A stretch of 64,000 bases of DNA from IMG/VR virus record IMGVR_UViG_3300027708_000026, positions 32,001 to 96,000 of that record; one strand, given 5' to 3'. The DNA comes from a virus. Positions 1 to 64,000 of this stretch are shown in pieces; the first letter of the stretch is position 1; every line of letters begins with the position of its first letter. A model generated the notes under the pieces. That model made no database searches. It saw only the letters and a list, made by a program, of their open reading frames with translations, and was not told where the DNA came from. The translations under genes and the position numbers were made by a program.

Positions 1-3000
1 AACTAGCATCAATCTCTTGACACTTGTTAGGTCCACTAAATCTTCTTGGCCGTATATCTTATCCCAACCTTTGATATTCTGATCAACATTATTGAAATAG
101 TATATAGAACTTGCTATCGATGCATTATCGTATGCAGGTGCTCCTACTATAAATCCTACAGAATCAAGTACAATGCTTCGACCAAAATTCGTGCCAGGTA
201 CTAGAGATACTGTGTCAATCTCTTCAGCTACTACAAATCGTTCATTATATCTATTATACAGATAAACAATACCGGAGTTATCAATAGTATCATAGAAATA
301 AGTTGCTGCTGAATCAAAAGTAAGTTTAGTATCATCAAATCCCACTGCAACCCTAACTCCAGATCCCAATGTTGAAACGATTAATGAATCGTTCGATGGA
401 TTAATATCGATATCAATACCAAATTGTAAACCTAGTGTAACAACTGGATTAGTGATCGTTTGATCTAATACGAATGTTCCATTTTTATTCTTGTATATGT
501 AAACACTACCTAATGTATTATCATAATTTACATGTTTTGGAGCCGATACAAATAGGTATGTTCCATCCGACGATACTAAAGTTTTATGTCCAAATTCCGA
601 TGTAACTACACCATCGAATGTAATTTGTTGTTTGAACGTCAATGCAGATCCGTTATAAGAATATATTCTTACAAAGCCCGCGGTATTCGAATTTCCAATT
701 GCACTCATTACAACTATTGATGCGTCATCCGAACCGCTAACGCTATATCCCCACTGAGTGCCCTGTGTTATTCCAGGGACAGTAATCGTAGAAATTAAGG
801 AAGATGTTACTGTATTTGTCGAATTAATCTTGTAAACATATACTGTTCCAGTATTATTGGTTATTGTACCAGGTGCACCTACTACTAGTAATTTATTGGT
901 AGAAGTGTTGCGTTGAACATATAAGGATGATCCGAATCTTGCATAATCAACTGGAGACGGATTTTTAATTATCAGTTGTTCGCTATCTATGCCGGCAGTA
1001 AAGTTAAGTGAACTAATTTTTACAAGGCCGCTCTCAACATATGAAGATGTGGTCGCGGCCGCCGGAGCGCCAGCAAATATCAATCCGTTGCCTGTATTGG
1101 AGAATTCGATGTCGTCATAAACTACGGAATATCCAAATTCGGCAGAACCAGTCAATGAATGTGATGATGTCGATGTGATTTCATCTAGATAAAAGAAAAA
1201 TTCACTTATAAATCCAGTTGGTATCAACGTATATACTAACACTTTACCGTGCTGTGTAGATAAATTAAATCCAGGAGACCCAACCACAACTATATTAGAT
1301 CCGTTGCGCTTACTGATACTCCAACCTAGTTGTTGATCCGATATGCCGCCAGTACTGAATGACCCATATGTATCGTAATTGCTTCTCTTCTCATAAACTG
1401 CCCATTTTTCCGAATTATCAGTATCCACCCAAATTTTACTGCCCTCTGATAATTTCAATATTTCTTTATTTTCAGGGAGAGCATCAAAATTTTCAAACCT
1501 GGCACTGGAGAATTTGAATAGATTACCAGTTACACCTTCTGTATAATTTACAAAAGTCGATGACGATGCAACAACAAAGCTATTAAAAGTCGGAATTTCT
1601 GTAACTGCATAGACCCCATTAACTGTTGGATCATAATCAGATATTGATATTAGGTCGTTAACTTTTAATGTGTGATATGTATCAGTTATGACATTAATAC
1701 CAGTTCCGGCATCATTAATAGATACCGTAGAAATAATTGCATTGATCACGGTATATCGATAAACATCCCAGCCTTTTGTTTCAGAAAAGCCAACCCAAAT
1801 AGTATCGCCATCGGCAAATTTTAGTGAACTAGCAATAGTAGCTAATGAAGAATTATTCAATGTCGTGTATGTAACATCATCCAGACGAACATACCCTGCT
1901 GTAGGCAAAATAAAACTATTATCTAGATATGTTCCAGTAGTAACCGGGAAAGTTTTTGAACTTACATAATTGTCAGGAACGATTTGCCAAGTGGAGGCCG
2001 TACTATAATAACTTAGATTATTGATTGTAAGGACTGGGGCGGTGTCAGTCAATACTACAATTTGAGGATTATCAACAAACTTGCCTTCTTCTAATTGAAG
2101 TTCTAATTCTTGATATGTAGTATAAGATCCGTATTTTCCAATCCTAAATGCCCATTCTTCGTTGTAGGTAAAATTACCTTGATAGTTGTGTATAGTAGAT
2201 CTTGCTAATTTAGATATAGCATTCTGCGTACCTTTTTCTTTGATAAACCCTTGATAGAATTTATATTGAGAAGTAGGATCAACAATGATATTGTTTAGGT
2301 AAGGTCGTGGCGAATACCCAGTTAAATGCTGTGCTAATTTTTGTTGTGTTTCATCGAAATTATTAATGTCTAAATTATAAAAATCGTTAAATTGATTTAT
2401 TTTATAATCAAGATTTGGAATCAATCCCGGAGTGGGTTTACTTAATAGAATCTTCCAATCATTAAAATTAAATGATGTAGTGCCAATTAGACTGGTCTTT
2501 GCAGAATAATAATTCCCTGAATAAAATACAGTTGATCCTGCTCGATAATCAGTGAACTGCTGCCAGTTAGCTATTTCAGCAGTATCATAGAAAAAGCCTG
2601 GACTGAAATAATCACCGTTCCAGTTGGATGTCCTAAATCCGTTTAATAACATCCTCTTCTGATAAAAACCAGTTTCAACACTATATATGACATCACCGAA
2701 AATAGATTTATTGTTGAAAATTATCCCATGCTCTTTTTGTATAGATCTAAAAGTTGCAAAATAAATTCCTTCAAGATTAATATTACAGGTAATCGTACAT
2801 ACACCGTTATCACGGGTGACTGCTATTTTATTCTTGGGTATTATTCCGCCGCTGGAATTTAAAATTTTATAGTCATAAAAGTCATCAAATATATTATTGA
2901 CCACTGACTGTGGATAGCTATATTGAACTTTGTTAGCGAACGGACTTAGTGTGATTATATTATTGTTACCCCAGTTCTGAGTTGTCCAAAATAGAAATTC

Positions 3001-6000
3001 CTTAGCTGAAAAATTCCAATCAATAGATTCGCCAAAATCACTGTTAAAATCATCAAATGTAAATCCTTGATCTTTTAACCATTCTCCGTATCCTACAATT
3101 AAATCATAAACATCCTGGGTCGATGAAAACTCAGTTCCATAAGGAATTGACACTGATTTATTTTTATTAAATCGAGTGGCCACTTGAACTGTCGCACCAC
3201 CTGTAAGTGGCAATGATGGCAATTTTTGATAATAAGAAAGATTGAATGACGATTCAGATCTATGAGATGAAGTAACAATATAATAAGAGTTTTCATACTT
3301 GACTATTTGACCCTGACTATAAAAAATTTGTGTAGGTGATGATTGTGCCGTAGCAGTATCTGCTGAATTTAATCCACTCTTGCCAGTTGTAGACGATGCG
3401 GCCCATGTAACATACGGTGACGAAACTCCGCCAATATTGAGGGTGGGAGAATTAGAATTCCTAACGACTGGATATGCATTAAAGTAAGGATTTTCTAAAT
3501 CGTAGCCTTTTATTAGATAATTTCCATTAAATCTCTGAATTATCAATCCAGATATGTTGATAGATTTAATGGGATTACTGGTATTTAGAATTAACGAATA
3601 ATCATCTTTCGATAAAAGTGCTCCCGGGCCTGTAGATATGGGATCGATAGCATCAACAGTAATTTCTAAAGAATTTTTAGTGACAAATCCGCCGACTTTG
3701 TGAAATAATTTATAATCAAAATATTTTATATCAGATTTGATCTCGCTGATATAATCCTTATTTCTTTTCAGTCCATTTTCTATAATATACACACTATATC
3801 CAGCTGTTAAAGTATTGATATCTTCTGGTATAATAATATTTTTGATATTTAAAAATTCATTGGTTGATCCATAGGTCCATTGGTCGGATCTATTCTTAAC
3901 CATCCTGCTTACATCATACATCTTTGATGTATACTCTAATGGAGTAATTAATGCTATCAGTTTCTGTAAAGCAAACGGCCAATGGCTACTTCGTCTCCAA
4001 GCAGTCTCTGCTGGCCCTTGATCTCCAAAATTCCAAAATTCTCTAACAGTACTTGCAGTATAGTTAGTTACTAAAAAACTAGAAGGATCAAGCAAATTGC
4101 CAGAATCATCTACAGGTATGATTTGACTTAGCCTATGTCTAATATAATTTGGATTGACGATGCCATTTATTCTACCTGCTTCAATATCATCCCACATGAT
4201 TTTATTGCCTGAAGTATATGGTTCGACGCCATACTTAGAATTCCACCATGTGGGTTTTTCTGATAGGCCCAACATCTCCCAAGGATGAGTGTGAGGACGA
4301 TCTGTATCATAGAAGTATTTGTATATTCCCCTCCAATATCCATTTACTTCGGAATAGTTAAAACTAGTATATGATGCTCGATAATTCCATGTGAACGGAT
4401 TATCCTGATTAAAAGAAGTATTAGTAGCAGGGTCTATTCCATATGTGCCGGTCCATTTGACAAAGTCACCCAAGAGAATTTTGGTTATTTCGTCCGATGG
4501 GTATTTGGACTTCCTAAATGCGCCTGGCAAAATACTATTTGGATCTAATAGGCCTGATCTATAGTCTATCTTGATATTATTGTAAATTCTCTTTTCAAGT
4601 TCTAAAATTATATCATCTCGATAATCGTTGTATGCAACAAAAATACTACCGTCATGACCTTGTATAACCATAGTGGGGGTTGCATAGGTGTTATCTAGAT
4701 ATTTCAACGGTGTAAATTTAGGATATAATCCCAACTTGGTAGGAGTTGGGGGAATATAACTACCAGTGGTATCAGGATAATATTTTACTAAAAGAACATC
4801 CCCTGCAGATAAGGCAGCTTTTACTCGAATCTTAGAATCAACATACTCGAAATTATAATCGATATTATATAATAGTTGATTATCGTTGAGATATACTAGA
4901 ACTGATTTGGTGCTTAGTACTGTAGGATCGAAGGCCGCGCTTAAAGAGTACAGTGTATTTCGACTATCAGTGACAGTCCATTTTCTAGTCACTGAATTAG
5001 TTCCATAAGCTAACATATCTGATAGATAATAAGAATCTGTGTAGTGCCTATTTGAATTCATGGCCAACAAAACTGTATCCACTGCATCTGCCGGACTTAA
5101 CTGAGAATCTATCGAACTCAACCTATATAAGAATCCCGACTTAAATTGAGCATAGTCATCGGCAGATTTAGACAATGCATCTATAACACTATGCTCTTTC
5201 TTACCTAAAAATATTTGAGGGAACAATATTGGTGTTCCATTGGATATTAATCTAGTACCGTATTTTGATATGTTCGATATGTCTCTTAGATTACCAACTC
5301 CCGGGAAGTCGCCATAAAATTCTGATGATTTCTCAACCATGCTGGCGACATGCTCTTGTATATCAGTTAGAGTCATCTTGCTGATAGGACCGTTCAATGG
5401 ATTGTTAGTTAGGCTCAACGGCAATTCATAGGTACCAGAATTATTAGGAACGCTATCAGAATAAATTTTTAATAATACATTTGATCCTGAAGGAATATTA
5501 CTTATAAAATCGACATATGCAGATTTTCCTTCGATATTAACAGAATATTGACTTGGGTTAATTTTTTTAAAGTCGATAGAAACATCAACATCAAAATTGA
5601 TAATCGAAGGATCATCAAATACATTGATTTCAATTCCTGAAACAGAATACGGTGTAGTGATAAACTGTAAAATAGGAATGCGACTATTTTCAATCAACGT
5701 CCAAACATTTTTAAAACTATCCCCTGCGTCTGAAGAGAATTTACAATAAGTGCTGGCAGTGGGCACCTCTATATTAGTTGAGCCTACTGTAACTGTAATA
5801 GACTCAGTAGTGAAATGGTTAGAAAACAAATAACTACCAATTCCCTGATTAGCCGATTTAAAATCTAAGGAAAACCCTAAAACTGTATCAATAGGACCAG
5901 TTCCTATTGAATATCCAAAAATTTTGTTACCGCTAAAATTGCTTATGTACTTGCTATAACTTTTTCCATCTTTATCAAAAAGATCAAATAACGGAGATTG

Positions 6001-7263
6001 ATTGATATAGGTATGCTGTTGGGAATAGACCCACTTGTCCCCATTAAACCGCCAGCAACTACCACTATATGTCTGACCTTTTAAAATATCCACACTATAA
6101 TCTAATGAAGGTATATTATCAGTTGTGGGAATTAAAGATATCTTAGAAACACCGTTATAGGTATTAAATGATACCTGATATATCCTTCCCCTGACAATAG
6201 GATCTAAGTCTGCATTAAATATCACTCTCTGACCAGATTGTATCGACTCCCCATCGATATAATATCCCGGCGATCCTTCTACTATACTAAATGCATCTAA
6301 GGTAGTATTGTCGATATAATCAACATTTTTAATTCCCATTGATCCAAAATTAAATAATTTTAAGTCAGCAGCAAATTCAATGATCGGGCGACGAGCTCGG
6401 TTATTCGACGGATATTCAGCTTGCACACCATTCGCAGTAGCAGTGGCAGATATCACATCTTTGTGAACCCACCTATTGTATCTAGACCAAGGATTCAAAT
6501 TACGGCTAGCTCGATTTATGGTGATATACTCAGGTGTTATCGGAAGTGTCTTATCACCGTCAAACGGATAATCATCGAAGTTACTTGCATCAAAGTTTTC
6601 ATTGTATATGGTAGAAACAATTCCCGGGGTCGATAAGGAATCATAATCTATCAACTTAATTGATGTGCCAACGCCTTCGACAAAAAATTGTTTGTTTTGA
6701 TAATCTTCAGAAATTTTCAAACCAGTGAATTTTACCAGCATCCCATTAGATAAAGAAATGCTAGATAAATTTGAAATAAAACTATAAACTACTTTTCCAA
6801 CAATATCTGATTCTACTACTAGATTATTATCGTTAATTAGGATAGCATCGGGACCGGTTACCAACCAAAAATATTCTTGATAGTTGATCAATTTATCCCA
6901 GTCTATATGAGGATCATAGGAATACATTTCCCCGTTGAACAATCTATCTAAATTATCAGTTATACCACCTTTGACTGCAATTTCATTATATAGATCATCG
7001 TAACTAACAACATCTTGTACATCATTATCGGAATTGTTGATAACTAATGCCGGTGATATTTGATATTTTCTAGTGTCTGGAATATATTGATCGCTGGTTG
7101 AGATATATGTAGGAGTTACTTTAGTTCCAACGTAACCACTGATCCGCTCTATCTGAGTAGGCTGTATTAACTGATCTAATGTGCTAGATAAAAACTTTAA
7201 ATTTTTATCTGTTTGTAGATACGTTGGTAATAAATCAATTGAACGGAATGTAGATGTTGTCAT
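1..7263 (-). CDS. Giant virion structural (baseplate-associated) protein, >2421 aa, 3' end beyond the window; contains a 7-repeat FG-GAP beta-propeller region
   Basis: Not in the ORF track because it has no stop in the window. ATG at 7263-7261, 2 nt after the gp6-like stop; manual translation starts MTTSTFRSIDLLPTYLQTDKN and is in the same open frame at ~60-1380 and at 1-60 (KIYGQEDLVDLTSVKRLMLV). The middle was only spot-checked. Confidence 0.85.
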   Translation of the reverse strand, partial: MTTSTFRSIDLLPTYLQTDKNLKFLSSTLDQLIQPTQIERISGYVGTKVTPTYISTSDQYIPDTRKYQISPALVINNSDNDVQDVVSYDDLYNEIAVKGGITDNLDRLFNGEMYSYDPHIDWDKLINYQEYFWLVTGPDAILINDNNLVVESDIVGKVVYSFISNLSSISLSNGMLVKFTGLKISEDYQNKQFFVEGVGTSIKLIDYDSLSTPGIVSTIYNENFDASNFDDYPFDGDKTLPITPEYITINRASRNLNPWSRYNRWVHKDVISATATANGVQAEYPSNNRARRPIIEFAADLKLFNFGSMGIKNVDYIDNTTLDAFSIVEGSPGYYIDGESIQSGQRVIFNADLDPIVRGRIYQVSFNTYNGVSKISLIPTTDNIPSLDYSVDILKGQTYSGSCWRFNGDKWVYSQQHTYINQSPLFDLFDKDGKSYSKYISNFSGNKIFGYSIGTGPIDTVLGFSLDFKSANQGIGSYLFSNHFTTESITVTVGSTNIEVPTASTYCKFSSDAGDSFKNVWTLIENSRIPILQFITTPYSVSGIEINVFDDPSIINFDVDVSIDFKKINPSQYSVNIEGKSAYVDFISNIPSGSNVLLKIYSDSVPNNSGTYELPLSLTNNPLNGPISKMTLTDIQEHVASMVEKSSEFYGDFPGVGNLRDISNISKYGTRLISNGTPILFPQIFLGKKEHSVIDALSKSADDYAQFKSGFLYRLSSIDSQLSPADAVDTVLLAMNSNRHYTDSYYLSDMLAYGTNSVTRKWTVTDSRNTLYSLSAAFDPTVLSTKSVLVYLNDNQLLYNIDYNFEYVDSKIRVKAALSAGDVLLVKYYPDTTGSYIPPTPTKLGLYPKFTPLKYLDNTYATPTMVIQGHDGSIFVAYNDYRDDIILELEKRIYNNIKIDYRSGLLDPNSILPGAFRKSKYPSDEITKILLGDFVKWTGTYGIDPATNTSFNQDNPFTWNYRASYTSFNYSEVNGYWRGIYKYFYDTDRPHTHPWEMLGLSEKPTWWNSKYGVEPYTSGNKIMWDDIEAGRINGIVNPNYIRHRLSQIIPVDDSGNLLDPSSFLVTNYTASTVREFWNFGDQGPAETAWRRSSHWPFALQKLIALITPLEYTSKMYDVSRMVKNRSDQWTYGSTNEFLNIKNIIIPEDINTLTAGYSVYIIENGLKRNKDYISEIKSDIKYFDYKLFHKVGGFVTKNSLEITVDAIDPISTGPGALLSKDDYSLILNTSNPIKSINISGLIIQRFNGNYLIKGYDLENPYFNAYPVVRNSNSPTLNIGGVSSPYVTWAASSTTGKSGLNSADTATAQSSPTQIFYSQGQIVKYENSYYIVTSSHRSESSFNLSYYQKLPSLPLTGGATVQVATRFNKNKSVSIPYGTEFSSTQDVYDLIVGYGEWLKDQGFTFDDFNSDFGESIDWNFSAKEFLFWTTQNWGNNNIITLSPFANKVQYSYPQSVVNNIFDDFYDYKILNSSGGIIPKNKIAVTRDNGVCTITCNINLEGIYFATFRSIQKEHGIIFNNKSIFGDVIYSVETGFYQKRMLLNGFRTSNWNGDYFSPGFFYDTAEIANWQQFTDYRAGSTVFYSGNYYSAKTSLIGTTSFNFNDWKILLSKPTPGLIPNLDYKINQFNDFYNLDINNFDETQQKLAQHLTGYSPRPYLNNIIVDPTSQYKFYQGFIKEKGTQNAISKLARSTIHNYQGNFTYNEEWAFRIGKYGSYTTYQELELQLEEGKFVDNPQIVVLTDTAPVLTINNLSYYSTASTWQIVPDNYVSSKTFPVTTGTYLDNSFILPTAGYVRLDDVTYTTLNNSSLATIASSLKFADGDTIWVGFSETKGWDVYRYTVINAIISTVSINDAGTGINVITDTYHTLKVNDLISISDYDPTVNGVYAVTEIPTFNSFVVASSSTFVNYTEGVTGNLFKFSSARFENFDALPENKEILKLSEGSKIWVDTDNSEKWAVYEKRSNYDTYGSFSTGGISDQQLGWSISKRNGSNIVVVGSPGFNLSTQHGKVLVYTLIPTGFISEFFFYLDEITSTSSHSLTGSAEFGYSVVYDDIEFSNTGNGLIFAGAPAAATTSSYVESGLVKISSLNFTAGIDSEQLIIKNPSPVDYARFGSSLYVQRNTSTNKLLVVGAPGTITNNTGTVYVYKINSTNTVTSSLISTITVPGITQGTQWGYSVSGSDDASIVVMSAIGNSNTAGFVRIYSYNGSALTFKQQITFDGVVTSEFGHKTLVSSDGTYLFVSAPKHVNYDNTLGSVYIYKNKNGTFVLDQTITNPVVTLGLQFGIDIDINPSNDSLIVSTLGSGVRVAVGFDDTKLTFDSAATYFYDTIDNSGIVYLYNRYNERFVVAEEIDTVSLVPGTNFGRSIVLDSVGFIVGAPAYDNASIASSIYYFNNVDQNIKGWDKIYGQEDLVDLTSVKRLMLV

Positions 7264-7265
7264 TA

Positions 7266-10200
7266 TTAATTTCCACTGCTGGTTATAATTGATTTAGTGT
7301 TAAGTTGAGTCGATGTGACTGACCCAATTACTTGTATATCCAATGCCTGAGCACAACTTATAAAAATTTCATTAGTTTGACAAGAAATTTCATAAAAACT
7401 TCCAAAGTTAATTTTTGGATTTACTGGCACTATTAAAAAATTCGTAATGTCCGGTGTTAAAATATTCATGACGTATGCGCTGAGTTCACTAAAATAAAAA
7501 CTCTGTCCAAAGTCCCAGTTTTCTAAAGAGAAAAATGTATTGATTGCATTTAAAATTTTAGTAGTAATATCATGAGAACTTGCAGTACTTGTTGGACTTT
7601 GAACTGCTTTAAAAGTTGCCTGTAGATTTATATCAGCTGCTGACCCAAATAATAATTTATATTTTGCTGATTGAAAAATCATCTGATCACTGATGGCCTT
7701 AATTGGTTCTAAATATGATGCATAATTATTTTCTAAATTAGCACTAGTTAATGGTAGAGGTTTATAAATTTCAACAGCGCCATTCAATACCCAGTTTCTA
7801 AAAGATATATCATATCCGCTGGTTAGAAGGTAAACATCGATTATATTACTTTTGCCAGGATCAATTCGAGTTTCTTGTCCACTGTTATGTAAATATTGGA
7901 ATTTTAAATTTGATCTCCCTGGATATCCAATATAAGTAGATTCAGCTGGCCCATAAACCCAAGGAGTATTTAAATTAGCAATGGCTGTGCTATAACTGTT
8001 AACTACATTATATTCAGGGTTATAAAAATAAAATAAATCCCCATCAGAAGGCGATATAACCCCATTATCGATAGCTTTATTAGCTGCCGCAGGGGTTGGA
8101 TACGCCATGAACATTTCTGAATCAACCAGCTTATATGTCAAACTATCAGATTGAAGTTGAAAATATACAAATTTATCTAGATACCCAGTCACTGAATTGA
8201 TCGTATTACCTAAGACGATGTTATTAAAGGTATCAGGATCTAAAATCTGTCCAGCATTATTAAAATCGTAAAAACTTATTTTTACTTTCTTAGGTTCAAT
8301 ATATCCGTCCGGTTGTACGATAGAATTATCAATTTGCCAGAGATAATCATTATCTAAAGACATTGAAGTTGTGGTATTAAGAGTGTTAACTGATAATACT
8401 GTGATTTGATCTTTGACTATTGTAGCAGATGCAAAATCATAATTGATTGAATTTTTATCAACAAAAAATCCTGTTTGATTTTCACTTTCAAAGATGTAAT
8501 CAATCAATCGATATCTCACCAAGTAGCCAGTACCGGTCCAAGTAAATGCAATCAACCAACTGGCATCTCGATTTGCATCATCGACGTTATTTTGATAGTC
8601 TAAACTGAACGGATTTTTTAAATCCAAGTTGCTGTCAGCAATTACATTCCAAATTCTAGTTGTAGCATCAAATGATAAACCAAAATTCCGTTGTACTAAA
8701 CATAAATTAACTAGTTCTGTTTCAAAGGAGTTAGATAGAGATGACGCAAATACAGGAATTATTTCTACTGGTATTGCATCGCTACCTAACACATTTGCCA
8801 TAGTAATAGGGCCTTTGCCATTTGATAATGCGCCTGCTCCATTATTTGATCCATCACTAATTACTGTGATCACTGTGGACCATATATAATTTCTGGTCTT
8901 GTTGGACTTGTTAGATACAATAGTTCCATTGGGTAAGAAGTATTTGTCAGTAGGCGGAACAAATTTTATCAGAGCGCCTGATTTTACAAAAGATAGATTG
9001 TTGCTGGAAAAACTTCCAACAGCTACAGGAGTATTATTGATCGAGAAATACCCTTGGCTTTGTCCACCTAATTTATTGACCTGAACCCAAGTGGCCGATA
9101 ATGAATTTAGATCCGGTCTATGATATTGATCGATGTAAAAGGATCTAAGTGATGTTGAAGCTATGATAGGCTCTAATTTTGTCCTGATAACATTGTAGAT
9201 ATCACTCTGACTTAAAAAAGAAAATATAAAATTCTGCTCATTAGAATTTTTATAAACGATGCCATCGTCTGCAAATATATTAGTCTTGCTATACTTCCCA
9301 CTGACATCGCTAAGATCAAAATATTTGCTAACGCCGCTAGTTACCCTGGCCGTACTTTTAACTTTGAGTATTTCACTACCAATGCTTAGTGGAGCAATAT
9401 TATAATCCTCTGCGGTGATCATCCTGTTCTGCGTATAAAATGCTTTTGGTGCATTTGCTTGGATGCTAGCATTTGATTCTGGTCCTGAACTATTGTTTAC
9501 AGTATACTGTAAAGATAGGGTCAATGTTAAAACTTGGCCAACGCCGCTAGAATTGACATATGGTATATTAACAGTAATTCCAGAAAGATTTTCCGGCTTA
9601 ACAATGTAGCTTAGACCGTTGCTTTGTCGATAGTATAATGCAAATCTACCCTGTGGCAAATCTCCAAAATTCCCATCAGAGAAATTTAAATTAATCGCAT
9701 CATTGTTTTGTGTGCTTACACTATAAAATTTTCTAATATCAGAATTTAAACTATTGTATATAACATTGTTACCGGTCGTTGACGGAACCTGCGTCCACAT
9801 ATGAGTATGTGAATTGTCCAAGCCCAACTGCCATAACCATAGATCGGTATCATTGATACTGTTAACATTGACTCCGATTATTTCATTAGGTACAGGATTA
9901 TTAATTTCAAAATAACTAACTCCAGTAGCGCCCTGTTTGAAGTGGCAGAAGAATCCAGTATTCTGACTGGCGTTACCTTGATTATCATTTTGATATATCA
10001 CAGAAAATTGATTTCCTGGTTTAGGAGGTTCTTCATATATAAAAGATTTACCGGAAAATGTTGCGCCAACTACTTCGAAATTCATAGGAATACCGTTGAT
10101 ACTCTTGGAAAAAGAATATGTTGCTAAATCTGTATTGGCACTATTGATACGATATTGCTGAGTGAGTATTCCGTTGACCACTGATTGATCTGATGGTGTT

Positions 10201-10712
10201 CCAAAAAACGCCGGTGAAGTCAATGCCGAATTAAAAATTGAGATAAACTGCTGATTCCAATTGGCATTAGTTGAATCATTCCATTGTATAATAGCATTAG
10301 CTAGATTATTACCTGATGCATCAAAAACATTATCAGTAGTCGATATCGCCACAACTTTTAACAACCCGCTGGCAGGTATATTCCTCTTAGGGAAATAACT
10401 GATCAGCTGCGCCAACTGTAGTATGCTATCTCTTCGAGTCGCAGTCTCTAAGAAATTCTCACGGGCATTTAGATCAATACGGAAACTTAAATTTTGGCCT
10501 AAAAATGCAATCAAATCTACCAGTGCGATATATTCGCTGCTATCAACAAAATCATTAAAATCCTCAGGATAGTTTTCTCGGAGGTATGCTATTATGACAC
10601 GCCTTAATGTATCAAAATCATAACTTTGAAATTCTGCATTAGTATACGATTGGTACAGGGTTTTCCAATCTTCTGTCATGAGGATTTTAGAATTTGTTGA
10701 TGGAATAGTCAT
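7266..10712 (-). CDS. Baseplate wedge protein, T4 gp6-like (baseplate J-like), 1148 aa
   Basis: N-terminal DFDTLRR...DFNDF...LIAFLGQNLSFRIDLNARENFLETATRRDSIL and internal ESNASIQANAPKAFYTQNRMITAEDY motifs typical of gp6; next to gp25-like gene. Confidence 0.85.
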   Translation of the reverse strand: MTIPSTNSKILMTEDWKTLYQSYTNAEFQSYDFDTLRRVIIAYLRENYPEDFNDFVDSSEYIALVDLIAFLGQNLSFRIDLNARENFLETATRRDSILQLAQLISYFPKRNIPASGLLKVVAISTTDNVFDASGNNLANAIIQWNDSTNANWNQQFISIFNSALTSPAFFGTPSDQSVVNGILTQQYRINSANTDLATYSFSKSINGIPMNFEVVGATFSGKSFIYEEPPKPGNQFSVIYQNDNQGNASQNTGFFCHFKQGATGVSYFEINNPVPNEIIGVNVNSINDTDLWLWQLGLDNSHTHMWTQVPSTTGNNVIYNSLNSDIRKFYSVSTQNNDAINLNFSDGNFGDLPQGRFALYYRQSNGLSYIVKPENLSGITVNIPYVNSSGVGQVLTLTLSLQYTVNNSSGPESNASIQANAPKAFYTQNRMITAEDYNIAPLSIGSEILKVKSTARVTSGVSKYFDLSDVSGKYSKTNIFADDGIVYKNSNEQNFIFSFLSQSDIYNVIRTKLEPIIASTSLRSFYIDQYHRPDLNSLSATWVQVNKLGGQSQGYFSINNTPVAVGSFSSNNLSFVKSGALIKFVPPTDKYFLPNGTIVSNKSNKTRNYIWSTVITVISDGSNNGAGALSNGKGPITMANVLGSDAIPVEIIPVFASSLSNSFETELVNLCLVQRNFGLSFDATTRIWNVIADSNLDLKNPFSLDYQNNVDDANRDASWLIAFTWTGTGYLVRYRLIDYIFESENQTGFFVDKNSINYDFASATIVKDQITVLSVNTLNTTTSMSLDNDYLWQIDNSIVQPDGYIEPKKVKISFYDFNNAGQILDPDTFNNIVLGNTINSVTGYLDKFVYFQLQSDSLTYKLVDSEMFMAYPTPAAANKAIDNGVISPSDGDLFYFYNPEYNVVNSYSTAIANLNTPWVYGPAESTYIGYPGRSNLKFQYLHNSGQETRIDPGKSNIIDVYLLTSGYDISFRNWVLNGAVEIYKPLPLTSANLENNYASYLEPIKAISDQMIFQSAKYKLLFGSAADINLQATFKAVQSPTSTASSHDITTKILNAINTFFSLENWDFGQSFYFSELSAYVMNILTPDITNFLIVPVNPKINFGSFYEISCQTNEIFISCAQALDIQVIGSVTSTQLNTKSIITSSGN

Positions 10713-10730
10713 ATGATTTGCTCTATAGCG

Positions 10731-10737
10731 TATTTAT
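10731..10737 (-). promoter_or_regulatory. T4-type late promoter (ATAAATA) for gp6-like gene
   Basis: TATTTAT on + strand, 18 nt upstream of the start at 10712; T4 gp55 consensus is TATAAATA. Confidence 0.6.
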
Positions 10738-10758
10738 TGTAAGGATAAAGTACACATA

Positions 10759-11196
10759 TTATTGTGCAGTCAATCCCTTTTGCTGATCGAATGTCATCAA
10801 CAAATTAGCAGATTGATTACTGGCAGTGGCCACTAATGTGAGTTCAATCATATATCCCTGATCATACTCCCTAACGTTGATTTGACTTGGATGTATCCTA
10901 GGATCACTCTTACATATCTTAAGTATGTCCTCTTGAATTAACTGACGCGTGGCCTCAGTCAAGGGCTCAAACATTAGCGCCCAAATAGCACTGCCAAAAG
11001 TTGGATTCATAACCCGCTCGCCAGGTTTTGTGTTGAAATAATTGATAAGATCCTGCTTGATCAATTCAAAATCATATAGTTTATTGCCCGGGGTTTTAGA
11101 ATTTACTGTGCTAAATCCCACATAGAACTGAGTCTTTTTTTGTATTCCAGCGGCTGCTGGCGAGCTGTTGGAGATTGTGATATTCTTGTAGGGCAT
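10759..11196 (-). CDS. Baseplate wedge protein, gp25/GPW family
   Basis: LIKQDLINYFNTKPGERVMNPTFGS...LMFEP...DPRI motif of gp25 family; 145 aa. Confidence 0.9.
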   Translation of the reverse strand: MPYKNITISNSSPAAAGIQKKTQFYVGFSTVNSKTPGNKLYDFELIKQDLINYFNTKPGERVMNPTFGSAIWALMFEPLTEATRQLIQEDILKICKSDPRIHPSQINVREYDQGYMIELTLVATASNQSANLLMTFDQQKGLTAQ

Positions 11197-11203
11197 GGTA
11201 TAA

Positions 11204-11210
11204 TATTTAT
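11204..11210 (-). promoter_or_regulatory. T4-type late promoter (ATAAATA) for gp25-like gene
   Basis: TATTTAT on + strand, 7 nt from the ATG at 11196. Confidence 0.6.
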
Positions 11211-11224
11211 CCGGTAAAATTTTT

Positions 11225-13381
11225 CTATTTTATCGGATCTAGGTTCTGATCGAGTCCCGCATTTTTTAAAGTCAATATAGCATCATTTTTAGATGCTTGT
11301 ACAACTTTGGCAATCATGCCCACTGTGATATAGCCAAGCCCATCACGATCAAATGCCGGATTATCATTATAGTATCTTTCACCTGCCTTTGCGACTACAA
11401 CCGAGTCTTCATTAAATCTATATTTAGGTAAAAATACTGTCATGTATACATTAGTCAGCGTAGGGTTCGCGGGACTGTTAGTACCCCAATTATAATAAGA
11501 GAAATATTTGTCGACCCAATCTAATTGATCTACTCTAGATAGATAACTCAAAGGGGCAGATTTAAGTTGCTGCCCTTTTGTGATAGTTGTTATAGCATCA
11601 TTGGTAAATTGTATCAATCCTATAGCCGATGAACCTGCCAGACGATTGGGTTCGGCAGGATTAAATGTCCTACCTGTTTCAAACATCATTGTACCTATCA
11701 AATCTATAGGTTTAATTCCGAGTTTCTGGGATAATGTTTTAATCTTGTTTAAAAATAGTTTATCAGTAGTCCAAGGTTTGACGGTTGTGCCTTCCACGCC
11801 TACATCGACTCCAGTTTTAGATTTACCTACGAACAGAGATCCAGCAGGTTTAATTTTAGAAACAGATGTTCTTTGAGATCCTGCAGTAGTTGCTGATACT
11901 AATGACCCGGTTCCGCTAGCAGATGCATCAGTATTTGAATTAGAAAATGCTGATTTGCTTAAATTTTCGTGCTGCGACCACGGCTCATTCATAGGGACGC
12001 GGGTCATAGCAGCAACCATTCCGGCATCCCTAGTACCCTTTGCTGGAGTAGTCGGAACCGTATATAAATTTATCCCAGGTGGAATATTAGACAGAGGTGG
12101 TTTAGTACCAACTGTTCTTGCGCCCGGTGCTTCTTTAATTAATAGAGCATCTATTCCAATGTAGGAGTTACTGAATAACGACATGTCAGATTTAGAATCG
12201 AGAGCTATTGACGTTATTGACCTAATACTGGTTTGACCACCAGAGAGATGAGAACTATCTTTGTCAACTATTATATTATGACTTCCCAACACTGTCAAGG
12301 TATAGGTACCAGCAGTATTCGTCACGATGTTTCCACTTACAGAATTTAAATCACCATTAGCCTGTAGATTAATATCATTTTCAGCATAAACGTTAAAATT
12401 TCTACTTGCATGTAAATTAAAATCTCGTTCTGCTTTAAAGTTAAAATCTCCCTCAGTGTGTATTGATACAGAATCAGCTGCATAGATGTCGATCTTACCA
12501 TCACCGGTAAACTCTAGCCATGCTGTGCCCTTAGCATTAGCAATATAAATTAAATCAGCAGTATTATGCATCAATATTTGATGCCCGGTGCGTGTTCTTA
12601 ATCTGATCAGTTCGTTATTGCCATCAACATCGCCGTCATCCATGACAAAAGTGCTGCCACCTAATCTACTGACTGGAGTTGTATTATATCCTGTACCTTC
12701 AGATGTATCTGCGTAGCCAATTGTCCCAGTCGGTCCATTTTTATCTAATGGCCCCGGAGTACTGATGCCAAATACCATGCTGGGCTGTTCTCTCCTTGCA
12801 CTACTAGAAGTAATTCCCCTAATATCGTCAAGAAGGAGGCCTTGTTTAGCTAAAACACTGGCAAAAGGATGTACTGGACGAAATGCTTTGTTTATATCTA
12901 GCAAACCTGCAGGGTTCTTTTTATTATATTCGCCAACCGGAAGTGATAGTGCATCTGCATACTCTTCTTTCTGAGCCGGAGTTAACCCTCGGAAATTAGG
13001 CGATGCTGCTATCCCAGGAACCATTTGATTTTGCAATAGATCGGGTATGCATCCTATCCAGTAACCTTGGTTTGGGTCTGAATCAACAAAAATAACCATT
13101 ACCGTAGTACCAACATCAGGAGGGATCATCCACATGCCATAACTTTTTTGAGTTTGATCAAACTTATCCGGATCGTTATTTCCAAACTTGGATGATGTAA
13201 CTCCATAAAAAGGAGTCATATATCTCACCGGGTACGTGTTGTTTTTGTAGTCAGGATCGGCGGTTATTCTTGTTTTTATCACTACTTCGAGGCTACCCAT
13301 GCCAGCATTATCTAGATGGTTTGTAACTTCTGCTAGATATGGGCCCGGACTAGATAATCTGGTAGGTGTTCTTTGACTCAT
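11225..13381 (-). CDS. Baseplate hub / tail spike, gp5/VgrG-like, with C-terminal lysozyme-like domain
   Basis: N-terminal OB-fold motif (YGMWMIPPDVGTTVMVIFVDSDPNQGYWIGC), IRLRTRTGHQILM and beta-strand repeats, C-terminal MMFETGRTFNP...AIGLIQF...QLDWVDKYF lysozyme-like motif. Confidence 0.8.
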   Translation of the reverse strand: MSQRTPTRLSSPGPYLAEVTNHLDNAGMGSLEVVIKTRITADPDYKNNTYPVRYMTPFYGVTSSKFGNNDPDKFDQTQKSYGMWMIPPDVGTTVMVIFVDSDPNQGYWIGCIPDLLQNQMVPGIAASPNFRGLTPAQKEEYADALSLPVGEYNKKNPAGLLDINKAFRPVHPFASVLAKQGLLLDDIRGITSSSARREQPSMVFGISTPGPLDKNGPTGTIGYADTSEGTGYNTTPVSRLGGSTFVMDDGDVDGNNELIRLRTRTGHQILMHNTADLIYIANAKGTAWLEFTGDGKIDIYAADSVSIHTEGDFNFKAERDFNLHASRNFNVYAENDINLQANGDLNSVSGNIVTNTAGTYTLTVLGSHNIIVDKDSSHLSGGQTSIRSITSIALDSKSDMSLFSNSYIGIDALLIKEAPGARTVGTKPPLSNIPPGINLYTVPTTPAKGTRDAGMVAAMTRVPMNEPWSQHENLSKSAFSNSNTDASASGTGSLVSATTAGSQRTSVSKIKPAGSLFVGKSKTGVDVGVEGTTVKPWTTDKLFLNKIKTLSQKLGIKPIDLIGTMMFETGRTFNPAEPNRLAGSSAIGLIQFTNDAITTITKGQQLKSAPLSYLSRVDQLDWVDKYFSYYNWGTNSPANPTLTNVYMTVFLPKYRFNEDSVVVAKAGERYYNDNPAFDRDGLGYITVGMIAKVVQASKNDAILTLKNAGLDQNLDPIK

Positions 13382-15930
13382 GGATTATTTCTCTTTGTTA
13401 TTCTTGCGAATGCGTCTGAACTTGTCATAGTTGGTTGTGCTGGCACTAGTCCCTCTGCTGTGCCTTCAGCAGCAGATGGAGAAGTTTCGGCGCCTGGGTT
13501 AAGTTTTCCATCCTTTAAATATGTGCCAATTGCAGATCTATTTTCCCCCTTTTGTGGCATCCTGGCCAATTGTAATCTTTGAGTAAACACCCCATTAGAA
13601 AATTTACTAAGTAATTTCCTAACCATGAATACTCCGCTAAATTCAAGTCGACCAGTTTCCGGATCAGCATCTTGAAATTTTAAAAATCCAGATTCGCCAA
13701 TATCGATTGGATTTCTAAAAGTTACCTCTATATACGGGGTCCCGTAGTTTTGATTTAAAGATCCATTCTCGCCTACAACACCATTTGTAGATACTGGATC
13801 AAAATTGCTGACTCCACCCATGACAAGAAATACTGGATCGCCCAAAATGCTTAGTTCAACTTCGGTCATATTGTAAGTACGTTTAACCACTGCTTCATAC
13901 ATGGCTTTTGACTGAACATAATATGGATCGGAACTTGGGGGGCCGGCCGACAAGCTACCCGATGTAACCAGATTGTCTCGATAAGAATTAAGAGTCGGGA
14001 GTATCGCATTACGTGCTGTAGGTGGACCTTTGGATAAATTAGCAGCAAGCCCTACACGGTTTTCGCCATCGAATCTATGGATGCTAAGTTCTTCGGTAGA
14101 TACTGCATTGGCCAGAGATTTTATGCCGCTGCTAAGTCCCATGGCATTAGGAATTCCAGCATATAAACTGTTGTTGAAATTAATTTTAAAATCTAATATG
14201 TCACGATTATTGCCTGTATAGATATAATCATATTTACGAATTAAAAAGTGTTTTTTCATATCAGGTCCAAAAACAAATTTCTCTTGTTGGTATCCGGGAA
14301 CCATCGTATAGTGTATTTTATATGGTGTTACCTTGTAGACAAATCTCTGATAAAATCTGTTACTGATCAAATCAAATTCATCCAGATTTGTCACTTCTAC
14401 TCGTATTAAAAAATACTCTAAAAGTCCGGTATCAACATCGATTTTTGAATATATATTTTTTAATATATTCTTCGCCCACTCACTTTCAGTAATAATTGCT
14501 GCCATGCAATCAGTAATATTTGAATTTGCAGCAAAACTTACAATTTTCGAAGATTGGACGGCTGTGGGTTGACCTTTAGAGCCTTTGCTACCGTAACCAT
14601 TTGCAATACCAGAAGCTTGATTGTCGGAAAATGTAAAGATATTATTAGATTTTAAATCAGTGGCATAGACCCTACTATTGGCAAGGGCTGAGAAATTTGA
14701 ATTTACATCGGAAAAAGAAATTAAATATTCATCCTTACCTATAGGGGAAGTCTCCTTAGTGTAGGCGTTTTTATTTGCGGTAGCACGCTGGAATGCTACT
14801 TGATCAAGAAAGTCTACTAAAATATCCGACACAGTCGTTCCTTTGATTTGAACGTTTTGGTGTAGCTTATTGATTTCATCAGTGAATGCAAATTCATTGA
14901 ATGGGAGTCCTACACAAATATATTTTGACCCTTTTGCGGTTACGTCTAATTGTATCTTTGTTATTCTAATTCCAAAATACCGTGTGGAATTCTCAATATC
15001 ATCATCAAGTTTACCATCGTCAGTGTAACCAACAAAATTCATTTTTAGCAAAAATGATGCTGATGAATAATTTGCATAACCGCATCCCAATGCAGCGGCT
15101 TGCAATGCTTCTAAAAATCCGTTAATGCTATAAGGCTCATATACGTCAAATCTAAATGCCAATGGTAGTGTTGGACCGCCTTTGCCAGAGAAAGACAATA
15201 ATGTATCAATTTCAAGATTATCAATGTACATGTCAAATCTTCCGGGACTATTTTTATTGAATCCTTTGATAAATCCAACCGCTTGGTCAGTCAAGGCCCT
15301 ATTTTCTTTTGTGGTCGAATTTGACAGACCAACTGATGATTCTGCCATGCCATAGTTTTCGCCCTTGCCGCCAGATTTGAGTATAGTATAGGCCTTTGAA
15401 TCCGCCTCAAATGCCGCAATCGAAGGATTAGTGGCCAGTGTAGTCCTTCTCAAACCAGATAAGGTAAAATTATAAGTATAATTGACATACTTATTTAGAA
15501 CATTTTCGCCTAATATTTCTTTTCTAGAGTAGACTACTGGTCCATTATCTTCGCTCGGATCAACTTCAGGGACAGGGATCTGTCTAGATATTTCCGGACT
15601 TGGGGCATATCCCCTAGTGGCAGCGGACATCGCGAAGGTTCCGGCGGAAGAATTTGCTCTAGCTGCTTTTGTGAGGGGATTACGCCTGTCAGATCCTGCC
15701 ATAGATAACGACGGTGCTCTATTACTAGTTGCAACTGCGAGAGCATCCTGTATTTTTTGATCTTTTTGAACATTGCTTATGGCGGCGAGTCCAGCACTAC
15801 CTTGATTTGCGGCCGCTTGGGCAGCTTGAGCATTTTGAGGAGCCAATGCCGCTTGCGCTCGACGTGTGCTGTCTGCAATACGTTGGAGTCGCTGTTGTTC
15901 TAAATACCTTGCATATTGACCGTTATCCAT
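13378..15930 (-). CDS. Putative baseplate hub protein (gp27/late control D-like), 850 aa
   Basis: Between gp53-like and gp5-like genes; C-terminal ELSILGDP and FSGVFMVRKLLSKFSNGVFTQRLQLAR resemble hub-protein C-termini; Q/A-rich N-terminal extension. Confidence 0.55.
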   Translation of the reverse strand: MDNGQYARYLEQQRLQRIADSTRRAQAALAPQNAQAAQAAANQGSAGLAAISNVQKDQKIQDALAVATSNRAPSLSMAGSDRRNPLTKAARANSSAGTFAMSAATRGYAPSPEISRQIPVPEVDPSEDNGPVVYSRKEILGENVLNKYVNYTYNFTLSGLRRTTLATNPSIAAFEADSKAYTILKSGGKGENYGMAESSVGLSNSTTKENRALTDQAVGFIKGFNKNSPGRFDMYIDNLEIDTLLSFSGKGGPTLPLAFRFDVYEPYSINGFLEALQAAALGCGYANYSSASFLLKMNFVGYTDDGKLDDDIENSTRYFGIRITKIQLDVTAKGSKYICVGLPFNEFAFTDEINKLHQNVQIKGTTVSDILVDFLDQVAFQRATANKNAYTKETSPIGKDEYLISFSDVNSNFSALANSRVYATDLKSNNIFTFSDNQASGIANGYGSKGSKGQPTAVQSSKIVSFAANSNITDCMAAIITESEWAKNILKNIYSKIDVDTGLLEYFLIRVEVTNLDEFDLISNRFYQRFVYKVTPYKIHYTMVPGYQQEKFVFGPDMKKHFLIRKYDYIYTGNNRDILDFKINFNNSLYAGIPNAMGLSSGIKSLANAVSTEELSIHRFDGENRVGLAANLSKGPPTARNAILPTLNSYRDNLVTSGSLSAGPPSSDPYYVQSKAMYEAVVKRTYNMTEVELSILGDPVFLVMGGVSNFDPVSTNGVVGENGSLNQNYGTPYIEVTFRNPIDIGESGFLKFQDADPETGRLEFSGVFMVRKLLSKFSNGVFTQRLQLARMPQKGENRSAIGTYLKDGKLNPGAETSPSAAEGTAEGLVPAQPTMTSSDAFARITKRNNP

Positions 15931-15931
15931 G

Positions 15932-16234
15932 CTAGATTCCTAACGCAGATTTAATAGTGGCAATTTTAGGTAGATATATTTGTACACCCGATACCAAATC
16001 AAATATTGGATCTTTTATAATCCCGGGATTTCGCATGGCAAATATCCACCATAACTTTTCTGTATCATAAAGATCATAGGCTAAAAGGTCCGGCCTATGA
16101 TGATACTTGGACTGGACTTCATAAAAGATATCATCTTTTTGAAAAGGAATCTTTTTTGGTGACCATATGTCAAGATACCCATTACTCTGACTGGTATTAG
16201 AATAGGGACTAAACTGTGAATACGATACGGACAT
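15932..16234 (-). CDS. Baseplate wedge protein gp53-like (LysM-like)
   Basis: RPDLLAYDLYDTEKLWWIFAMRN motif of gp53. Confidence 0.85.
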   Translation of the reverse strand: MSVSYSQFSPYSNTSQSNGYLDIWSPKKIPFQKDDIFYEVQSKYHHRPDLLAYDLYDTEKLWWIFAMRNPGIIKDPIFDLVSGVQIYLPKIATIKSALGI

Positions 16235-17055
16235 TATAGATATCCTTTATTTTGGCCACTAATATTATAACTACCCGAAAGCCATTGTTCCACTGAAAAA
16301 TCTTTAATCTGCTGTCGACTATATACCGGATTACAAACCACTGTGATAGAGGAAACGACCGGAACTGAACTGTTTGTTGAAAAATTTTGACTGTTGCCGT
16401 CCTTATGCGCTGTAAAGTAATCGACATTTTCAGGTAATTCATGTTTAAATGACGTTATAACCACTGGAACATTCTCTAACATATAGTTGCCATAACCAAA
16501 AAGTCTACATACCGGTGGCGGTGATCCTCTTTGAGCATCCGTCCCTTGTTGCATTTTAGTTAAAATTTTAAGTAAATGAATTGTTGACAATAAGACCTCC
16601 GCATCAGCATCGTGTTCGACAGTAAATTTACCAGATATTGTTATAGGACTCACTGCACTATTTTGATAAAAATATTGTGTAAAATTTGAATGTGTTGGAT
16701 TTTGTGCGGTATAATTTGCTTTGTGTTCAAATTGAATGCTTGGGGTATATGGGAAGATGATTCCTTGAAATAATGCCACTCCAGATTCGGAAGGACCTGC
16801 AGCACTACTACTTATATCTGCTATAGTGTAGCTGTTATTAGGATTATATCTAGCACCCATTATATCTTGGAACCAATATCCAACTGGCACGGTAATCTTT
16901 ACCCGAGTATCAGTCTTCTGGGTGGTACCATCTGCCCTAATAAAGTTGATCTGAGGTTTTGGTGGCGATGGAAGATTTGCGCCTTTGGTCAAGGCTCTGC
17001 GTAATAGCTGTGTACCAATTAAGCCACCAAGGCCAACCCATTCTTCGTCTTTCAT
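16234..17055 (-). CDS. Tail tube initiator / baseplate-tube junction protein (gp48/gp54-like)
   Basis: IFPYTPSI...ITISGKF...GSPPPVCRLFGYG...VPVVITSF tube-fold motif; position upstream of gp53-like gene. Confidence 0.6.
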   Translation of the reverse strand: MKDEEWVGLGGLIGTQLLRRALTKGANLPSPPKPQINFIRADGTTQKTDTRVKITVPVGYWFQDIMGARYNPNNSYTIADISSSAAGPSESGVALFQGIIFPYTPSIQFEHKANYTAQNPTHSNFTQYFYQNSAVSPITISGKFTVEHDADAEVLLSTIHLLKILTKMQQGTDAQRGSPPPVCRLFGYGNYMLENVPVVITSFKHELPENVDYFTAHKDGNSQNFSTNSSVPVVSSITVVCNPVYSRQQIKDFSVEQWLSGSYNISGQNKGYL

Positions 17056-17073
17056 GATAAATCCTTTACATGT

Positions 17074-17080
17074 TATTTAC
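17074..17080 (-). promoter_or_regulatory. Late promoter (GTAAATA) for the baseplate operon
   Basis: TATTTAC on + strand, 18 nt upstream of the start at 17055. Confidence 0.55.
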
Positions 17081-17083
17081 CAA

Positions 17084-17091
17084 TATAAATA
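17084..17091 (+). promoter_or_regulatory. Perfect T4 late promoter TATAAATA pointing toward gp55
   Basis: Exact consensus match in the divergent intergenic region. Confidence 0.5.
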
Positions 17092-17114
17092 ATGTGCTAG
17101 TTTAATTAATACGG

Positions 17115-17142
17115 TTGACATTGAGTAAATCCATGTTATACT
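17115..17142 (+). promoter_or_regulatory. Sigma70-type promoter for gp55 (TTGACA-16 nt-TATACT, extended -10 TG)
   Basis: TTGACA 17115-17120, TG 17134-17135, TATACT 17137-17142; AAGGA SD-like sequence before ATG 17170. Confidence 0.75.
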
Positions 17143-17169
17143 GTAATTCATAAGGATAACAATAATAAG

Positions 17170-18081
17170 ATGAGTACTCCAATTCCCACAACGAGAAAAG
17201 TAAAATATTTAAACAACAGAGACCTACTAGCAGAAATACACAGAAGTAAATGCAGCTTTTCCAGTTTCACTCTCCCGGAATATCAACAACACGACATTAT
17301 TTTACCTAGTTTAACTAGAGTTAACATTAGAACCGTAGCAGAAGCCAAACGGGCAAGAGCAAAACGCACAGGAATACAAATTTTTACACAGGCCAGGCTT
17401 AGTGGAGATAAGAAAGTCAAGCTGGCAGAATGCATTCCCGACTATACCACCATCGCTAAAACTGATGTGATCATAAGAATCATGACTTTTGATCATATTC
17501 CACTAGCTCCTGGACGCAAGAAAACTACAAAAACCACAGCCGACAGTCATGATAAAGTAAACTTCCCGCCATTCCAACATTGGAAATACAATGATCAAGA
17601 TGAATTAGTATGCGTAGGTAAGAGTCATTGGCGTGGTCCCGTGGATACTGGTCACTTTGACAAAGATAAGGGACGTATCACTGAAAACTTGGGTAAGATG
17701 TTTATCAAACTCAGCGAGAGATATGCACAGCGCAGCAATTGGCGCGGGTATACCTATATCGACGAAATGAAAGGGCAGGCAATTCTACAGCTGAGCCATA
17801 TTGGATTACAATTTGACGAATCAAAAAGCGAAAATCCCTTTGCCTATTATACCGCTGCTGTGACTAATAGCTTCACAAGAATATTGAACATCGAGAAAAA
17901 GAGTCAAAATATACGTGATGATCTATTGGAAGAAGCTGGACTAACCCCAAGCCTAACCAGACAAAATAGTCAAGAATACGCGGAAGAAATTGCACGGCAA
18001 GCAGAACTCTACAAAAATATGCGTATGCCCAAGAGCGAAGCTGTATCGGAAGAAGAAGAAATAGAAAACGAAGATCTTTAA
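17170..18081 (+). CDS. Late-transcription sigma factor, T4 gp55-like
   Basis: KYLNNRDLLAEI N-terminus and NWRGYTYIDEM...FDESKSENPFAYYTAAVTNSFTRILNIEKK core of gp55; upstream of gp47/gp46 as in T4. Confidence 0.9.
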   Translation: MSTPIPTTRKVKYLNNRDLLAEIHRSKCSFSSFTLPEYQQHDIILPSLTRVNIRTVAEAKRARAKRTGIQIFTQARLSGDKKVKLAECIPDYTTIAKTDVIIRIMTFDHIPLAPGRKKTTKTTADSHDKVNFPPFQHWKYNDQDELVCVGKSHWRGPVDTGHFDKDKGRITENLGKMFIKLSERYAQRSNWRGYTYIDEMKGQAILQLSHIGLQFDESKSENPFAYYTAAVTNSFTRILNIEKKSQNIRDDLLEEAGLTPSLTRQNSQEYAEEIARQAELYKNMRMPKSEAVSEEEEIENEDL

Positions 18082-18082
18082 C

Positions 18083-18111
18083 TTGACTTATTAAGACGTA
18101 TCCACTACACT
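18083..18111 (+). promoter_or_regulatory. Sigma70-type promoter for gp47/gp46 operon (TTGACT-17 nt-TACACT)
   Basis: TTGACT 18083-18088, TACACT 18106-18111, AGGAG SD before ATG 18131. Confidence 0.65.
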
Positions 18112-18130
18112 TATAGTAGGAGTATTATTA

Positions 18131-19144
18131 ATGAGTCTGTTTAAGAAAGTTGCATGTTTTACCGATATACATTTTGGACTAAAATCAAATTCATCGACAC
18201 ATTTAAGAGATTGTGAGGAATTCGTAGACTGGTTTATTCAAGAAGCCAAGACCGCGGGGTGTGAAACTGCGATCTTCTTGGGCGACTGGAGTCACAATCG
18301 TAATAGTCTAAACTTATTCACACTGGACAGCAGTTTACGCTGCCTAGAAAAACTAGGTGCAGCATTTGAACAGTTCTTTTGGTTCCCAGGTAACCACGAT
18401 CTATTTTATAAAGACAAGCGTGACATTCATTCGAGTGCCTTTGGTCGGCACATTCCAGGCGTCACTGTTGTAGACAGTATATGGACCCGGGATGATGTCA
18501 CACTTGTACCTTGGCTAATAGGCGATGAGTGGAAGTCTATGAAAGACATCAAGAGCAAATATGTATTTGGTCACTTCGAATTACCCAAGTTCTTCATGAA
18601 CGCTATGGTACAAATGCCCGATCACGGTGAACTTAGAGCAGAGGATTTTAACGGCCCAGACTATATATTCAGTGGACACTTCCATAAACGACAAGAAAAC
18701 AACCGAGTGATCTACATTGGTAATGCATTTCCGCACAATTATAGTGATGCAGGGGATGATGAACGCGGGATGATGACATTAGAATGGGGCGGTGAGCCTA
18801 AATTTATTAATTGGTCCAACTGCCCCAAGTACAGATCTATCAAACTTAGCGATTTGATCGACCAAAAAGACACAATCATGAAGGGTAAGATGCATTTCAA
18901 AGTGAATCTAGACATAGATATCAGTTTTGAAGAAGCAAACTTCATCAAAGAAACGTTTATGAAAGGTTACAATATACGAGAGATTAGCCTTATACAAGAT
19001 AAAGTTAATTTAGAAGGCACTGCTGGGGAAATTTTAGATAGCACTTTTGAAAGTGTAGATCAAATTGTCACGGATAGTCTGGTCAATATCGAATCGGAAC
19101 AATTTGATAGATCAATGCTGTTAGAAATTTATAACGAACTATAA
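18131..19144 (+). CDS. Recombination endonuclease subunit gp47 (Mre11/SbcD metallophosphoesterase)
   Basis: DIHFG, GDWSH, GNHD, GHFE, SGHFH metallophosphoesterase motifs. Confidence 0.95.
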   Translation: MSLFKKVACFTDIHFGLKSNSSTHLRDCEEFVDWFIQEAKTAGCETAIFLGDWSHNRNSLNLFTLDSSLRCLEKLGAAFEQFFWFPGNHDLFYKDKRDIHSSAFGRHIPGVTVVDSIWTRDDVTLVPWLIGDEWKSMKDIKSKYVFGHFELPKFFMNAMVQMPDHGELRAEDFNGPDYIFSGHFHKRQENNRVIYIGNAFPHNYSDAGDDERGMMTLEWGGEPKFINWSNCPKYRSIKLSDLIDQKDTIMKGKMHFKVNLDIDISFEEANFIKETFMKGYNIREISLIQDKVNLEGTAGEILDSTFESVDQIVTDSLVNIESEQFDRSMLLEIYNEL

Positions 19145-20922
19145 TGTTTAAATTAAAAAATATCACTGCAAAAAACTTCATGAGTGTGGGCAATCAAACC
19201 CAGGCTGTGCAATTTGATAAAGAACTGCTTACTCTAGTGTTAGGTGCGAATCTAGATCTAGGGGGAGATGATACTGGCAGCAGGAACGGGACTGGAAAAA
19301 CTACCATTGTCAATGCATTGAGTTATGCATTATATGGGCAAGCATTAACAAACATCAAAAAAGAAAACTTAATCAACAAAATCAACGGTAAGAATATGTT
19401 AGTCACCGTTGAATTTGAAAAAGACGGGAATCATTATAGGATTGAACGCGGTCGCAAACCCAATGTACTTAAATTGTACGTCAATGATAATCAAATAAAA
19501 GACGACACCGCTGAAGATGACAGCCAAGGGGATAGCAGGGAAACACAAAAAGCCATCGAACAGATGTTAGGCATGAGTCACACCATGTTCAAGCATCTAG
19601 TGGCACTGAATACCTATACCGAACCCTTTTTAAGCATGCGGGCCGCAGATCAAAGGGAGATAATCGAACAACTTTTAGGCATTACCCTATTGAGTGAGAA
19701 GGCAGAGGCCTTAAAAACATCAGTCAAAGACACTAAAGATTCGATAGTATCCGAAAATGCCACTATCGAAGCCACTAAAAAAGCCAATGAGAACATACAG
19801 AAAAGCATTGACAGCTTGATCATACGCAGTAGTGCATGGGATGCCAAGCAGGAATCTGATATTTCTACCATGGTCAATAACATACACATCTTGAGTGAAG
19901 TTAACATCGAACAAGAATTAACATTGCACAGTCAGCTCAAACTATGGAATGAACACGATATTAAGATTCGAAATCTCAGTAAGCAGCGGGCAACTTTAGA
20001 TTCTGCACTAGGACAAGCTGAAAGAAGTGTTAAGAAGTATGAGAAGGAACTGGCAAGCCTGGAAAATAAGACTTGTCATGCTTGCGAACAGGAACTCCAC
20101 GATCATAAGCATGAAGAAATGTCTGCGCTGGCTCAGGCACAGTTAGACGAAGCGATGAAATACTTTGATAAAATATCTCAAGACTTACAAAAGATCGTAG
20201 ATGAGATCGGCAACGGGGATACGCCGCACAAACCGTTGACGTTTTATGACACTGAGGCAGAAGCATTAGAACATAAGAACAATTTAGATAGTCTCGAGAA
20301 GAGTTTGACCTCGAGGGCAGACGAAATCAATCCCTATGCTGAACAAGTCGATGAACTTAGAAGGACTGCCATACAAGAAGTGACATGGGATCGTATCAAC
20401 GAGTTGACTAGACTTAGAGATCATCAAGAATTCCTATTAAAACTACTGACCAATAAGGACAGTTTCATTCGTAAAAAGATCATCGATCAAAATCTAAGCT
20501 ATCTAAACAGACGACTGGGATACTATATCGATAAGTTGGGCCTGCCACACAGGGTAGTATTCCAGAATGACCTAACAGTTGAGATCACTCAGCTGGGACA
20601 AGATTTAGATTTTGATAATTTATCACGCGGAGAACGAAACAGATTGATATTATCAATGAGTTTTGCCTTCCGAGATGTATGGGAAGGTCTATATCAAGGC
20701 ATCAACTTGCTATTCATCGATGAATTAGTCGATGCTGGTATGGATGCCGCAGGTGTAGAAAGCGCCCTAGCTGTATTGAAAAAGATGGCTAGGGAAAGAA
20801 ACAAGAATATTTACTTGATAAGTCATAAGGATGAACTTATGGGTCGGGTCAATAGTGTATTAAGGGTAGTAAAAGAAAATGGATTCACAAGTTATTCCAG
20901 CAATGCAGAGTACGTCGACTGA
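19144..20922 (+). CDS. Recombination ATPase gp46 (Rad50/SbcC)
   Basis: Walker A GSRNGTGKTT, zinc-hook CHAC in coiled coil, signature LSRGE, Walker B LLFIDE, H-loop ISH. Confidence 0.95.
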   Translation: MFKLKNITAKNFMSVGNQTQAVQFDKELLTLVLGANLDLGGDDTGSRNGTGKTTIVNALSYALYGQALTNIKKENLINKINGKNMLVTVEFEKDGNHYRIERGRKPNVLKLYVNDNQIKDDTAEDDSQGDSRETQKAIEQMLGMSHTMFKHLVALNTYTEPFLSMRAADQREIIEQLLGITLLSEKAEALKTSVKDTKDSIVSENATIEATKKANENIQKSIDSLIIRSSAWDAKQESDISTMVNNIHILSEVNIEQELTLHSQLKLWNEHDIKIRNLSKQRATLDSALGQAERSVKKYEKELASLENKTCHACEQELHDHKHEEMSALAQAQLDEAMKYFDKISQDLQKIVDEIGNGDTPHKPLTFYDTEAEALEHKNNLDSLEKSLTSRADEINPYAEQVDELRRTAIQEVTWDRINELTRLRDHQEFLLKLLTNKDSFIRKKIIDQNLSYLNRRLGYYIDKLGLPHRVVFQNDLTVEITQLGQDLDFDNLSRGERNRLILSMSFAFRDVWEGLYQGINLLFIDELVDAGMDAAGVESALAVLKKMARERNKNIYLISHKDELMGRVNSVLRVVKENGFTSYSSNAEYVD

Positions 20923-21256
20923 AAAAACTCAAGTCTATAAAGATTTATACTCAGAATTTTTAGGCGACGTAGTACTACTGCATAACTATCATACAACATA
21001 TACAATACATACTGGGTTAGAAACATCGCAAAGATTTCGATCCCAGTGTATGAAAATGGGCAAGTTGTTAAGGAAACTGAGAACTGCTAGTGCAGAATCT
21101 TTCGAAGAACAACGACAAAATCGAAAAATTATGAAACGTAATCAAGCAGTTTATAACAAAACTAAACTTGCAGCTAGACGATTAAGAGGAAGTCAGCGTT
21201 CAGCGAATGCTGCTGCTAGAAGAGAGAAAGCAAATAACAAAGGAAATATAAAATGA
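20903..21256 (+). CDS. Basic hypothetical protein, possible diverged Hc1-like paralog (start 20903 or 20879)
   Basis: Overlaps gp46 end and next ORF start; K/R-rich C-terminal half; SQRFRSQCMKMGKLLRKLR loosely parallels GTRARKALGELSKAVKTRR of the next gene. Confidence 0.55.
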   Translation: MQSTSTEKTQVYKDLYSEFLGDVVLLHNYHTTYTIHTGLETSQRFRSQCMKMGKLLRKLRTASAESFEEQRQNRKIMKRNQAVYNKTKLAARRLRGSQRSANAAARREKANNKGNIK

Positions 21257-21450
21257 ATGATACCGCAACACAACTACAAGCACACTTCGACGAATTCTTA
21301 AAAGAAGACGCAAAGTTTACAGCAGGCAATGCTGCCGCAGGTACTCGCGCACGTAAGGCATTGGGTGAATTATCTAAAGCAGTCAAAACCCGTCGTAATG
21401 AAATCACTGCTGAGAAGAATGCTCGCAAGGAAGCTAAAGTAGCAAAATAA
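21253..21450 (+). CDS. Histone H1-like nucleoid protein, Hc1 family
   Basis: GNAAAGTRARKALGELSKAVKTRRNE matches the Hc1 pattern GNKAAxxRxRxxxxxLxKxxKxxR; AAGGA SD upstream. Confidence 0.75.
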   Translation: MNDTATQLQAHFDEFLKEDAKFTAGNAAAGTRARKALGELSKAVKTRRNEITAEKNARKEAKVAK

Positions 21451-21453
21451 TCG

Positions 21454-21882
21454 ATGACTTGGTACCACAAGGGTTCTATAGTTACAGAACTGCCTGAAGA
21501 TTGTGTGGGATTTGTTTATCTTATCTCATGCAATACTACAGGTAGACTCTATGTTGGTAAAAAATTAGCAAAATTTAGTCGAACGACCTACAAGACTGTG
21601 AAGTTGAAGAACGGCACAAAGAAGAAAAAGAAAATTAGAAGCAAAATAGATAGTGACTGGCAGGAATATTACGGGTCCAGTGCGGAACTTACCGCAGATA
21701 TAGAAACATTAGGCAAAGAAAATTTCACAAGAGAGATATTGCATTACTGTAAAAGTAAAGCAGAAACATCATACGTTGAGGCCCGAGAACAATTCGACCG
21801 CAAAGTATTAGAATCACAAGAATATTATAACGGACAGATCTCAGTTCGTGTCCATGGCTCCCATATTATAAACAAAATTTAG
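21454..21882 (+). CDS. Stand-alone GIY-YIG superfamily nuclease (catalytic domain only), 142 aa
   Basis: GFVYLI...LYVGKK (GIY-YIG), YYGSS, FTREIL, catalytic-type E in YVEAREQ and YYNG; contains a basic insertion KLKNGTKKKKKIRSK. Confidence 0.8.
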   Translation: MTWYHKGSIVTELPEDCVGFVYLISCNTTGRLYVGKKLAKFSRTTYKTVKLKNGTKKKKKIRSKIDSDWQEYYGSSAELTADIETLGKENFTREILHYCKSKAETSYVEAREQFDRKVLESQEYYNGQISVRVHGSHIINKI

Positions 21883-22320
21883 GCTCAGTTAATCGGTCAC
21901 AAGGCTCGCACCTGCTAATTTCGGGTGCCCGTATACCTGGATCTCGGATCACAGGGAGGGAAATCTCTTGCCGATAGGAGTACTCAACCACTATCCTTTA
22001 CAGGACGAGGATCGCAAATCTGCCGCGGTTTGGTTGTTTTAACAGTTTTAGGCAAAAGGAGGGGTAGTTGCCCCAAGTTTGCTAGCATGTTAGCGTATGT
22101 TAGTAAGCCGCCGTCATATAAAGACTGAGCTCGAGGTACCGGATGACCGCCTCTGTAACGCTCTAACGCTAAGTGACATGTGTTCGACTCGGATAATGTT
22201 TTTTACTTTGCCCGCTAGGGCAAAGTGTGACTGAACGATCTGGATAATATTAATTTCGTCTTCGACGAAGTAAGTGCTTCAAGCGACAGCGCCGAAGCAA
22301 ATGAGCTTTAGCTCATTTCA
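21883..22320 (+). ncRNA. Putative large structured non-coding RNA (~440 nt), family unknown
   Basis: Longest intergenic gap of the window, with >10 helices incl. G-U pairs, a GAAA tetraloop, long-range helices and a 7-bp pseudoknot (details in findings); strand inferred from G-U pairs, GNRA loop and context. Confidence 0.7.
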
Positions 22321-22328
22321 TATAAATA
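22321..22328 (+). promoter_or_regulatory. Perfect T4 late promoter TATAAATA
   Basis: Exact consensus, 26 nt upstream of ATG 22355 with AGGA SD. Confidence 0.8.
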
Positions 22329-22354
22329 AATTCATAACATATAGGATTAATGCA

Positions 22355-23536
22355 ATGCGCATCAATGACATTTTAACAGAAACACGATCTGATGAAGGTA
22401 TCGTTTCAGATATTGGAACTGGCGTAGGCAAAGCTGTCGGAGCAACTGCTAGAGGTGTTGGTGCCGTAGCTGGCGGAGTTCGAGGTGCATGGGATGCAGC
22501 TAAACAAGGATTCCAAGCAGGTAGAAATCTAGTAGGTGGCGGTGGAAGTTCTGCTGCATCAAATCCTGATATACAACGAGCCCATGATCTTAGAGTTCAA
22601 GCGGATCAACTAGATGGTGGAACTAGCGCACAACAAAATTATGCTGCGCCGGTAGCGAGTGGTGGATCGTCTAGAGTCGGACGTTCGGGATCAGGTGGTC
22701 AGTCTAGACCATATACAGGCGGCGGACAAAATACTACAGCTGGCAATGCTGCCCCCGCATCCAATACCGCTGCTCCTGCAACTAATGCAGCGGCCGCTCC
22801 CGCAGGTCCCGACGCAGCAATGCAAAAATTACAACAGGCACTTCAACACTTGAAAGGTACAGATGTTGAGCGAATCCGCACCATGTTGAAGAAACGTGCA
22901 GGCATCGCTGAAGGCATTGTGTCTAAAGTAGCTGGCGGCTTGGGCAAAATGGGACGCGGATATGTTGATGCTAAATCTGCATATCAGCAGGGGCGCGGCG
23001 GAGACATGACTCCTCAAGAAATTGATCTAGCCATTGCATCGATGCCCAAAGAGCAGGCAGCTGAGTTGCTGCAATTTTTTGATACATTACATCCAGCAGC
23101 CGCAGGTGGCCCTGCTGATTCGGCAGCACCAACAACTCCAGCGACATCTACTGCATCTACATCTACGCCGCCTGAGTCAACCCCTTCAGCACCTGAACCA
23201 ACTCCAGCGACATCTACTGCATCTACATCTACGCCGCCTGAGTCAACCCCTTCAGCACCTGAACCAACTCCAACACCACCAGGTAGCGCAGCAGGAACAA
23301 ACACAGGTAGTGGATTTCAAGCACCGGGTCGTGTTACACCAACTAATGCATCTTATAAATTAAACATGCCTAAAGCCCCGGCAACAACGCCTGCTGCTGC
23401 TTCGACTCCAGCATCAACTGTTCGACAAGTGGTTCCAAATCGACCTGCTCCAAAAATAAATGGATTACAAGTTCGCAACATGGCAGAAGGAAGGAAACTA
23501 CAAGTACACAGTAGTTTCTTAGGAATGGATCTTTAG
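22355..23536 (+). CDS. Low-complexity (G/A/P/T-rich) late protein, possible internal head protein; start reassigned from 22274 to 22355
   Basis: Late promoter and SD precede MRINDILTE at 22355; repeated EGIVS motif; Pro/Thr-rich tail. Confidence 0.7.
   Translation: MRINDILTETRSDEGIVSDIGTGVGKAVGATARGVGAVAGGVRGAWDAAKQGFQAGRNLVGGGGSSAASNPDIQRAHDLRVQADQLDGGTSAQQNYAAPVASGGSSRVGRSGSGGQSRPYTGGGQNTTAGNAAPASNTAAPATNAAAAPAGPDAAMQKLQQALQHLKGTDVERIRTMLKKRAGIAEGIVSKVAGGLGKMGRGYVDAKSAYQQGRGGDMTPQEIDLAIASMPKEQAAELLQFFDTLHPAAAGGPADSAAPTTPATSTASTSTPPESTPSAPEPTPATSTASTSTPPESTPSAPEPTPTPPGSAAGTNTGSGFQAPGRVTPTNASYKLNMPKAPATTPAAASTPASTVRQVVPNRPAPKINGLQVRNMAEGRKLQVHSSFLGMDL
23133..23272 (+). repeat. Perfect 66-bp in-frame tandem repeat (2 copies plus 8 nt)
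   Basis: caactccagcgacatctactgc...cctgaac at 23133 and 23199; encodes TPATSTASTSTPPESTPSAPEP twice. Confidence 0.95.
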
Positions 23537-23760
23537 AAGAACGGCATCTGACTAGACTTAGTCATCTCTAGATTTTCTTCGACAATTTTTGAAATTATCT
23601 CCCGGTCCTGAAGGTCCAGCATGTAGGCTTCAGTAAAGCTGAGACCACCTCTCATATACCACGCCATCTGGAAAATTTCTTTCTTTAAGGCTTTTGACTC
23701 ATTTTCCATCTTAGCTATCTCTGCTTCTATCTCAGAGATATCTAAGGTCAAAAGCCTCAT
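23533..23760 (-). CDS. gp51-like baseplate/tail assembly chaperone (possible -1 frameshift extension of upstream gene)
   Basis: WYMRGGLSFTEAYML...DREII motif; ATGA overlap with upstream gp26-like gene. Confidence 0.65.
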   Translation of the reverse strand: MRLLTLDISEIEAEIAKMENESKALKKEIFQMAWYMRGGLSFTEAYMLDLQDREIISKIVEENLEMTKSSQMPFF

Positions 23761-24623
23761 TCGAAAAAATCTGATTCGTTAAAAGTTATTGGAACTGAAT
23801 AAGTTGCTGGAGCACCTGCTGCTTGTTGTTCGTCAGTGGTGGTAAAATTCAATGGAGGTAATTGATTTTTGGATTTAATTTCTCCGAGATGATCATTGAT
23901 TTTATCAAATACTTCCTTGTCAACGTTTTGAATGAATTCGGTAATGAGAGATCTGTCAGTGACTTCTTCTTCACCTGCTATTATTTTAGTAATACTTTCA
24001 GCAGTCAAGTCTACTGTGACCTGTGTTAGCTTATTAAAGCTGACATTGAACATTTCCATCTTTTTGTCATCATCTATTTTGTCATCGTTGACCATTTTCA
24101 TGATACGATTGGTCTCAAATGCTTTTAAGCTGGTTTGATTCATGTGTTTAAAAGATAATGGTTTGACATAAACGATAAGATCTTCTCTTACCACAACTTG
24201 ATCGATCCATGTGCTCATACGCTGTTGATCCAGTAGTTGTCGTAAATCTATTTCGTATTCGACTTCTTCATTGATCACAGGAATTTTATGCTTGATGGCC
24301 ATTTTTTCACCGTATGTGGCCAATCTAAGAGCGATCAAGATAGTATCTAAATCTATCACGGGTACATCCCACGCATTTTTAATATTAGGAATGCAACTTT
24401 GAATAACATCTACCATGGCTTGTCCATTCATCAATGCATCAGGAGTCTTAAATGTCAGCTCGTCTCTAGCAGTCATAGAATATACAGGAAATTCCATGTT
24501 GTCAGTGACTGCTATGCTTTTTGCTGGCCAAAAATTACCATTGCTAGGCAACTTGATATAGATTTTTGGCTGTCTCATATATCCGGCCAATGGATTTTTT
24601 GGTTTGAACGTCTGTGTTTGCAT
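23757..24623 (-). CDS. gp26-like baseplate hub assembly protein / tail chaperone
   Basis: NPLAGYMRQPKIYIKLPSNG...MTARDEL...DLDTILIALRLATYGE and C-terminal DFF typical of gp26-like proteins. Confidence 0.75.
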   Translation of the reverse strand: MQTQTFKPKNPLAGYMRQPKIYIKLPSNGNFWPAKSIAVTDNMEFPVYSMTARDELTFKTPDALMNGQAMVDVIQSCIPNIKNAWDVPVIDLDTILIALRLATYGEKMAIKHKIPVINEEVEYEIDLRQLLDQQRMSTWIDQVVVREDLIVYVKPLSFKHMNQTSLKAFETNRIMKMVNDDKIDDDKKMEMFNVSFNKLTQVTVDLTAESITKIIAGEEEVTDRSLITEFIQNVDKEVFDKINDHLGEIKSKNQLPPLNFTTTDEQQAAGAPATYSVPITFNESDFFE

Positions 24624-24635
24624 ATTTTAACTCCG

Positions 24636-24672
24636 CTAAATAAACTTGATAGGACTATCGCTATCTATTTAT
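24636..24672. promoter_or_regulatory. Pair of face-to-face late promoters: CTAAATA (+, 24636-24642) and ATAAATA (-, 24666-24672)
   Basis: Each points to one of the divergent flanking genes (24700 + and 24623 -). Confidence 0.55.
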
Positions 24673-24699
24673 CTACCAACTTAATGACAGGTTTAAACT

Positions 24700-27063
24700 A
24701 TGAACGGCGCAACTGAACACACGTTAGCAGAACTCTTGAGGGTCGCCCAAGAGCAAAATGCCAATCTTGCAAACCTAAACCAACTGCTGTCTGGACGATC
24801 TTCTGGAGGCGGTGGCGGAGGGGGCGGCGTTGGAGCCGGTATAGCTGACATGGGGAAAAATGTCCCAATATTAAGTGCTGCATTTACTGTAGCAGGTGCT
24901 GCTGTCAGTGCAGTCGGAACTGTTTTTGAAATGCTGGGAAATGTAATAGGCAAGATGGTTGACGGTGTAGGATCAGCGATCAAAGGCTTATGGAACTTTA
25001 GCCAGAAAGCCATGGAAGGCACCGCAAGGATGAGTGACCTTTTTGATGCGTTTGGAAAACTGCCATTTTTCATAGGAGAACTATTTCAAATTGGCGCGAG
25101 TCTACTACGCACACTGGAAAAACTGGTGGATGAATATGTAGAAATGTCAAAAATTGGCGCAGGATTTTCAGGTGGGTTGCTGGAAATGCGTAACATGGCC
25201 AGTGATCTTGCATTGAGTTTCAGTGATCTTAAAAATATCACTTCAAGGAATAGTGAAACTTTTGCAGCAGCTGGCGTAAGTGTGCAACAGGGATTTTCAA
25301 AATTTACCAATGGTTTGAGACAACTGATGGCAACTGATGAACTATATCGATTGGGAGTCACTAGCAAGGAAGCCGCAGAATATCTAACAACCATGATGAA
25401 GGTACAGCAGGTTGGTCTACGAAATGGACAAATTGATTCCGCGTCTTTATCTAAAATGACTAGGGATTATATAATTCAATTAGACGAGTTATCTAGGGCT
25501 ACAGGTATTCATCGAGACCAGTTAAATGAAAGCATGAAGAAAAATGCAGACGATCAAGTTTTTCAAAATTGGTTGGATGATATCGTAGATCCTAATAAGA
25601 GAGCAGAGATAGAGGCAAGTGTTGCAGCATCGACTGCAAGACTAGGTAAAGACTTTACTGAAAATGTATTCAAGCCTATTCTAAGGGGAATTGATGGACC
25701 AATCAATGATGCTGCGATTAAGATTGCTCAGGCTTCAGGAGGACTGAGTGTAGAAATGGCCGGCGAACTTAGGAGAATAACTCTAGACGGCACCCTTAGT
25801 GCAGAAGAACGACAAAGACAGTTATTTTTAGTATTTGCAAAAATTGGATCGGGTGCAAAAAAATTCGCAGATAGTTTAGATGTGCTTTCAGCAGCTGATC
25901 CTACTATTGTTTGGCAAGAAGGTGTAAAGTTAGGTAGATTGGTAAAAGACGGGGCAACACAGCAATGGAAATATATTCAACAAGAACAAGAAAATTCCAA
26001 AGCTGCTGCTGAAGAGGCAGCGAGATTATTAAAAGCTCAAGAAACTATAACAAAATTTGGTAATGCTATGACATTAGTATTTGCCCAGATAGCTATAGAA
26101 TGGGGTCCAAAATTGCTTGATATTGGAGAATGGATATTAAACCACTTAATAGGCGGATTTGAAAAATTTTTAAAATGGCTAGACAGTCCCGAGGTAAAAC
26201 GTACTTGGAACACAGTGGTTGAGTTCTTTGACGGTGTTATATTGCCAAAATTAAAAGCAATTGGCGCATGGTTTGGCGAAACATGGGATCAACTTGTAAA
26301 AGCATGGAATGGGGACAAACCGGGGGAAGTTATAGAGGTTCTAAAAACACGATTGGCCGACGGTATGACAAACATATGGGAACATATACAAAAAATCTGG
26401 GAAGTAGTAAGTCCTGGATTGATCGCAATTTGGAACAAGGATATTAAACCTGTTCTAGTAGATCTTTGGACGAAGTTGATGGACAGTATGTTAACTGCTG
26501 TCGGTGACGCTATCAAAACATGGTTAATTGGACCAAAGATGACTACTCCCGAAGCACAGGCCAATATGGATAGAAGAGCAAAAGATGTAGTTGCCGATAC
26601 TCCAATTTGGCTGAAGCCGTTAATGGCATTAGGTGACCTAATGGAAAAAACAGCCAATTTGGTTGCCGGTCCCGAAATTGCCGGCAGAATGAGAAATACA
26701 ACTATTGAGGATAATGAGTCGATTCTAGATTTTTTCGGGTACCGAGGTCGTCATACAAGCGGAAAAGTGGGAGCCAAAGCCGGCGGCGGCCTAGTTGATC
26801 CCGGAACTTATCTAGTGGGCGAACGAGGACCGGAATTATTGAGTGTAGGTGCCAGCGGTAATGTCATTACCAATGAAAATCTACAAAAATTGTTGAATCG
26901 ACTGGCTGGGGACTCTGACAACAATTATATCGCATCAGCACTAGAAGAATTAAATAAGACTATGAGCCGCATAGAAAATCATTCAGCTTCAACTGCTGAT
27001 TACAGCAGGCGTACTGTTGGCGCTATCGCACAGATAGGTGGCGATATCATGCCAGCAATCTAA
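24700..27063 (+). CDS. Tail tape measure-like protein, 787 aa
   Basis: Long helical protein with periodic Trp segment and C-terminal GGGLVDPGTYLVGERGPELL motif common in tape measure proteins; next to chaperone pair. Confidence 0.7.
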   Translation: MNGATEHTLAELLRVAQEQNANLANLNQLLSGRSSGGGGGGGGVGAGIADMGKNVPILSAAFTVAGAAVSAVGTVFEMLGNVIGKMVDGVGSAIKGLWNFSQKAMEGTARMSDLFDAFGKLPFFIGELFQIGASLLRTLEKLVDEYVEMSKIGAGFSGGLLEMRNMASDLALSFSDLKNITSRNSETFAAAGVSVQQGFSKFTNGLRQLMATDELYRLGVTSKEAAEYLTTMMKVQQVGLRNGQIDSASLSKMTRDYIIQLDELSRATGIHRDQLNESMKKNADDQVFQNWLDDIVDPNKRAEIEASVAASTARLGKDFTENVFKPILRGIDGPINDAAIKIAQASGGLSVEMAGELRRITLDGTLSAEERQRQLFLVFAKIGSGAKKFADSLDVLSAADPTIVWQEGVKLGRLVKDGATQQWKYIQQEQENSKAAAEEAARLLKAQETITKFGNAMTLVFAQIAIEWGPKLLDIGEWILNHLIGGFEKFLKWLDSPEVKRTWNTVVEFFDGVILPKLKAIGAWFGETWDQLVKAWNGDKPGEVIEVLKTRLADGMTNIWEHIQKIWEVVSPGLIAIWNKDIKPVLVDLWTKLMDSMLTAVGDAIKTWLIGPKMTTPEAQANMDRRAKDVVADTPIWLKPLMALGDLMEKTANLVAGPEIAGRMRNTTIEDNESILDFFGYRGRHTSGKVGAKAGGGLVDPGTYLVGERGPELLSVGASGNVITNENLQKLLNRLAGDSDNNYIASALEELNKTMSRIENHSASTADYSRRTVGAIAQIGGDIMPAI

Positions 27064-27074
27064 AGGAATAACAA

Positions 27075-28814
27075 ATGGCCGGTTGGAAAAAATATTTTAC
27101 GCCAGTTAATACATCTGGTAAACTAAGTCCAGTAAGCGGCACCATGAGTTCCGACCAGGGTAGGAATCCCAGTCGAACAAACTATAGCAGTTATCTTCCG
27201 GATTTTTATGCTGGTCATCCCAATCGCTTAGAGCGATACGGGCAATATGACACCATGGACAGTGACAGCGAAGTTAATGCCGCCCTAGATATTCTAGCTG
27301 AGTTTTGCACACAGCCCAACGAAGAAAACGGCACACCATTCGAGATTTATTTCAAAGAGCAGGCCACTAATACCGAAGTAAAAATCATTAAAAAGTACTT
27401 ACAACAGTGGTGTAAGCTGAATAAATTCCCCGTGAGAATATTTAAAATCGTCCGTAATGCCATGAAGTATGGCGACAGTTTTTTTGTTCGAGATCCAGAA
27501 ACACAGAGTTGGATGTATGTAGATCCTGCCAAAGTAGATAAAATTATCGTCAATGAAAGCGAAGGTAAAAAGCCCGAGCAATACATGATTCGTGACTTCA
27601 ATCCTAATTTTGAAGCACTATCTACCACTGCTATCAACCCTAGTAACATACAGGGCGGCGGCAATCAGTTTGGTGGAAACTACGGATCTGGTCAAGGTGG
27701 GGGAGGCGGCGGCCGTGGCATGGCAGGATCATTTCCTAATGCTGCCTCGGGCAGCAGATTTGCACAAAATCAGAATCAATATGCTATAGATGCCAAACAT
27801 GTGATCCATATCAGCATGAGCGAAGGATTAGATAATAATTTTCCCTTTGGTAACAGTTTGATGGAAAGCATCTTTAAGGTATTCAAACAAAAAGAATTAT
27901 TAGAAGATGCTATCTTGATCTACCGTATACAGCGTGCTCCGGAACGTAGGGTATTTTACATCGATGTAGGTAACATGCCTAGTCACTTGGCCATGAGTTT
28001 TGTTGAGCGTGTAAAAAATGAAGTTAACCAACGTAGGATTCCCAGCGCCAGCGGTGGCGGCCAAAGTTTGATCGATGCTAGCTACAATCCTCTATCAGTT
28101 AACGAAGATTATTTCTTTCCTACCACTGCTGAAGGGCGGGGAAGTAAAGTAGAAATCCTGCAAGGCGGGCAAAATTTAGGAGAAATCGATGATCTTAAGT
28201 ATTTTACCAATAAGTTGTTTCGTGCTCTACGCATACCTAGTTCTTATCTACCTACCGGCTCTGACGACGGAGGAAGTAACTTCAATGATGGACGTGTTGG
28301 AACAGCATACATACAAGAGTTAAGGTTCAATAAGTACTGCGAACGTTTACAAAGTTTGATTAATGGGCCGTTTGATACAGAATTTAAACTATATCTACAT
28401 ACCAAAGGCATCAATGTAGACAGCAATATTTTTGATCTCAAATTTAATCCTCCACAGAATTTTGCCAGTTATCGTCAAGCAGAAATGGATACCGCAAGGG
28501 TTAACACTTACAACGTATTGGCAGCAATTCCCTACATCAGCAAGCGATTTGCCATGAAGAGATTCTTAGGATTGACCACTGAAGAGATTTCTGAAAATGA
28601 AAATATGTGGGAAGAAGAAAACGTCGATACCGATACAGCGTTGAGCGCCAGCGCCGAACTTCGTACCGCAGGTGTTACGGCAGGCGGTATGTCTGGAGAC
28701 ATGGGAGATCTAAGCAATCCGCAACCTGATCCATCTATGACTCCCGAAGGCGGCGCTGCTCCTCCAGTTCCGGGCGGAGACGCTGGAACAACTGCGCCCG
28801 CTTCCGCAGCATAA
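27075..28814 (+). CDS. Portal protein, T4 gp20-like
   Basis: LLEDAILIYRIQRAPERRVFYIDVGNMP, EDYFFP...GRGSKVEILQGGQNLGEIDDLKYF, ELRFNKYCERLQ. Confidence 0.97.
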   Translation: MAGWKKYFTPVNTSGKLSPVSGTMSSDQGRNPSRTNYSSYLPDFYAGHPNRLERYGQYDTMDSDSEVNAALDILAEFCTQPNEENGTPFEIYFKEQATNTEVKIIKKYLQQWCKLNKFPVRIFKIVRNAMKYGDSFFVRDPETQSWMYVDPAKVDKIIVNESEGKKPEQYMIRDFNPNFEALSTTAINPSNIQGGGNQFGGNYGSGQGGGGGGRGMAGSFPNAASGSRFAQNQNQYAIDAKHVIHISMSEGLDNNFPFGNSLMESIFKVFKQKELLEDAILIYRIQRAPERRVFYIDVGNMPSHLAMSFVERVKNEVNQRRIPSASGGGQSLIDASYNPLSVNEDYFFPTTAEGRGSKVEILQGGQNLGEIDDLKYFTNKLFRALRIPSSYLPTGSDDGGSNFNDGRVGTAYIQELRFNKYCERLQSLINGPFDTEFKLYLHTKGINVDSNIFDLKFNPPQNFASYRQAEMDTARVNTYNVLAAIPYISKRFAMKRFLGLTTEEISENENMWEEENVDTDTALSASAELRTAGVTAGGMSGDMGDLSNPQPDPSMTPEGGAAPPVPGGDAGTTAPASAA

Positions 28815-28819
28815 AACTG

Positions 28820-28826
28820 ATAAATA
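28820..28826 (+). promoter_or_regulatory. Late promoter ATAAATA, 5 nt before ATG (leaderless)
   Basis: taaataatcgtatg, identical 14-mer at 62417-62430. Confidence 0.65.
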
Positions 28827-28831
28827 ATCGT

Positions 28832-29077
28832 ATGCTACTAAACGAGTTCACTTATTTTGATAAAAATCACAAAGATCCACAGGAAGATGGTAGATATCTG
28901 AGTCAGCACGATACTAGTGTGCTGCGTGATAAGGATTTGAGAAAGACTCGTTTAACTCTTGAAATGCTCAACGATCTTAGAAAAGCGGGCGAAGCAAGAG
29001 AAAAAGAAAAGAAAGAAGAGTTGGGACTGACTAGAAAGATGTATGCCCAACCACCACCGGAAGCTGCGGCAGCATAA
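28832..29077 (+). CDS. Small head-module protein (position of T4 gp67/gp68)
   Basis: Own late promoter; between portal and prohead core gene; RKTRLTLEMLNDLRK. Confidence 0.7.
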   Translation: MLLNEFTYFDKNHKDPQEDGRYLSQHDTSVLRDKDLRKTRLTLEMLNDLRKAGEAREKEKKEELGLTRKMYAQPPPEAAAA

Positions 29078-29236
29078 ACTATTAACACATAGTTTAATTC
29101 TTTTTGATAGAAACTAAATAATTTTATCAAAAAAAGCCAAAACGGCTCGTTTTCGGCCTATATCGCGCACCAATCTCCTTACGACTTTAAATATAGGATA
29201 GCCTTGCCGCTAACCAACATTAGGAGAACCAATAAC

Positions 29237-30241
29237 ATGTCAGCAAAATTTGAACAATTATTAGATCACCTTGTCAATGAAAACATGGATCAAGCTAATG
29301 AGCTTTTCCATGAAATCGTTGTTGAGATGTCTAGAGGAATTTACGAGCAACTCATCGCCGAAGAAGAAGATGAGTCCAGAGAAATGGATGAAGCTGAAGA
29401 CGACGCAGACGAATCCGTTGATGAAGAAATGGACGAGTCTATGGATGATGACGAACAAAATGAGTCCATGGAAACTGAAGAGTCATACAGCATGGAAGGT
29501 GACGACGAAGAAGGCGAGCACGGATTTGCCAAAGGTGATTCCGGTGACGAATTTGGCGCCAGCGTTACTGGTGGCGACGATGACGAAATGGATCATGAGA
29601 AATCAGAAGACGATGCAATTTTCGACTTCAAAGCAGCATTTGAAAAACTAGAAGCAGCATTTGCTGAACTAGAAGCAGCTCAAGGCGGCGAAGAAGCCGA
29701 CATGGGTATGGGTCCAGACATGGGCGATGACAAAGAAGGTGAAGACGAAATGATGGGTCAACCAGCATTTGAAGGTCGTCGCATGACACGTGAATACGTT
29801 GAGAAAGTTGGAAACGACTGGGAAAAGAACAGCCAAAAAACACAAGGTCAAATCGTTGGTGCTAACACCGGTGAAAGCATGCCACACGCTGAGAATGCGC
29901 GAAGTGTTGTAAGCTCTGGTAAAGGTAAGCCTGCTACAGGCGCTACTGCTGAAAACATCCTACGTGGTGGTGATGAAGGCGGTACTCCAACAGGTACAAG
30001 CCCAGCTGGTAAAGCAGGCGGTTTCCTAAGTGCAGCTAAAGGTATGAACACAGGCAACGGTAATGTTCCTGGCGGTAAGATGGGCGTTAAGAACCTATCC
30101 AATGTCAAGGGCGGACACGGTGCTGAGAAGAAAGGTTCTGGTCCAGGTCCAGTAGGTGCTGGTACAGGTGACAAAGCTGGTCAAACTAGCGATGCCAACG
30201 GTACTAAGAAGCAATTCCTACCACCACATACCCGTCCTTAA
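29237..30241 (+). CDS. Acidic prohead core/scaffold-like protein; start reassigned from 29204 to 29237
   Basis: AGGAG SD at 29222-29226 before ATG 29237; D/E-rich N half, G/K-rich C half; directly upstream of protease. Confidence 0.7.
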   Translation: MSAKFEQLLDHLVNENMDQANELFHEIVVEMSRGIYEQLIAEEEDESREMDEAEDDADESVDEEMDESMDDDEQNESMETEESYSMEGDDEEGEHGFAKGDSGDEFGASVTGGDDDEMDHEKSEDDAIFDFKAAFEKLEAAFAELEAAQGGEEADMGMGPDMGDDKEGEDEMMGQPAFEGRRMTREYVEKVGNDWEKNSQKTQGQIVGANTGESMPHAENARSVVSSGKGKPATGATAENILRGGDEGGTPTGTSPAGKAGGFLSAAKGMNTGNGNVPGGKMGVKNLSNVKGGHGAEKKGSGPGPVGAGTGDKAGQTSDANGTKKQFLPPHTRP

Positions 30242-30254
30242 TTAGAGCATTGAG

Positions 30255-30884
30255 ATGAAGCTAGCTTATCTAAGAGAACACCTAAGTTTTGATCAATCCG
30301 GCATCGTAATGGAGTCGGATGACAAAGATGGTAAAAGCCTTTACCTAAAGGGCATTGCCATCCAGGGTGGTATCCGAAATGCTAATCAGCGTGTCTACCC
30401 CGTAGATGAAATTGAACGTGCTGTAAAAGCACTTAATGATCAAATACAAAATGGATATTCAGTATTAGGTGAAGTAGATCATCCAGATGATTTAAAAGTG
30501 AATTTGGACCGTGTATCCCATATGATAACTCAAATGTGGATGGAAGGTCCTAATGGTTATGGCAAGATGAAAATTTTGCCAACACCAATGGGCAACTTAG
30601 TTCGTACTATGCTTGAAAGTGGAGTAAAACTTGGCGTCAGTTCTCGTGGTAGCGGCAACGTAAGCGACATGAACGGCCATGTATCCGATTTTGAGATTAT
30701 CACAGTAGACGTAGTTGCACAGCCCAGTGCTCCTGGAGCGTATCCTACACCAGTTTATGAACATTTAATGAATGCTCGTGGCGGGAATAAGGCGTTTAAG
30801 GTTGCACAAGAAGTGAAAGAAGATCCAAAGGCCCAGAAATATTTGAAGGAATCACTTCTTCAAATTATTAAAGGTCTAAAATAA
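30255..30884 (+). CDS. Prohead protease, T4 gp21-like
   Basis: NANQRVYP, GEVDHP, LGVSSRGSG, DVVAQPSAPGAY. Confidence 0.97.
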   Translation: MKLAYLREHLSFDQSGIVMESDDKDGKSLYLKGIAIQGGIRNANQRVYPVDEIERAVKALNDQIQNGYSVLGEVDHPDDLKVNLDRVSHMITQMWMEGPNGYGKMKILPTPMGNLVRTMLESGVKLGVSSRGSGNVSDMNGHVSDFEIITVDVVAQPSAPGAYPTPVYEHLMNARGGNKAFKVAQEVKEDPKAQKYLKESLLQIIKGLK

Positions 30885-30901
30885 GCCCGAGGAGAAAAAC
30901 A

Positions 30902-31996
30902 ATGTTGGACGCATTCAAACAATTAGTAGAGTCAGGAGTGATGACCGAAGACGTAAAGTCTGTCATCGAATCTGCCTTTGCTGAGAAAATTCAAGAGAAT
31001 CGCGAACAAGTAACAGCTGAACTACGTGAAGAGTTTGCACAAAAATACAGCCATGACAAAACTGTCATGGTTGAAGCAATCGATAAACTGTTAAGCGAGC
31101 GCTTGAACGCAGAGATGGTTAGTTTGTATGAGGACAAAAAGACACTGGCTGAGGCAAAAGTAGCATACCAAACCCGTATTGCTGAAGATGCTAAAAAGCT
31201 AGAAGGTTTTGTTATCAAACAATTAGCAAGAGAAATGTCAGAGTTCCAAGGTGACCGTAAGAAAGTTTCCGAGAACTTCAACAAGCTAGAGCAATTTATT
31301 GTTCATGCATTGGCAAGAGAAATTAGTGAATTTAACATAGACAAGCGTGATCTAGCTGAGACGAAAGTCAAACTAGTCCGTGAAGCTAAGGATAAATTTG
31401 CTGAGATTAAGCAACGTTTCATCGAACAATCTTCAAAGATTGTAGAAGCAACTGTTACGAAAAAGTTAACATCTGAAATCAAGCAATTGAAAGAAGATAT
31501 TGACTCCGCACGTAGCAATGACTTTGGTCGTAAGATCTATGAAGCATTTGCACAAGAGTTTGCCGGTTCTTACTTAAATGAAAAATCTGAGACAAGTAAA
31601 TTGTTAAAGATCATTTCCAAGAAAGATCAAGAATTGGCAGAAGCAAAAACTGTCGTAACAGAAAAAGCACGTTTAATCGAATCTGCGCAACGCGAAATCC
31701 GCATTACAAAAGATTTGATGGAGCGTAAACAAGTTATGACAGAATTACTAGCACCGTTGGATGCTAGCAAACGAGGCATCATGAAAGAACTTTTAGAGTC
31801 TACACACACTAAAAAACTTAATGAAGCATTCGACAAATACCTACCAGCGGTAATGGAAGGACAAGTACGCAAGACTACTGATAAAAAAGTAGTATTGAGT
31901 GAGAGTTCTGAAGTAACTGGAAATCGTGAAAGCAAGCCTGAAGCAGGCTTAGACAATATTTTAGATATCCGCAAGTTAGCGGGTCTATCGAAATAA
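30902..31996 (+). CDS. Prohead scaffolding protein, T4 gp22-like
   Basis: Coiled-coil, E/K-rich, FGRKIYEAF motif, between protease and capsid genes; GAGGAG SD. Confidence 0.85.
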   Translation: MLDAFKQLVESGVMTEDVKSVIESAFAEKIQENREQVTAELREEFAQKYSHDKTVMVEAIDKLLSERLNAEMVSLYEDKKTLAEAKVAYQTRIAEDAKKLEGFVIKQLAREMSEFQGDRKKVSENFNKLEQFIVHALAREISEFNIDKRDLAETKVKLVREAKDKFAEIKQRFIEQSSKIVEATVTKKLTSEIKQLKEDIDSARSNDFGRKIYEAFAQEFAGSYLNEKSETSKLLKIISKKDQELAEAKTVVTEKARLIESAQREIRITKDLMERKQVMTELLAPLDASKRGIMKELLESTHTKKLNEAFDKYLPAVMEGQVRKTTDKKVVLSESSEVTGNRESKPEAGLDNILDIRKLAGLSK

Positions 31997-32014
31997 TTAA
32001 TCAAGGAGACATAA

Positions 32015-33187
32015 ATGTCACAACTATTAAATGAAAGATGGTCAGAGACCAAAGAAGCTCTGCTTGAAGGCCTACAAGGTACCCGTCGTAGTTCTATGCA
32101 GGTTTGCTTAGAAAATACACGTAGGTATTTGGCTGAAAGCGCAACAGCTGGTGCAACCAGCTCTGGAAACATTGCTACACTAAACCGTGTGATTCTTCCA
32201 GTTATCCGTCGTGTTATGCCAACCGTTATCGCTAACGAAATCATCGGTGTTCAACCAATGACTGGCCCAGTAGCACAAATTCACACTCTACGTGTTCGCT
32301 ATGCTGATTCTTCAACTGAAGTCACAGCTGGTGAAGAGGCACTAAGTCCATTCAAGATTGCTAGCGCATACTCTGGTAATGATGGTTCACCTGCTAAAGC
32401 TGCTGTAACAAGCCAGCTAGAAGGTCAACCAGGCAAGCGTATGTCCATTCAAATCTTGAAGACACCAGTCGAAGCTAAGTCTCGTAAACTAAGCGCTCGC
32501 TGGACGTTTGAAGCTGCTCAAGATGCACAAGCCCAACAAGGTATTGACATCGAAGCAGAAATCATGGCTGCACTAGCACAAGAAATCACAACTGAAATCG
32601 ACCAAGAAATCCTAGGAAGCCTACGCTCACTAGCCAACGTCGAACAGACATATGACCAGTCTCTAGTATCTGGTACTGCTACATTCGTAGGTGACGAGCA
32701 CGCTGCTCTAGCGATTCTAATCAATCGTACAGCTAACTTGATCGCTCAACGTACACGTCGCGGTGCAGCTAACTGGGCTGTTATCTCTAACCAAGCACTG
32801 ACAATTCTACAATCTGCTACTACCAGCGCTTTTGCTCGTACAACAGAAGGTACATTTGAAGCTCCTACAAACACCAAGTTTGTTGGTACATTGAATGGCG
32901 CTATGCGTGTTTATGTTGACGCTTATCTAAGTGATGCAAGCGATGCAAACCAAGTTCTAGTTGGATACAAAGGTTCTAGCGAAGCAGATGCTGCTGCGTT
33001 CTATTGCCCATACATTCCTCTAATGAGCTCTGGTGTTGTTCTAGATCCAGCAACCTTCGAGCCAGTCGTTGGCTTCTTGACACGCTACGGCTATGTTGAG
33101 TTGACCAATGCAGCTAGCTCACTAGGTAACGCTGCTGACTATCTAGGCCGTGTTGCTATCACTAGCGCAAACGTTTCCTTCCAATAA
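32015..33187 (+). CDS. Major capsid protein, T4 gp23-like, 390 aa
   Basis: VIRRVMPTVIANEIIGVQPMTGPVAQIHTLRVRY, VEAKSRKLSARWTFEAAQD, AFYCPYIPL, TRYG. Confidence 0.97.
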   Translation: MSQLLNERWSETKEALLEGLQGTRRSSMQVCLENTRRYLAESATAGATSSGNIATLNRVILPVIRRVMPTVIANEIIGVQPMTGPVAQIHTLRVRYADSSTEVTAGEEALSPFKIASAYSGNDGSPAKAAVTSQLEGQPGKRMSIQILKTPVEAKSRKLSARWTFEAAQDAQAQQGIDIEAEIMAALAQEITTEIDQEILGSLRSLANVEQTYDQSLVSGTATFVGDEHAALAILINRTANLIAQRTRRGAANWAVISNQALTILQSATTSAFARTTEGTFEAPTNTKFVGTLNGAMRVYVDAYLSDASDANQVLVGYKGSSEADAAAFYCPYIPLMSSGVVLDPATFEPVVGFLTRYGYVELTNAASSLGNAADYLGRVAITSANVSFQ

Positions 33188-33204
33188 TCCATTATTGGCG
33201 TAAA

Positions 33205-33237
33205 CAACAGAAGCCCACTTCGGTGGGCTTTTTGTTG
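33205..33237 (+). terminator. Rho-independent terminator after major capsid gene
   Basis: aagcccac-TTCG-gtgggctt stem with cUUCGg loop followed by U-tract. Confidence 0.9.
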
Positions 33238-33245
33238 ACTGAAAA

Positions 33246-33252
33246 CTAAATA
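33246..33252 (+). promoter_or_regulatory. Late promoter CTAAATA
   Basis: Directly after the capsid terminator, upstream of the structured leader. Confidence 0.6.
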
Positions 33253-33260
33253 CTCTGTAC

Positions 33261-33319
33261 AGCTTGCATTGGGCAAGTTTTATGCAGAAATCCAACTGCG
33301 TACGGCCTAGAACGCCGTG
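33261..33319 (+). promoter_or_regulatory. Structured 5' leader, three adjacent hairpins (putative cis-regulatory RNA)
   Basis: agcttgc/gcaagtt, tatgcag/ctgcgta, tacggc/gccgtg. Confidence 0.55.
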
Positions 33320-33343
33320 TTTACTTATTTTAGGAGAAACAAA

Positions 33344-34255
33344 ATGGGACGTCCAATTAAAAAGAAATTCTTTGGTAGTTTAACTACCCCTTACCAAAAT
33401 CATGCTACTGGCGGCAAAACTGGCGTTGGTGGTGAAGGTGTAGCATCAGTCACTATTTCAAACAGCGGTACATTTTATTCACAAGGCGCAGCCGTAACAT
33501 TTGGAGCACCAAATATTACTGGCGGCATCCGTGCAACTGGTACACCAATCGTGGGTACAGGCATCAATGTTGGTAAAATCATGGGATTCAATATCACTAA
33601 TGCTGGTTCTGGTTATACAGGAACTGTTAGCATATCTGTTACCACTGCAACCGGTGTTACAAGTGCAACAACAGGTACAAGCGGCGCTCAATCAGTTTAT
33701 CCAGCAACTACTACCGGCATTCAAGTTGGTATGCAAGTGTTTGGTGCTAACATCAGTGCAAGTGCTACATATGTCACTAGCATTTCAGGTAGCGTAGTCA
33801 ACATAACATGGCCAAATGCAGGAACAGTTAGTACCAGCGTTTTATTCCGTGATGTAGGTGCAAGTTTCGCAAGCTCAGCAGTTGGGTTAACTAGTAATCG
33901 TCAAGATGCAATCACTATCGTTTCTTACTTGTCAACAGCTAGTCAATCACGTAGCGGCGGCGATATTATGAAACAAGAATCTAGCCGTAGATATCTAGTT
34001 CAAAATTCTGATGGTAAAGGTATTTGTACATTGAGTACTGGTACACTGACAGCAGGTAAAATGCATATTATTGCTACAGACTTTGGCGGTGCAACTTATT
34101 ATGTAACCAAGCTAACTGCTCATAAAGCCACTGTTGCTAACAGAACCAGCACTAGTACAGCTTATCTATCCACTGGTAGAGTCGCTAAGTGGACGCTTGG
34201 CGCTGCAACTGGTACAGGTGTCAACACCGTGATCAGTCTAGCTCATACTATCTAA
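33344..34255 (+). CDS. Virion structural protein following the capsid gene (possible decoration protein); start reassigned from 33317 to 33344
   Basis: AGGAG SD then MGRPIKKKFFG; T/G/S-rich beta-type sequence; own promoter and terminator. Confidence 0.7.
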   Translation: MGRPIKKKFFGSLTTPYQNHATGGKTGVGGEGVASVTISNSGTFYSQGAAVTFGAPNITGGIRATGTPIVGTGINVGKIMGFNITNAGSGYTGTVSISVTTATGVTSATTGTSGAQSVYPATTTGIQVGMQVFGANISASATYVTSISGSVVNITWPNAGTVSTSVLFRDVGASFASSAVGLTSNRQDAITIVSYLSTASQSRSGGDIMKQESSRRYLVQNSDGKGICTLSTGTLTAGKMHIIATDFGGATYYVTKLTAHKATVANRTSTSTAYLSTGRVAKWTLGAATGTGVNTVISLAHTI

Positions 34256-34278
34256 AATATTTTTAATTTTAGAAGAAC

Positions 34279-34300
34279 GGGGCTCTTAGGAGCCCTTTTC
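34279..34300 (+). terminator. Rho-independent terminator
   Basis: ggggctc-ttag-gagccct followed by tttc. Confidence 0.7.
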
Positions 34301-34326
34301 ATTTAGTATGCATAATTCTGAATTAG

Positions 34327-34333
34327 GTAAATA
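34327..34333 (+). promoter_or_regulatory. Late promoter GTAAATA, 5 nt before ATG (leaderless)
   Basis: gtaaatactggtATG; no SD between promoter and start. Confidence 0.6.
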
Positions 34334-34338
34334 CTGGT

Positions 34339-34869
34339 ATGACTACCGAGTGGACTACACCTACAATCTTTTCACAATATGTTGAATCTGGGGCAGAAAC
34401 TGCACATGTTTCGTGGAACGATTCTAATGGTTGGGCTGCATTATTAAATCGTAATGTTAATGAAAGAATTGGTACCAATGGTACACTAGCACATATTGCA
34501 CGAAGTCCTAAACATGATATATTGACTAAAACTTATTATGTGAAATGTCGGGGTTTTAATTTTGTCAATTTACCAGATTCGCCCTCTGGTATAGAACTTA
34601 AATTAACCACACAACGTCGAGGCAGAGTAACTGATGACACAATACAGTTATGTTTTGATGATAGAACAATTGGTGATAATCAAGCAAATTTAATTGTAGA
34701 TCCAGTTAAAATATATGGCAGTAGTACAAGTTTATGGAGTGTAGAAAATTTATCTATGTCAACAATACAAGATTTAAAATTTGGAGTAGTAGTAAGATTG
34801 CAGTCTCATCCCAATTACCCTCATCGTGATGAGGCGTATATCAATGCTGTTGAATTGAGAATCCATTAA
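34339..34869 (+). CDS. Hypothetical late protein, 176 aa
   Basis: ORF with late promoter; beta-rich sequence. Confidence 0.7.
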   Translation: MTTEWTTPTIFSQYVESGAETAHVSWNDSNGWAALLNRNVNERIGTNGTLAHIARSPKHDILTKTYYVKCRGFNFVNLPDSPSGIELKLTTQRRGRVTDDTIQLCFDDRTIGDNQANLIVDPVKIYGSSTSLWSVENLSMSTIQDLKFGVVVRLQSHPNYPHRDEAYINAVELRIH

Positions 34870-34873
34870 TCAA

Positions 34874-34880
34874 ATAAATA
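34874..34880 (+). promoter_or_regulatory. Late promoter ATAAATA for the fibre cluster
   Basis: 17 nt upstream of ATG 34898, AAGGA SD. Confidence 0.6.
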
Positions 34881-34897
34881 CTCTAAAGGAATAAGAA

Positions 34898-37800
34898 ATG
34901 GCTACTATCACAGTATCAGGAACAAGATCACAAACTCCCGGCGGTCCAAGTGCAGTATCAGCGCCTACTGGTAGCATCAACTTAAATTCCACGATTACTA
35001 ATGTTTCCGGGCAATTGAATGTTGGCAGCAATTCGACTATAGGCGGAAGTTCATCAGTTGGTGGAAATTTTTATGTCACCGGTAGCAGTTCCTTAACAAA
35101 TCAAGTTGTTATATCGAGTACACTTAGTTCAGTTAGTACTACCACAGGTGCATTGGTAGTTGGTGGTGGAGTTGGAATTGGACAGAATTTAAATGTTGGT
35201 GGTAATGCAGTAATAACAGGTACTGTAGTAGTTTACAATAATGTATCTATCACAGGAACTATCGCAGTTCTAGGAAGTACTACAACTGTCATTATCAACG
35301 CAAATGATAATAATGTAGGTAACCCATTAGGTGTTGAATACACCACTACAAATGTTTATGGAACTATCGATCAAAGATTAAAAGGTGCAGTATATGTTGG
35401 TGGTGGTGTTGGTATTGAAAAAGATTTGAATGTTGGCGGATACATCTATGGTCGAGTAGCCAAATCAGATCAAACTGCTCAAACACTAGTCACATCTACT
35501 AATGTAGACGAAGTATTTTATCCTACATTCGTTAACAAATTAGGTATTAGTACAGCAACATTTAGCTATACTTATATTGATAACATAAACACCGGCACCG
35601 GAGGTACTACTAGTACTGGTGGGTTAACATATAATCCTTATTCTGGATTATTGACAACATTTAATGCAAATATATCTGGCCCACAAAATAGTGTCAGTAC
35701 TGAAACCGGAGCACTTACCGTAGCCGGCGGTGTCGGTATTGCTAAAGATACTCACATTGGTGGCAAGGCCTATGTCGCTGAACTAATTACCAATTTAATA
35801 TCTAGCCAAACCGGTCCAATAGCTATCAAACCTGAAGGTGGTGAGACTGATATCTATGGTGAAATTAATGTTCGCGGCGGCAAAAAGCCTCTTGGAACTG
35901 CACCGGTTGTTACAAATACATTGTACGTAACTATGGACGGGGATGACACCAATGACGGTCGTGCCCAAGATCCAAGCCGGGCTTGTCGTACAATCGGCGG
36001 AGCAATGAAAAGCTCGTACTACCAACCTGGCACACAAATTAGAGTAAGCGCCGGTCATTATTTTGAAGATAATCCATTACCGATGAAACCATATACATCG
36101 GTAATGGGTAGTGATATTCGTACGACAGAGATTGAGCCAATTAATAAAACTCAAGACTTGTTTCATGTTAATTCTGGATGCTACCTAGCGTTCATGCAAT
36201 TCTGTCAAGGACGTAGCGGATTGCTTCCTGGTGATTATTATACATCAGATACTAATAGGGGAGCATATGCCACAGCATTCCCGCCCCAAACTGGTGACAA
36301 TAGAATTGATTTATTCCATAGCCCATACATTCAAAACTGTACAAATTTAAGCGGCCCGTGGTTAAAAGATGGTAGTTTGTTTCAACCCAATGGGACTGTT
36401 CAAATTCCTATCGTAGTGGGAACTGCTACTTGGGTTGCGAATACATCAAGCATGTTAGTCACATTGAATACTAGCCTAAGTACTAGTACAGTATTACAGG
36501 GAATGAGTGTTAATCAAGGACAACAAAACTTAGGATTTTTTAACGCACGTTCTTTATTGTTAGCAAATAAGCCATTCTTGCAATCACAAGTAGTCAGCTT
36601 TGTTGATCAAACTTTCAATAGTGGAAGTTTTGTTTACAACGCTGCCAGTTGCAGAAGAGATCTTGCGTTAATAGTTGATAGTGTTGCATTGGATTTAATT
36701 TATAATACTACCAGCGAAAGTATCTTTGCCGGTTTACAATATTGGAATCAAAATGGTTATACCGGTAGTATACTAAATCAATTAACAACTACGACCGCAG
36801 CAATATCACATGTAAGATCTTTAGCCTATAGTGTGGTCAATGCAATTGACGGTGCTTCGGCACTGATTGTGGATGCGGATTTTCAAGTTATATTAGATAT
36901 AATAAACAACGGAACTGCCGGTGTTTCTAACATCATTGTTACAAATGGTGAGAAAACTGCCAATACAACATTGTTAAATTGTTACAATGCATTGATTGCT
37001 GCAAAGCCTACGATTGCTAGTCAAACTGTAGCATGGATTACAGCAAACAATCCAACTTTTACATTTAATACTTCGACATGCTATCGAGATATTCAATACA
37101 TGATTGACAGTGTGGCATTTGATTTAAGCCACCCTAATAATATCAGCGGGGCACCAAGTAATAAACAAGCAGTTAAGTCAGGTGTATATTATTACAATTT
37201 TGATTCAACGTCTACGGCTGTGCCCAACGAAGTTCCACAAGTTGTGTCAGCTTACAATTATCTAAGATCTATAATACCAAATATTGTCACTGGTGTCGAA
37301 CTACCTAAAAAATACAGCTTATCAACACAAAGCACTACTGGATATACATCGGCAACAATTTACGAATCTGGATTGATACAAGACAAACTAGATCTAATCA
37401 CTAACATTATTAGAAATGGTCCAAGTGCAGTTTCTGATAAAATTCCAATGCCACTAACTCAGAGTGGGAACATTGTATTACTTAATGCCTATAGATTATT
37501 AGAGGCGAACATAACATTCTTACAAGATGAAATTATAGCATATATTGATAGTCAGTTTAATAATTTTGATTATAACAGGCAAATTTGTTACAGGGATGTT
37601 GGCATTTTAGTAGAGAATGTCTCTTACGATGCAACATTTGGCGGTAACGAAAAATCTATTGAAGCAGGCCTGGCATATTGGAACGGTGCTATCAGCAAAA
37701 TATCTGGACAAGAAACACAGACCATAAGTGCTATTGATTATCTAAATAGCCTATGTCAACGAGTCATCACTAATACTACATGTACTGTACTGTCTCCAGT

Positions 37801-40800
37801 TGTAGGTATCAAACCAGGTGTGCAGGTAATAAACACTGTGTTGATAGGTGGAGAAGTTTCTAGTACAAGTATTGGCAATCTGTTTAATATTATCACTAGA
37901 CTCATACAAACTGGTAGCGGAGATGAATTCATCAAACAAGGTAGCTCTGCAATTGATGCAGCATATCTAAGTGCTGAAGTACTAATGCAGGCCAACAGGG
38001 CATTTATACAAGAAGACACAATCAATTGGATCAATAACAATTACCAAACTTTTCCTTACAATGCTATCAAGTGCAAGAGGGATACTGGCGTAATTATTGA
38101 TTCTGTTGTCACAGATTTATTATTTCCCACACCTGAATACAGTCAAAGCACATTCGCAGGTTTACAATATTACATACAGAGCAATTTGGTCGGGGCAGTC
38201 CCAGATCAATATCATCAAACAGTACAAGCAGTTGAGTACCTAAAAGAATTAAGTGCCAAGGTTATACAAAATATCACACCAGCTGACGATTTAGTCAGCC
38301 GATATCAAACAGCTGAGCCTCAAATTACTAATTTAGAACCAGGAACCTATTCTGATGCTAAAAAAGTTATGGCAAATTATGACATCATACTTGAAATATT
38401 AAACGGTAATATCACTGGCTGGACTGATAAACTTATATTTGGGTTTACTGCTAGTAAATTCTTAAGTGTACAAAATGCTTATGCAGTTTTACAGGCCAAC
38501 GCTACATATTTGGCCAAAGAAGTGGTTGCTTACATTAATGCAACTAACCCAGGTTTTGCTGCTACATATGATAATGCAAAATGTGAAAGAGATGTTGGGT
38601 ATATGAATACCAGTGTTTGTTTCGACTTGCTATACGGCGGAAATAAACAAAGTATCCAGTCGGGATTAAACTACTATGGATATGTAGGAAATATATCTAA
38701 CATCGTTAACGAAACTACTGCTACAATCGCAGCGTTTAATCACCTATCTATCATAGCTTCAGACATCATACAAAATATTTTAATTACGCCACTACAAACA
38801 ACTGTACAGCAAGTAATAACAACAACTACATCAACCGTTGGCGTAGCCAATCTTTTTGCCCGAGCAATTAGTACAGTTACAGATATCATCAGTAATGGAA
38901 CAACAGTTGCAGCTACTAGACTAGTACCTGTTAGCTTAACGAGATCTACAACACCGGCGACATTGGTTGGGGCAGACAATATTTTAGCCAATAAAGACTT
39001 TTTAAAAGCAGAAGTAATCGCCTACATAAATCAAACTTTTGAAGGCCCATCGTCATTCTTCTATGATCAAGAAAAGTGTTATAGAGACACTGGATTAATT
39101 GTCGATGCAGTTAGTCAAGATATACTATTAGGCGGGAATCAAAAGTCTGTTGAGGCAGGACTGTCCTATTGGTCCGCAGGTTATAACTATGTAACTGGAC
39201 AGGAAACTACTACAACCGCAGCAATTAACCATGCACGGGACATTGCATTACAAATTATTGCCAATCAGACAGTTACTCCTCAGCTACAAACTGAAGCAAC
39301 GCAAATCATTAACACTTTCTATGACTATGGTCAGGATTACATGCCACAACAGGCCATAAGACGTAATTTTGGCATCATTACAAATATAATTGAAAAAGGT
39401 CCGTTATATGCTCCGTCTATATATCCAGGCAGCGCACTGGCTAATACGACTGGATTAAATGCTCTAGATGTTCAAATTGCTCCGTTGGTTACAAGTGTAA
39501 AATTAGTAAACACTGCAACAAACACCTACCTAATTGGATTAGATATTGTCACTGTTGGATTTGCCAATAATGCTACTTTATATTTTGGTGATAGTTCTAT
39601 ATACCCAATGCAAGATTATCAAGTTGAAGAACTTTCTTTAGAATATACCGGAAATGCTAACACATGGGATATGCGTAAAGTTGATTCTATTGGCGGTATG
39701 GGAGGCAGTTTAGTTGATGGTGCTGTTATATCTGAACGTAGTCCGATCAATTCTTTTGTTTACGATGCATATACTCAGCTGACCCAGGGCGGGCGCGGAG
39801 TACGTATTACTAATAATGGTTATGCACAGTTAGTTTCTGTATTCACAATTTTCTCAAGTGTTGGTGTACAAGTTGATAATGGCGGCATTGCTAGTATTGT
39901 TAACAGTAATGCCAATTTTGGTGATCTGTGCCTAGTTGCTAAAGGTTATGGTACCAGAAAGTTCAGCGGTACCGTTTACAATCCTAAATTTAAAGCATAT
40001 CCAGATAGCCCGGGAGTTAACGGATATAATCAATATTATCCAAATGGATTCTGGCCAAACAATGCCCGAGTAGAAATTTTTGTTCCTGATTTAGATAATA
40101 GACCACACATCAGTTTGGTAATGGAAGTTGTACCAGATGAAGGTCATATCAATGAGCAAGGGTTCCCCGGGTTCTTAACAGCCCAGCCCAATCTTGCTAC
40201 ATTAACAACTGGATCTATTACGATTACTGGTATCGATACAGCTGGAATTTCTATAGGAAACTTTGTATATATTAGAGATCAATTTGCATCTACATTTGAT
40301 AAGTTTCAGTATGTACATGATCAAATTGGAAATTATTTAGATATAAATGGTAATATCACTACAGACCCCGCCCAATATATCGTCAATGCTAACTATGGAA
40401 TACCATATATTGCCACTGGGACATATGTTACGAATGTTAGTTATGCATCTGTCACATTAAACTATGCATTGCCAACTGGCGGCGGATTCCCTGGTAATGA
40501 TAATTATTTCACATTCTATTTCTGCGGTAACGCCTATTATACTGTATTAAGCAGCACAGTTGCTAACAATCCAAAAACTCCTAATACTAATATTATCGGA
40601 AGTGCCAACACATCAACTGATCAAGTGGCTGCACATATCGATTCTTTACAATATTTGAATAGTTTAATAGATAAAGTTATTGGAAATGTTACAGTTGCAG
40701 TACAACCACTAAACTCTACTAGCATACAAACTTTCTTACCTTTAGTGGTAGGTGGTGCTAACGCAGCATCGTTTATTGATTTACGATTTGGAGAGATGAC

Positions 40801-41485
40801 TTCTATAATAGGTGCTACTCCTAGCACCTATGCAACCATAGTGCCACCTAAACTGATCAAGAAAACTGGAACAGTTCCTTTGGGATCTGGCAATGCGATA
40901 GAACTAATCAATGCAAACAAAACTTTCCTAGCTGATCAAGTGACAGCATATGTTATGAATGTTTATAGAAATCCAGGAGTGTTTGATTATGATGAGGCTA
41001 AATGCCGACGAGACGTATTCTTAATACTACAAGAACTAATATATGATCTAGAGTCTGGTGGAAATTACCACAGTGTATTCTCAGGTTTAAGTTACTGGTC
41101 TAGGGACGGTACACATCATATCGTACAGATGGGCGAGAACGTAACAAGGAACGATTTATTCCCTGATGGTGCTACTGTTAATTTCTATCAACGTAGTTAC
41201 ATCAGCGCAAGCGGATATGTTTTTGAATATGTGGGAGCAGGCACCAATTATGGAGCATTGCCGCAATTTGGAGTCGCTGATCCGGTACAAGGTAAAGAAG
41301 TTGTACAGTTAGACAACGGAGCGGTGTTCTTTACATCAACAGATCAAAACGGTGACTTCCGTATTGGTCCTGGATTAGTTATCAGTCAAGCAACAGGTGT
41401 TCTAAGCGGTAGAACATTTACCAAGTCGCTGTTTGCCAATATGACACCATTTATATTGGCAATTGAAGGCGGCGGCGGATTTTAA
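34898..41485 (+). CDS. Giant virion structural protein, 2195 aa: fibre-type N-terminus, pectin-lyase-like beta-helix segments, seven CxRD helical repeats
   Basis: STTTGALVVxGGVGIG repeats; LYVTMDGDDTNDG...RTIGGA...IRVSAGHYFEDNP and SPYIQNCT beta-helix motifs; repeats CRRD/CYRD/CYRD/CKRD/CERD/CYRD/CRRD. Confidence 0.8.
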   Translation: MATITVSGTRSQTPGGPSAVSAPTGSINLNSTITNVSGQLNVGSNSTIGGSSSVGGNFYVTGSSSLTNQVVISSTLSSVSTTTGALVVGGGVGIGQNLNVGGNAVITGTVVVYNNVSITGTIAVLGSTTTVIINANDNNVGNPLGVEYTTTNVYGTIDQRLKGAVYVGGGVGIEKDLNVGGYIYGRVAKSDQTAQTLVTSTNVDEVFYPTFVNKLGISTATFSYTYIDNINTGTGGTTSTGGLTYNPYSGLLTTFNANISGPQNSVSTETGALTVAGGVGIAKDTHIGGKAYVAELITNLISSQTGPIAIKPEGGETDIYGEINVRGGKKPLGTAPVVTNTLYVTMDGDDTNDGRAQDPSRACRTIGGAMKSSYYQPGTQIRVSAGHYFEDNPLPMKPYTSVMGSDIRTTEIEPINKTQDLFHVNSGCYLAFMQFCQGRSGLLPGDYYTSDTNRGAYATAFPPQTGDNRIDLFHSPYIQNCTNLSGPWLKDGSLFQPNGTVQIPIVVGTATWVANTSSMLVTLNTSLSTSTVLQGMSVNQGQQNLGFFNARSLLLANKPFLQSQVVSFVDQTFNSGSFVYNAASCRRDLALIVDSVALDLIYNTTSESIFAGLQYWNQNGYTGSILNQLTTTTAAISHVRSLAYSVVNAIDGASALIVDADFQVILDIINNGTAGVSNIIVTNGEKTANTTLLNCYNALIAAKPTIASQTVAWITANNPTFTFNTSTCYRDIQYMIDSVAFDLSHPNNISGAPSNKQAVKSGVYYYNFDSTSTAVPNEVPQVVSAYNYLRSIIPNIVTGVELPKKYSLSTQSTTGYTSATIYESGLIQDKLDLITNIIRNGPSAVSDKIPMPLTQSGNIVLLNAYRLLEANITFLQDEIIAYIDSQFNNFDYNRQICYRDVGILVENVSYDATFGGNEKSIEAGLAYWNGAISKISGQETQTISAIDYLNSLCQRVITNTTCTVLSPVVGIKPGVQVINTVLIGGEVSSTSIGNLFNIITRLIQTGSGDEFIKQGSSAIDAAYLSAEVLMQANRAFIQEDTINWINNNYQTFPYNAIKCKRDTGVIIDSVVTDLLFPTPEYSQSTFAGLQYYIQSNLVGAVPDQYHQTVQAVEYLKELSAKVIQNITPADDLVSRYQTAEPQITNLEPGTYSDAKKVMANYDIILEILNGNITGWTDKLIFGFTASKFLSVQNAYAVLQANATYLAKEVVAYINATNPGFAATYDNAKCERDVGYMNTSVCFDLLYGGNKQSIQSGLNYYGYVGNISNIVNETTATIAAFNHLSIIASDIIQNILITPLQTTVQQVITTTTSTVGVANLFARAISTVTDIISNGTTVAATRLVPVSLTRSTTPATLVGADNILANKDFLKAEVIAYINQTFEGPSSFFYDQEKCYRDTGLIVDAVSQDILLGGNQKSVEAGLSYWSAGYNYVTGQETTTTAAINHARDIALQIIANQTVTPQLQTEATQIINTFYDYGQDYMPQQAIRRNFGIITNIIEKGPLYAPSIYPGSALANTTGLNALDVQIAPLVTSVKLVNTATNTYLIGLDIVTVGFANNATLYFGDSSIYPMQDYQVEELSLEYTGNANTWDMRKVDSIGGMGGSLVDGAVISERSPINSFVYDAYTQLTQGGRGVRITNNGYAQLVSVFTIFSSVGVQVDNGGIASIVNSNANFGDLCLVAKGYGTRKFSGTVYNPKFKAYPDSPGVNGYNQYYPNGFWPNNARVEIFVPDLDNRPHISLVMEVVPDEGHINEQGFPGFLTAQPNLATLTTGSITITGIDTAGISIGNFVYIRDQFASTFDKFQYVHDQIGNYLDINGNITTDPAQYIVNANYGIPYIATGTYVTNVSYASVTLNYALPTGGGFPGNDNYFTFYFCGNAYYTVLSSTVANNPKTPNTNIIGSANTSTDQVAAHIDSLQYLNSLIDKVIGNVTVAVQPLNSTSIQTFLPLVVGGANAASFIDLRFGEMTSIIGATPSTYATIVPPKLIKKTGTVPLGSGNAIELINANKTFLADQVTAYVMNVYRNPGVFDYDEAKCRRDVFLILQELIYDLESGGNYHSVFSGLSYWSRDGTHHIVQMGENVTRNDLFPDGATVNFYQRSYISASGYVFEYVGAGTNYGALPQFGVADPVQGKEVVQLDNGAVFFTSTDQNGDFRIGPGLVISQATGVLSGRTFTKSLFANMTPFILAIEGGGGF

Positions 41486-41497
41486 AAAGGATAAATC

Positions 41498-41878
41498 ATG
41501 GCGTTAATTCCATTAAATCAGTTTAGGACAATGACAGCTGTCTTAACTACAAGTACCTCGACAACAATTTATACATCACCTGTTGGAGTCACTAGTATTG
41601 TTCTCATGGCACAAGTTTCAAATAGGGGAACACAAACAAATGCTATAAGTTTTATACATAGTAGAAACATTCCTATACAACAAAATGCGCAGGGTAAGAA
41701 TGGGCAACCTATTGGCGACAGCTATCTAGTAGAAGAATATGGGTTACCGCCCCATGATGCAGTTAATTTATTGAGCGGTAAATTAGTTATAGAAACATTG
41801 GACAGTGTCAAAGCATATGCTTCTAAGGCAGGCGAATGTACACTTGTGCTAAGTATACTTGAAAGCTCTAATCAATAA
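41498..41878 (+). CDS. Small virion/fibre-associated protein, 126 aa
   Basis: AAGGA SD; TIYTSPVGVTSIVLMAQVSN...GKLVIETLDSV beta-sandwich-like pattern. Confidence 0.7.
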   Translation: MALIPLNQFRTMTAVLTTSTSTTIYTSPVGVTSIVLMAQVSNRGTQTNAISFIHSRNIPIQQNAQGKNGQPIGDSYLVEEYGLPPHDAVNLLSGKLVIETLDSVKAYASKAGECTLVLSILESSNQ

Positions 41879-41896
41879 AAATAAGTGAGATAACAC

Positions 41897-44023
41897 ATGC
41901 CAGCATTACTAAGCGGATCCTCATTAATCGCCGGGGCTTCAAACAGCTATATTACTCTTGCGACTGCGCAACCGCAATTACCCGCTACGCCATCTACTAA
42001 TACTGGTTTTACTGTAATAACGGACATAGTTTACCCATCACAATTAGTCACTAGATATGCTTCTAGCTTGGGAAATATTCAATTTACTACAGGTACGATG
42101 CAGGCAAACTTGCCTAATTTAAATATCAATATTGTTGGTACGGGAACAGGTACAGTTATTATATCGGGATCAGTAGCCAATACTAGTTCTGACACAGGTG
42201 TACTAGTAGTAAAAGGCGGAGTCGGTATTTCTGAAGGAATACGTACAGGAAAAGATATTGTAGTCAATGGATTGACTATGGGGCAGGGATATAGTAATCA
42301 AATTGGTGGGGTTAACAATATCGTTATCACCGGGACTGCTAGTCCACAACTAAATGCATTTCCTGTTGGGCAGGAAAGTATAGTAATTGGATACGATGCT
42401 CTTAAAGGTATCGATACTTCTTATAAAGTTATTGCTATTGGTAGGTATGCAGCAAGTACTGGTACTCAATTAGAAAATGTGATAGCAATTGGCGATAGTG
42501 CTTTAAAAAATATCGGAACTACTCAAACAGAATTTGCTGGATTTATATCGGCAGTTACTGCGGCAAATACATTAACACTAACAGTATTGAATCACACGCT
42601 GTCTACAGGCACAGAAGTATTAATCAAAGATGTAGTTGGCATGACAGAGTTAAATGGTCAGACTTATTTTGTTGGTGTAATGTCTACATCATCTATAAGA
42701 TTATATACTGATATTAATTTACAAACTGGTGTTGATGCCAGCACCTATAATGGCTATGTTAGTGGCGGCAAAATATATAAAACATTATTATGGAATGGCA
42801 ATTTTGCTATTGGAAATAATGCCGGTAAAAATTTAATCAACGGCGAACAAAACTTTTTCTTAGGTTATAATCCTGCCCCTAATTTTACCACAGGTAGTTA
42901 TAACTTCTTCATGGGCCATGATATCGCCCAAAATATGATAACCGGTAATGCTAATATTTCCATTGGCGGCGACAACATGGTCGATGCCAAAGATAATCAG
43001 GTTAATATTGGATCGGTATTTTACTACAACGGCTCTGGTTATTTAGAATTAAATGCAGATACTGGATTAGGCTTGGGTACTGAATCAACATCAACAGTTA
43101 GTGGCGCATTTAATGTAGATGGCGGTGCGGGCATAAGCGGTAACCTATATGTTGGCGGAGAAATTCATGTAGTCAGTGCTAGAAATGCAACTACCACTAC
43201 TGATGGGGCACTAGTGGTAACTGGGGGTGCTGGCATCGGCGGCGACTTATATGTTGGCGGCACATTACATGCAACTGCTTTATCGTCATTAGTTTCCGGA
43301 TCTAGCCAACGTGCTGATGAAATTTTAGTAACTCCTACATCGTCAACTAATTATTATCTAGCATTGACACCTAATATATCCGGATATAATTCAATTTATT
43401 CACCTAGCGATATTGAGTACGACGGTTTAAACGATGTACTAATAGTGGGATCTAGGATTGATGTTACAAATACAACCCCGTCAGCAAATACTTATTCAGG
43501 ATCACTGACCGTATATGGTGGTGTTGGTATTGGCGGATCACTAAATGTAGAAAATGGTATTACGACACAAAATGGTGATATTGGTATTGGCATACAAACC
43601 TTAGCTGGTCATGAATATTTTGCAATTCATGTTAATAAATTTACCGGGGCTTTAGAATTCCATCCTAATAGAGTTACTGTAACTACTTCGACGACCGCAG
43701 TGTTTGTAATCGATGACGACGGCGGCCCAACAGTATCTGTTAATCCTTTTAAGGTTACAAATACAACAGCATCTACTAGTACCACTACTGGTGCGCTGCA
43801 AGTATCAGGTGGTGTAGGTATAACTGGCAGTGTATACAGCCGAGATGGAAATCCGGAACAAAATTATCTGCTGTATACACCTAAAGTTACTATTACTAAT
43901 ACTGGGTTGCCACCAACAAATCCTAAGCCTGGTGATTTCTGGATAGACACGCAAATACTAGCCGAGCTTCAATTTATTCAGGACGGTACTAGTACATTCT
44001 GGATACAAATTACATCACTATAA
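41897..44023 (+). CDS. Tail fibre-like protein, 708 aa
   Basis: GALVVxGGxGI repeats, xAIGxxA repeats (trimeric adhesin-head-like), HTLSTGTEVLIKDVVGMTELNGQTYFV insert. Confidence 0.7.
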   Translation: MPALLSGSSLIAGASNSYITLATAQPQLPATPSTNTGFTVITDIVYPSQLVTRYASSLGNIQFTTGTMQANLPNLNINIVGTGTGTVIISGSVANTSSDTGVLVVKGGVGISEGIRTGKDIVVNGLTMGQGYSNQIGGVNNIVITGTASPQLNAFPVGQESIVIGYDALKGIDTSYKVIAIGRYAASTGTQLENVIAIGDSALKNIGTTQTEFAGFISAVTAANTLTLTVLNHTLSTGTEVLIKDVVGMTELNGQTYFVGVMSTSSIRLYTDINLQTGVDASTYNGYVSGGKIYKTLLWNGNFAIGNNAGKNLINGEQNFFLGYNPAPNFTTGSYNFFMGHDIAQNMITGNANISIGGDNMVDAKDNQVNIGSVFYYNGSGYLELNADTGLGLGTESTSTVSGAFNVDGGAGISGNLYVGGEIHVVSARNATTTTDGALVVTGGAGIGGDLYVGGTLHATALSSLVSGSSQRADEILVTPTSSTNYYLALTPNISGYNSIYSPSDIEYDGLNDVLIVGSRIDVTNTTPSANTYSGSLTVYGGVGIGGSLNVENGITTQNGDIGIGIQTLAGHEYFAIHVNKFTGALEFHPNRVTVTTSTTAVFVIDDDGGPTVSVNPFKVTNTTASTSTTTGALQVSGGVGITGSVYSRDGNPEQNYLLYTPKVTITNTGLPPTNPKPGDFWIDTQILAELQFIQDGTSTFWIQITSL

Positions 44024-44035
44024 AGAGTTAAAAAT

Positions 44036-44782
44036 ATGGCGTTATTAAATTTCCCCGCAAATCCATATGTAGGACAACAGTACACGCTTGGCGGAAAAAC
44101 TTATCAATGGACGGGGTATGCCTGGACCATAGTCAGTCAAGGGTCTGGTAATTTTGATGGCATAACTATAGGAACAGGTACAGGGGCAGTGTCAATTACT
44201 ACAGGTACTATTACAATTGGCGGTATTCCTATATTGACAACTGCATCTTTAGCAACCATTACATTACAGGCAGTTACTGATAACGGTTCTACAACTACAA
44301 ATAAAGTATATCTAACTAACACTACAAATTCTACAAGCACTACCACTGGAGCATTACAGGTAAAGGGTGGTGTAGGTATTGGTGGAGATATAAATGTAGG
44401 TGGTACTGTATATTCTGAACACTTACAAATTGCTGATTCAGTATTTGACAGTACTGCGACACCGGTTAATACAGCAGTGGCGACCGTGATTGATTCTTAT
44501 CCAGTTACACAATTTAGAACGTCTAAATACTTGGTGCAAATAGACGACCCATCCACTAATAGTTATCAAGCCAGTGAATTATTAATGTTGGTTGCAAATA
44601 CTGCAAGTGTTTACACTACTTGGGTGACTGAGTATGCTACGGTAAAAAATAATACATTGCTTGGTCAATTTCAAAGCCAAGTGGTATCACTTATTGGAAT
44701 TCCGACTGCGCAGTTATTATTCCAAGCAAATGGTGCAACTAGTAAAACAGTAAAAGTATTACGTATTGGCATGACACCTTAA
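44036..44782 (+). CDS. Fibre-associated protein, 248 aa
   Basis: FPANPYVGQQYTLGGKTYQWTGYAW N-terminal module, TLQAVTDNG and [17 protein letters not shown] repeats. Confidence 0.7.
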   Translation: MALLNFPANPYVGQQYTLGGKTYQWTGYAWTIVSQGSGNFDGITIGTGTGAVSITTGTITIGGIPILTTASLATITLQAVTDNGSTTTNKVYLTNTTNSTSTTTGALQVKGGVGIGGDINVGGTVYSEHLQIADSVFDSTATPVNTAVATVIDSYPVTQFRTSKYLVQIDDPSTNSYQASELLMLVANTASVYTTWVTEYATVKNNTLLGQFQSQVVSLIGIPTAQLLFQANGATSKTVKVLRIGMTP

Positions 44783-44797
44783 CGGGAAGAAACCAAC

Positions 44798-47700
44798 GTG
44801 GCACTAACTCCAGTAAATCAGGATTTTAATGTAAACAACGGACTCGTTGTTTTAGGCACAAGTGCGGTTACAAGTTCAACTGATCAGACTAATGCACTAC
44901 AGGTTAATAGTGGCGCTGCTGTTGCCCAAAATTTAATTGTTGGCACTGACGGAAAAATTTACGGAAATTTTGAAGTAGTTGGTACTACCACACTAGGCAA
45001 TACAGTTCTTAGTACATCTACTGTCAGCGGTGATTTAACTGTGACAGGCGAGATAATTGCAACACGATTAACAATACAATACACTACAGTTACTACCGCA
45101 TTAGTCACTACTGATGATATAATATCAACTTATAACACTACATCATCTACTGGTACGACTACCGGCGCATTGGTCATTGCCGGCGGTGTGGGCATTGGCA
45201 AAGATGTATTTGTTGGTGGTAATGTTACTGCTCCTAGATTTTTAGGAACTGCTACTACAGCAAAAAATTTAGAAGGCGGCAGCACCAATAGTATACCATA
45301 TCAATCTACTGCCGGATCTACGGTATTTTTACCTGTTGGTTTAGACGGTACTATACTTGGAGTAGTCGGGCAACAACTGACATGGACTAGCTCTGCAGGT
45401 GCGACAGTCGGCAATGCAAACACTGCAACAAACTTAGCAGGCGGAACCAAAGGAGCAATACCTTATCAATCCGATGTTGGCCAAACAGCTTTTGATGCTT
45501 CTGGATTGAAATATGTCAGCTCGTTGACACAACTAGTAACCAATAATATTTTAGTAACCAGTTCAGCATCTGGAACCACTATTGGTGGCGGGGCAATATC
45601 AGTCACAGGCGGCGCATATTTTGGAAAAGATGTTTACATCGCAGAGACTGGCATGGGTGCATTTACTGTAGCAGGTTATGCGGCTATCGGTAAAAGATTA
45701 ACTATATTAGATTATACAGATGCATCAAGCACTGGCACAGGGGCTTTGATCGTATCTAATGGCGGTGCATACATATCTCAGAATGTATATATTGGTAGTA
45801 CGGTAACTGCTGCCAACGCACGTATTACTTCTTTGGGCAATAATCGGTTAATTTATTCAGATACTTCCGGAAATTTACAAAATACAGTAGTTACCTATAG
45901 CACACAAACGCTACAATTATCTGGAACTATAACCAATGCTCTATATGCAGGTACTGCCACTTACGCGATTACCAGTGCATTTGCGACTACTAGCGGATAC
46001 ACATTATCTTTTAATACTGGCACACTAGTAACAAATGCTCTATATGCAGATACTGCCACTTACTCGATTACCAGTGCATTTGCGACTACTAGCGGATACA
46101 CATTATCTTTTAATACTGGCACACTAGTAACAAATGCATTATATTCAGTCACTGCTACTTATGCAACTATAGCATTGGGGTTTAATACTAATACATTGGT
46201 ATCATCAGCGGTCACAGCATCTTATGCAACAAATGTACTCGGCGGCTCATATGGAAGTGTATTATATCAAACAGCAACTAATCAGACTGCTGCATTACCT
46301 ATAGGCGGCGAAGGTACAATATTAGCGATTGTCAATGGTATATTGGGTTGGGGAAATCCTTCAGGATTTACAGTAAGTACCGCGACTAATTTTAATGGTG
46401 GTCAGGCTGGATCGATACCATTTCAAACGGGCTCTGGACAAACATCATTTGACGATCTAAACTTAAACTTCCATCTTCCTTATACACCAGATGCGATTTT
46501 ATCCGCAAATAAATTAGCAGTAACTAGTACTACAAATAGTATTTCATCAATAACTGGTGCATTAGTAGTATCTGGCGGTGTCGGAGTAAAAGGTGATATC
46601 TATGTAGGCGGTGCTATATATTCTAACGGTCAAGCAGTATTAACTGGCGGGACTGGTACTGGTTTCGTTAGCAACATAGTTGCAGGTACTGGAATAAGTG
46701 TATCCTCATCAACTGGTGCTATCACCATTTCCAATACAGGTGTACTGACGTTAACAGCTGGTACTGACACATCATTGAGTACTTCGACTGGTAATATTAC
46801 AGTATGGAATAATAGCACATTACAGAGTGTAACTTCTAGAGGATCAAGTACCAATAGAATTATTACAATATCTAATAATACCACTGCATCATCTACACAG
46901 TCTGCGGCATTGGTAGTAACTGGCGGAGTTGGTATTGGGCAAAATGTTTATATCGGTGGCAAGATAAATGTTGGTGGAAACATATTGCCAACAACTAGCA
47001 CAGTTAGTTTAGGAACATTAGAAAATCCGTTCGCAGATTTATATTTAGGATCTAATTCTTTAAACATTGATACTGTTAGATTTTCTGGAATTGGATCAAC
47101 ACTAACTATAACAGTAATACCTACTCCACCTACCTATGCTACTATCCCGGCTACATTAAATATTGGGAATATTTTAATTACGGGTGCGACTAATTCAACA
47201 TCAACAAATACTGGATCACTACAGGTTGCTGGTGGCGCCGGTATTGCTAAAGATATTCAGGTTGGCGGCAGTGCGATAATTGCGAATACATTATCTATAT
47301 TCAGCACACTATCTAGCACAACAACTATATTCCAAAATGCGTTATACGTAGCAGGTGGTGTTGGTGTTGGTAAAAACTTACTCGTTACTGGTGAAGCGGT
47401 ATTCCAAAATAATGTAACATTTAACGGCACAACGACCTATGTGTTGAGTACAAATAGTGTTTACACTGACAATATTATTGAGTTACATTATCCTAACACT
47501 CCGGGAAATACATGGACAGTCAATGATAATAATGATATTGGATTACGATTCCATTATTATGATACACAAGATCGAAATGCATTCCTAGGTCGAGATAATG
47601 CCACTGGCTATTTAGAATGGCTAGTTAACGCCGGCCCTGATAATACAGCAAACGTCACAGGTACTAATGGGATATTTAGATTAGGCAGTATTATTTTAAC

Positions 47701-50700
47701 AAATACCACTGCATCAACAAATACAGCTACTGGGGCGCTAACAGTCGTAGGCGGAGTTGGAATAGGCGGAGATTTACAAGTTGGTGGCACGATTTATAGA
47801 AATGGAATATCTGTAGGTTATGGATATACTGGTAGCGTCGGTCCGCAGGGACCTATAGGATATGCAGGAAGTTCCGGTGCAGGTGGTGGCACTGGTTATA
47901 CCGGATCAATCGGCCCACAAGGACCGCAGGGATATTCGGGATCGGTTGGACCACAGGGACCGCAGGGGGTAACAGGCCCGCAAGGACCTCAGGGATATTC
48001 GGGATCGATTGGACCGCAAGGCGCAACTGGATATGCGGGTTCAACTGGCACACAAGGAATTACTGGTTATACTGGTTCAATTGGATCTACTGGTACACAA
48101 GGACCTATAGGATATGCAGGAAGTTCTGGTGCAGGTGGCGGCACTGGTTATACTGGTTCAATTGGATCTACTGGTACACAAGGACCTATTGGATATGCTG
48201 GATCTATTGGCCCACAAGGGCCGCAGGGATATTCTGGATCAGTTGGATCTACTGGTACACAAGGACCTATTGGATATGCTGGATCTATTGGTCCACAGGG
48301 GATACGCGGGTATGATGGAAGCCGCGGGCCGCAAGGGCCACAGGGCGTAACCGGACCACAGGGCCCGGTTGGATACACTGGTTCAATTGGATCCACTGGT
48401 ACCATAGGATATTCTGGATCAGTTGGATCCACTGGTACTATAGGCTATTCGGGTTCAGTTGGCGCACAGGGACCTATCGGATACACTGGATCAGTTGGAT
48501 CTACTGGTACTACAGGTTATGCTGGCTCAGTCGGATCCACTGGTACTATAGGCTATTCGGGTTCAGTTGGATCTACTGGTACTACAGGGTATGCTGGTTC
48601 AATTGGATCCACTGGTACACAAGGACCTATTGGATACGCTGGATCTATTGGCCCACAAGGGCCGCAGGGATATTCTGGATCAGTTGGATCTACTGGTACA
48701 CAGGGACCTATTGGATATGCTGGATCTATTGGATATGCTGGGTCAGTCGGATCCACTGGTACTATAGGCTATTCGGGTTCAGTTGGATCTACTGGTACTA
48801 CGGGGTATGCTGGTTCAGTTGGCTTAACTGGATCGTTTACAGGTACAACTACATCAACAGTTTTTATCAATAACACGACTACATCAGTCAGTACAAATAC
48901 CGGCGCTCTGACCGTAGCAGGTGGTGTTGGCATAGGCGGTGCTGTTTATATTGGGACATCTTCCTATATTGCTGGCGCACAGATCATTACCACTGCCACT
49001 ATTGGAAATTACGCTAGCGGCGGCAGTACTAGTTCAAGTGGTATATCAATATACGATGAAGGTATTCAAATAGCATCGACAGTGACTGCTCTTAACTTTG
49101 TTGGAGACGGCGTTATAGCTACAACTTCAACTGCTGGAGCTATAAAGTTTGTTGGAAATACTCAATGGTTAAGTATTCCATCTGTCGCAGGATTAAATTT
49201 AGGCGATCCTAGTTACCCCGGCGCCCTAGACGGGCCAAACTTTACAATTGAATTTTGGATGTACGCCACTAGTTCTGCTACCGATGTGTACATAATGGAT
49301 AAAGATGGGATTGCAGGCCTATCATATGCTGAATACGGATTTAAGTTATCGACCTTAAGAGTAGTAACATTTTATGTTGGGCATGGTGATAATGCCGGCA
49401 CCCAGTATGGTGGGGAGCAAAATTTCACAGTAGGCACAGTCGCATTGAATACCTGGTATCATGTGGCTGCAACACAATCGGCCACAAATCAAATTAAAAC
49501 ATTCCTTAATGGCACATTAACTGGCACTACTACAAGAAATCAAAGGATGGTTGATGGCGGTAAAGCGTTATTAATAGGCTGGTGTCAAGATCAAGCAACT
49601 AATACTCGATTTACTGGATATCTAACTAACATTCGAATTGTCAAAGGCACAGCACTTTATACGAATACCTTTCCATTGCCCGCCGCCGCACTGACCACAG
49701 TCACAAGCACTGCACTTTTATTAAATGCCGCCAGTCCTGCATCTTTTCTCGCAGATGGTAGCACAAATAACGCCAGCATAACCAACAACGGAACAGTCTC
49801 GTTTGTCAGCAGCTCGCCACTCTTTGCAGGTGTAACAGTTACTATACCAAGTTTTTCAGTATCGAGTGTTTCGTCAAATACACCAAGATATCTAACATTC
49901 GTCTCCACTACCACTGGATCTGCAAGTGCAGAAACAACAGCTACCGGATTATTATATGTTGCAAATAGAGGTATAGCTATTGGCACAAGCACAATAACAG
50001 CATTAGCTGATCCAATGGGATTGGCCGGAGGTTATATTAGGGGCAAAGTTTTAGATCTCTACGGTGGTTTATATATTAGACAAGTGGGCTCTAGCATTAT
50101 TTCGTCAAATTATCTGGGTCAAGGTGTTTACGACAATACCACTTACATTAATGCAGGCGGCACTAACAATAATTTTATTTGGCAGATAAATGGCGGCCAA
50201 AAGATGTACCTATCAAATGCTGGATATTTTGGCATTGGGACATCTCCAATATCCGATTTACATTTACAAGGCTCACAATTTAGACACAATGATGTCAGCG
50301 GGTGGAACACTTATACATTTACTGTATTACCAGGAGTGGTACAACTAGCATCGACTGCCAGTATTTCAATTCAGTCAGCTAATGTTTCCATCACTTCAAC
50401 TGCATCAAGCACCGGTACTACAACAGGAGCATTACAAGTTGTGGGCGGCGTTGGCATTGGTGGAGATTTATATTTTGGTGGAATAATTTCTGGAGGTGGA
50501 GTTAGAACAAGTACTACCACAACTACACCAAATCCTGCAAGCGTAGGAGACGTTTGGTATTATCAAGGCACTGATGTAGTTTATAGATACCAATATGATG
50601 GAACAACCAGTACATGGGTAGATGTAACTGGACCTAATCTCATTGGATTGTATCAATATCAAGGCAATGCTGCATCAACTCCTGCCTATCTATCTGCTGC

Positions 50701-51070
50701 TTCAGGTAATAATTTTATAACACCATCAGTAGCATGGGCAGCAGCAGCACCTGTAGCATTAACTGATGCAGCGACAATACCTGTGGATTTAAGTGCGGGA
50801 ATGAATTTTACCTGCCTGTTAACCAGCGGAGTTGGCACAACAAGAAAGTTAGATAATTTTGTAAATCCTAAACCAGGACAAACTGGATGGATAATGTTTA
50901 CACAGGGTGCAACTGGAAACAATAATGTCACATTTGGTAATAACTGGCATTGGCCTCTAGGAACCACTGGAACATTTTCTACATCAACTGCCAACGCCGT
51001 AGATATTTTATTTTATACAGTTCTAACACCAACATACTATTTAGGTAATATGGCCAATAGGGTGGTATAA
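44798..51070 (+). CDS. Long tail fibre protein, 2090 aa, with collagen-like region and LamG/concanavalin-like domain
   Basis: GTG start; many STxTGALxVxGGVGIG repeats; G-X-Y tract; FTIEFWMY...NTWYHVAAT...[17 protein letters not shown] LamG-like motif. Confidence 0.85.
45935..46137 (+). repeat. 99-bp in-frame tandem repeat (2 copies, 2 mismatches)
   Basis: aatgctctatatgcag at 45935 and 46034; encodes NALYA(G/D)TATY(A/S)[22 protein letters not shown]. Confidence 0.9.
47822..48838 (+). repeat. Collagen-like (G-X-Y)n tract, ~113 triplets
   Basis: 1017 nt of GYT/GYA/GYS/GSI/GSV/GPQ/GST triplets in one register, built from internally duplicated blocks. Confidence 0.95.
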
Positions 51071-51071
51071 C

Positions 51072-53054
51072 GTGTTTCCCGGAATCAATCCTAATGCAGT
51101 ATCTGGTAGCAAGCGGCCCGGCGCTCCTTGTAGTCCAATTGTAACCTCTGTAGTATTCACTGCAACTAGTGCCACAGTCACAGTTTCTCCCCCGGATCAT
51201 AATGGCGGAGCATATATTAGATCATATGTAGTCGTTAGCAATCCGGGAAATTTAATAGGAGCCGGTTCAAATCCTAATAATATCATAGTTTCAGGCCTGA
51301 CTCCAAATACAAATTATAATTTCACAGCATATGCGGTAAATGAAATTAGTTCAGGGACTGTTTCTATTCCTTCGGGAACAATAAAAACTTTGACTGATAT
51401 ACCGACAGCCCCAACAGGAATAATTGCTGCTGCCTCCGGCAGTACTAGTGCGACTGTAAGTTATACACAATCTTCTAGAGATAATGGTTTAACTATAACC
51501 TCATATACTGCGGTCAGCACACCTGGAGGAATTACAGCATCAACCAGCACATCTGTATCAAGCACGATATATGTTACCGGACTAAATGTTACTACCGGAT
51601 ATACATTTCAAGTGTATGCAACTAACAGCAAAGGCAACAGCCCATATAGTGCCGCAAGCAATTCGATAACAACATTTGCAGTGGTGCCAAATGCACCAAC
51701 TATCGGTACAGCAAGTATTGTAAGTGGTAATCAAATCAGTGTAAGTTATACGCCGCCCGCATACAATGGCGGATCTGCAATCACATCGTATACTGCAATT
51801 AGCAACCCCGGTGGCGTCACAGCATCTGCTGCTTCTGGAAATATTGTGTTCAGTATCAGTAATCTAATCAAGGTAACTACATATACCTTTACGGTGTATG
51901 CAACAAACGCCATTGGCAACAGTGCAGTCAGTGGGGCTAGTAATTCAGTAACAACCCCTGCAGCAGTGCCAGGAGCACCTACCATCTCATCGGTATCATT
52001 GACTGCTCCCACATCTATCACTGTGGCATATAATGCTCCGGCTGACGATGGTGGGGCAGCAATTACTTCTTATACCGCAATCAGCACACCTGGATCAATC
52101 TCGGCAACAGCTGCTCGCGCTGGAGGGGGTACGATTGTGGTCACCGGACTGTCCTATAATACCAGCTATTATTTTAGGGTATATGCTACTAATAGTATTG
52201 GGGCAGGCGCAAACAGTTCAACATCAAGTTATGTAGCCACATGGGGAAGTGCAATATATGCTACGTCAGGTAAGAGTGATCTACCTAATACATACAGCTG
52301 GGTTGCTCCCCAGGGCGTTGCTTCAGTGAGCGTAGTTGCTGTGGGCGCAGGTGGTGGCGGCAGGCTGCGAATTGATGGAAATAGTTGGTTCTGCAATGTT
52401 GATCTTGTCTCGGGCAAAGGGCCAGCAACGGGTACCAGTTTAGGAAGTTCCCGTTATCAGGATAACGGCGGCACCTATGTTGGTGACGGCGGCGGCCGTG
52501 GCGGAGTCGGTGGCTCTTATACAATTAATGCCAATCTCTTCCACGAGGGAGCAGGTGGTGGCGCAGGCGGATATACTGCTGCTGGCGGAGCTGGTGCAAA
52601 TGGGCGCAGCGGCTGCATCGGCGGCACTGGCTCTGACGCTGTCAGCGGAGGTGGCGGAGGTGGTGGAGGTGCAAATAACTATCCATCAGGCCGGAGAGAT
52701 GGTGGCGGCGGCGTTGGATTATATGGACTGGGTCTCACCGGCGCCGCCGGCGGCAAGGGTGGTAGTGGCGGGGGAGATACATATGGTACTTGTCTACAGG
52801 GATGCGGTGGTAATTACGGAGGCGGTGGTGGAGCATCTTTTGGCAAATTCGGCTGCGGCGCCGGTGGGGGTGGTGGACTAGGTTGGAAAAATAATATTAC
52901 AGTGACACCGGGACAAACATACACAGTCCAAGTCGGCGCTCGGGGCGCGGACGGACGGTGCAGGGGCGGAGCCGGTGCAGTACGCATAGTGTGGCCTGCT
53001 TCGAGTTCTGGCGGAAATCGCGAATTCCCGTCAACCAACGTGTCAGCTCCATAA
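51072..53054 (+). CDS. Protein with four fibronectin type III domains and a glycine-rich C-terminal domain
   Basis: Four PxAP...PxxNGGxxITSYTA.S.PG...YTFxVYATNxxG units; GC-richer Gly-rich C-terminus. Confidence 0.85.
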   Translation: MFPGINPNAVSGSKRPGAPCSPIVTSVVFTATSATVTVSPPDHNGGAYIRSYVVVSNPGNLIGAGSNPNNIIVSGLTPNTNYNFTAYAVNEISSGTVSIPSGTIKTLTDIPTAPTGIIAAASGSTSATVSYTQSSRDNGLTITSYTAVSTPGGITASTSTSVSSTIYVTGLNVTTGYTFQVYATNSKGNSPYSAASNSITTFAVVPNAPTIGTASIVSGNQISVSYTPPAYNGGSAITSYTAISNPGGVTASAASGNIVFSISNLIKVTTYTFTVYATNAIGNSAVSGASNSVTTPAAVPGAPTISSVSLTAPTSITVAYNAPADDGGAAITSYTAISTPGSISATAARAGGGTIVVTGLSYNTSYYFRVYATNSIGAGANSSTSSYVATWGSAIYATSGKSDLPNTYSWVAPQGVASVSVVAVGAGGGGRLRIDGNSWFCNVDLVSGKGPATGTSLGSSRYQDNGGTYVGDGGGRGGVGGSYTINANLFHEGAGGGAGGYTAAGGAGANGRSGCIGGTGSDAVSGGGGGGGGANNYPSGRRDGGGGVGLYGLGLTGAAGGKGGSGGGDTYGTCLQGCGGNYGGGGGASFGKFGCGAGGGGGLGWKNNITVTPGQTYTVQVGARGADGRCRGGAGAVRIVWPASSSGGNREFPSTNVSAP

Positions 53055-53060
53055 TAAATA
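53054..53060 (+). promoter_or_regulatory. Late promoter ATAAATA
   Basis: Overlaps the previous stop codon; upstream of AAGGA SD and ATG 53083. Confidence 0.55.
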
Positions 53061-53082
53061 GTATGGTAATCAAAGGATTTAA

Positions 53083-56000
53083 ATGTCATTCCCAGTAAAC
53101 CCAACCAGTGGACAGATCGCTGTAGTTAATAATATTGTATATTCTTATAACTCTTCAGGTACCGGTTATTGGACTAGAGTAGCAGCAAATACCAGTACAC
53201 TTGCGATCACTGTTGCATCTTTAAACATTGCAAATACATCTAGCAGCACGTCAACTACAACCGGAGCATTGATAGTTTCTGGCGGCGTGGGCATTGGTGG
53301 CGCCGTTTATATCGGAACATCTTCTTATATTGCTGGCGCACAGATCATTACCACTGCTACCATTGGATTGTATGCTGCGGCATCCTCAGCCAGTACTGGT
53401 ACAACTAGCACATTCACTATTTTAAGTACAGCAAATAGTTTTAGTACCACTACAGGCGCATTGCAGGTGCGTGGCGGTGCAGGCATTGGCGGTAACTTAT
53501 ATGTCGGCGGAGCACTAAATGTTGTTGGAGTCAGCACATTAACTGGCAATTTATACACGTCAATCATTTATGATATTGCTGATACAAATTACCAAACATA
53601 TCTATGGCCCACTGATACCAGTAAAATAGTCGGACTTTCAGCCAGGGGATCTGAGGTGGGCACCGGAAATGACACGCAGATTGGTTCTATATCAGTAACT
53701 CGAGGAGCAATTACTGCCGCGAATACTGCAACATTCTATGGGTTGTATAATAGGTCACTCAGTTATGCCGCAGGTATTGGTATAGATTTCAACGGCAATT
53801 TATGGTTTGGTAAAGTATCTGGTGGCGGTTCTGCATCCACTAGACAAAGCAATTTATTTTATAGTGATAATTCCGGCAACGTATATGCAGGCAATTCTTT
53901 TAGATCAAATGTATTTTATGCCAACAACACTGCATACTTTTTAGATTTTGCCACCACTGCTACTAAACATACTATACTATCAAATGCAGTCAGCACTGAT
54001 TTGATTGGCTACGATCCTGCTATAGGAGTTTACATTGGCGGCACTGACAATAGGTACCTAACCAATGGTACGACATCGTCTGGCGGTCCACTATGGGTGA
54101 TGACCGGCACCACTTATAATCTAATACATTCAGGAAATATTTCACAATATGCAGGAGCTTCAAGTACTACAACATTTACTAACCCTGTAATAATTAGATT
54201 AAACACTGTTGATACCATTGGCTCTACAGCTTCTACTCATTTAACATTAATTAACCCCAATACCGGCGCTGCCAGTTCTGGAATTTATTGGAGATTTGCC
54301 AATCAGTCTGAGATACGTGCTAGCCTGCGTGTGAATGACTCTGGCGATATTATACATAATTCTTTGAGCGGGAATTATAGATTCCAGCAAGATTCTGGTT
54401 CAAGTGCAACTAATTTTTTAAATTCTACAACATCATTTATGAGCGTCGATGGCGCAGGAAATGTATCGTTCCCTAAAAATATCACTGCTGCAAAATTAAT
54501 CGACTACGATGATAATACATATTATCTAGATCCTAACTCTACTTCAACTATCAATCAGTTAACAATGAAAGGATTGTTTACAGCCACTGTTGTAGGCACA
54601 GCTAATACCTGGACTGATGTAGTTCTTGCCACTTCAAATCAAGGCGGAACATATATCACTGCCAATAGACCAACTGTAGCCACTGGGGATGTGGGATATA
54701 AATGGTCAACTGGAAACTCTGCAATTTGGACCAATTACATACCAGCAAACGATGCGTATACATTGACATGGGGATTGCTCGGCGTCAAACAGTTCACTAT
54801 GAATAGTGCTGGCAACATGTCAACACAGGTTCAAGGAGCAGCAATAGGGTCTCCTCAATTTTATGATGCCAACAATTCCAGTTACTATATAAAACCTTCG
54901 GGATATTCATACTTAAACTCTTTAAACTTAGGCGGCTTGATCACCGGAATTAGCACAGGTACGGGCATACGTGTATTCAACAACGGTTCAAATAGTTTCA
55001 CCAGCACGGTATTCTGGGGAGTCCCAACGTTAAATTATTATTGGAACTGGCAAACCGACGCCGGCGGCAATGCAGCGTTATGGGGTTATCCATTTAACAA
55101 TACTTCTACAAGAGTATTAACAGTAACTCCATCAGGCAATTGGGGATTCAATCAATCGACATTACCTGGTGATGTTGACATGATCGGCGGTATATCAGTC
55201 ACTGGTACTGGAACTACGCAAGTCAGTGTTATGAAAGGTTCGACGTCCGGATTCTCATTGAGAGTTTCAGATACAGTCTTTGGTGATTTTTCACTTTATG
55301 ATAAGGCCCAGGGTAGTTGGAAATTGGCAATCAATGCGGCCAGGGGATCGGTTGGTGTTAATGCCACTGCCAATGCCGCATATGGATTGAATGTCGGCGG
55401 TGATATTAACATCGGCGGCAACATTTATCAAAACGGATCTGCCCTTACCAACAATGTCAACACTGGCACATTTTCTGCAAATCAATATGCATGGTATGGA
55501 ACTACTGGTGCAGGTGTTAGTCTTACACAAAATAATACATTTGAGACCAGTGCTATTTTTGGTGCGGATCATGTATTGGGTAGCGGATCTTTATATGATT
55601 TATTAGCATGGAATCCACCGAACACCACTGAATATTATAATTTTAATGGATTTACATTTGCATGGATCTCTGATGCAACAGATGTTAAACCTCTGTTCAA
55701 CGGACAAAACTCTCAGATATCAGTCAGTAATAACTATACGCTTACCGGCGCAACTAAACAAGGTGTTAGATTTACTTGGAGTACCTTTAGTAATAGATTC
55801 TGGGATGCATTATTGATCACTGGAAATACCGCAGGTGTAGCCTTAGATGTAACTATAGAAAGTTCTAATGACGGCGGGACAACCATCGTTACTCATGTTA
55901 GTCGAGCATCTATCGGATCTACAGCAGTAAATGGTATGCACTACTTGAGAAATCAAGCAACCAATGCTAGTACTGGACAATGGTTTAGATTGACCATTAG

Positions 56001-58959
56001 AGAAACAACTGCTGTCACGGCTAGTGTTAATTTATACAACATAAGTCTTCTAGGAACTAAAGGCGCTGCTAACAGATTACTCAACTGGGATAATCAAAGA
56101 AATATAACTACCTACGGTAATTTAACAACCAATGTAGTTTATGATACAAATAATACTAGTTATTATCTCTCTCCTTCCAAGACTTCTAATCTGTTTACTG
56201 CAACACTGGCAGGTGACTTACTGACACAGGGACAGGGTAGATTTACTGGCTGGCAAAATAATGTCGCCACTGCCACTAGAACTGCTGGATTAGGCGTTGA
56301 AGTGGGAGTTAATGCAGGTGCTGCATCGATATCAGCGTACAATAGAACTTCTGGGTTATATGACACACTGGGGATTTACGGAAGTCCGATCAAAATAATT
56401 CCCCAAACAACTGCTTCAGTATATATTGGCGGAACATGGTACGATAACGATGATCCTAGATATTATGTTAAACCTGCCACCGGCACCGTAATCACCAATT
56501 TGAAAGCATTTGGATTGGTACAGGTTGTCAATACGGGCGGCAGCAGTTATAATGAGAATATTAGACTACCTAGGGCAGCCGATGGTATTGCCATGGTTTC
56601 GATGGCCACCGATCTTTCTGGAACTGGAAATATTTTAGGCCAATGGAATATTGTTGTACAACCGACTACTGGCGGTGTTAATCAAGGTCAATTTAGCATA
56701 CTCAACGGAAGTACAGCGTCATTCAGCATTGCCACTGCAACCAGCACAGCAACATTTGCGGCCAATGTGTATGCTCCAAAATATCTACAGGTAGGTGCAG
56801 ATCAAACCTTTTTTATACAACAGGGACAAACATCCTATTTAAATGCACTACAGGTTGGTCCAATTGGCGGGTTGTTTGATGTATTGACAAAAGGTCCGTT
56901 GGATGATTACGCAAATACATTCACGTATGTGCATACTTCCTTAGGGGGAATTGGTGACCCTTTAAGAGATTTCAACACCGCAACATTGAGCTATGCATCT
57001 TATTCGGGATCTTTTTACGCAAATGCCAATACACCGGCATCGACTAATAACTGGTATACACTGTATCAAGCTGCCCATCGCGGAGGATCAGCTCCTAATG
57101 GTCCAGATTATAGTAGTCAAATCGCACTGCCAATGACCAGTGCGGATGCTCGTGATTATACTAGAATGTTTTTTAGGGTAAAAAATAATACCTCTTGGAA
57201 ATCTTGGGCAGAAGTTTTTACTGTGGGCGCAACAAATCAGTCACAGGGATATACAATATACGCTCAAACGCTTTATGATTATGCCGATACTCGTTACAGT
57301 ATATCCCCTAGTGGAACGTCGACGCTGTTAAATCTAAAGACTTATGGGTCTATCTCTGGATACCTATCAGGTACACCTACCGCTGCTAGTTCTGGCGTCG
57401 TAGGCCCTCCCGATACTCGCGTGCCTGCACTACCTAGATTGGGATCTGCTGAATGGATATTCCCTAGCACTACAGATGCCAATATTGGAACAAGTATAGG
57501 TGATTCTGGGTTGCCGGCCGGAAATAGAACCGTATATAGAGAGGGCTTATATACTTGGAAAAGTGCAACTAGTGCATTGGGTCCCACTGGATCGACCACT
57601 CCGTACTATGCAGCAGTTGGATTTGGCGCCGGCAGTAATGGTGCAGCAGAAATTGCAGCGTATCTGATATCCGGCGGTGCAGCCAACGATCAAGCAGTTG
57701 GACTACACTTTAGGACCTTGCGTGATAATGGTGCTGCTCCTTGGTCCAAGTGGACACAAATATTAAATTCGACCACGCACGTATACGCAGCCAATTTAAA
57801 TCAAAATTTAAGAACCACTGACAGCCCAACATTTAGTAGCATAACATTAACCAATACTCCAACATTTAACCAAATAAAAGCTGGTTCTTACTGGATCACC
57901 GGTGGCGACAATAATCAAGCCAAGTTCATAATGCCATGGAATGGCAATAATCAAGGCGGCATTGGTCCTTACTATGCTCCGGCCAACCCTCCAATAACAA
58001 CTAGTCCTAGCGATCTTCAGAGTTTTAGATTTGATGAAGTATCATTATCTGGAACTTCACCTACTTATCAATCAGCATATCAAGGCAGTACAGCAGTTTG
58101 TATATATTTAGGCGCTAAAAAGATATTTGGCTCGTCCGGTGCCGCCGCCTGGCACGATACTGTAACTGGACTGAATGATTCCAATTTCCTCCTCAGCCTC
58201 ATAGCCTCCGGTGTTACTAGACTCGGTGCAGCAGAATTTAAAAACGGTATCACACTAACTGGCGATAATATAACCGCAAATCAAAGCGGCCGACTTAATC
58301 TCACACCGGGTCGCGGTATATTTGATGCGAGCTACTCATTTAATAAATCGACTGTAAACGTATCTTCATTCGGTACTGTTGCAACTTTTGGACCTGGTTT
58401 ATTTGGTTGGGATGGGTACGTAATTGGCGGAAATGCTTCTGCATATGATGCATCTTTTATTAAGCAAAGTACAGGTCCAGAATTTGCTCTACGCGGCGGC
58501 GGTAGCCATTGGGCGATATATGCAAATGGTGCGGATGCCGGCGGCATAAGACGGATATCTTTGAATTCTGATACTGGAGGATTGATAAATGGTTCCTATT
58601 CAGTATCTGTTGGAGGAACACTCTATTGTACGCAGAACATATACGCTTACTCAGATAGGCGTAAAAAAACTAATATTGCCACTATTGACAACGCCTTGGG
58701 TAAAGTGCTGCAACTTAGGGGAGTCTACTATAATAGAATTGACCCTGAACCTGAAGACATTGGTCGAAGAGATATAGGGGTTATCGCACAGGAAGTATTA
58801 GAAGTATTGCCAGAAGCTGTAAAACATTCTGAGCACACTGATGAATACAGCGTTAACTACGGTAATATGGCAGGAATTTTCATCGAGGCTATAAAAGATC
58901 TTAAGAAAGAACTTGATGAATTAAAAGCAGAATTAAATATGCTCAAGGGCAATAAATAA
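53083..58959 (+). CDS. Long tail fibre protein, 1958 aa, with C-terminal peptidase S74 intramolecular chaperone
   Basis: YAYSDRRKKTNI...ALGKVLQLRGVYY...GVIAQEV...VNYGNMAGIFIEAIKDL + coiled coil is the S74 chaperone pattern. Confidence 0.9.
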   Translation: MSFPVNPTSGQIAVVNNIVYSYNSSGTGYWTRVAANTSTLAITVASLNIANTSSSTSTTTGALIVSGGVGIGGAVYIGTSSYIAGAQIITTATIGLYAAASSASTGTTSTFTILSTANSFSTTTGALQVRGGAGIGGNLYVGGALNVVGVSTLTGNLYTSIIYDIADTNYQTYLWPTDTSKIVGLSARGSEVGTGNDTQIGSISVTRGAITAANTATFYGLYNRSLSYAAGIGIDFNGNLWFGKVSGGGSASTRQSNLFYSDNSGNVYAGNSFRSNVFYANNTAYFLDFATTATKHTILSNAVSTDLIGYDPAIGVYIGGTDNRYLTNGTTSSGGPLWVMTGTTYNLIHSGNISQYAGASSTTTFTNPVIIRLNTVDTIGSTASTHLTLINPNTGAASSGIYWRFANQSEIRASLRVNDSGDIIHNSLSGNYRFQQDSGSSATNFLNSTTSFMSVDGAGNVSFPKNITAAKLIDYDDNTYYLDPNSTSTINQLTMKGLFTATVVGTANTWTDVVLATSNQGGTYITANRPTVATGDVGYKWSTGNSAIWTNYIPANDAYTLTWGLLGVKQFTMNSAGNMSTQVQGAAIGSPQFYDANNSSYYIKPSGYSYLNSLNLGGLITGISTGTGIRVFNNGSNSFTSTVFWGVPTLNYYWNWQTDAGGNAALWGYPFNNTSTRVLTVTPSGNWGFNQSTLPGDVDMIGGISVTGTGTTQVSVMKGSTSGFSLRVSDTVFGDFSLYDKAQGSWKLAINAARGSVGVNATANAAYGLNVGGDINIGGNIYQNGSALTNNVNTGTFSANQYAWYGTTGAGVSLTQNNTFETSAIFGADHVLGSGSLYDLLAWNPPNTTEYYNFNGFTFAWISDATDVKPLFNGQNSQISVSNNYTLTGATKQGVRFTWSTFSNRFWDALLITGNTAGVALDVTIESSNDGGTTIVTHVSRASIGSTAVNGMHYLRNQATNASTGQWFRLTIRETTAVTASVNLYNISLLGTKGAANRLLNWDNQRNITTYGNLTTNVVYDTNNTSYYLSPSKTSNLFTATLAGDLLTQGQGRFTGWQNNVATATRTAGLGVEVGVNAGAASISAYNRTSGLYDTLGIYGSPIKIIPQTTASVYIGGTWYDNDDPRYYVKPATGTVITNLKAFGLVQVVNTGGSSYNENIRLPRAADGIAMVSMATDLSGTGNILGQWNIVVQPTTGGVNQGQFSILNGSTASFSIATATSTATFAANVYAPKYLQVGADQTFFIQQGQTSYLNALQVGPIGGLFDVLTKGPLDDYANTFTYVHTSLGGIGDPLRDFNTATLSYASYSGSFYANANTPASTNNWYTLYQAAHRGGSAPNGPDYSSQIALPMTSADARDYTRMFFRVKNNTSWKSWAEVFTVGATNQSQGYTIYAQTLYDYADTRYSISPSGTSTLLNLKTYGSISGYLSGTPTAASSGVVGPPDTRVPALPRLGSAEWIFPSTTDANIGTSIGDSGLPAGNRTVYREGLYTWKSATSALGPTGSTTPYYAAVGFGAGSNGAAEIAAYLISGGAANDQAVGLHFRTLRDNGAAPWSKWTQILNSTTHVYAANLNQNLRTTDSPTFSSITLTNTPTFNQIKAGSYWITGGDNNQAKFIMPWNGNNQGGIGPYYAPANPPITTSPSDLQSFRFDEVSLSGTSPTYQSAYQGSTAVCIYLGAKKIFGSSGAAAWHDTVTGLNDSNFLLSLIASGVTRLGAAEFKNGITLTGDNITANQSGRLNLTPGRGIFDASYSFNKSTVNVSSFGTVATFGPGLFGWDGYVIGGNASAYDASFIKQSTGPEFALRGGGSHWAIYANGADAGGIRRISLNSDTGGLINGSYSVSVGGTLYCTQNIYAYSDRRKKTNIATIDNALGKVLQLRGVYYNRIDPEPEDIGRRDIGVIAQEVLEVLPEAVKHSEHTDEYSVNYGNMAGIFIEAIKDLKKELDELKAELNMLKGNK

Positions 58960-58975
58960 AGTTAGGAGAATAACA

Positions 58976-59371
58976 ATGTCAACATCCATTCCAGAACGAG
59001 TAGGAGTAGTCTATACAGACGGCACACCTACTGAGATTACATTTACTTGGAGAATCAAAAGCCTTAGTACCAAGAAAGAAGGCAGTTATAATAATGCGGT
59101 GGTGCAAACCTACTGGAATGTCATCGGCACAGATAGTCAAAATAAAACGGGGATATTTGATGGGGCAACACCATTTACTACATCGGGACAATCTGGATTC
59201 ATCGAATTTGCAGATTTACAAGAAGCTGATGTATTAGGTTGGATCAAGGACCAAGTGGTTGGTTCGTATGCTGATCATATTATGGAGCAAATACATCAGA
59301 AGCTTGATGCTCAGTATAATAGCATTTCTGATGCTGCTCTGCCATGGGCGCCCCCGGCTGAAACTGTCTAA
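58976..59371 (+). CDS. Small fibre-associated protein, 131 aa
   Basis: ATAAATA at 58952-58958 and AGGAG SD; FIEFADLQEADVLGWIK...LPW pattern seen after S74 fibres. Confidence 0.7.
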   Translation: MSTSIPERVGVVYTDGTPTEITFTWRIKSLSTKKEGSYNNAVVQTYWNVIGTDSQNKTGIFDGATPFTTSGQSGFIEFADLQEADVLGWIKDQVVGSYADHIMEQIHQKLDAQYNSISDAALPWAPPAETV

Positions 59372-59823
59372 TTAGTTTTAAAAATATCTAATAAAACTTC
59401 TAATTTAGCCTTGACGACTTTATTGTTAAGGCTATTTTTTACGCCCTGATGAAGTGGTTTGGGCCAGCAGTCATAATTACACCATGCGTATCCGCTATGT
59501 TCAAAATTTAATACAGGGATAAACTCTTTTTCCACGATTAGAACATAGGTATTGTACTGGAAATTATTGTCATTGGATATAAAGAGTTCTAGGGGAATGA
59601 CCTTTTTTATTTTAGGTGTAGCACCAACTTCTTCCTGAATTTCTCGATACAGTGAATCTACTACAGTAGTATCAGTGGGTTCTTTTTTGCCGCCCACTAG
59701 TCCCCAAGTGCCTAAAGTTTTTTCGTGTGTACGCATCAGCAGTAAAAATCTGCGGGTATCTTCGGCTAAAAATAATCCGCCACTGCAAATGATTTGATTT
59801 ATAGGACTAAACGCCATGACCAA
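59368..59823 (-). CDS. Nudix hydrolase
   Basis: Nudix box-like GGKKEPTDTTVVDSLYREIQEEVG; LNFEHSGYAW; start uncertain (overlaps upstream gene). Confidence 0.85.
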   Translation of the reverse strand: MVMAFSPINQIICSGGLFLAEDTRRFLLLMRTHEKTLGTWGLVGGKKEPTDTTVVDSLYREIQEEVGATPKIKKVIPLELFISNDNNFQYNTYVLIVEKEFIPVLNFEHSGYAWCNYDCWPKPLHQGVKNSLNNKVVKAKLEVLLDIFKTN

Positions 59824-61184
59824 TTACTATACAATCCTTCAAAACTCTTACTCCAATTTCCGTTATCCCACTTATACTGGATACCTGTATATGAATTAGT
59901 TATGTAGGTTGTTGTGTCAACTGATGAAGAACTGAATATTACAGACCAATCAGTTCCGTTGTATTCAATAATATCGTTAGCATAAGCAATGAAGTCAGTA
60001 CCGGTACTATTTTTCCAAGCAGTAGGCCCACTGTAGTTGGGTAATGCATGATCCGGATTTATGTCTTCCAATATTAGATATCTTGTGCCGCTGACTTTAC
60101 CAGATGGATTGAATGTGTCTGGGTTAATGATAGCATCAACCGTGCCACGGCCATTAATTACATCATTGCCGGGAATAGTATCAACATCGAAGGTCAACAT
60201 CATTTGCGTTTCGTTGTTTGGGTCAAGTCTCATAAATGCGACGATTTCATTACCGTTAGGTGTAGTTAACCGTAACTGGCTTAATCCGGCAGTGAATTTT
60301 CCTGGATATCTATCTAAAATAGCCAACCAAGATACTGGTGGTTGATTGACATCATCCCCCTGTGACTCATACGATAACGCTTCTAACTTTGCAACACCGT
60401 TCAATACCAGCAAATTAAAGTTATTAAGAGTGACCACTACTTCAGTAGTTGGCTCAGTAAATATTTGGGCAGCATATCCAGATTTTAAATCATCGAGAGC
60501 AGTGTCAGTAGTGATGGGTAAAAACACATTAGTGATAATTTTAGTGATCACATTCATCTGTTTGACCTTGGCCGGCGGTGTGATCCAAACTGGAGCCTCA
60601 AATATTAGGCTGGCAATTTCCAAGTTTTCATCCATGCCTTGCGGAACAGTCCTAGTACTCCACTGACCCTGATCTGTCAGCGACAGCATACTTAAACTGG
60701 TCCAGTCGATATAGTTGTCAGTAGTCTGTAGATCTAAAGCAGGATTAAAAATATAAGCAATCTGTTCTACTATCTGAAATTTTTGATCGCTGTTCATGGT
60801 CCATATATCTGCAGAGAATGTTATTTTATATGGACTAGGCATGATACGCTCTACAGTATAATTGCCGCCCTGTGTATTAAGTAAATTTCCGTTGGCATCA
60901 ACATCGCGTTCTCTTATCTGAACCTTACTGACAAAAGTAGGATCTTGTAATCTAGAACGATCGTATCTAAAATCTTTTATATAACAGGCAATAAATGGTG
61001 CAGACGATAGGACATTTTCGCTGCCTTTCTTCAATATTTGTGCAGTCTGTCTACTGAGATCTCCGTACCTAACTGGAATTTGTATTAAGTTTCCCTTGCC
61101 GTCCTTGTAGCTAAAGTTACTCATGACTCGTATAAACTGAGTCACGTACCTTCTTATTTGACCGTCGTAAAAATAATCACTCAT
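59799..61184 (-). CDS. Tail terminator / sheath stabiliser, gp15-like, with C-terminal extension
   Basis: YFYDGQIRRYVTQFIRVMSNF...IPVRYG, MPSPY...QKFQIVEQIAYIFNP. Confidence 0.75.
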   Translation of the reverse strand: MSDYFYDGQIRRYVTQFIRVMSNFSYKDGKGNLIQIPVRYGDLSRQTAQILKKGSENVLSSAPFIACYIKDFRYDRSRLQDPTFVSKVQIRERDVDANGNLLNTQGGNYTVERIMPSPYKITFSADIWTMNSDQKFQIVEQIAYIFNPALDLQTTDNYIDWTSLSMLSLTDQGQWSTRTVPQGMDENLEIASLIFEAPVWITPPAKVKQMNVITKIITNVFLPITTDTALDDLKSGYAAQIFTEPTTEVVVTLNNFNLLVLNGVAKLEALSYESQGDDVNQPPVSWLAILDRYPGKFTAGLSQLRLTTPNGNEIVAFMRLDPNNETQMMLTFDVDTIPGNDVINGRGTVDAIINPDTFNPSGKVSGTRYLILEDINPDHALPNYSGPTAWKNSTGTDFIAYANDIIEYNGTDWSVIFSSSSVDTTTYITNSYTGIQYKWDNGNWSKSFEGLYSNWSWRLVL

Positions 61185-61185
61185 A

Positions 61186-62400
61186 TTAGTTGTCCGCGTT
61201 GGGTTTTAAGGCTTTGCTCAATGCTTGGCGTTCATTTATAATCTTACCGCCCACTGTTGATGTTGTATTATTGTTAATGAAGCCAGTTTTTTGAGTTTTT
61301 CTAACCTGGGCACCCATTGTTATTGCAGCATAGTCATTAGCACCGGTGTTATCCATGGTCATCCTAACATTTTGTTCAAACATTTTCCAGTGTGTGCCTT
61401 CATATCTGAATAGTCTATTAGGCAAGTAGTCAGTACGCAAATAAAACTGTCCGTTCAAAGGGCTTGGTGGAAACGTAATACCTTGACTGAACGGAGAACC
61501 ATTTGCAGGTATCCCGTCACCAGTTAGATAGCCTACATATAAATCTCTAGAAGGACTTTGTAATACAATACTGGCATCGAATGTGGCATTGTCAATGCTA
61601 ACATCCATTCTATCATCAGATACATCAGCAATATTCATCAGCCCGTCATCTTTTAAAGGTAACACATAATATCCTGTGGTATCATATCCGCTTTTTGGTG
61701 CATCCAGCTCTGCCTGTGCGATGACCTGATTATTAATCTCAATACTTTTAGAATAGGTACTGAGTAAATCTCTGAGTGTGCTTCCATCTCCGTTACCGCT
61801 ATCAACATCTAGAATCTCTGCAAATTCTTGGCTATCAACTAGTGGTGAACATTTTGCTTTTAATAAATGAGGATACCAAGTAGGGCTAAATCCCGCTGCC
61901 GGCCTAGTTACTTCCTGTACTACATAAAATCTTTTTAGAGCTGTAATATTATTCTGATCTAATCCATAGTCATCTTGCAAGTGTGGCAACTCCAACACAT
62001 CTCCAGCCATGAGTTTTCGACTGAGTGCATCAACACTAGTTTTTATATGGAAATGCATCATGATATTATCGTTATTCAGCATTATGCCAAACTGTGTGAG
62101 ATTGAAATCTAAATCCTGCATGGTATAAATTCCACGAATTATGTACACATCGGGATCATATTTCCTATCTCGATTCTCCATCAATAATACATCTTGGATA
62201 CCTAATTCTGGAACAGTATTTCCGCTAGTATTAGGTTGAGCAGGTGAGGCTTCTCCCCCAACTTCGTCTGGGCTAACTGGACCTAAATATTTGTGGACAT
62301 ATATATCAGTGCCGCCAACTTGGAATTGTTCACCGATTATTCTATCTATGAATTTAAAATCATTGCCCTTTTCGGGTTTGTATAAACTGAGTCTTGGCAT
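61186..62400 (-). CDS. Neck / head-closure protein, gp14-like
   Basis: GGTDIYVHKY, LLMENRDRKY, LTQFGI, MAGDVLELPH; between gp13- and gp15-like genes. Confidence 0.65.
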   Translation of the reverse strand: MPRLSLYKPEKGNDFKFIDRIIGEQFQVGGTDIYVHKYLGPVSPDEVGGEASPAQPNTSGNTVPELGIQDVLLMENRDRKYDPDVYIIRGIYTMQDLDFNLTQFGIMLNNDNIMMHFHIKTSVDALSRKLMAGDVLELPHLQDDYGLDQNNITALKRFYVVQEVTRPAAGFSPTWYPHLLKAKCSPLVDSQEFAEILDVDSGNGDGSTLRDLLSTYSKSIEINNQVIAQAELDAPKSGYDTTGYYVLPLKDDGLMNIADVSDDRMDVSIDNATFDASIVLQSPSRDLYVGYLTGDGIPANGSPFSQGITFPPSPLNGQFYLRTDYLPNRLFRYEGTHWKMFEQNVRMTMDNTGANDYAAITMGAQVRKTQKTGFINNNTTSTVGGKIINERQALSKALKPNADN

Positions 62401-62408
62401 AGTACTTG

Positions 62409-62422
62409 TATTTAACTAAATA
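62409..62422. promoter_or_regulatory. Back-to-back late promoters: TAAATA (-, 62409-62414) and CTAAATA (+, 62416-62422)
   Basis: 27-bp intergenic region holds both; 8 nt and 5 nt from the respective ATGs. Confidence 0.65.
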
Positions 62423-62427
62423 ATCGT

Positions 62428-63186
62428 ATGACTGATACCGAAACCGCCCGACAAATAATCGTAGAATATGTTAAAACCATGCTAGGGTCTGGCATGATTG
62501 ACGTGGAATTAGACCCAGTTCATTACAATGTTGCTATTGATAAGTCACTAGCAAAATATCGCCAACGCAGTAGCAATGCTGTAGAGGAAAGTTTTGGATT
62601 TTTGACCCTAAACACCGATAATAATGAATATGTAATGCCCAAAGAAGTTGTCGAAGTTAGACAGCTATTTCGCAGAAGCATTGGCAGCAGAACTGGTGGG
62701 GGAGACGGCGGCAGTTTGTTCGAGCCATTTAACCTAGCCTATAGTAATACATATTTGTTAGCTTCTACTAATATGGGCGGCCTTGCAACTTATTATGCAT
62801 TTGCCAGCTATCAAAAACAAGTCGGAAAAATGTTTGGCGGTGAGATCAATTTCACTTACAATAAAACCAGTAAAGTATTGAATATAATGCAACGCCCTAG
62901 AGCGGGTGAAGAAGTGCTAGTTTGGATGTACAACTATCGTCCAGATTTTAATCTGTTGGATGATATGTATGCCGGACAGTGGATCAAAGATTATGCTTTG
63001 GCCAATGCTAAGGTAATCCTAGGCGAAGCAAGGGAGAAATTTGGGACTATTGCTAGCCCACAAGGCGGAACACAGTTAAATGGCACCACCTTGAAAACCG
63101 AAGGCAAAGCTGAAATGGAAATTTTAGAGCAAGATCTAATCAATTACAAAGAGGGCGGAACACCGCTAACCTGGGTAACTGGATAA
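62428..63186 (+). CDS. Neck / head-tail adaptor, gp13-like
   Basis: LGSGMIDVELD, WIKDYALANAKVILGEAREKF...PQGGTQLNG motifs of gp13. Confidence 0.85.
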   Translation: MTDTETARQIIVEYVKTMLGSGMIDVELDPVHYNVAIDKSLAKYRQRSSNAVEESFGFLTLNTDNNEYVMPKEVVEVRQLFRRSIGSRTGGGDGGSLFEPFNLAYSNTYLLASTNMGGLATYYAFASYQKQVGKMFGGEINFTYNKTSKVLNIMQRPRAGEEVLVWMYNYRPDFNLLDDMYAGQWIKDYALANAKVILGEAREKFGTIASPQGGTQLNGTTLKTEGKAEMEILEQDLINYKEGGTPLTWVTG

Positions 63187-63189
63187 AGG

Positions 63190-63218
63190 TTGACTTACAG
63201 GCAAAGATCCTGTAGACT
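63190..63218 (+). promoter_or_regulatory. Sigma70-type promoter (TTGACT-17 nt-TAGACT) with internal inverted repeat
   Basis: TTGACT 63190-63195, TAGACT 63213-63218, ATG 6 nt later; TACAGG/CCTGTA inverted repeat. Confidence 0.55.
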
Positions 63219-63224
63219 TTATCT

Positions 63225-63998
63225 ATGCGTCAAATTGAAGTATTCTATCATGTATTAATCCCTTCAGATATAAGGGCAGCTCATTGGCCCTGGTTGATAG
63301 ATTTGCAATTATCTTTGATAAGAGATAGTCAGTTGTCATCTATTGCTAAAATTAACATGGCCATTACAATGCCCAAGCATTGGGCATTTATTCATTCACC
63401 CTCATTAACTTTTAGAAAAAACAAAGAGATAACTGCTGAAATTAGTTTTGAACACAAAGTCAGAGAATATATAAATCTAAGATATCCATTTGTTAGCATA
63501 TTAGACATTCGTGACAGTGGGGAACCTAATTTATGTGAGGGTCAGACGCTAAAACTATTATGGGATAGGTGCAATGATGTCGATGTAGATGTGCTCTACA
63601 TTCACGGTAAAGGAGTAATTAGTTCATCCGCACCTGTAGCAAATTGGCGAGATATTCTAAACCATTATTTTATTACTAAATGGCCCAAAGCTATCGTAAA
63701 TTTATCCCATTCAGATGTAGTGGGTATTAGAGATGCCACTCCGGAGACTGAAAGACTCATGACCAGCGGTAATTTTTGGTGGTCAAAATCTAGTCATATT
63801 CGAACTCTACCTGACCCAACCCAATCACAGCATTACATGTCAGACCCAGTATTTCATCCCGGCGGTCCAAGTTACAGATGGGCTATGGAATATTGGGTTA
63901 GATTAAACGATCCATCGTTTCATTGTTTAGTAGATACTAAAACTTGTCATTTTGATGATTATTGCTTCTTGGAAGATTTATTAAAATTAAATCCTTGA
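63225..63998 (+). CDS. Hypothetical protein, possibly glycosyltransferase-like
   Basis: VLYIHGKG...WR...SGNFWWSKSSHIRTLPDP...EYW motif set; function not certain. Confidence 0.5.
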   Translation: MRQIEVFYHVLIPSDIRAAHWPWLIDLQLSLIRDSQLSSIAKINMAITMPKHWAFIHSPSLTFRKNKEITAEISFEHKVREYINLRYPFVSILDIRDSGEPNLCEGQTLKLLWDRCNDVDVDVLYIHGKGVISSSAPVANWRDILNHYFITKWPKAIVNLSHSDVVGIRDATPETERLMTSGNFWWSKSSHIRTLPDPTQSQHYMSDPVFHPGGPSYRWAMEYWVRLNDPSFHCLVDTKTCHFDDYCFLEDLLKLNP

Positions 63999-64000
63999 CA

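What the first reader, a model, noticed from the sequence alone, without database searches (positions are those of the whole stretch)
21454..22320. Minimal GIY-YIG nuclease followed immediately by a ~440-nt pseudoknotted RNA: candidate RNA-associated nuclease system
Seen: the structure starts at the first base after the TAG. Helices: gctcagtt 21883-90 / gactgagc 22123-30 (long range); atcggt 21892-97 / gccgat 21970-75 closing three hairpins (gcacctg 21908-14 / cgggtgc 21922-28; cctggatc 21936-43 / gatc-a-cagg 21947-55; gagg-GAAA-tctc 21956-67); caacca 21985-90 / tggttg 22031-36 closing tcct/agga and gatcgc/gcggtt; ggggt/gcccc 22061-74; 11-bp tttgctagcat 22078-88 / atgttagtaag 22097-107 whose loop ttagcgt 22090-96 is perfectly complementary to acgctaa 22166-72 (pseudoknot); gaggt/gcctc 22133-53; actttgccc-gcta-gggcaaagt 22205-26; three more hairpins 22254-22318, then a late promoter. 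G-U pairs and a GNRA loop argue for RNA rather than DNA cruciforms. The 142-aa protein has only the catalytic domain plus a lysine-rich insertion and lacks the C-terminal DNA-binding modules of homing enzymes such as I-TevI. Known analogy: IscB/TnpB use an adjacent structured RNA for targeting. Inference: the RNA is a scaffold/guide or ribozyme partner of the nuclease; I cannot match it to an RNA family I know.
Basis: partly seen in the sequence, partly recalled or inferred. Interest (0 to 1): 0.9.

Follow-up and report, generated by a model that had tools for sequence, protein, structure and literature searches.

The report
Extended Polynucleobacter-1 twin-box phage RNA
The gene-free stretch behind a small nuclease gene of this uncultured freshwater T4-like phage encodes a real, roughly 430-base knotted non-coding RNA; its first third is the catalogued but unexplained Polynucleobacter-1 motif, and the evidence argues against it being a guide or partner of the nuclease.

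Summary
The RNA is real. Positions 21903-22039 match Rfam RF01718 (Polynucleobacter-1) at 113.8 bits against a cut-off of 37. A 103-pair model covering 21892-22317, with three pseudoknot helices, is 90% paired across 48 relatives, against 36-44% in slid controls.

The long-range closing helix and the gagg-GAAA-tctc hairpin do not.

The uncatalogued 3' part contains a doubly knotted domain that weakly resembles cow-rumen-2. It also contains two always-identical 7-nt boxes (GGATAAT here) on either side of a hairpin.

The 142-aa protein is an intact GIY-YIG enzyme of a large family (PF19835) whose normal size is about 140 aa.

The RNA and the gene are neighbours in more than 150 loci, and a 2010 paper already noted this. 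They also occur apart:
- A complete 162-kb phage genome and several cultured phages have the gene without the RNA.
- Two contigs carry a PD-(D/E)XK nuclease in its place.
- One bacterial MAG has the motif and no such gene.
- Box words change between nearly identical nucleases.

My reading is an independent phage RNA gene at the end of an early operon. What reads the boxes is unknown. This scan has reported the same family before on other DNA.

The parts
21454..21882 (+). GIY-YIG nuclease gene, 142 aa. It is the conserved neighbour of the RNA, not shown to be a functional part of it.
   Evidence: Pfam PF19835, E 1.2e-32, covering the full profile. The AF2 model has pLDDT 95.9. The top four structural matches are all GIY-YIG enzymes: I-TevI catalytic domain Z 8.4, PD-T4-3 Z 6.8, UvrC N-domain Z 5.5, T4 EndoII Z 5.3. 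Y22, Y33, G35, E109 and N126 are invariant and R93 nearly so in 45 relatives. It is a homolog of P-SSM2 PSSM2_218 (36% identity, E 3e-20).
21892..22040 (+). Domain 1: the Polynucleobacter-1 motif plus a 5' leader. The leader forms pseudoknot PK1 (21892-97 with 21970-75). Helices: P1 21908-13/21923-28, P2 21937-43/21947-54, P3 21965-68/21977-80, P4 21985-90/22031-36, P5 21991/22007 and 21995-96/22003-04, P6 22010-15/22025-30.
   Evidence: RF01718 at 113.8 bits (gathering score 37), model positions 1-141, at 21903-22039. PK1 pairs covary, for example 21893/21974 as UA18 AU11 GC9 GU2 and 21895/21972 as GC30 AU13. The same leader-loop pairing (taccg/cggta) can be read in the MAG copy L115.
22056..22176 (+). 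Domain 2: an uncatalogued, doubly pseudoknotted domain. Helices: P7 22061-64/22071-74, P8 22077-88/22097-108, PK2 22090-96/22166-72, P9 (crossing) 22113-17/22143-47, P10 22127-30/22160-63, P11 22133-36/22150-53.
   Evidence: Covariation: P8 has 11 of 12 pairs changed on both sides, PK2 7 of 7, P10 4 of 4, P9 3 of 5. There is a weak full-length match to cow-rumen-2 RF02947 (22.2 bits, E 0.21). The same weak match recurs at the same domain in three divergent relatives at 18-20.6 bits.
22188..22198 (+). Box 1: CTC-GGATAAT-G. The box word occupies 22191-22197 and follows a GUGAC element at 22174-78.
   Evidence: Identical, not complementary, covariation with box 2: 22191/22242 as AA24 GG24, 22192/22243 as GG39 AA6 CC3. 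The pattern CTC-N7-(30 to 75 nt)-TCT-same N7 occurs in all 75 full-length loci.
22205..22226 (+). Hairpin P12, lying between the two boxes.
   Evidence: 9-bp stem with a gcta loop in the window. It is present in all relatives with shifted register, so only 63% of cells pair in my fixed alignment.
22239..22249 (+). Box 2: TCT-GGATAAT-A. The box word occupies 22242-22248 and follows GUGUGAC at 22225-31.
   Evidence: The spacing between box starts is 47-63 nt in 112 distinct loci and shows no 3-nt periodicity.
22255..22317 (+). A train of three hairpins: P13 22255-60/64-69, P14 22276-80/94-98 with 22283-84/89-90, and P15 22300-06/11-17. This is the probable 3' end of the RNA.
   Evidence: The helices covary, for example 22279/22295 as UA29 CG15, 22280/22294 as CG22 UA20 and 22305/22312 as GC27 AU14. 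The simple scan does not call a canonical terminator here. This part also occurs behind the alternative type B RNA.
22322..22329 (+). T4-type late promoter TATAAATA for the next gene. That gene starts at ATG 22355, with AGGA at 22343-46.
   Evidence: Read directly from the sequence. TATAAATA lies 423-496 nt behind the GIY stop in 38 of 79 relatives, with near variants in others.

Best explanation
21892-22317 (+) is a gene for a large multi-domain non-coding RNA of the 'extended Polynucleobacter-1 / twin-box' family of uncultured T4-like phages.

Shown:
- A compact 5' body made of two pseudoknotted domains.
- A module in which two identical 7-nt words, each 3' of a GUGAC element, lie on either side of a hairpin.
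- A train of three hairpins ending 4 nt before a late promoter.

Inferred:
- The RNA is made early in infection as the tail of the gp47-gp46-...-GIY operon transcript. No promoter is conserved upstream, and the RNA starts 10-14 nt behind whichever ORF comes last.
- It is stabilised by its knotted body and 3' hairpins.
- It acts on its own, in trans, by presenting the same short word twice to a sequence-reading partner. That partner could be a dimeric or two-site protein or a nucleic acid. It is not encoded next to the RNA and its specificity changes quickly between related phages.

The GIY-YIG gene is a conserved syntenic neighbour and most likely a DNA nuclease of phage DNA metabolism. It is not the RNA's effector.
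For: RNA identity and reality:
- RF01718 at 113.8 bits.
- 103-pair model: 90.4% of cells paired, against 77.1% in shuffles and 36-44% in slid controls. 72 pairs change on both sides. Covariation score 0.395 against 0.164 (shuffled) and 0.05-0.08 (slid), with 0 of 500 shuffles as high.
- No conserved ORF.
- G-U pairs fix the + strand.

Modularity:
- Domain 1 occurs alone in a MAG.
- Domain 2 resembles a separate Rfam motif.
- The twin-box plus hairpin module also follows an unrelated roughly 300-nt RNA body (type B) in 80 loci.

Position at the end of the operon:
- The RNA directly follows GIY in the window.
- It follows a PD-(D/E)XK ORF in L023.
- It follows a 151-aa ORF behind a radical-SAM gene in L013.
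- It follows a Zn-finger ORF in half of the type B loci.

Twin boxes:
- They are identical in all 75 full-length loci and use 11 different words across both RNA types.

Independence from GIY:
Against: - No transcript data.
- No reader of the boxes was found, so action in trans is a guess.
- The simple scan sees neither a promoter nor a canonical terminator.
- A nuclease gene (GIY-YIG, or PD-(D/E)XK in its place) stands upstream of both RNA types in nearly all loci. That is more persistent than I would expect for a random neighbour and keeps a functional link possible.
Confidence: 0.6

Rival explanations
1. RNA-associated nuclease system. The RNA would scaffold or guide the GIY-YIG enzyme, as omega-RNA does for IscB and TnpB, with the variable twin boxes serving as a guide.
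For: - The RNA begins 10 nt behind the nuclease stop codon.
- The adjacency holds in more than 150 loci and for two different RNA bodies.
- Where GIY is missing, another nuclease (PDDEXK_15) sits in the same slot.
- The boxes are variable words at conserved boundaries.
- The protein has a lysine-rich beta-hairpin insertion.
Against: - A complete 162-kb phage genome with a 76%-identical GIY has no such RNA.
- P-SSM2, Melnitz, BUCT-ZZ01 and a Variovorax phage also lack it.
- A MAG has domain 1 but no PF19835 gene.
- Other ORFs are often inserted between the gene and the RNA.
- In L009 the RNA is 95-98% identical while GIY is 73%.
- Box words differ between GIY proteins at least 93% identical.
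- No complement of the box was found within 4 kb in 117 loci, nor at a co-varying place in seven contigs.
- Seven nucleotides is short for a guide.
Confidence: 0.04
2. A cis-acting 3'-UTR and insulator. The element would stabilise the early operon mRNA against 3' exonucleases and separate early read-through from the late promoter, with no function in trans.
For: - It always lies at the operon end just before TATAAATA.
- No promoter of its own is conserved.
- The hairpin train is shared with type B loci.
Against: - About 300 nt of knotted structure with invariant junction nucleotides, conserved better than the flanking proteins, is far more than mRNA protection needs.
- Domain 1 also occurs in a bacterial MAG in another context.
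- Identical co-varying boxes are not explained.
Confidence: 0.15
3. A ligand-sensing or catalytic RNA. Domain 1 and/or domain 2 would be an aptamer or ribozyme, for example processing the transcript or sensing a metabolite.
For: - Multi-stem junctions and three pseudoknots, with invariant unpaired nucleotides such as ACAGGGA-GGAAA and GGUACCGG..ACCGCC.
- Weinberg et al. marked 'switch: ?' for the motif.
Against: - It lies downstream of genes and upstream of an independent promoter, so there is no expression platform.
- No match to any ribozyme or riboswitch family in Rfam, even at E up to 10.
Confidence: 0.1
4. The twin-box part works as DNA: iterons of an origin, a recombination or deletion site, or the target of a homing nuclease.
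For: - Direct repeats on either side of a palindrome.
- Identical, not complementary, covariation.
- Two nuclease families alternate next door.
- GIY looks horizontally mobile: it is 76% identical in a phage whose gp46 is only 27% identical.
Against: - No turn in GC skew at 22.2 kb.
- Only two copies, and the word is not enriched in the genome.
- The hairpins of this part show G-U-containing compensatory changes on the + strand.
- No empty or deleted sites were seen among 112 loci.
Confidence: 0.08

Closest known systems
Polynucleobacter-1 RNA motif (Rfam RF01718; Weinberg et al. 2010, Genome Biol 11:R31, PMC2864571)
   Same: 21903-22039 matches the whole 141-position model at 113.8 bits. The freshwater origin is the same. 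The gene context the authors described is also the same: downstream of GOS11034 / PSSM2_218-like genes, which are the GIY-YIG family here.
   Different: - The published motif is about 140 nt.
- Its authors found it in no sequenced purified phage; here it lies in an IMG/VR virus record with T4-like genes.
- It has no assigned function.
- Here it is only the first third of a roughly 430-nt RNA.
- The extra parts are a leader pseudoknot outside the model, a second knotted domain, twin boxes and a hairpin train.
cow-rumen-2 RNA (Rfam RF02947)
   Same: The same order of conserved elements: a hairpin with a UUAGC loop, then AGCCGCC, GGAUGACC and UAAG. The alignments are full-length, in the window and in three divergent relatives, always at domain 2.
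   Different: Scores are 18-22 bits against a gathering score of 66. The control genomes also give weak hits. This is a resemblance, not membership.
IscB/TnpB omega-RNAs (e.g. HEARO, RF02033)
   Same: A large structured RNA immediately 3' of a small nuclease gene.
   Different: - No RuvC or HNH effector and no transposon ends.
- No strict co-occurrence of gene and RNA.
- No long guide and no target found.
- No Rfam match.
Large ornate phage-associated RNAs (GOLLD, ROOL)
   Same: Several hundred nucleotides, multi-domain, pseudoknotted, carried by phages, function unknown. This comparison rests on my own knowledge of those families.
   Different: No sequence or covariance-model match. Those RNAs lie near tRNA genes. 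Twin boxes are not described for them.
GIY-YIG homing endonucleases (I-TevI, T4 Seg proteins) and T4 endonuclease II
   Same: The catalytic fold and residues match: I-TevI Z 8.4, EndoII Z 5.3, Pfam SegE_GIY-YIG. Like EndoII, it is a stand-alone enzyme of about 140 aa.
   Different: - No C-terminal DNA-binding domain.
- The whole family is 130-160 aa.
- No sequence-level match to any solved structure.
T4 gene 60 ribosomal bypass cassette
   Same: Two matched words about 50 nt apart around a hairpin. Positions 4-6 of every box word read UAA or UGA.
   Different: - No ORF enters box 1.
- Spacing of 47-63 nt without 3-nt periodicity.
- The second box is also followed by a stop.

Membership tests
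Polynucleobacter-1 RNA (RF01718) | Covariance-model score at or above the gathering score (37 bits) over the full model | tested here: met
   113.8 bits, model positions 1-141, at 21903-22039
Polynucleobacter-1 RNA (RF01718) | The model's helices are kept by compensatory changes in relatives | tested here: met
   P1, P2, P4 and P6 each have 4-5 pairs changed on both sides and are 86-100% paired
Polynucleobacter-1 RNA (RF01718) | Published context: downstream of GOS11034 / PSSM2_218-like genes | tested here: met
   The supplement text. PSSM2_218 is 36% identical to the window GIY, E 3e-20
cow-rumen-2 RNA (RF02947) | Score at or above the gathering score (66 bits) | tested here: not met
   22.2 bits in the window and 18-20.6 bits in relatives
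GIY-YIG nuclease superfamily | Profile match, the GIY and YIG motifs, and the catalytic Arg, Glu and Asn | tested here: met
   PF19835 at 1.2e-32. Y22, Y33, G35, E109 and N126 invariant and R93 nearly so
GIY-YIG nuclease superfamily | The GIY-YIG alpha/beta fold | tested here: met
   Model pLDDT 95.9. The top four structural matches are I-TevI, PD-T4-3, UvrC and EndoII at Z 8.4-5.3
Free-standing homing endonuclease (Seg / I-TevI type) | A C-terminal DNA-binding module joined to the catalytic domain | tested here: not met
   142 aa is filled by the 123-position catalytic profile. Relatives are typically 130-160 aa
Free-standing homing endonuclease (Seg / I-TevI type) | Sporadic presence among close relatives and signs of mobility | tested here: inconclusive
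   Against mobility: the gene is present in nearly all related loci. For mobility: it is replaced by PDDEXK_15 in L023 and L126. In L009 it is 73% identical beside a 97%-identical gp46. It is 76% identical in a phage whose gp46 is 27% identical
RNA-guided nuclease with adjacent guide RNA (IscB/TnpB-like) | Obligate co-occurrence of the nuclease gene and the RNA | tested here: not met
   The gene occurs without the RNA in a complete genome and in cultured phages. The RNA occurs without the gene in L023, L126 and MAG G001
RNA-guided nuclease with adjacent guide RNA (IscB/TnpB-like) | A variable guide segment with a complementary target | tested here: inconclusive
   Variable 7-nt twin boxes exist. 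No complement was found nearby or at a co-varying genomic site. Host genomes are unknown
RNA-guided nuclease with adjacent guide RNA (IscB/TnpB-like) | The protein binds the RNA and cleavage depends on it | not testable with these tools
   Needs biochemistry
Group I intron carrying a homing endonuclease ORF | An intron core match and a split host gene | tested here: not met
   No RF00028 hit at E up to 10. The flanking ORFs are complete, separate genes, and a late promoter intervenes

The most novel reading that the evidence does not exclude
The twin boxes are a programmable two-site code, and the RNA works together with whichever nuclease occupies the upstream slot (GIY-YIG or PD-(D/E)XK). 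The module would be an RNA-directed targeting or anti-defence system of T4-like phages, with a target in the host that I could not search. A milder version of the idea is that the RNA alone is a programmable decoy or guide for an external reader. I put that version at about 0.3.
Probability: 0.04. Interest if true: 0.9.

Novelty: new variant of a known kind. Interest (0 to 1): 0.55.

Why it matters
Polynucleobacter-1 has been an orphan motif since 2010. This work shows four things about it:
- It is the 5' domain of a roughly 430-nt, triply knotted RNA.
- That RNA is carried by T4-like phages.
- It ends in a module that also closes an unrelated second RNA body found in 80 further loci.
- That module carries one fast-changing 7-nt word twice.

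These points turn a catalogue entry into a testable object. Two identical words that co-vary imply a base-specific reader, and finding it would reveal what a widespread class of environmental phages uses this RNA for. The work also removes a tempting false lead, that of an RNA-guided GIY-YIG nuclease.

Tried and rejected
No better than shuffled columns.
- **Coding region.** No conserved ORF.
- **Group I intron or any other Rfam family.** For the 3' two thirds, nothing beyond the weak cow-rumen-2 match. Nothing at all for type B.
- **tRNA or tmRNA.** None found.
- **Own sigma-70 promoter or canonical terminator.** Not found by the simple scan. Different upstream ORFs share no promoter-like sequence.
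- **T4 EndoII orthology by sequence.** No PDB match by phmmer or by profile search. EndoII appears only as a fold match at Z 5.3.
- **Intramolecular partner of the boxes.** No Watson-Crick co-varying column.
- **Complement of the box in cis.** 28 occurrences in 644 kb around 117 loci, with no positional peak.
- **Box word as a genome-wide motif.** GGATAAT occurs 26 times in G000, no more than the other words.
- **Co-varying complement or third copy across seven contigs (49-332 kb) carrying six different words.**
  - One 'third copy' pair was seen, G009/G011, inside a coding region about 2.2 kb downstream.
  - The window does not share it.
  - The 117-locus histogram shows no peak at that distance.
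  - I judge it a coincidence.
- **Box tracking the GIY sequence.** No.
- **Gene-60-type ribosome hop.** Every word reads NNA followed by UAA or UGA, but there is no entering ORF and no 3-nt periodicity of spacing.
- **Replication origin.** No skew signal.
- **Bacterial genomes.** The pattern scan gave five hits. About seven are expected by chance, by my own arithmetic, and only one (L115) is a true RF01718 match.
- **Holliday-junction resolvase idea for GIY.** No Endonuclease_7 gene in G000, but the record is only 41% complete, so this says nothing.
Full report
**Setting.** The window is bases 32001-96000 of a 144,907-bp IMG/VR virus record. The genes around the finding are T4-like:
- a gp47-like phosphoesterase at 18131-19144;
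- a gp46-like SMC/AAA ATPase at 19144-20922;
- a 125-aa ORF;
- a 65-aa Hc1 histone-like ORF at 21253-21450;
- the 142-aa ORF at 21454-21882.

A gene-free stretch runs from 21883 to the late-promoter word TATAAATA at 22322-29. The next gene follows, with AGGA at 22343-46 and ATG at 22355.

**The observation.**
- Rfam's covariance models place Polynucleobacter-1 (RF01718) at 21903-22039. The score is 113.8 bits against a gathering score of 37, over the full model.
- I collected relatives in two independent ways. A scan of viral contigs for a conserved RNA pattern gave 27 loci. A scan for relatives of the protein found 583, of which 80 were kept.
- The whole roughly 440-nt stretch, not only the Rfam part, is alignable at 65-98% identity in most of them.
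- No reading frame is conserved.
- I built a 103-pair structure from RNAalifold and a mutual-information scan. On 48 sequences it is 90.4% paired, against 77.1% in column shuffles and 36-44% when partners are slid.
- 72 pairs change on both sides, and the covariation score is 0.395 against 0.164 (shuffled) and 0.05-0.08 (slid), with 0 of 500 shuffles as high.
- Frequent G-U pairs fix the + strand.
- The window sequence folds at -146.4 kcal/mol, z = -2.95.
- Two helices fail: the long-range 21883-90/22123-30 and gagg-GAAA-tctc.
- The true partners are 22127-30 with 22160-63, and 21965-68 with 21977-80.
- A third crossing helix, 22113-17/22143-47, was missed.

**Anatomy.**
- Domain 1 (21892-22040) is Polynucleobacter-1 plus the leader pseudoknot.
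- Domain 2 (22056-22176) is a nested double pseudoknot that is not in Rfam. Its only resemblance is a weak but full-length and reproducible match to cow-rumen-2. The score is 22.2 bits here and 18-20.6 bits at the same domain in three divergent relatives, against a cut-off of 66.
- Next come two copies of a 7-nt word (GGATAAT, at 22191-97 and 22242-48). Each follows a GUGAC element, and they lie on either side of hairpin 22205-26.
- The two copies co-vary identically, not as complements: 22191/22242 as AA24 GG24, and 22192/22243 as GG39 AA6 CC3.
- The pattern CTC-N7-(30 to 75 nt)-TCT-same N7 occurs in all 75 full-length loci.
- Three covarying hairpins (22255-22317) end the element just before the late promoter.

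**A second RNA in the same slot.**
- Loci L042, L079 and L106 have GIY but no domain 1 or domain 2.
- They carry another conserved roughly 300-nt non-coding body with no Rfam match, followed by the same twin-box, hairpin and hairpin-train module.
- A 24-nt exact word from that body finds 80 viral contigs.
- GIY is upstream in 75 of 76 evaluable loci. In half it is directly upstream; in the other half an 85-93 aa Zn-finger-like ORF lies between.
- Twin boxes follow in 74 of 77 evaluable loci, with the words ACATGAA, ACATAAA, GCATAAT and GCATGAA.
- The twin-box module is therefore the constant part and the 5' body is exchangeable.

**The protein.**
- It matches PF19835 (SegE_GIY-YIG) over the whole profile.
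- The family is very large: more than 8000 clusters at 90% identity, and about 2010 at 50% identity with E up to 0.001. Members are typically 130-160 aa.
- It occurs in 521 phage records, mostly cyanophages, usually mislabelled 'NAD synthetase'.
- The catalytic Tyr, Tyr, Arg, Glu and Asn are conserved.
- An AlphaFold model (pLDDT 95.9) shows the lysine-rich insertion as a beta-hairpin.
- The four best matches among 48,161 PDB representatives are all GIY-YIG enzymes: I-TevI catalytic domain Z 8.4, PD-T4-3 Z 6.8, UvrC Z 5.5 and T4 EndoII Z 5.3.
- 'Minimal' is the normal state of this family, not a truncation.

**Is the RNA the nuclease's partner?**

The adjacency is real and already published. 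The supplement of Weinberg et al. 2010 says most Polynucleobacter-1 RNAs lie downstream of genes of family GOS11034, related to PSSM2_218 of cyanophage P-SSM2. PSSM2_218 is a homolog of this GIY protein at 36% identity, E 3e-20.

The two parts nevertheless separate in both directions.

The gene occurs without the RNA in:
- P-SSM2, where the next ORF abuts the gene;
- Melnitz, BUCT-ZZ01 and a Variovorax phage;
- twelve loci where a 75-81% identical GIY sits in another context;
- above all, a complete 161,882-bp genome with terminal repeats and a 76%-identical GIY. It has none of the three domains, no type B core and no twin-box candidate.

The RNA occurs without the gene in:
- L023 (type A) and L126 (type B), which have a 170-aa PDDEXK_15 nuclease in the GIY position;
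- L013, which has a radical-SAM gene and a 151-aa ORF between GIY and the RNA;
- a 5.6-Mb MAG, which has domain 1 at 93.5 bits, leader pseudoknot included, but no PF19835 gene.

There are also recombination breaks between the two. L009 shares a 95-98% identical RNA and a 97% identical gp46 with the window, but its GIY is only 73% identical. GIY proteins at least 93% identical carry GGATAAT, AGATAAT or GAATAAT.

What is constant is the position at the end of the operon, 10-14 nt behind whichever ORF comes last. The identity of that ORF is not constant. The recurrence of a nuclease in the slot is the one fact that keeps a link conceivable, so I leave that reading 4%.

**What reads the boxes?** I could not find out.
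- No column of the RNA pairs with them.
- Their complement is not found at any preferred place within 4 kb in 117 loci.
- The word is not enriched in the phage genome.
- Seven contigs of 49-332 kb with six different words share no co-varying complement or third copy. The single suggestive pair is absent from the window.
- All 11 words read NNA followed by UAA or UGA, which recalls the take-off site of T4 gene 60. However, the spacing (47-63 nt) has no codon periodicity and no ORF enters.
- There is no GC-skew signal for an origin.

**Verdict.** This is a real RNA gene. It belongs to a known family for its first third and to an uncatalogued extended architecture for the rest.

My committed reading is an early-made, self-stabilised, trans-acting RNA that shows one short word twice to an external, fast-evolving reader. 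Only the structure, strand, modularity and box identity are shown. Transcription, stability and action in trans are inferred.

**Earlier notes of this scan.** The scan has reported the same family repeatedly on other genomes. I reached the twin boxes and the RF01718 match before reading those notes, and they agree with what I found.

Noticed in passing
window 33262-33346 (+): Rfam freshwater-2 RNA (RF02980) at 77.6 bits against a gathering score of 49.9. It is a second catalogued orphan motif in the same phage.
   Followed up: no
L042:3680-3990, L106:3523-3840, and 80 loci L124-L203: A second conserved roughly 300-nt non-coding RNA body ('type B', no Rfam match). It occupies the same slot behind GIY and is followed by the same twin-box module, with words such as ACATGAA.
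   Followed up: partly
L023:4127-4642 and L126 (170-aa ORF ending 237 nt before the RNA core): A PDDEXK_15 nuclease (PF24608, 1.1e-25; PHROG 'RusA-like resolvase') replaces the GIY-YIG gene at the same position, in one type A locus and one type B locus. This is either non-orthologous replacement of a nuclease or a hot spot for nuclease genes.
   Followed up: partly
L042:3423-3680, L106:3242-3523: An 85-93 aa ORF with a CxxC...C Zn-finger-like motif and no family match. It is inserted between GIY and the RNA in about half of the type B loci.
   Followed up: no
G014 (L251-L259), GIY at 366-791: A complete 162-kb phage genome shares a 76%-identical GIY protein with the window's phage, but its gp46 is only 27% identical. 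The GIY gene appears to move between distant phages or is under unusually strong constraint.
   Followed up: partly
window 22191-22197 and 22242-22248; all box words: In all 11 box words seen, positions 4-6 are TAA or TGA and position 3 is A (NNA-URA-N). Translation does not explain this, and it remains unexplained.
   Followed up: yes
window 21994/22006: A non-Watson-Crick co-varying pair in P5 (T/C in 34 sequences, C/T in 14). It looks like an A.C mismatch swapping sides with an A-U pair.
   Followed up: no
window 22355-23536 (+): The late gene behind the RNA encodes a low-complexity Ala/Gly/Pro/Thr-rich protein with a perfect internal repeat (TPATSTASTSTPPESTPSAPEP, twice). It has no family match and diverges fast between relatives (46% identity in L009).
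   Followed up: no
window 21253-21450 (+): A 65-aa Hc1 (chlamydial histone H1-like, PF07432, 4.4e-13) gene lies directly upstream of GIY. It is present in some relatives and absent in others.
   Followed up: no
L006:625-1130 and the L008, L010, L014, L018, L029 and L030 class: A divergent subtype with a partial domain 1 and a different middle domain that still contains GGTACC..ACCGCC. Its twin boxes read AGGATAAT and have different flanks.
   Followed up: partly

Follow-up and report, generated by a model that had tools for sequence, protein, structure and literature searches.

Phycobiliprotein-like domains in a giant tail-fibre-type protein of an uncultured Rak2-like jumbo phage

The window, a stretch of 64,000 nucleotides from a viral record of 144,907 bp (about 41% of the genome), contained a giant open reading frame located between head genes (portal and major capsid protein, MCP) and more tail-fibre genes (Table 1). 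The neighbours were genes for the portal, a protease, the MCP, the baseplate and three further fibres, and contigs of 358-379 kb from relatives were syntenic with the locus. The encoded protein matched the tail-fibre families phrog_5342, phrog_17885 and phrog_4527. By homology and by its position in a virion gene module, it is a predicted tail-fibre-type virion protein, in agreement with an earlier reading of the sequence alone (the sequence-only reading). The MCP was 68-70% identical to those of Rak2-like jumbo phages, and a tree built from it placed the phage with its closest near-complete relative (G004, 92% complete) in one well-supported clade (99/97). The source is an uncultured freshwater Rak2-like jumbo myovirus with a genome of about 350 kb. 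No psbA or psbD was found in this jumbo phage; it is not a classic cyanophage, and its context is another than the one drawn on in the sequence-only reading. The cultured members of the Rak2-like lineage infect Proteobacteria and do not contain the domain described below.

Table 1. Coordinates in the window of the fibre gene, its segments and the MCP gene (PBP, phycobiliprotein)
Feature	Position	Strand	Basis
Major capsid protein (MCP)	32015..33187	+	phrog_138
Giant tail-fibre-type virion protein P0001, 2195 aa (predicted)	34898..41485	+	ORF list, translation, tail-fibre PHROGs, synteny
Pre-array segment (aa ~335-540)	35900..36517	+	motifs read from sequence
PBP-like unit 1 (aa 542-680, Cys585)	36521..36937	+	HMM envelope, motif
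PBP-like unit 2 (aa 687-822, Cys728)	36956..37363	+	HMM envelope, motif
PBP-like unit 3 (aa 856-992, Cys897)	37463..37873	+	HMM envelope, motif
PBP-like unit 4 (aa 1018-1147, Cys1059)	37949..38338	+	HMM envelope, motif
PBP-like unit 5 (aa 1186-1320, Cys1229)	38453..38857	+	HMM envelope, motif
PBP-like unit 6 (aa 1351-1486, Cys1394)	38948..39355	+	HMM envelope, motif, AF2 model, PF00502
Post-array segment (aa ~1500-1903), beta-rich rung-like motifs	39395..40606	+	phrog_29288
Partial eighth element (aa 1904-1945), upstream of unit 7	40607..40732	+	weak HMM match
PBP-like unit 7 (aa 1992-2082, Cys2036), truncated after F helix	40871..41143	+	HMM envelope, motif
Conserved C-terminal domain (aa 2086-2190)	41153..41467	+	phrog_17885, phrog_3442, tblastn

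Seven C-x-R-D motifs were found in the protein, with Cys codons at 36650, 37079, 37586, 38072, 38582, 39077 and 41003, exactly where they had been reported. They were spaced by 143-170 residues except for the last gap of 642 residues, and they contained 7 of the 17 cysteines of the protein. The residue composition predicted 0.019 such motifs, and more than two never appeared in 20,000 shuffles of the sequence. The window has five more giant fibre ORFs, none of which contained the motif. The seven units were mutually 22-38% identical, and their alignment confirmed that the Cys, Arg and Asp were invariant, together with an Ala, a second Asp, a Gly and a Tyr. Matches to an HMM built from the units were confined to this ORF within the whole record. 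The partial element upstream of unit 7 resembled the helix after the Cys only (E 0.03, model positions 83-123) and was helical in a low-confidence model of the C-terminal part (AF2, pLDDT 36).

No Pfam match was obtained for the pre-array segment, the motifs of which may mark where a domain of the beta-helix or tailspike type begins. The post-array segment matched phrog_29288 at residues 1579-1688, and its AF2 model had a pLDDT of 36; since rung-like motifs follow the array, the PBP-like units may be nested inside a beta-rich domain. At the C-terminus, phrog_17885 and phrog_3442 aligned by their own C-termini, and tblastn matches to cyanophage fibres extended to residues 2189-2192.

To which family the units belong was addressed by profile comparison. 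Among 24,736 Pfam families, PF00502 was the only one matched by the 2195-aa protein (16.2 bits, E 0.011), at residues 1391-1459 of unit 6; taken alone, the protein falls below the family cut-off of 22.2 bits. Three homologues (P0003, P0009 and P0012) reached 35 bits, above this cut-off, and many homologues already carried PF00502 as a precomputed annotation. When a profile of the seven repeats was compared with PDB sequences, phycocyanin alpha chains came out on top. Alignment of the repeat profile by hhalign with 28 CpcA/CpcB-type proteins covered 103 columns (E 2e-5, probability 77%), in keeping with the proposed relationship to the phycobilisome protein family. In this alignment, K-C-x-R-D-x-G...GG of the repeat fell on K83-C84-R86-D87-G89...G102-G103, so that the motif was in register with the bilin-site residues Cys84, Arg86 and Asp87 on helix E of CpcA, as the sequence-only reading had supposed. 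The phycobiliprotein invariants Arg93 and Tyr97 were not kept in the units, with Asp or Glu at the position of Arg93, and Asp13 had no aligned counterpart. In phycobiliproteins, Asp13 and Arg93 form the interface of the alpha-beta monomer.

An AF2 model was made of unit 6 (pLDDT 77.7, pTM 0.74). The predicted fold was globin-like, and the top 40 or so Foldseek matches were all phycobiliproteins (E ~0.1), so the non-globin fold that would have spoken against a bilin-binding module was not obtained. VIA-align of the model with the top Foldseek chains gave a Z of up to 10.7, with an rmsd of 2.5 Å over 111 residues. Exhaustive comparison of the model with 48,161 representative PDB chains placed allophycocyanin first (Z 10.3) with phycobilisome subunits also at the top, followed by photocobilin (Z 9.4) and the bilin domain of ApcE (Z 9.3); heme globin sensors (Z 8.0-8.7) ranked below the bilin-binding globins. 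A helical repeat with a chance C-x-R-D, that is, convergence or a statistical artefact, could be argued from the Pfam score below the cut-off, the hhalign probability of just 77%, the Foldseek E-value and the middling Z-scores, which are common for helical folds. However, the PDB sequence search with the repeat profile, the Pfam scores of the homologues, the hhalign alignment and the structural scan form four independent lines that lead to one family and one register, PF00502 had no competitor in Pfam, and bilin-binding globins headed the PDB scan. Convergence, which the sequence-only reading had left open, is thus very improbable. By profile comparison and predicted fold, the repeats are diverged members of the phycobiliprotein/bilin-binding-globin superfamily, arranged as six tandem domains and one C-terminal domain.

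The motif was conserved far beyond this protein. Over 1783 repeats in 121 homologues, the Cys, Arg and Asp were each kept at about 99%: the Cys in 1660 of 1681 scored units (98.8%), the Arg in 1672 of 1681 and the Asp in 1680 of 1682, while the units shared just about 20-35% identity. The family comprised 1568 clusters at 50% identity, with 6-36 units per protein and proteins of up to 6382 aa with 36 repeats. Every short match was a fragment of a gene, and the contigs concerned were 0.5-5.6 kb long, most of them about 1 kb. The repeats were also found in 164 cyanophage records, in agreement with the statement of the sequence-only reading that cyanophage structural proteins contain them. Deposited annotations of homologues read “virion structural protein” or “structural protein”, and no name for the module was found in the searched annotations or publications. 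Nor was a published description of it found.

Heme oxygenase, bilin reductase and CpeT genes were found neither in the window, as already noted, nor in the whole record. In G004, an overlapping hemO-FDBR gene pair was located about 150 kb away from the syntenic fibre gene, which contained 18 repeats. Heme oxygenase and FDBR were both present in G004, in two other relatives (G006 and G013) and, alongside repeats, in 11 of 13 contigs selected for FDBR. Altogether, repeats were carried by 14 of the 16 large contigs with FDBR, and FDBR was found in none of the 12 related records without repeats, including genomes that were 91% and 100% complete. Since only about two changes on the MCP tree are required for it, this co-occurrence may reflect shared ancestry. 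Detections of FDBR amounted to only 21 phage records, which presumably leaves the majority of the 164 repeat-bearing cyanophage records without it; the hosts of these cyanophages make bilins. The closest cultured FDBR to that of the relatives was from the Pelagibacter phage Mosig (40% identity). Because no PBP-like domain accompanies hemO-FDBR in Mosig, the cassette serves some other purpose in that phage at least. The T-type lyase CpeT (PF06206) was absent from the record itself, 10 related records and three further records with repeat proteins, and the S-type lyase CpeS (PF09367) was absent from five records; the search covered these two lyase types. Of the bilin enzymes and lyases that the sequence-only reading had offered as context, those that matter here are the hemO-FDBR genes of the relatives, and neither CpeT nor CpeS was found in the searched records of the lineage.

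Because the closest near-complete relative has the bilin cassette, the virus particle may carry pigment, and bilin binding by the fibre domains is plausible, through self-attachment of the kind known from BBAGs (bilin biosynthesis-associated globins). The explanation we propose, to which we give about an even chance, is that the domains carry a phage-made bilin, self-attached at the conserved Cys, with a light-related use at the virion surface. The hemO-FDBR cassette, which in this phage would lie outside the partial record, would convert host heme to a reduced bilin during infection. As no T- or S-type lyase genes were found in the searched records, attachment to the conserved Cys would be carried out by the domains on their own, as in BBAGs and ApcE. 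Self-attachment by BBAGs of the CXRD type provides a precedent (PMC10151467). The assembled fibre would then bear a row of chromophores, most likely for the sensing or use of light at the virion surface, such as light-gated adsorption, with photoprotection as the second option. Points that weigh against this explanation are the absence of bilin genes from the record, the few changes behind the co-occurrence with FDBR, the wide gap between cassette and fibre gene in G004, the cassette of Mosig, the small number of phage records with FDBR, the missing T- and S-type lyases and the loss of Arg93 and Tyr97. The more specific version, in which light on a fibre bilin from the phage's own HemO-FDBR changes the conformation of the fibre and gates adsorption, is unlikely as it stands.

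The same domains might contain no pigment, the PBP fold having been put to use as a compact helical spacer, by which the fibre is made longer or stiffer. The Cys, Arg and Asp would then be kept for folding or packing, with Arg and Asp in a helix-capping or salt-bridge network and the Cys as a small, buried residue. The number of units varies among proteins as in spacer repeats, Arg93, Tyr97 and Asp13 are lost, two invariant residues (the second Asp and the Tyr) are peculiar to the units, no T- or S-type lyase was found in the searched records, and many carriers of the repeats do not have bilin synthesis genes. A purely structural Cys, however, should drift to Ala, Ser or Val, and the observed one is retained almost without exception, along with precisely the Arg and the Asp by which phycobiliproteins hold their bilin, in fibre proteins that are otherwise very Cys-poor. 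In addition, repeats and hemO-FDBR were concordant in the jumbo lineage in both presence and absence. We regard the spacer as possible but on the unlikely side. Other chemistry of the Cys was also considered, namely ligation of heme, another tetrapyrrole or a metal, non-covalent biliverdin binding of the photocobilin or BBAG-2 kind, or locking of the fibre through disulfide or thioether bonds from chain to chain. The fold family does include heme globin sensors and biliverdin-binding photocobilins, and the regular spacing, with one Cys in each unit, would fit cross-linking of parallel chains. [quoted passage not shown] Such chemistry is accordingly judged quite improbable.

The phage units resemble phycobiliproteins (CpcA/B, ApcA/B and CpeA/B; PF00502) in the globin-like core (Z 10.3-10.7, 2.5-2.8 Å, about 110 residues), in the motif on helix E with the downstream GG, and in a unit size of about 140-170 aa. 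Unlike the free antenna subunits of 160-175 aa, they lie seven (elsewhere up to 36) to a fibre protein, lack Arg93 and Tyr97, come without detected T- or S-type lyase genes and belong to a virus without photosystem genes. With BBAGs, compared here from their published description, and with the bilin domain of ApcE they share the status of phycobiliprotein paralogues that are not part of the antenna. [quoted passage not shown] 2023, PMC10151467). BBAGs are, however, single-domain cytoplasmic proteins encoded beside these genes, whereas the phage domains form an array in a virion protein, with the cassette of the relatives far off.

The overlapping hemO-FDBR pair of the relatives is the same as that known from phage cassettes of hemO with pcyX or pcyA (Ledermann et al., cited in PMC11480375) and from Mosig, which differs in having no PBP-like domain. 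Any connection of the cassette with an acceptor on the virion is newly hypothesized here. These cassettes are described in the account of Ledermann et al. given in PMC11480375 as an auxiliary metabolic gene set of unknown purpose, and that purpose is an acknowledged open question (PMC11480375). The puzzle is sharpest in phages of hosts without phycobilisomes. For phage bilin genes (hemO with pcyX, pcyA or pebS), a fibre with up to dozens of sites is a candidate acceptor, and a pigmented virion, if true, would supply the missing one even with non-photosynthetic hosts.

The KC-x-RD domain also occurs in fibre or baseplate proteins of T4-like cyanophages (S-PM2 p091, P-HM1 and P-HM2 gp7, and the “structural protein” of S-ShM2), where p091 of S-PM2 contains five units and gp7 of P-HM2 two or more, and the cyanophage fibre proteins have the C-terminal domain in common with the jumbo phage protein. 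Unlike the jumbo phage, these cyanophages carry psbA and infect bilin-rich cyanobacteria. For some cyanomyoviruses that adsorb only in light, a light-induced change of the tail fibre or receptor has been proposed in work cited in PMC6628666. The light-dependent P-HM1 and P-HM2, and also S-PM2, contain the PBP-like domain in their fibre or baseplate proteins. A pigmented, light-gated fibre, if true, would explain the light-dependent adsorption of cyanomyoviruses such as P-HM2 and S-PM2; if the domains prove to be pigment-free, they still show clearly that phage fibres have drawn on a photosynthetic-antenna fold for their construction.

The whole finding lay inside one open reading frame on the plus strand, which encoded a giant fibre protein. 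Seven C-x-R-D motifs were found in this protein, and their cysteines (residues 585, 728, 897, 1059, 1229, 1394, and 2036) coincided exactly with the seven codons (36650, 37079, 37586, 38072, 38582, 39077, and 41003) from which the sequence-only reading had proposed a bilin-binding array on the virion. Only 0.019 such motifs were expected from the composition of the protein, and none of 20,000 shuffled versions contained more than two. The motifs held 7 of its 17 cysteines, and none of the window's remaining giant fibre ORFs contained a C-x-R-D. The seven phycobiliprotein-like (PBP-like) units shared 22-38% pairwise identity, and their alignment revealed invariant Ala, Cys, Arg, Asp, second Asp, Gly, and Tyr residues. 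A search of the 145-kb record with an HMM of the unit confined full units to the fibre gene. A weak partial element was also detected, a lone post-Cys helix motif located about 90 residues upstream of the truncated unit 7, which may complete this unit in a permuted order. A second periodic (Cys155-like) site was absent, with Cys 695, 953, 962, and 1241 showing no periodicity. Since the AlphaFold2 model of the C-terminal 716 residues (5-row alignment) had a pLDDT of 36, the non-repeat parts were read from their sequence as a putative β-helix.

Features of the window
Feature	Coordinates	Strand	Description
Fibre protein ORF	34898-41485	+	2195 aa
Partial unit element	40607-40732		residues 1904-1945 of the fibre protein
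Giant fibre-type ORF	1-7263	-	>2421 aa
Giant fibre-type ORF	44798-51070	+	2090 aa
Giant fibre-type ORF	53083-58959	+	1958 aa
Polynucleobacter-1 RNA (RF01718)	21903-22039	+	Rfam, 113.8 bits, over gathering score
freshwater-2 RNA (RF02980)	33262-33346	+	Rfam, 77.6 bits, over gathering score

The chromophore-site triad was under strong constraint. Among 1783 units from 121 homologous proteins, the Cys was kept at 1660 of 1681 scored positions, the Arg at 1672 of 1681, and the Asp at 1680 of 1682; the second Asp, 11 residues further, was kept at 1675 of 1677 and the Tyr at 1643 of 1649. Identity elsewhere in the units was about 20-35%, so that the constancy of C, R, and D amid a diverged remainder, first noticed in the seven copies, held at about 99% over the whole sample. 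Arg93 and Tyr97, which are invariant in phycobiliproteins, were not retained, the Arg93 position being occupied by Asp or Glu, and the units therefore represented a distinct subfamily rather than antenna subunits.

The AlphaFold2 model of the unit (52-row alignment) was all-helical, with a pLDDT of 77.7 and a pTM of 0.74. The best approximately 40 Foldseek matches in the PDB were phycobiliproteins throughout, with a probability of 0.99 and weak E-values of about 0.1, and VIA-align superimposed residues 41-152 of the model on residues 31-148 of a β-subunit (Z 10.7, rmsd 2.5 Å, 111 residues). Exhaustive alignment against 48,161 representative chains ranked allophycocyanin highest (Z 10.3), followed by phycobilisome subunits and phycoerythrin, and the same scan returned photocobilin (Z 9.4) and the bilin-binding domain of ApcE (Z 9.3). 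Below these bilin-binding globins were heme globin sensors (Z 8.7 and 8.0) and colicin pore domains (Z 7.7).

Sequence comparisons pointed in the same direction. The Phycobilisome protein family PF00502 was the sole match among 24,736 Pfam families, at residues 1391-1459 with 16.2 bits, under the 22.2-bit cut-off; three homologues scored 35 bits, over the cut-off, and the family was precomputed for many of 1239 long homologues. A profile of the seven units matched phycocyanin alpha chains best among PDB sequences (6jpr_A, E 0.03). CpcA, CpcB, and related genes were retrieved from cyanobacterial genomes with a short degenerate motif, and the alignment of 28 of them was matched by a 52-unit repeat profile over 103 columns with an E-value of 2e-5 and a probability of 77%. 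In this comparison, K-C-x-R-D-x-G...GG of the units was in register with K83-C84-R86-D87-G89...G102-G103 of CpcA. Sequence matches and structure scans both gave bilin-binding globins, and the predicted fold was globin-like, as the sequence-only reading had expected. The units are very probably homologous to phycobiliproteins, and a convergent origin of the resemblance is highly improbable.

The repeats were present in 164 of 50,697 phage records, exclusively of cyanomyoviruses or marine viruses, and the annotations of the proteins bearing them read tail fibre, short tail fibre, structural protein, or gp7, in line with the similar repeats that the sequence-only reading had placed in cyanophage structural proteins. 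Cultured Rak2-like phages were without repeats in this search. The family comprised 1568 clusters at 50% identity, and its largest proteins reached 6382 residues and 36 units. A search for stand-alone single-domain proteins yielded nothing but pieces of such giant genes, located on short contigs (0.5-5.6 kb, about 1 kb in most cases). Matching viral proteins in BFVD were labeled uncharacterized, tail, or structural.

The fibre gene sat in the virion module: genes for the portal, protease, and major capsid protein preceded it, three more fibre genes followed it, and baseplate genes were close by; this gene order was common to relatives on contigs of 358-379 kb. The protein matched tail-fibre PHROGs, and its last approximately 105 residues matched the C-termini of cyanophage fibre families, in agreement with its earlier assignment to the virion. 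The three giant fibre-type ORFs listed in the table, with 2-4 cysteines each and none in a C-x-R-D, made the fibre set of the window unusually elaborate, similar to that of Rak2-like phages. The capsid protein shared 68-70% identity with its counterparts in Rak2-like jumbo phages infecting E. coli, Vibrio, and Sinorhizobium. Neither psbA nor psbD was found in the record (145 kb, estimated completeness 41%), and a search of four relatives, including a 92% complete one, likewise found neither; the phage is thus not a classic cyanophage. Megablast of the fibre gene against phage genomes gave no match. The two RNA motifs, of which freshwater-2 occupied the intergenic space 3' of the major capsid gene, point to freshwater as the source of the phage, and a freshwater Gram-negative heterotroph seems a likelier host than a cyanobacterium.

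No CpeT, FDBR (bilin reductase), or heme oxygenase gene was found in the 145-kb record, which extended to the entire record the absence of bilin genes already noted for the window. A bilin pathway was present in the closest relatives. Of ten relatives chosen for the similarity of their capsid proteins, eight carried repeats and three (G004, G006, and G013) carried FDBR with heme oxygenase (hemO) directly 5'. The 92% complete G004 had 18 repeats in a syntenic gene just downstream of the capsid gene, and its hemO-FDBR cassette was some 150 kb away from that gene, beyond the reach of the present record. G005, 91% complete, had neither repeats nor cassette, and ten relatives of G005 (one 100% complete, 374 kb) had neither repeats nor FDBR. 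Repeats were found in 11 of 13 further large contigs picked for FDBR, the two exceptions being 30% and 50% complete; FDBR contigs having a capsid gene belonged to the same lineage. In the capsid tree, the phage of the window and G004 fell in one clade (support 99/97), and the repeat label needed two changes, with FDBR switching at the same two places. The Fisher test on 20 capsid-sampled records gave about 0.05, a value that was set aside because the labels changed only about twice on this tree. The co-occurrence was therefore concordant yet involved few events. Co-occurrence of this kind was seen for hemO-FDBR but not for the lyase, as CpeT was found in none of the ten capsid-sampled relatives; a CpeS-type lyase was likewise absent from five records of the lineage. 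Pelagibacter phage Mosig, whose FDBR was the closest cultured one (40% identity), was a counter-example, having hemO-FDBR but no PBP-like domain.

The overlapping hemO and FDBR genes of G004 (G004:C1:155000-173000, locus coordinates 7641-11166) were flanked by phage-encoded Hsp20, ClpS, and the curli secretion genes CsgF and CsgG, then by genes for proteins with FecR and PA14 domains; the CsgG/CsgF pair suggests that the host is Gram-negative. In Mosig (MT647606.1, 35653-44219), the pair was bounded on one side by neck genes and on the other by a group of four 2OG-Fe(II) oxygenase genes and a putative ferrochelatase gene. Another related record (IMGVR_UViG_3300032240_001991, 326,658 bp) had a CheckV completeness of 36%, odd against 92% for the 328-kb G004; the contig may be concatemeric or chimeric, or its completeness may have been misjudged.

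The units would bind bilin through the conserved Cys, a proposal to which we give an even chance. Attachment would be autocatalytic, since no lyase of the CpeT or CpeS type was found, and CXRD-type bilin biosynthesis-associated globins (BBAG) self-attach bilins (PMC10151467). The pigment would be supplied by the phage hemO-FDBR cassette, because its host is probably not a bilin producer. The main rival, in which the same fold serves as a pigment-free structural module, is possible though unlikely, and that the Cys performs other chemistry is considerably more doubtful. If bilin is bound, light-gated adsorption can only be hypothesized as the biological role; it is attractive because P-HM1 and P-HM2 do not adsorb in the dark, fibres or receptors have been proposed to change under light (PMC6628666), and both phages carried the PBP-like domain in the phage-record search.

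Our literature search found no publication describing PBP-like domains in phage virion proteins; the purpose of phage hemO-pcyX/pcyA cassettes was posed as a question in PMC11480375, with interaction with a BBAG-type globin as a mere possibility. Among known cyanophages, p091 of S-PM2 contained five KC-x-RD units and gp7 of P-HM2 at least two. The phage of the window is a carrier of the domain outside cyanophages, with no lyase (CpeT, CpeS) or photosystem gene (psbA, psbD) detected, and in its lineage the presence or absence of the module matched that of hemO-FDBR.
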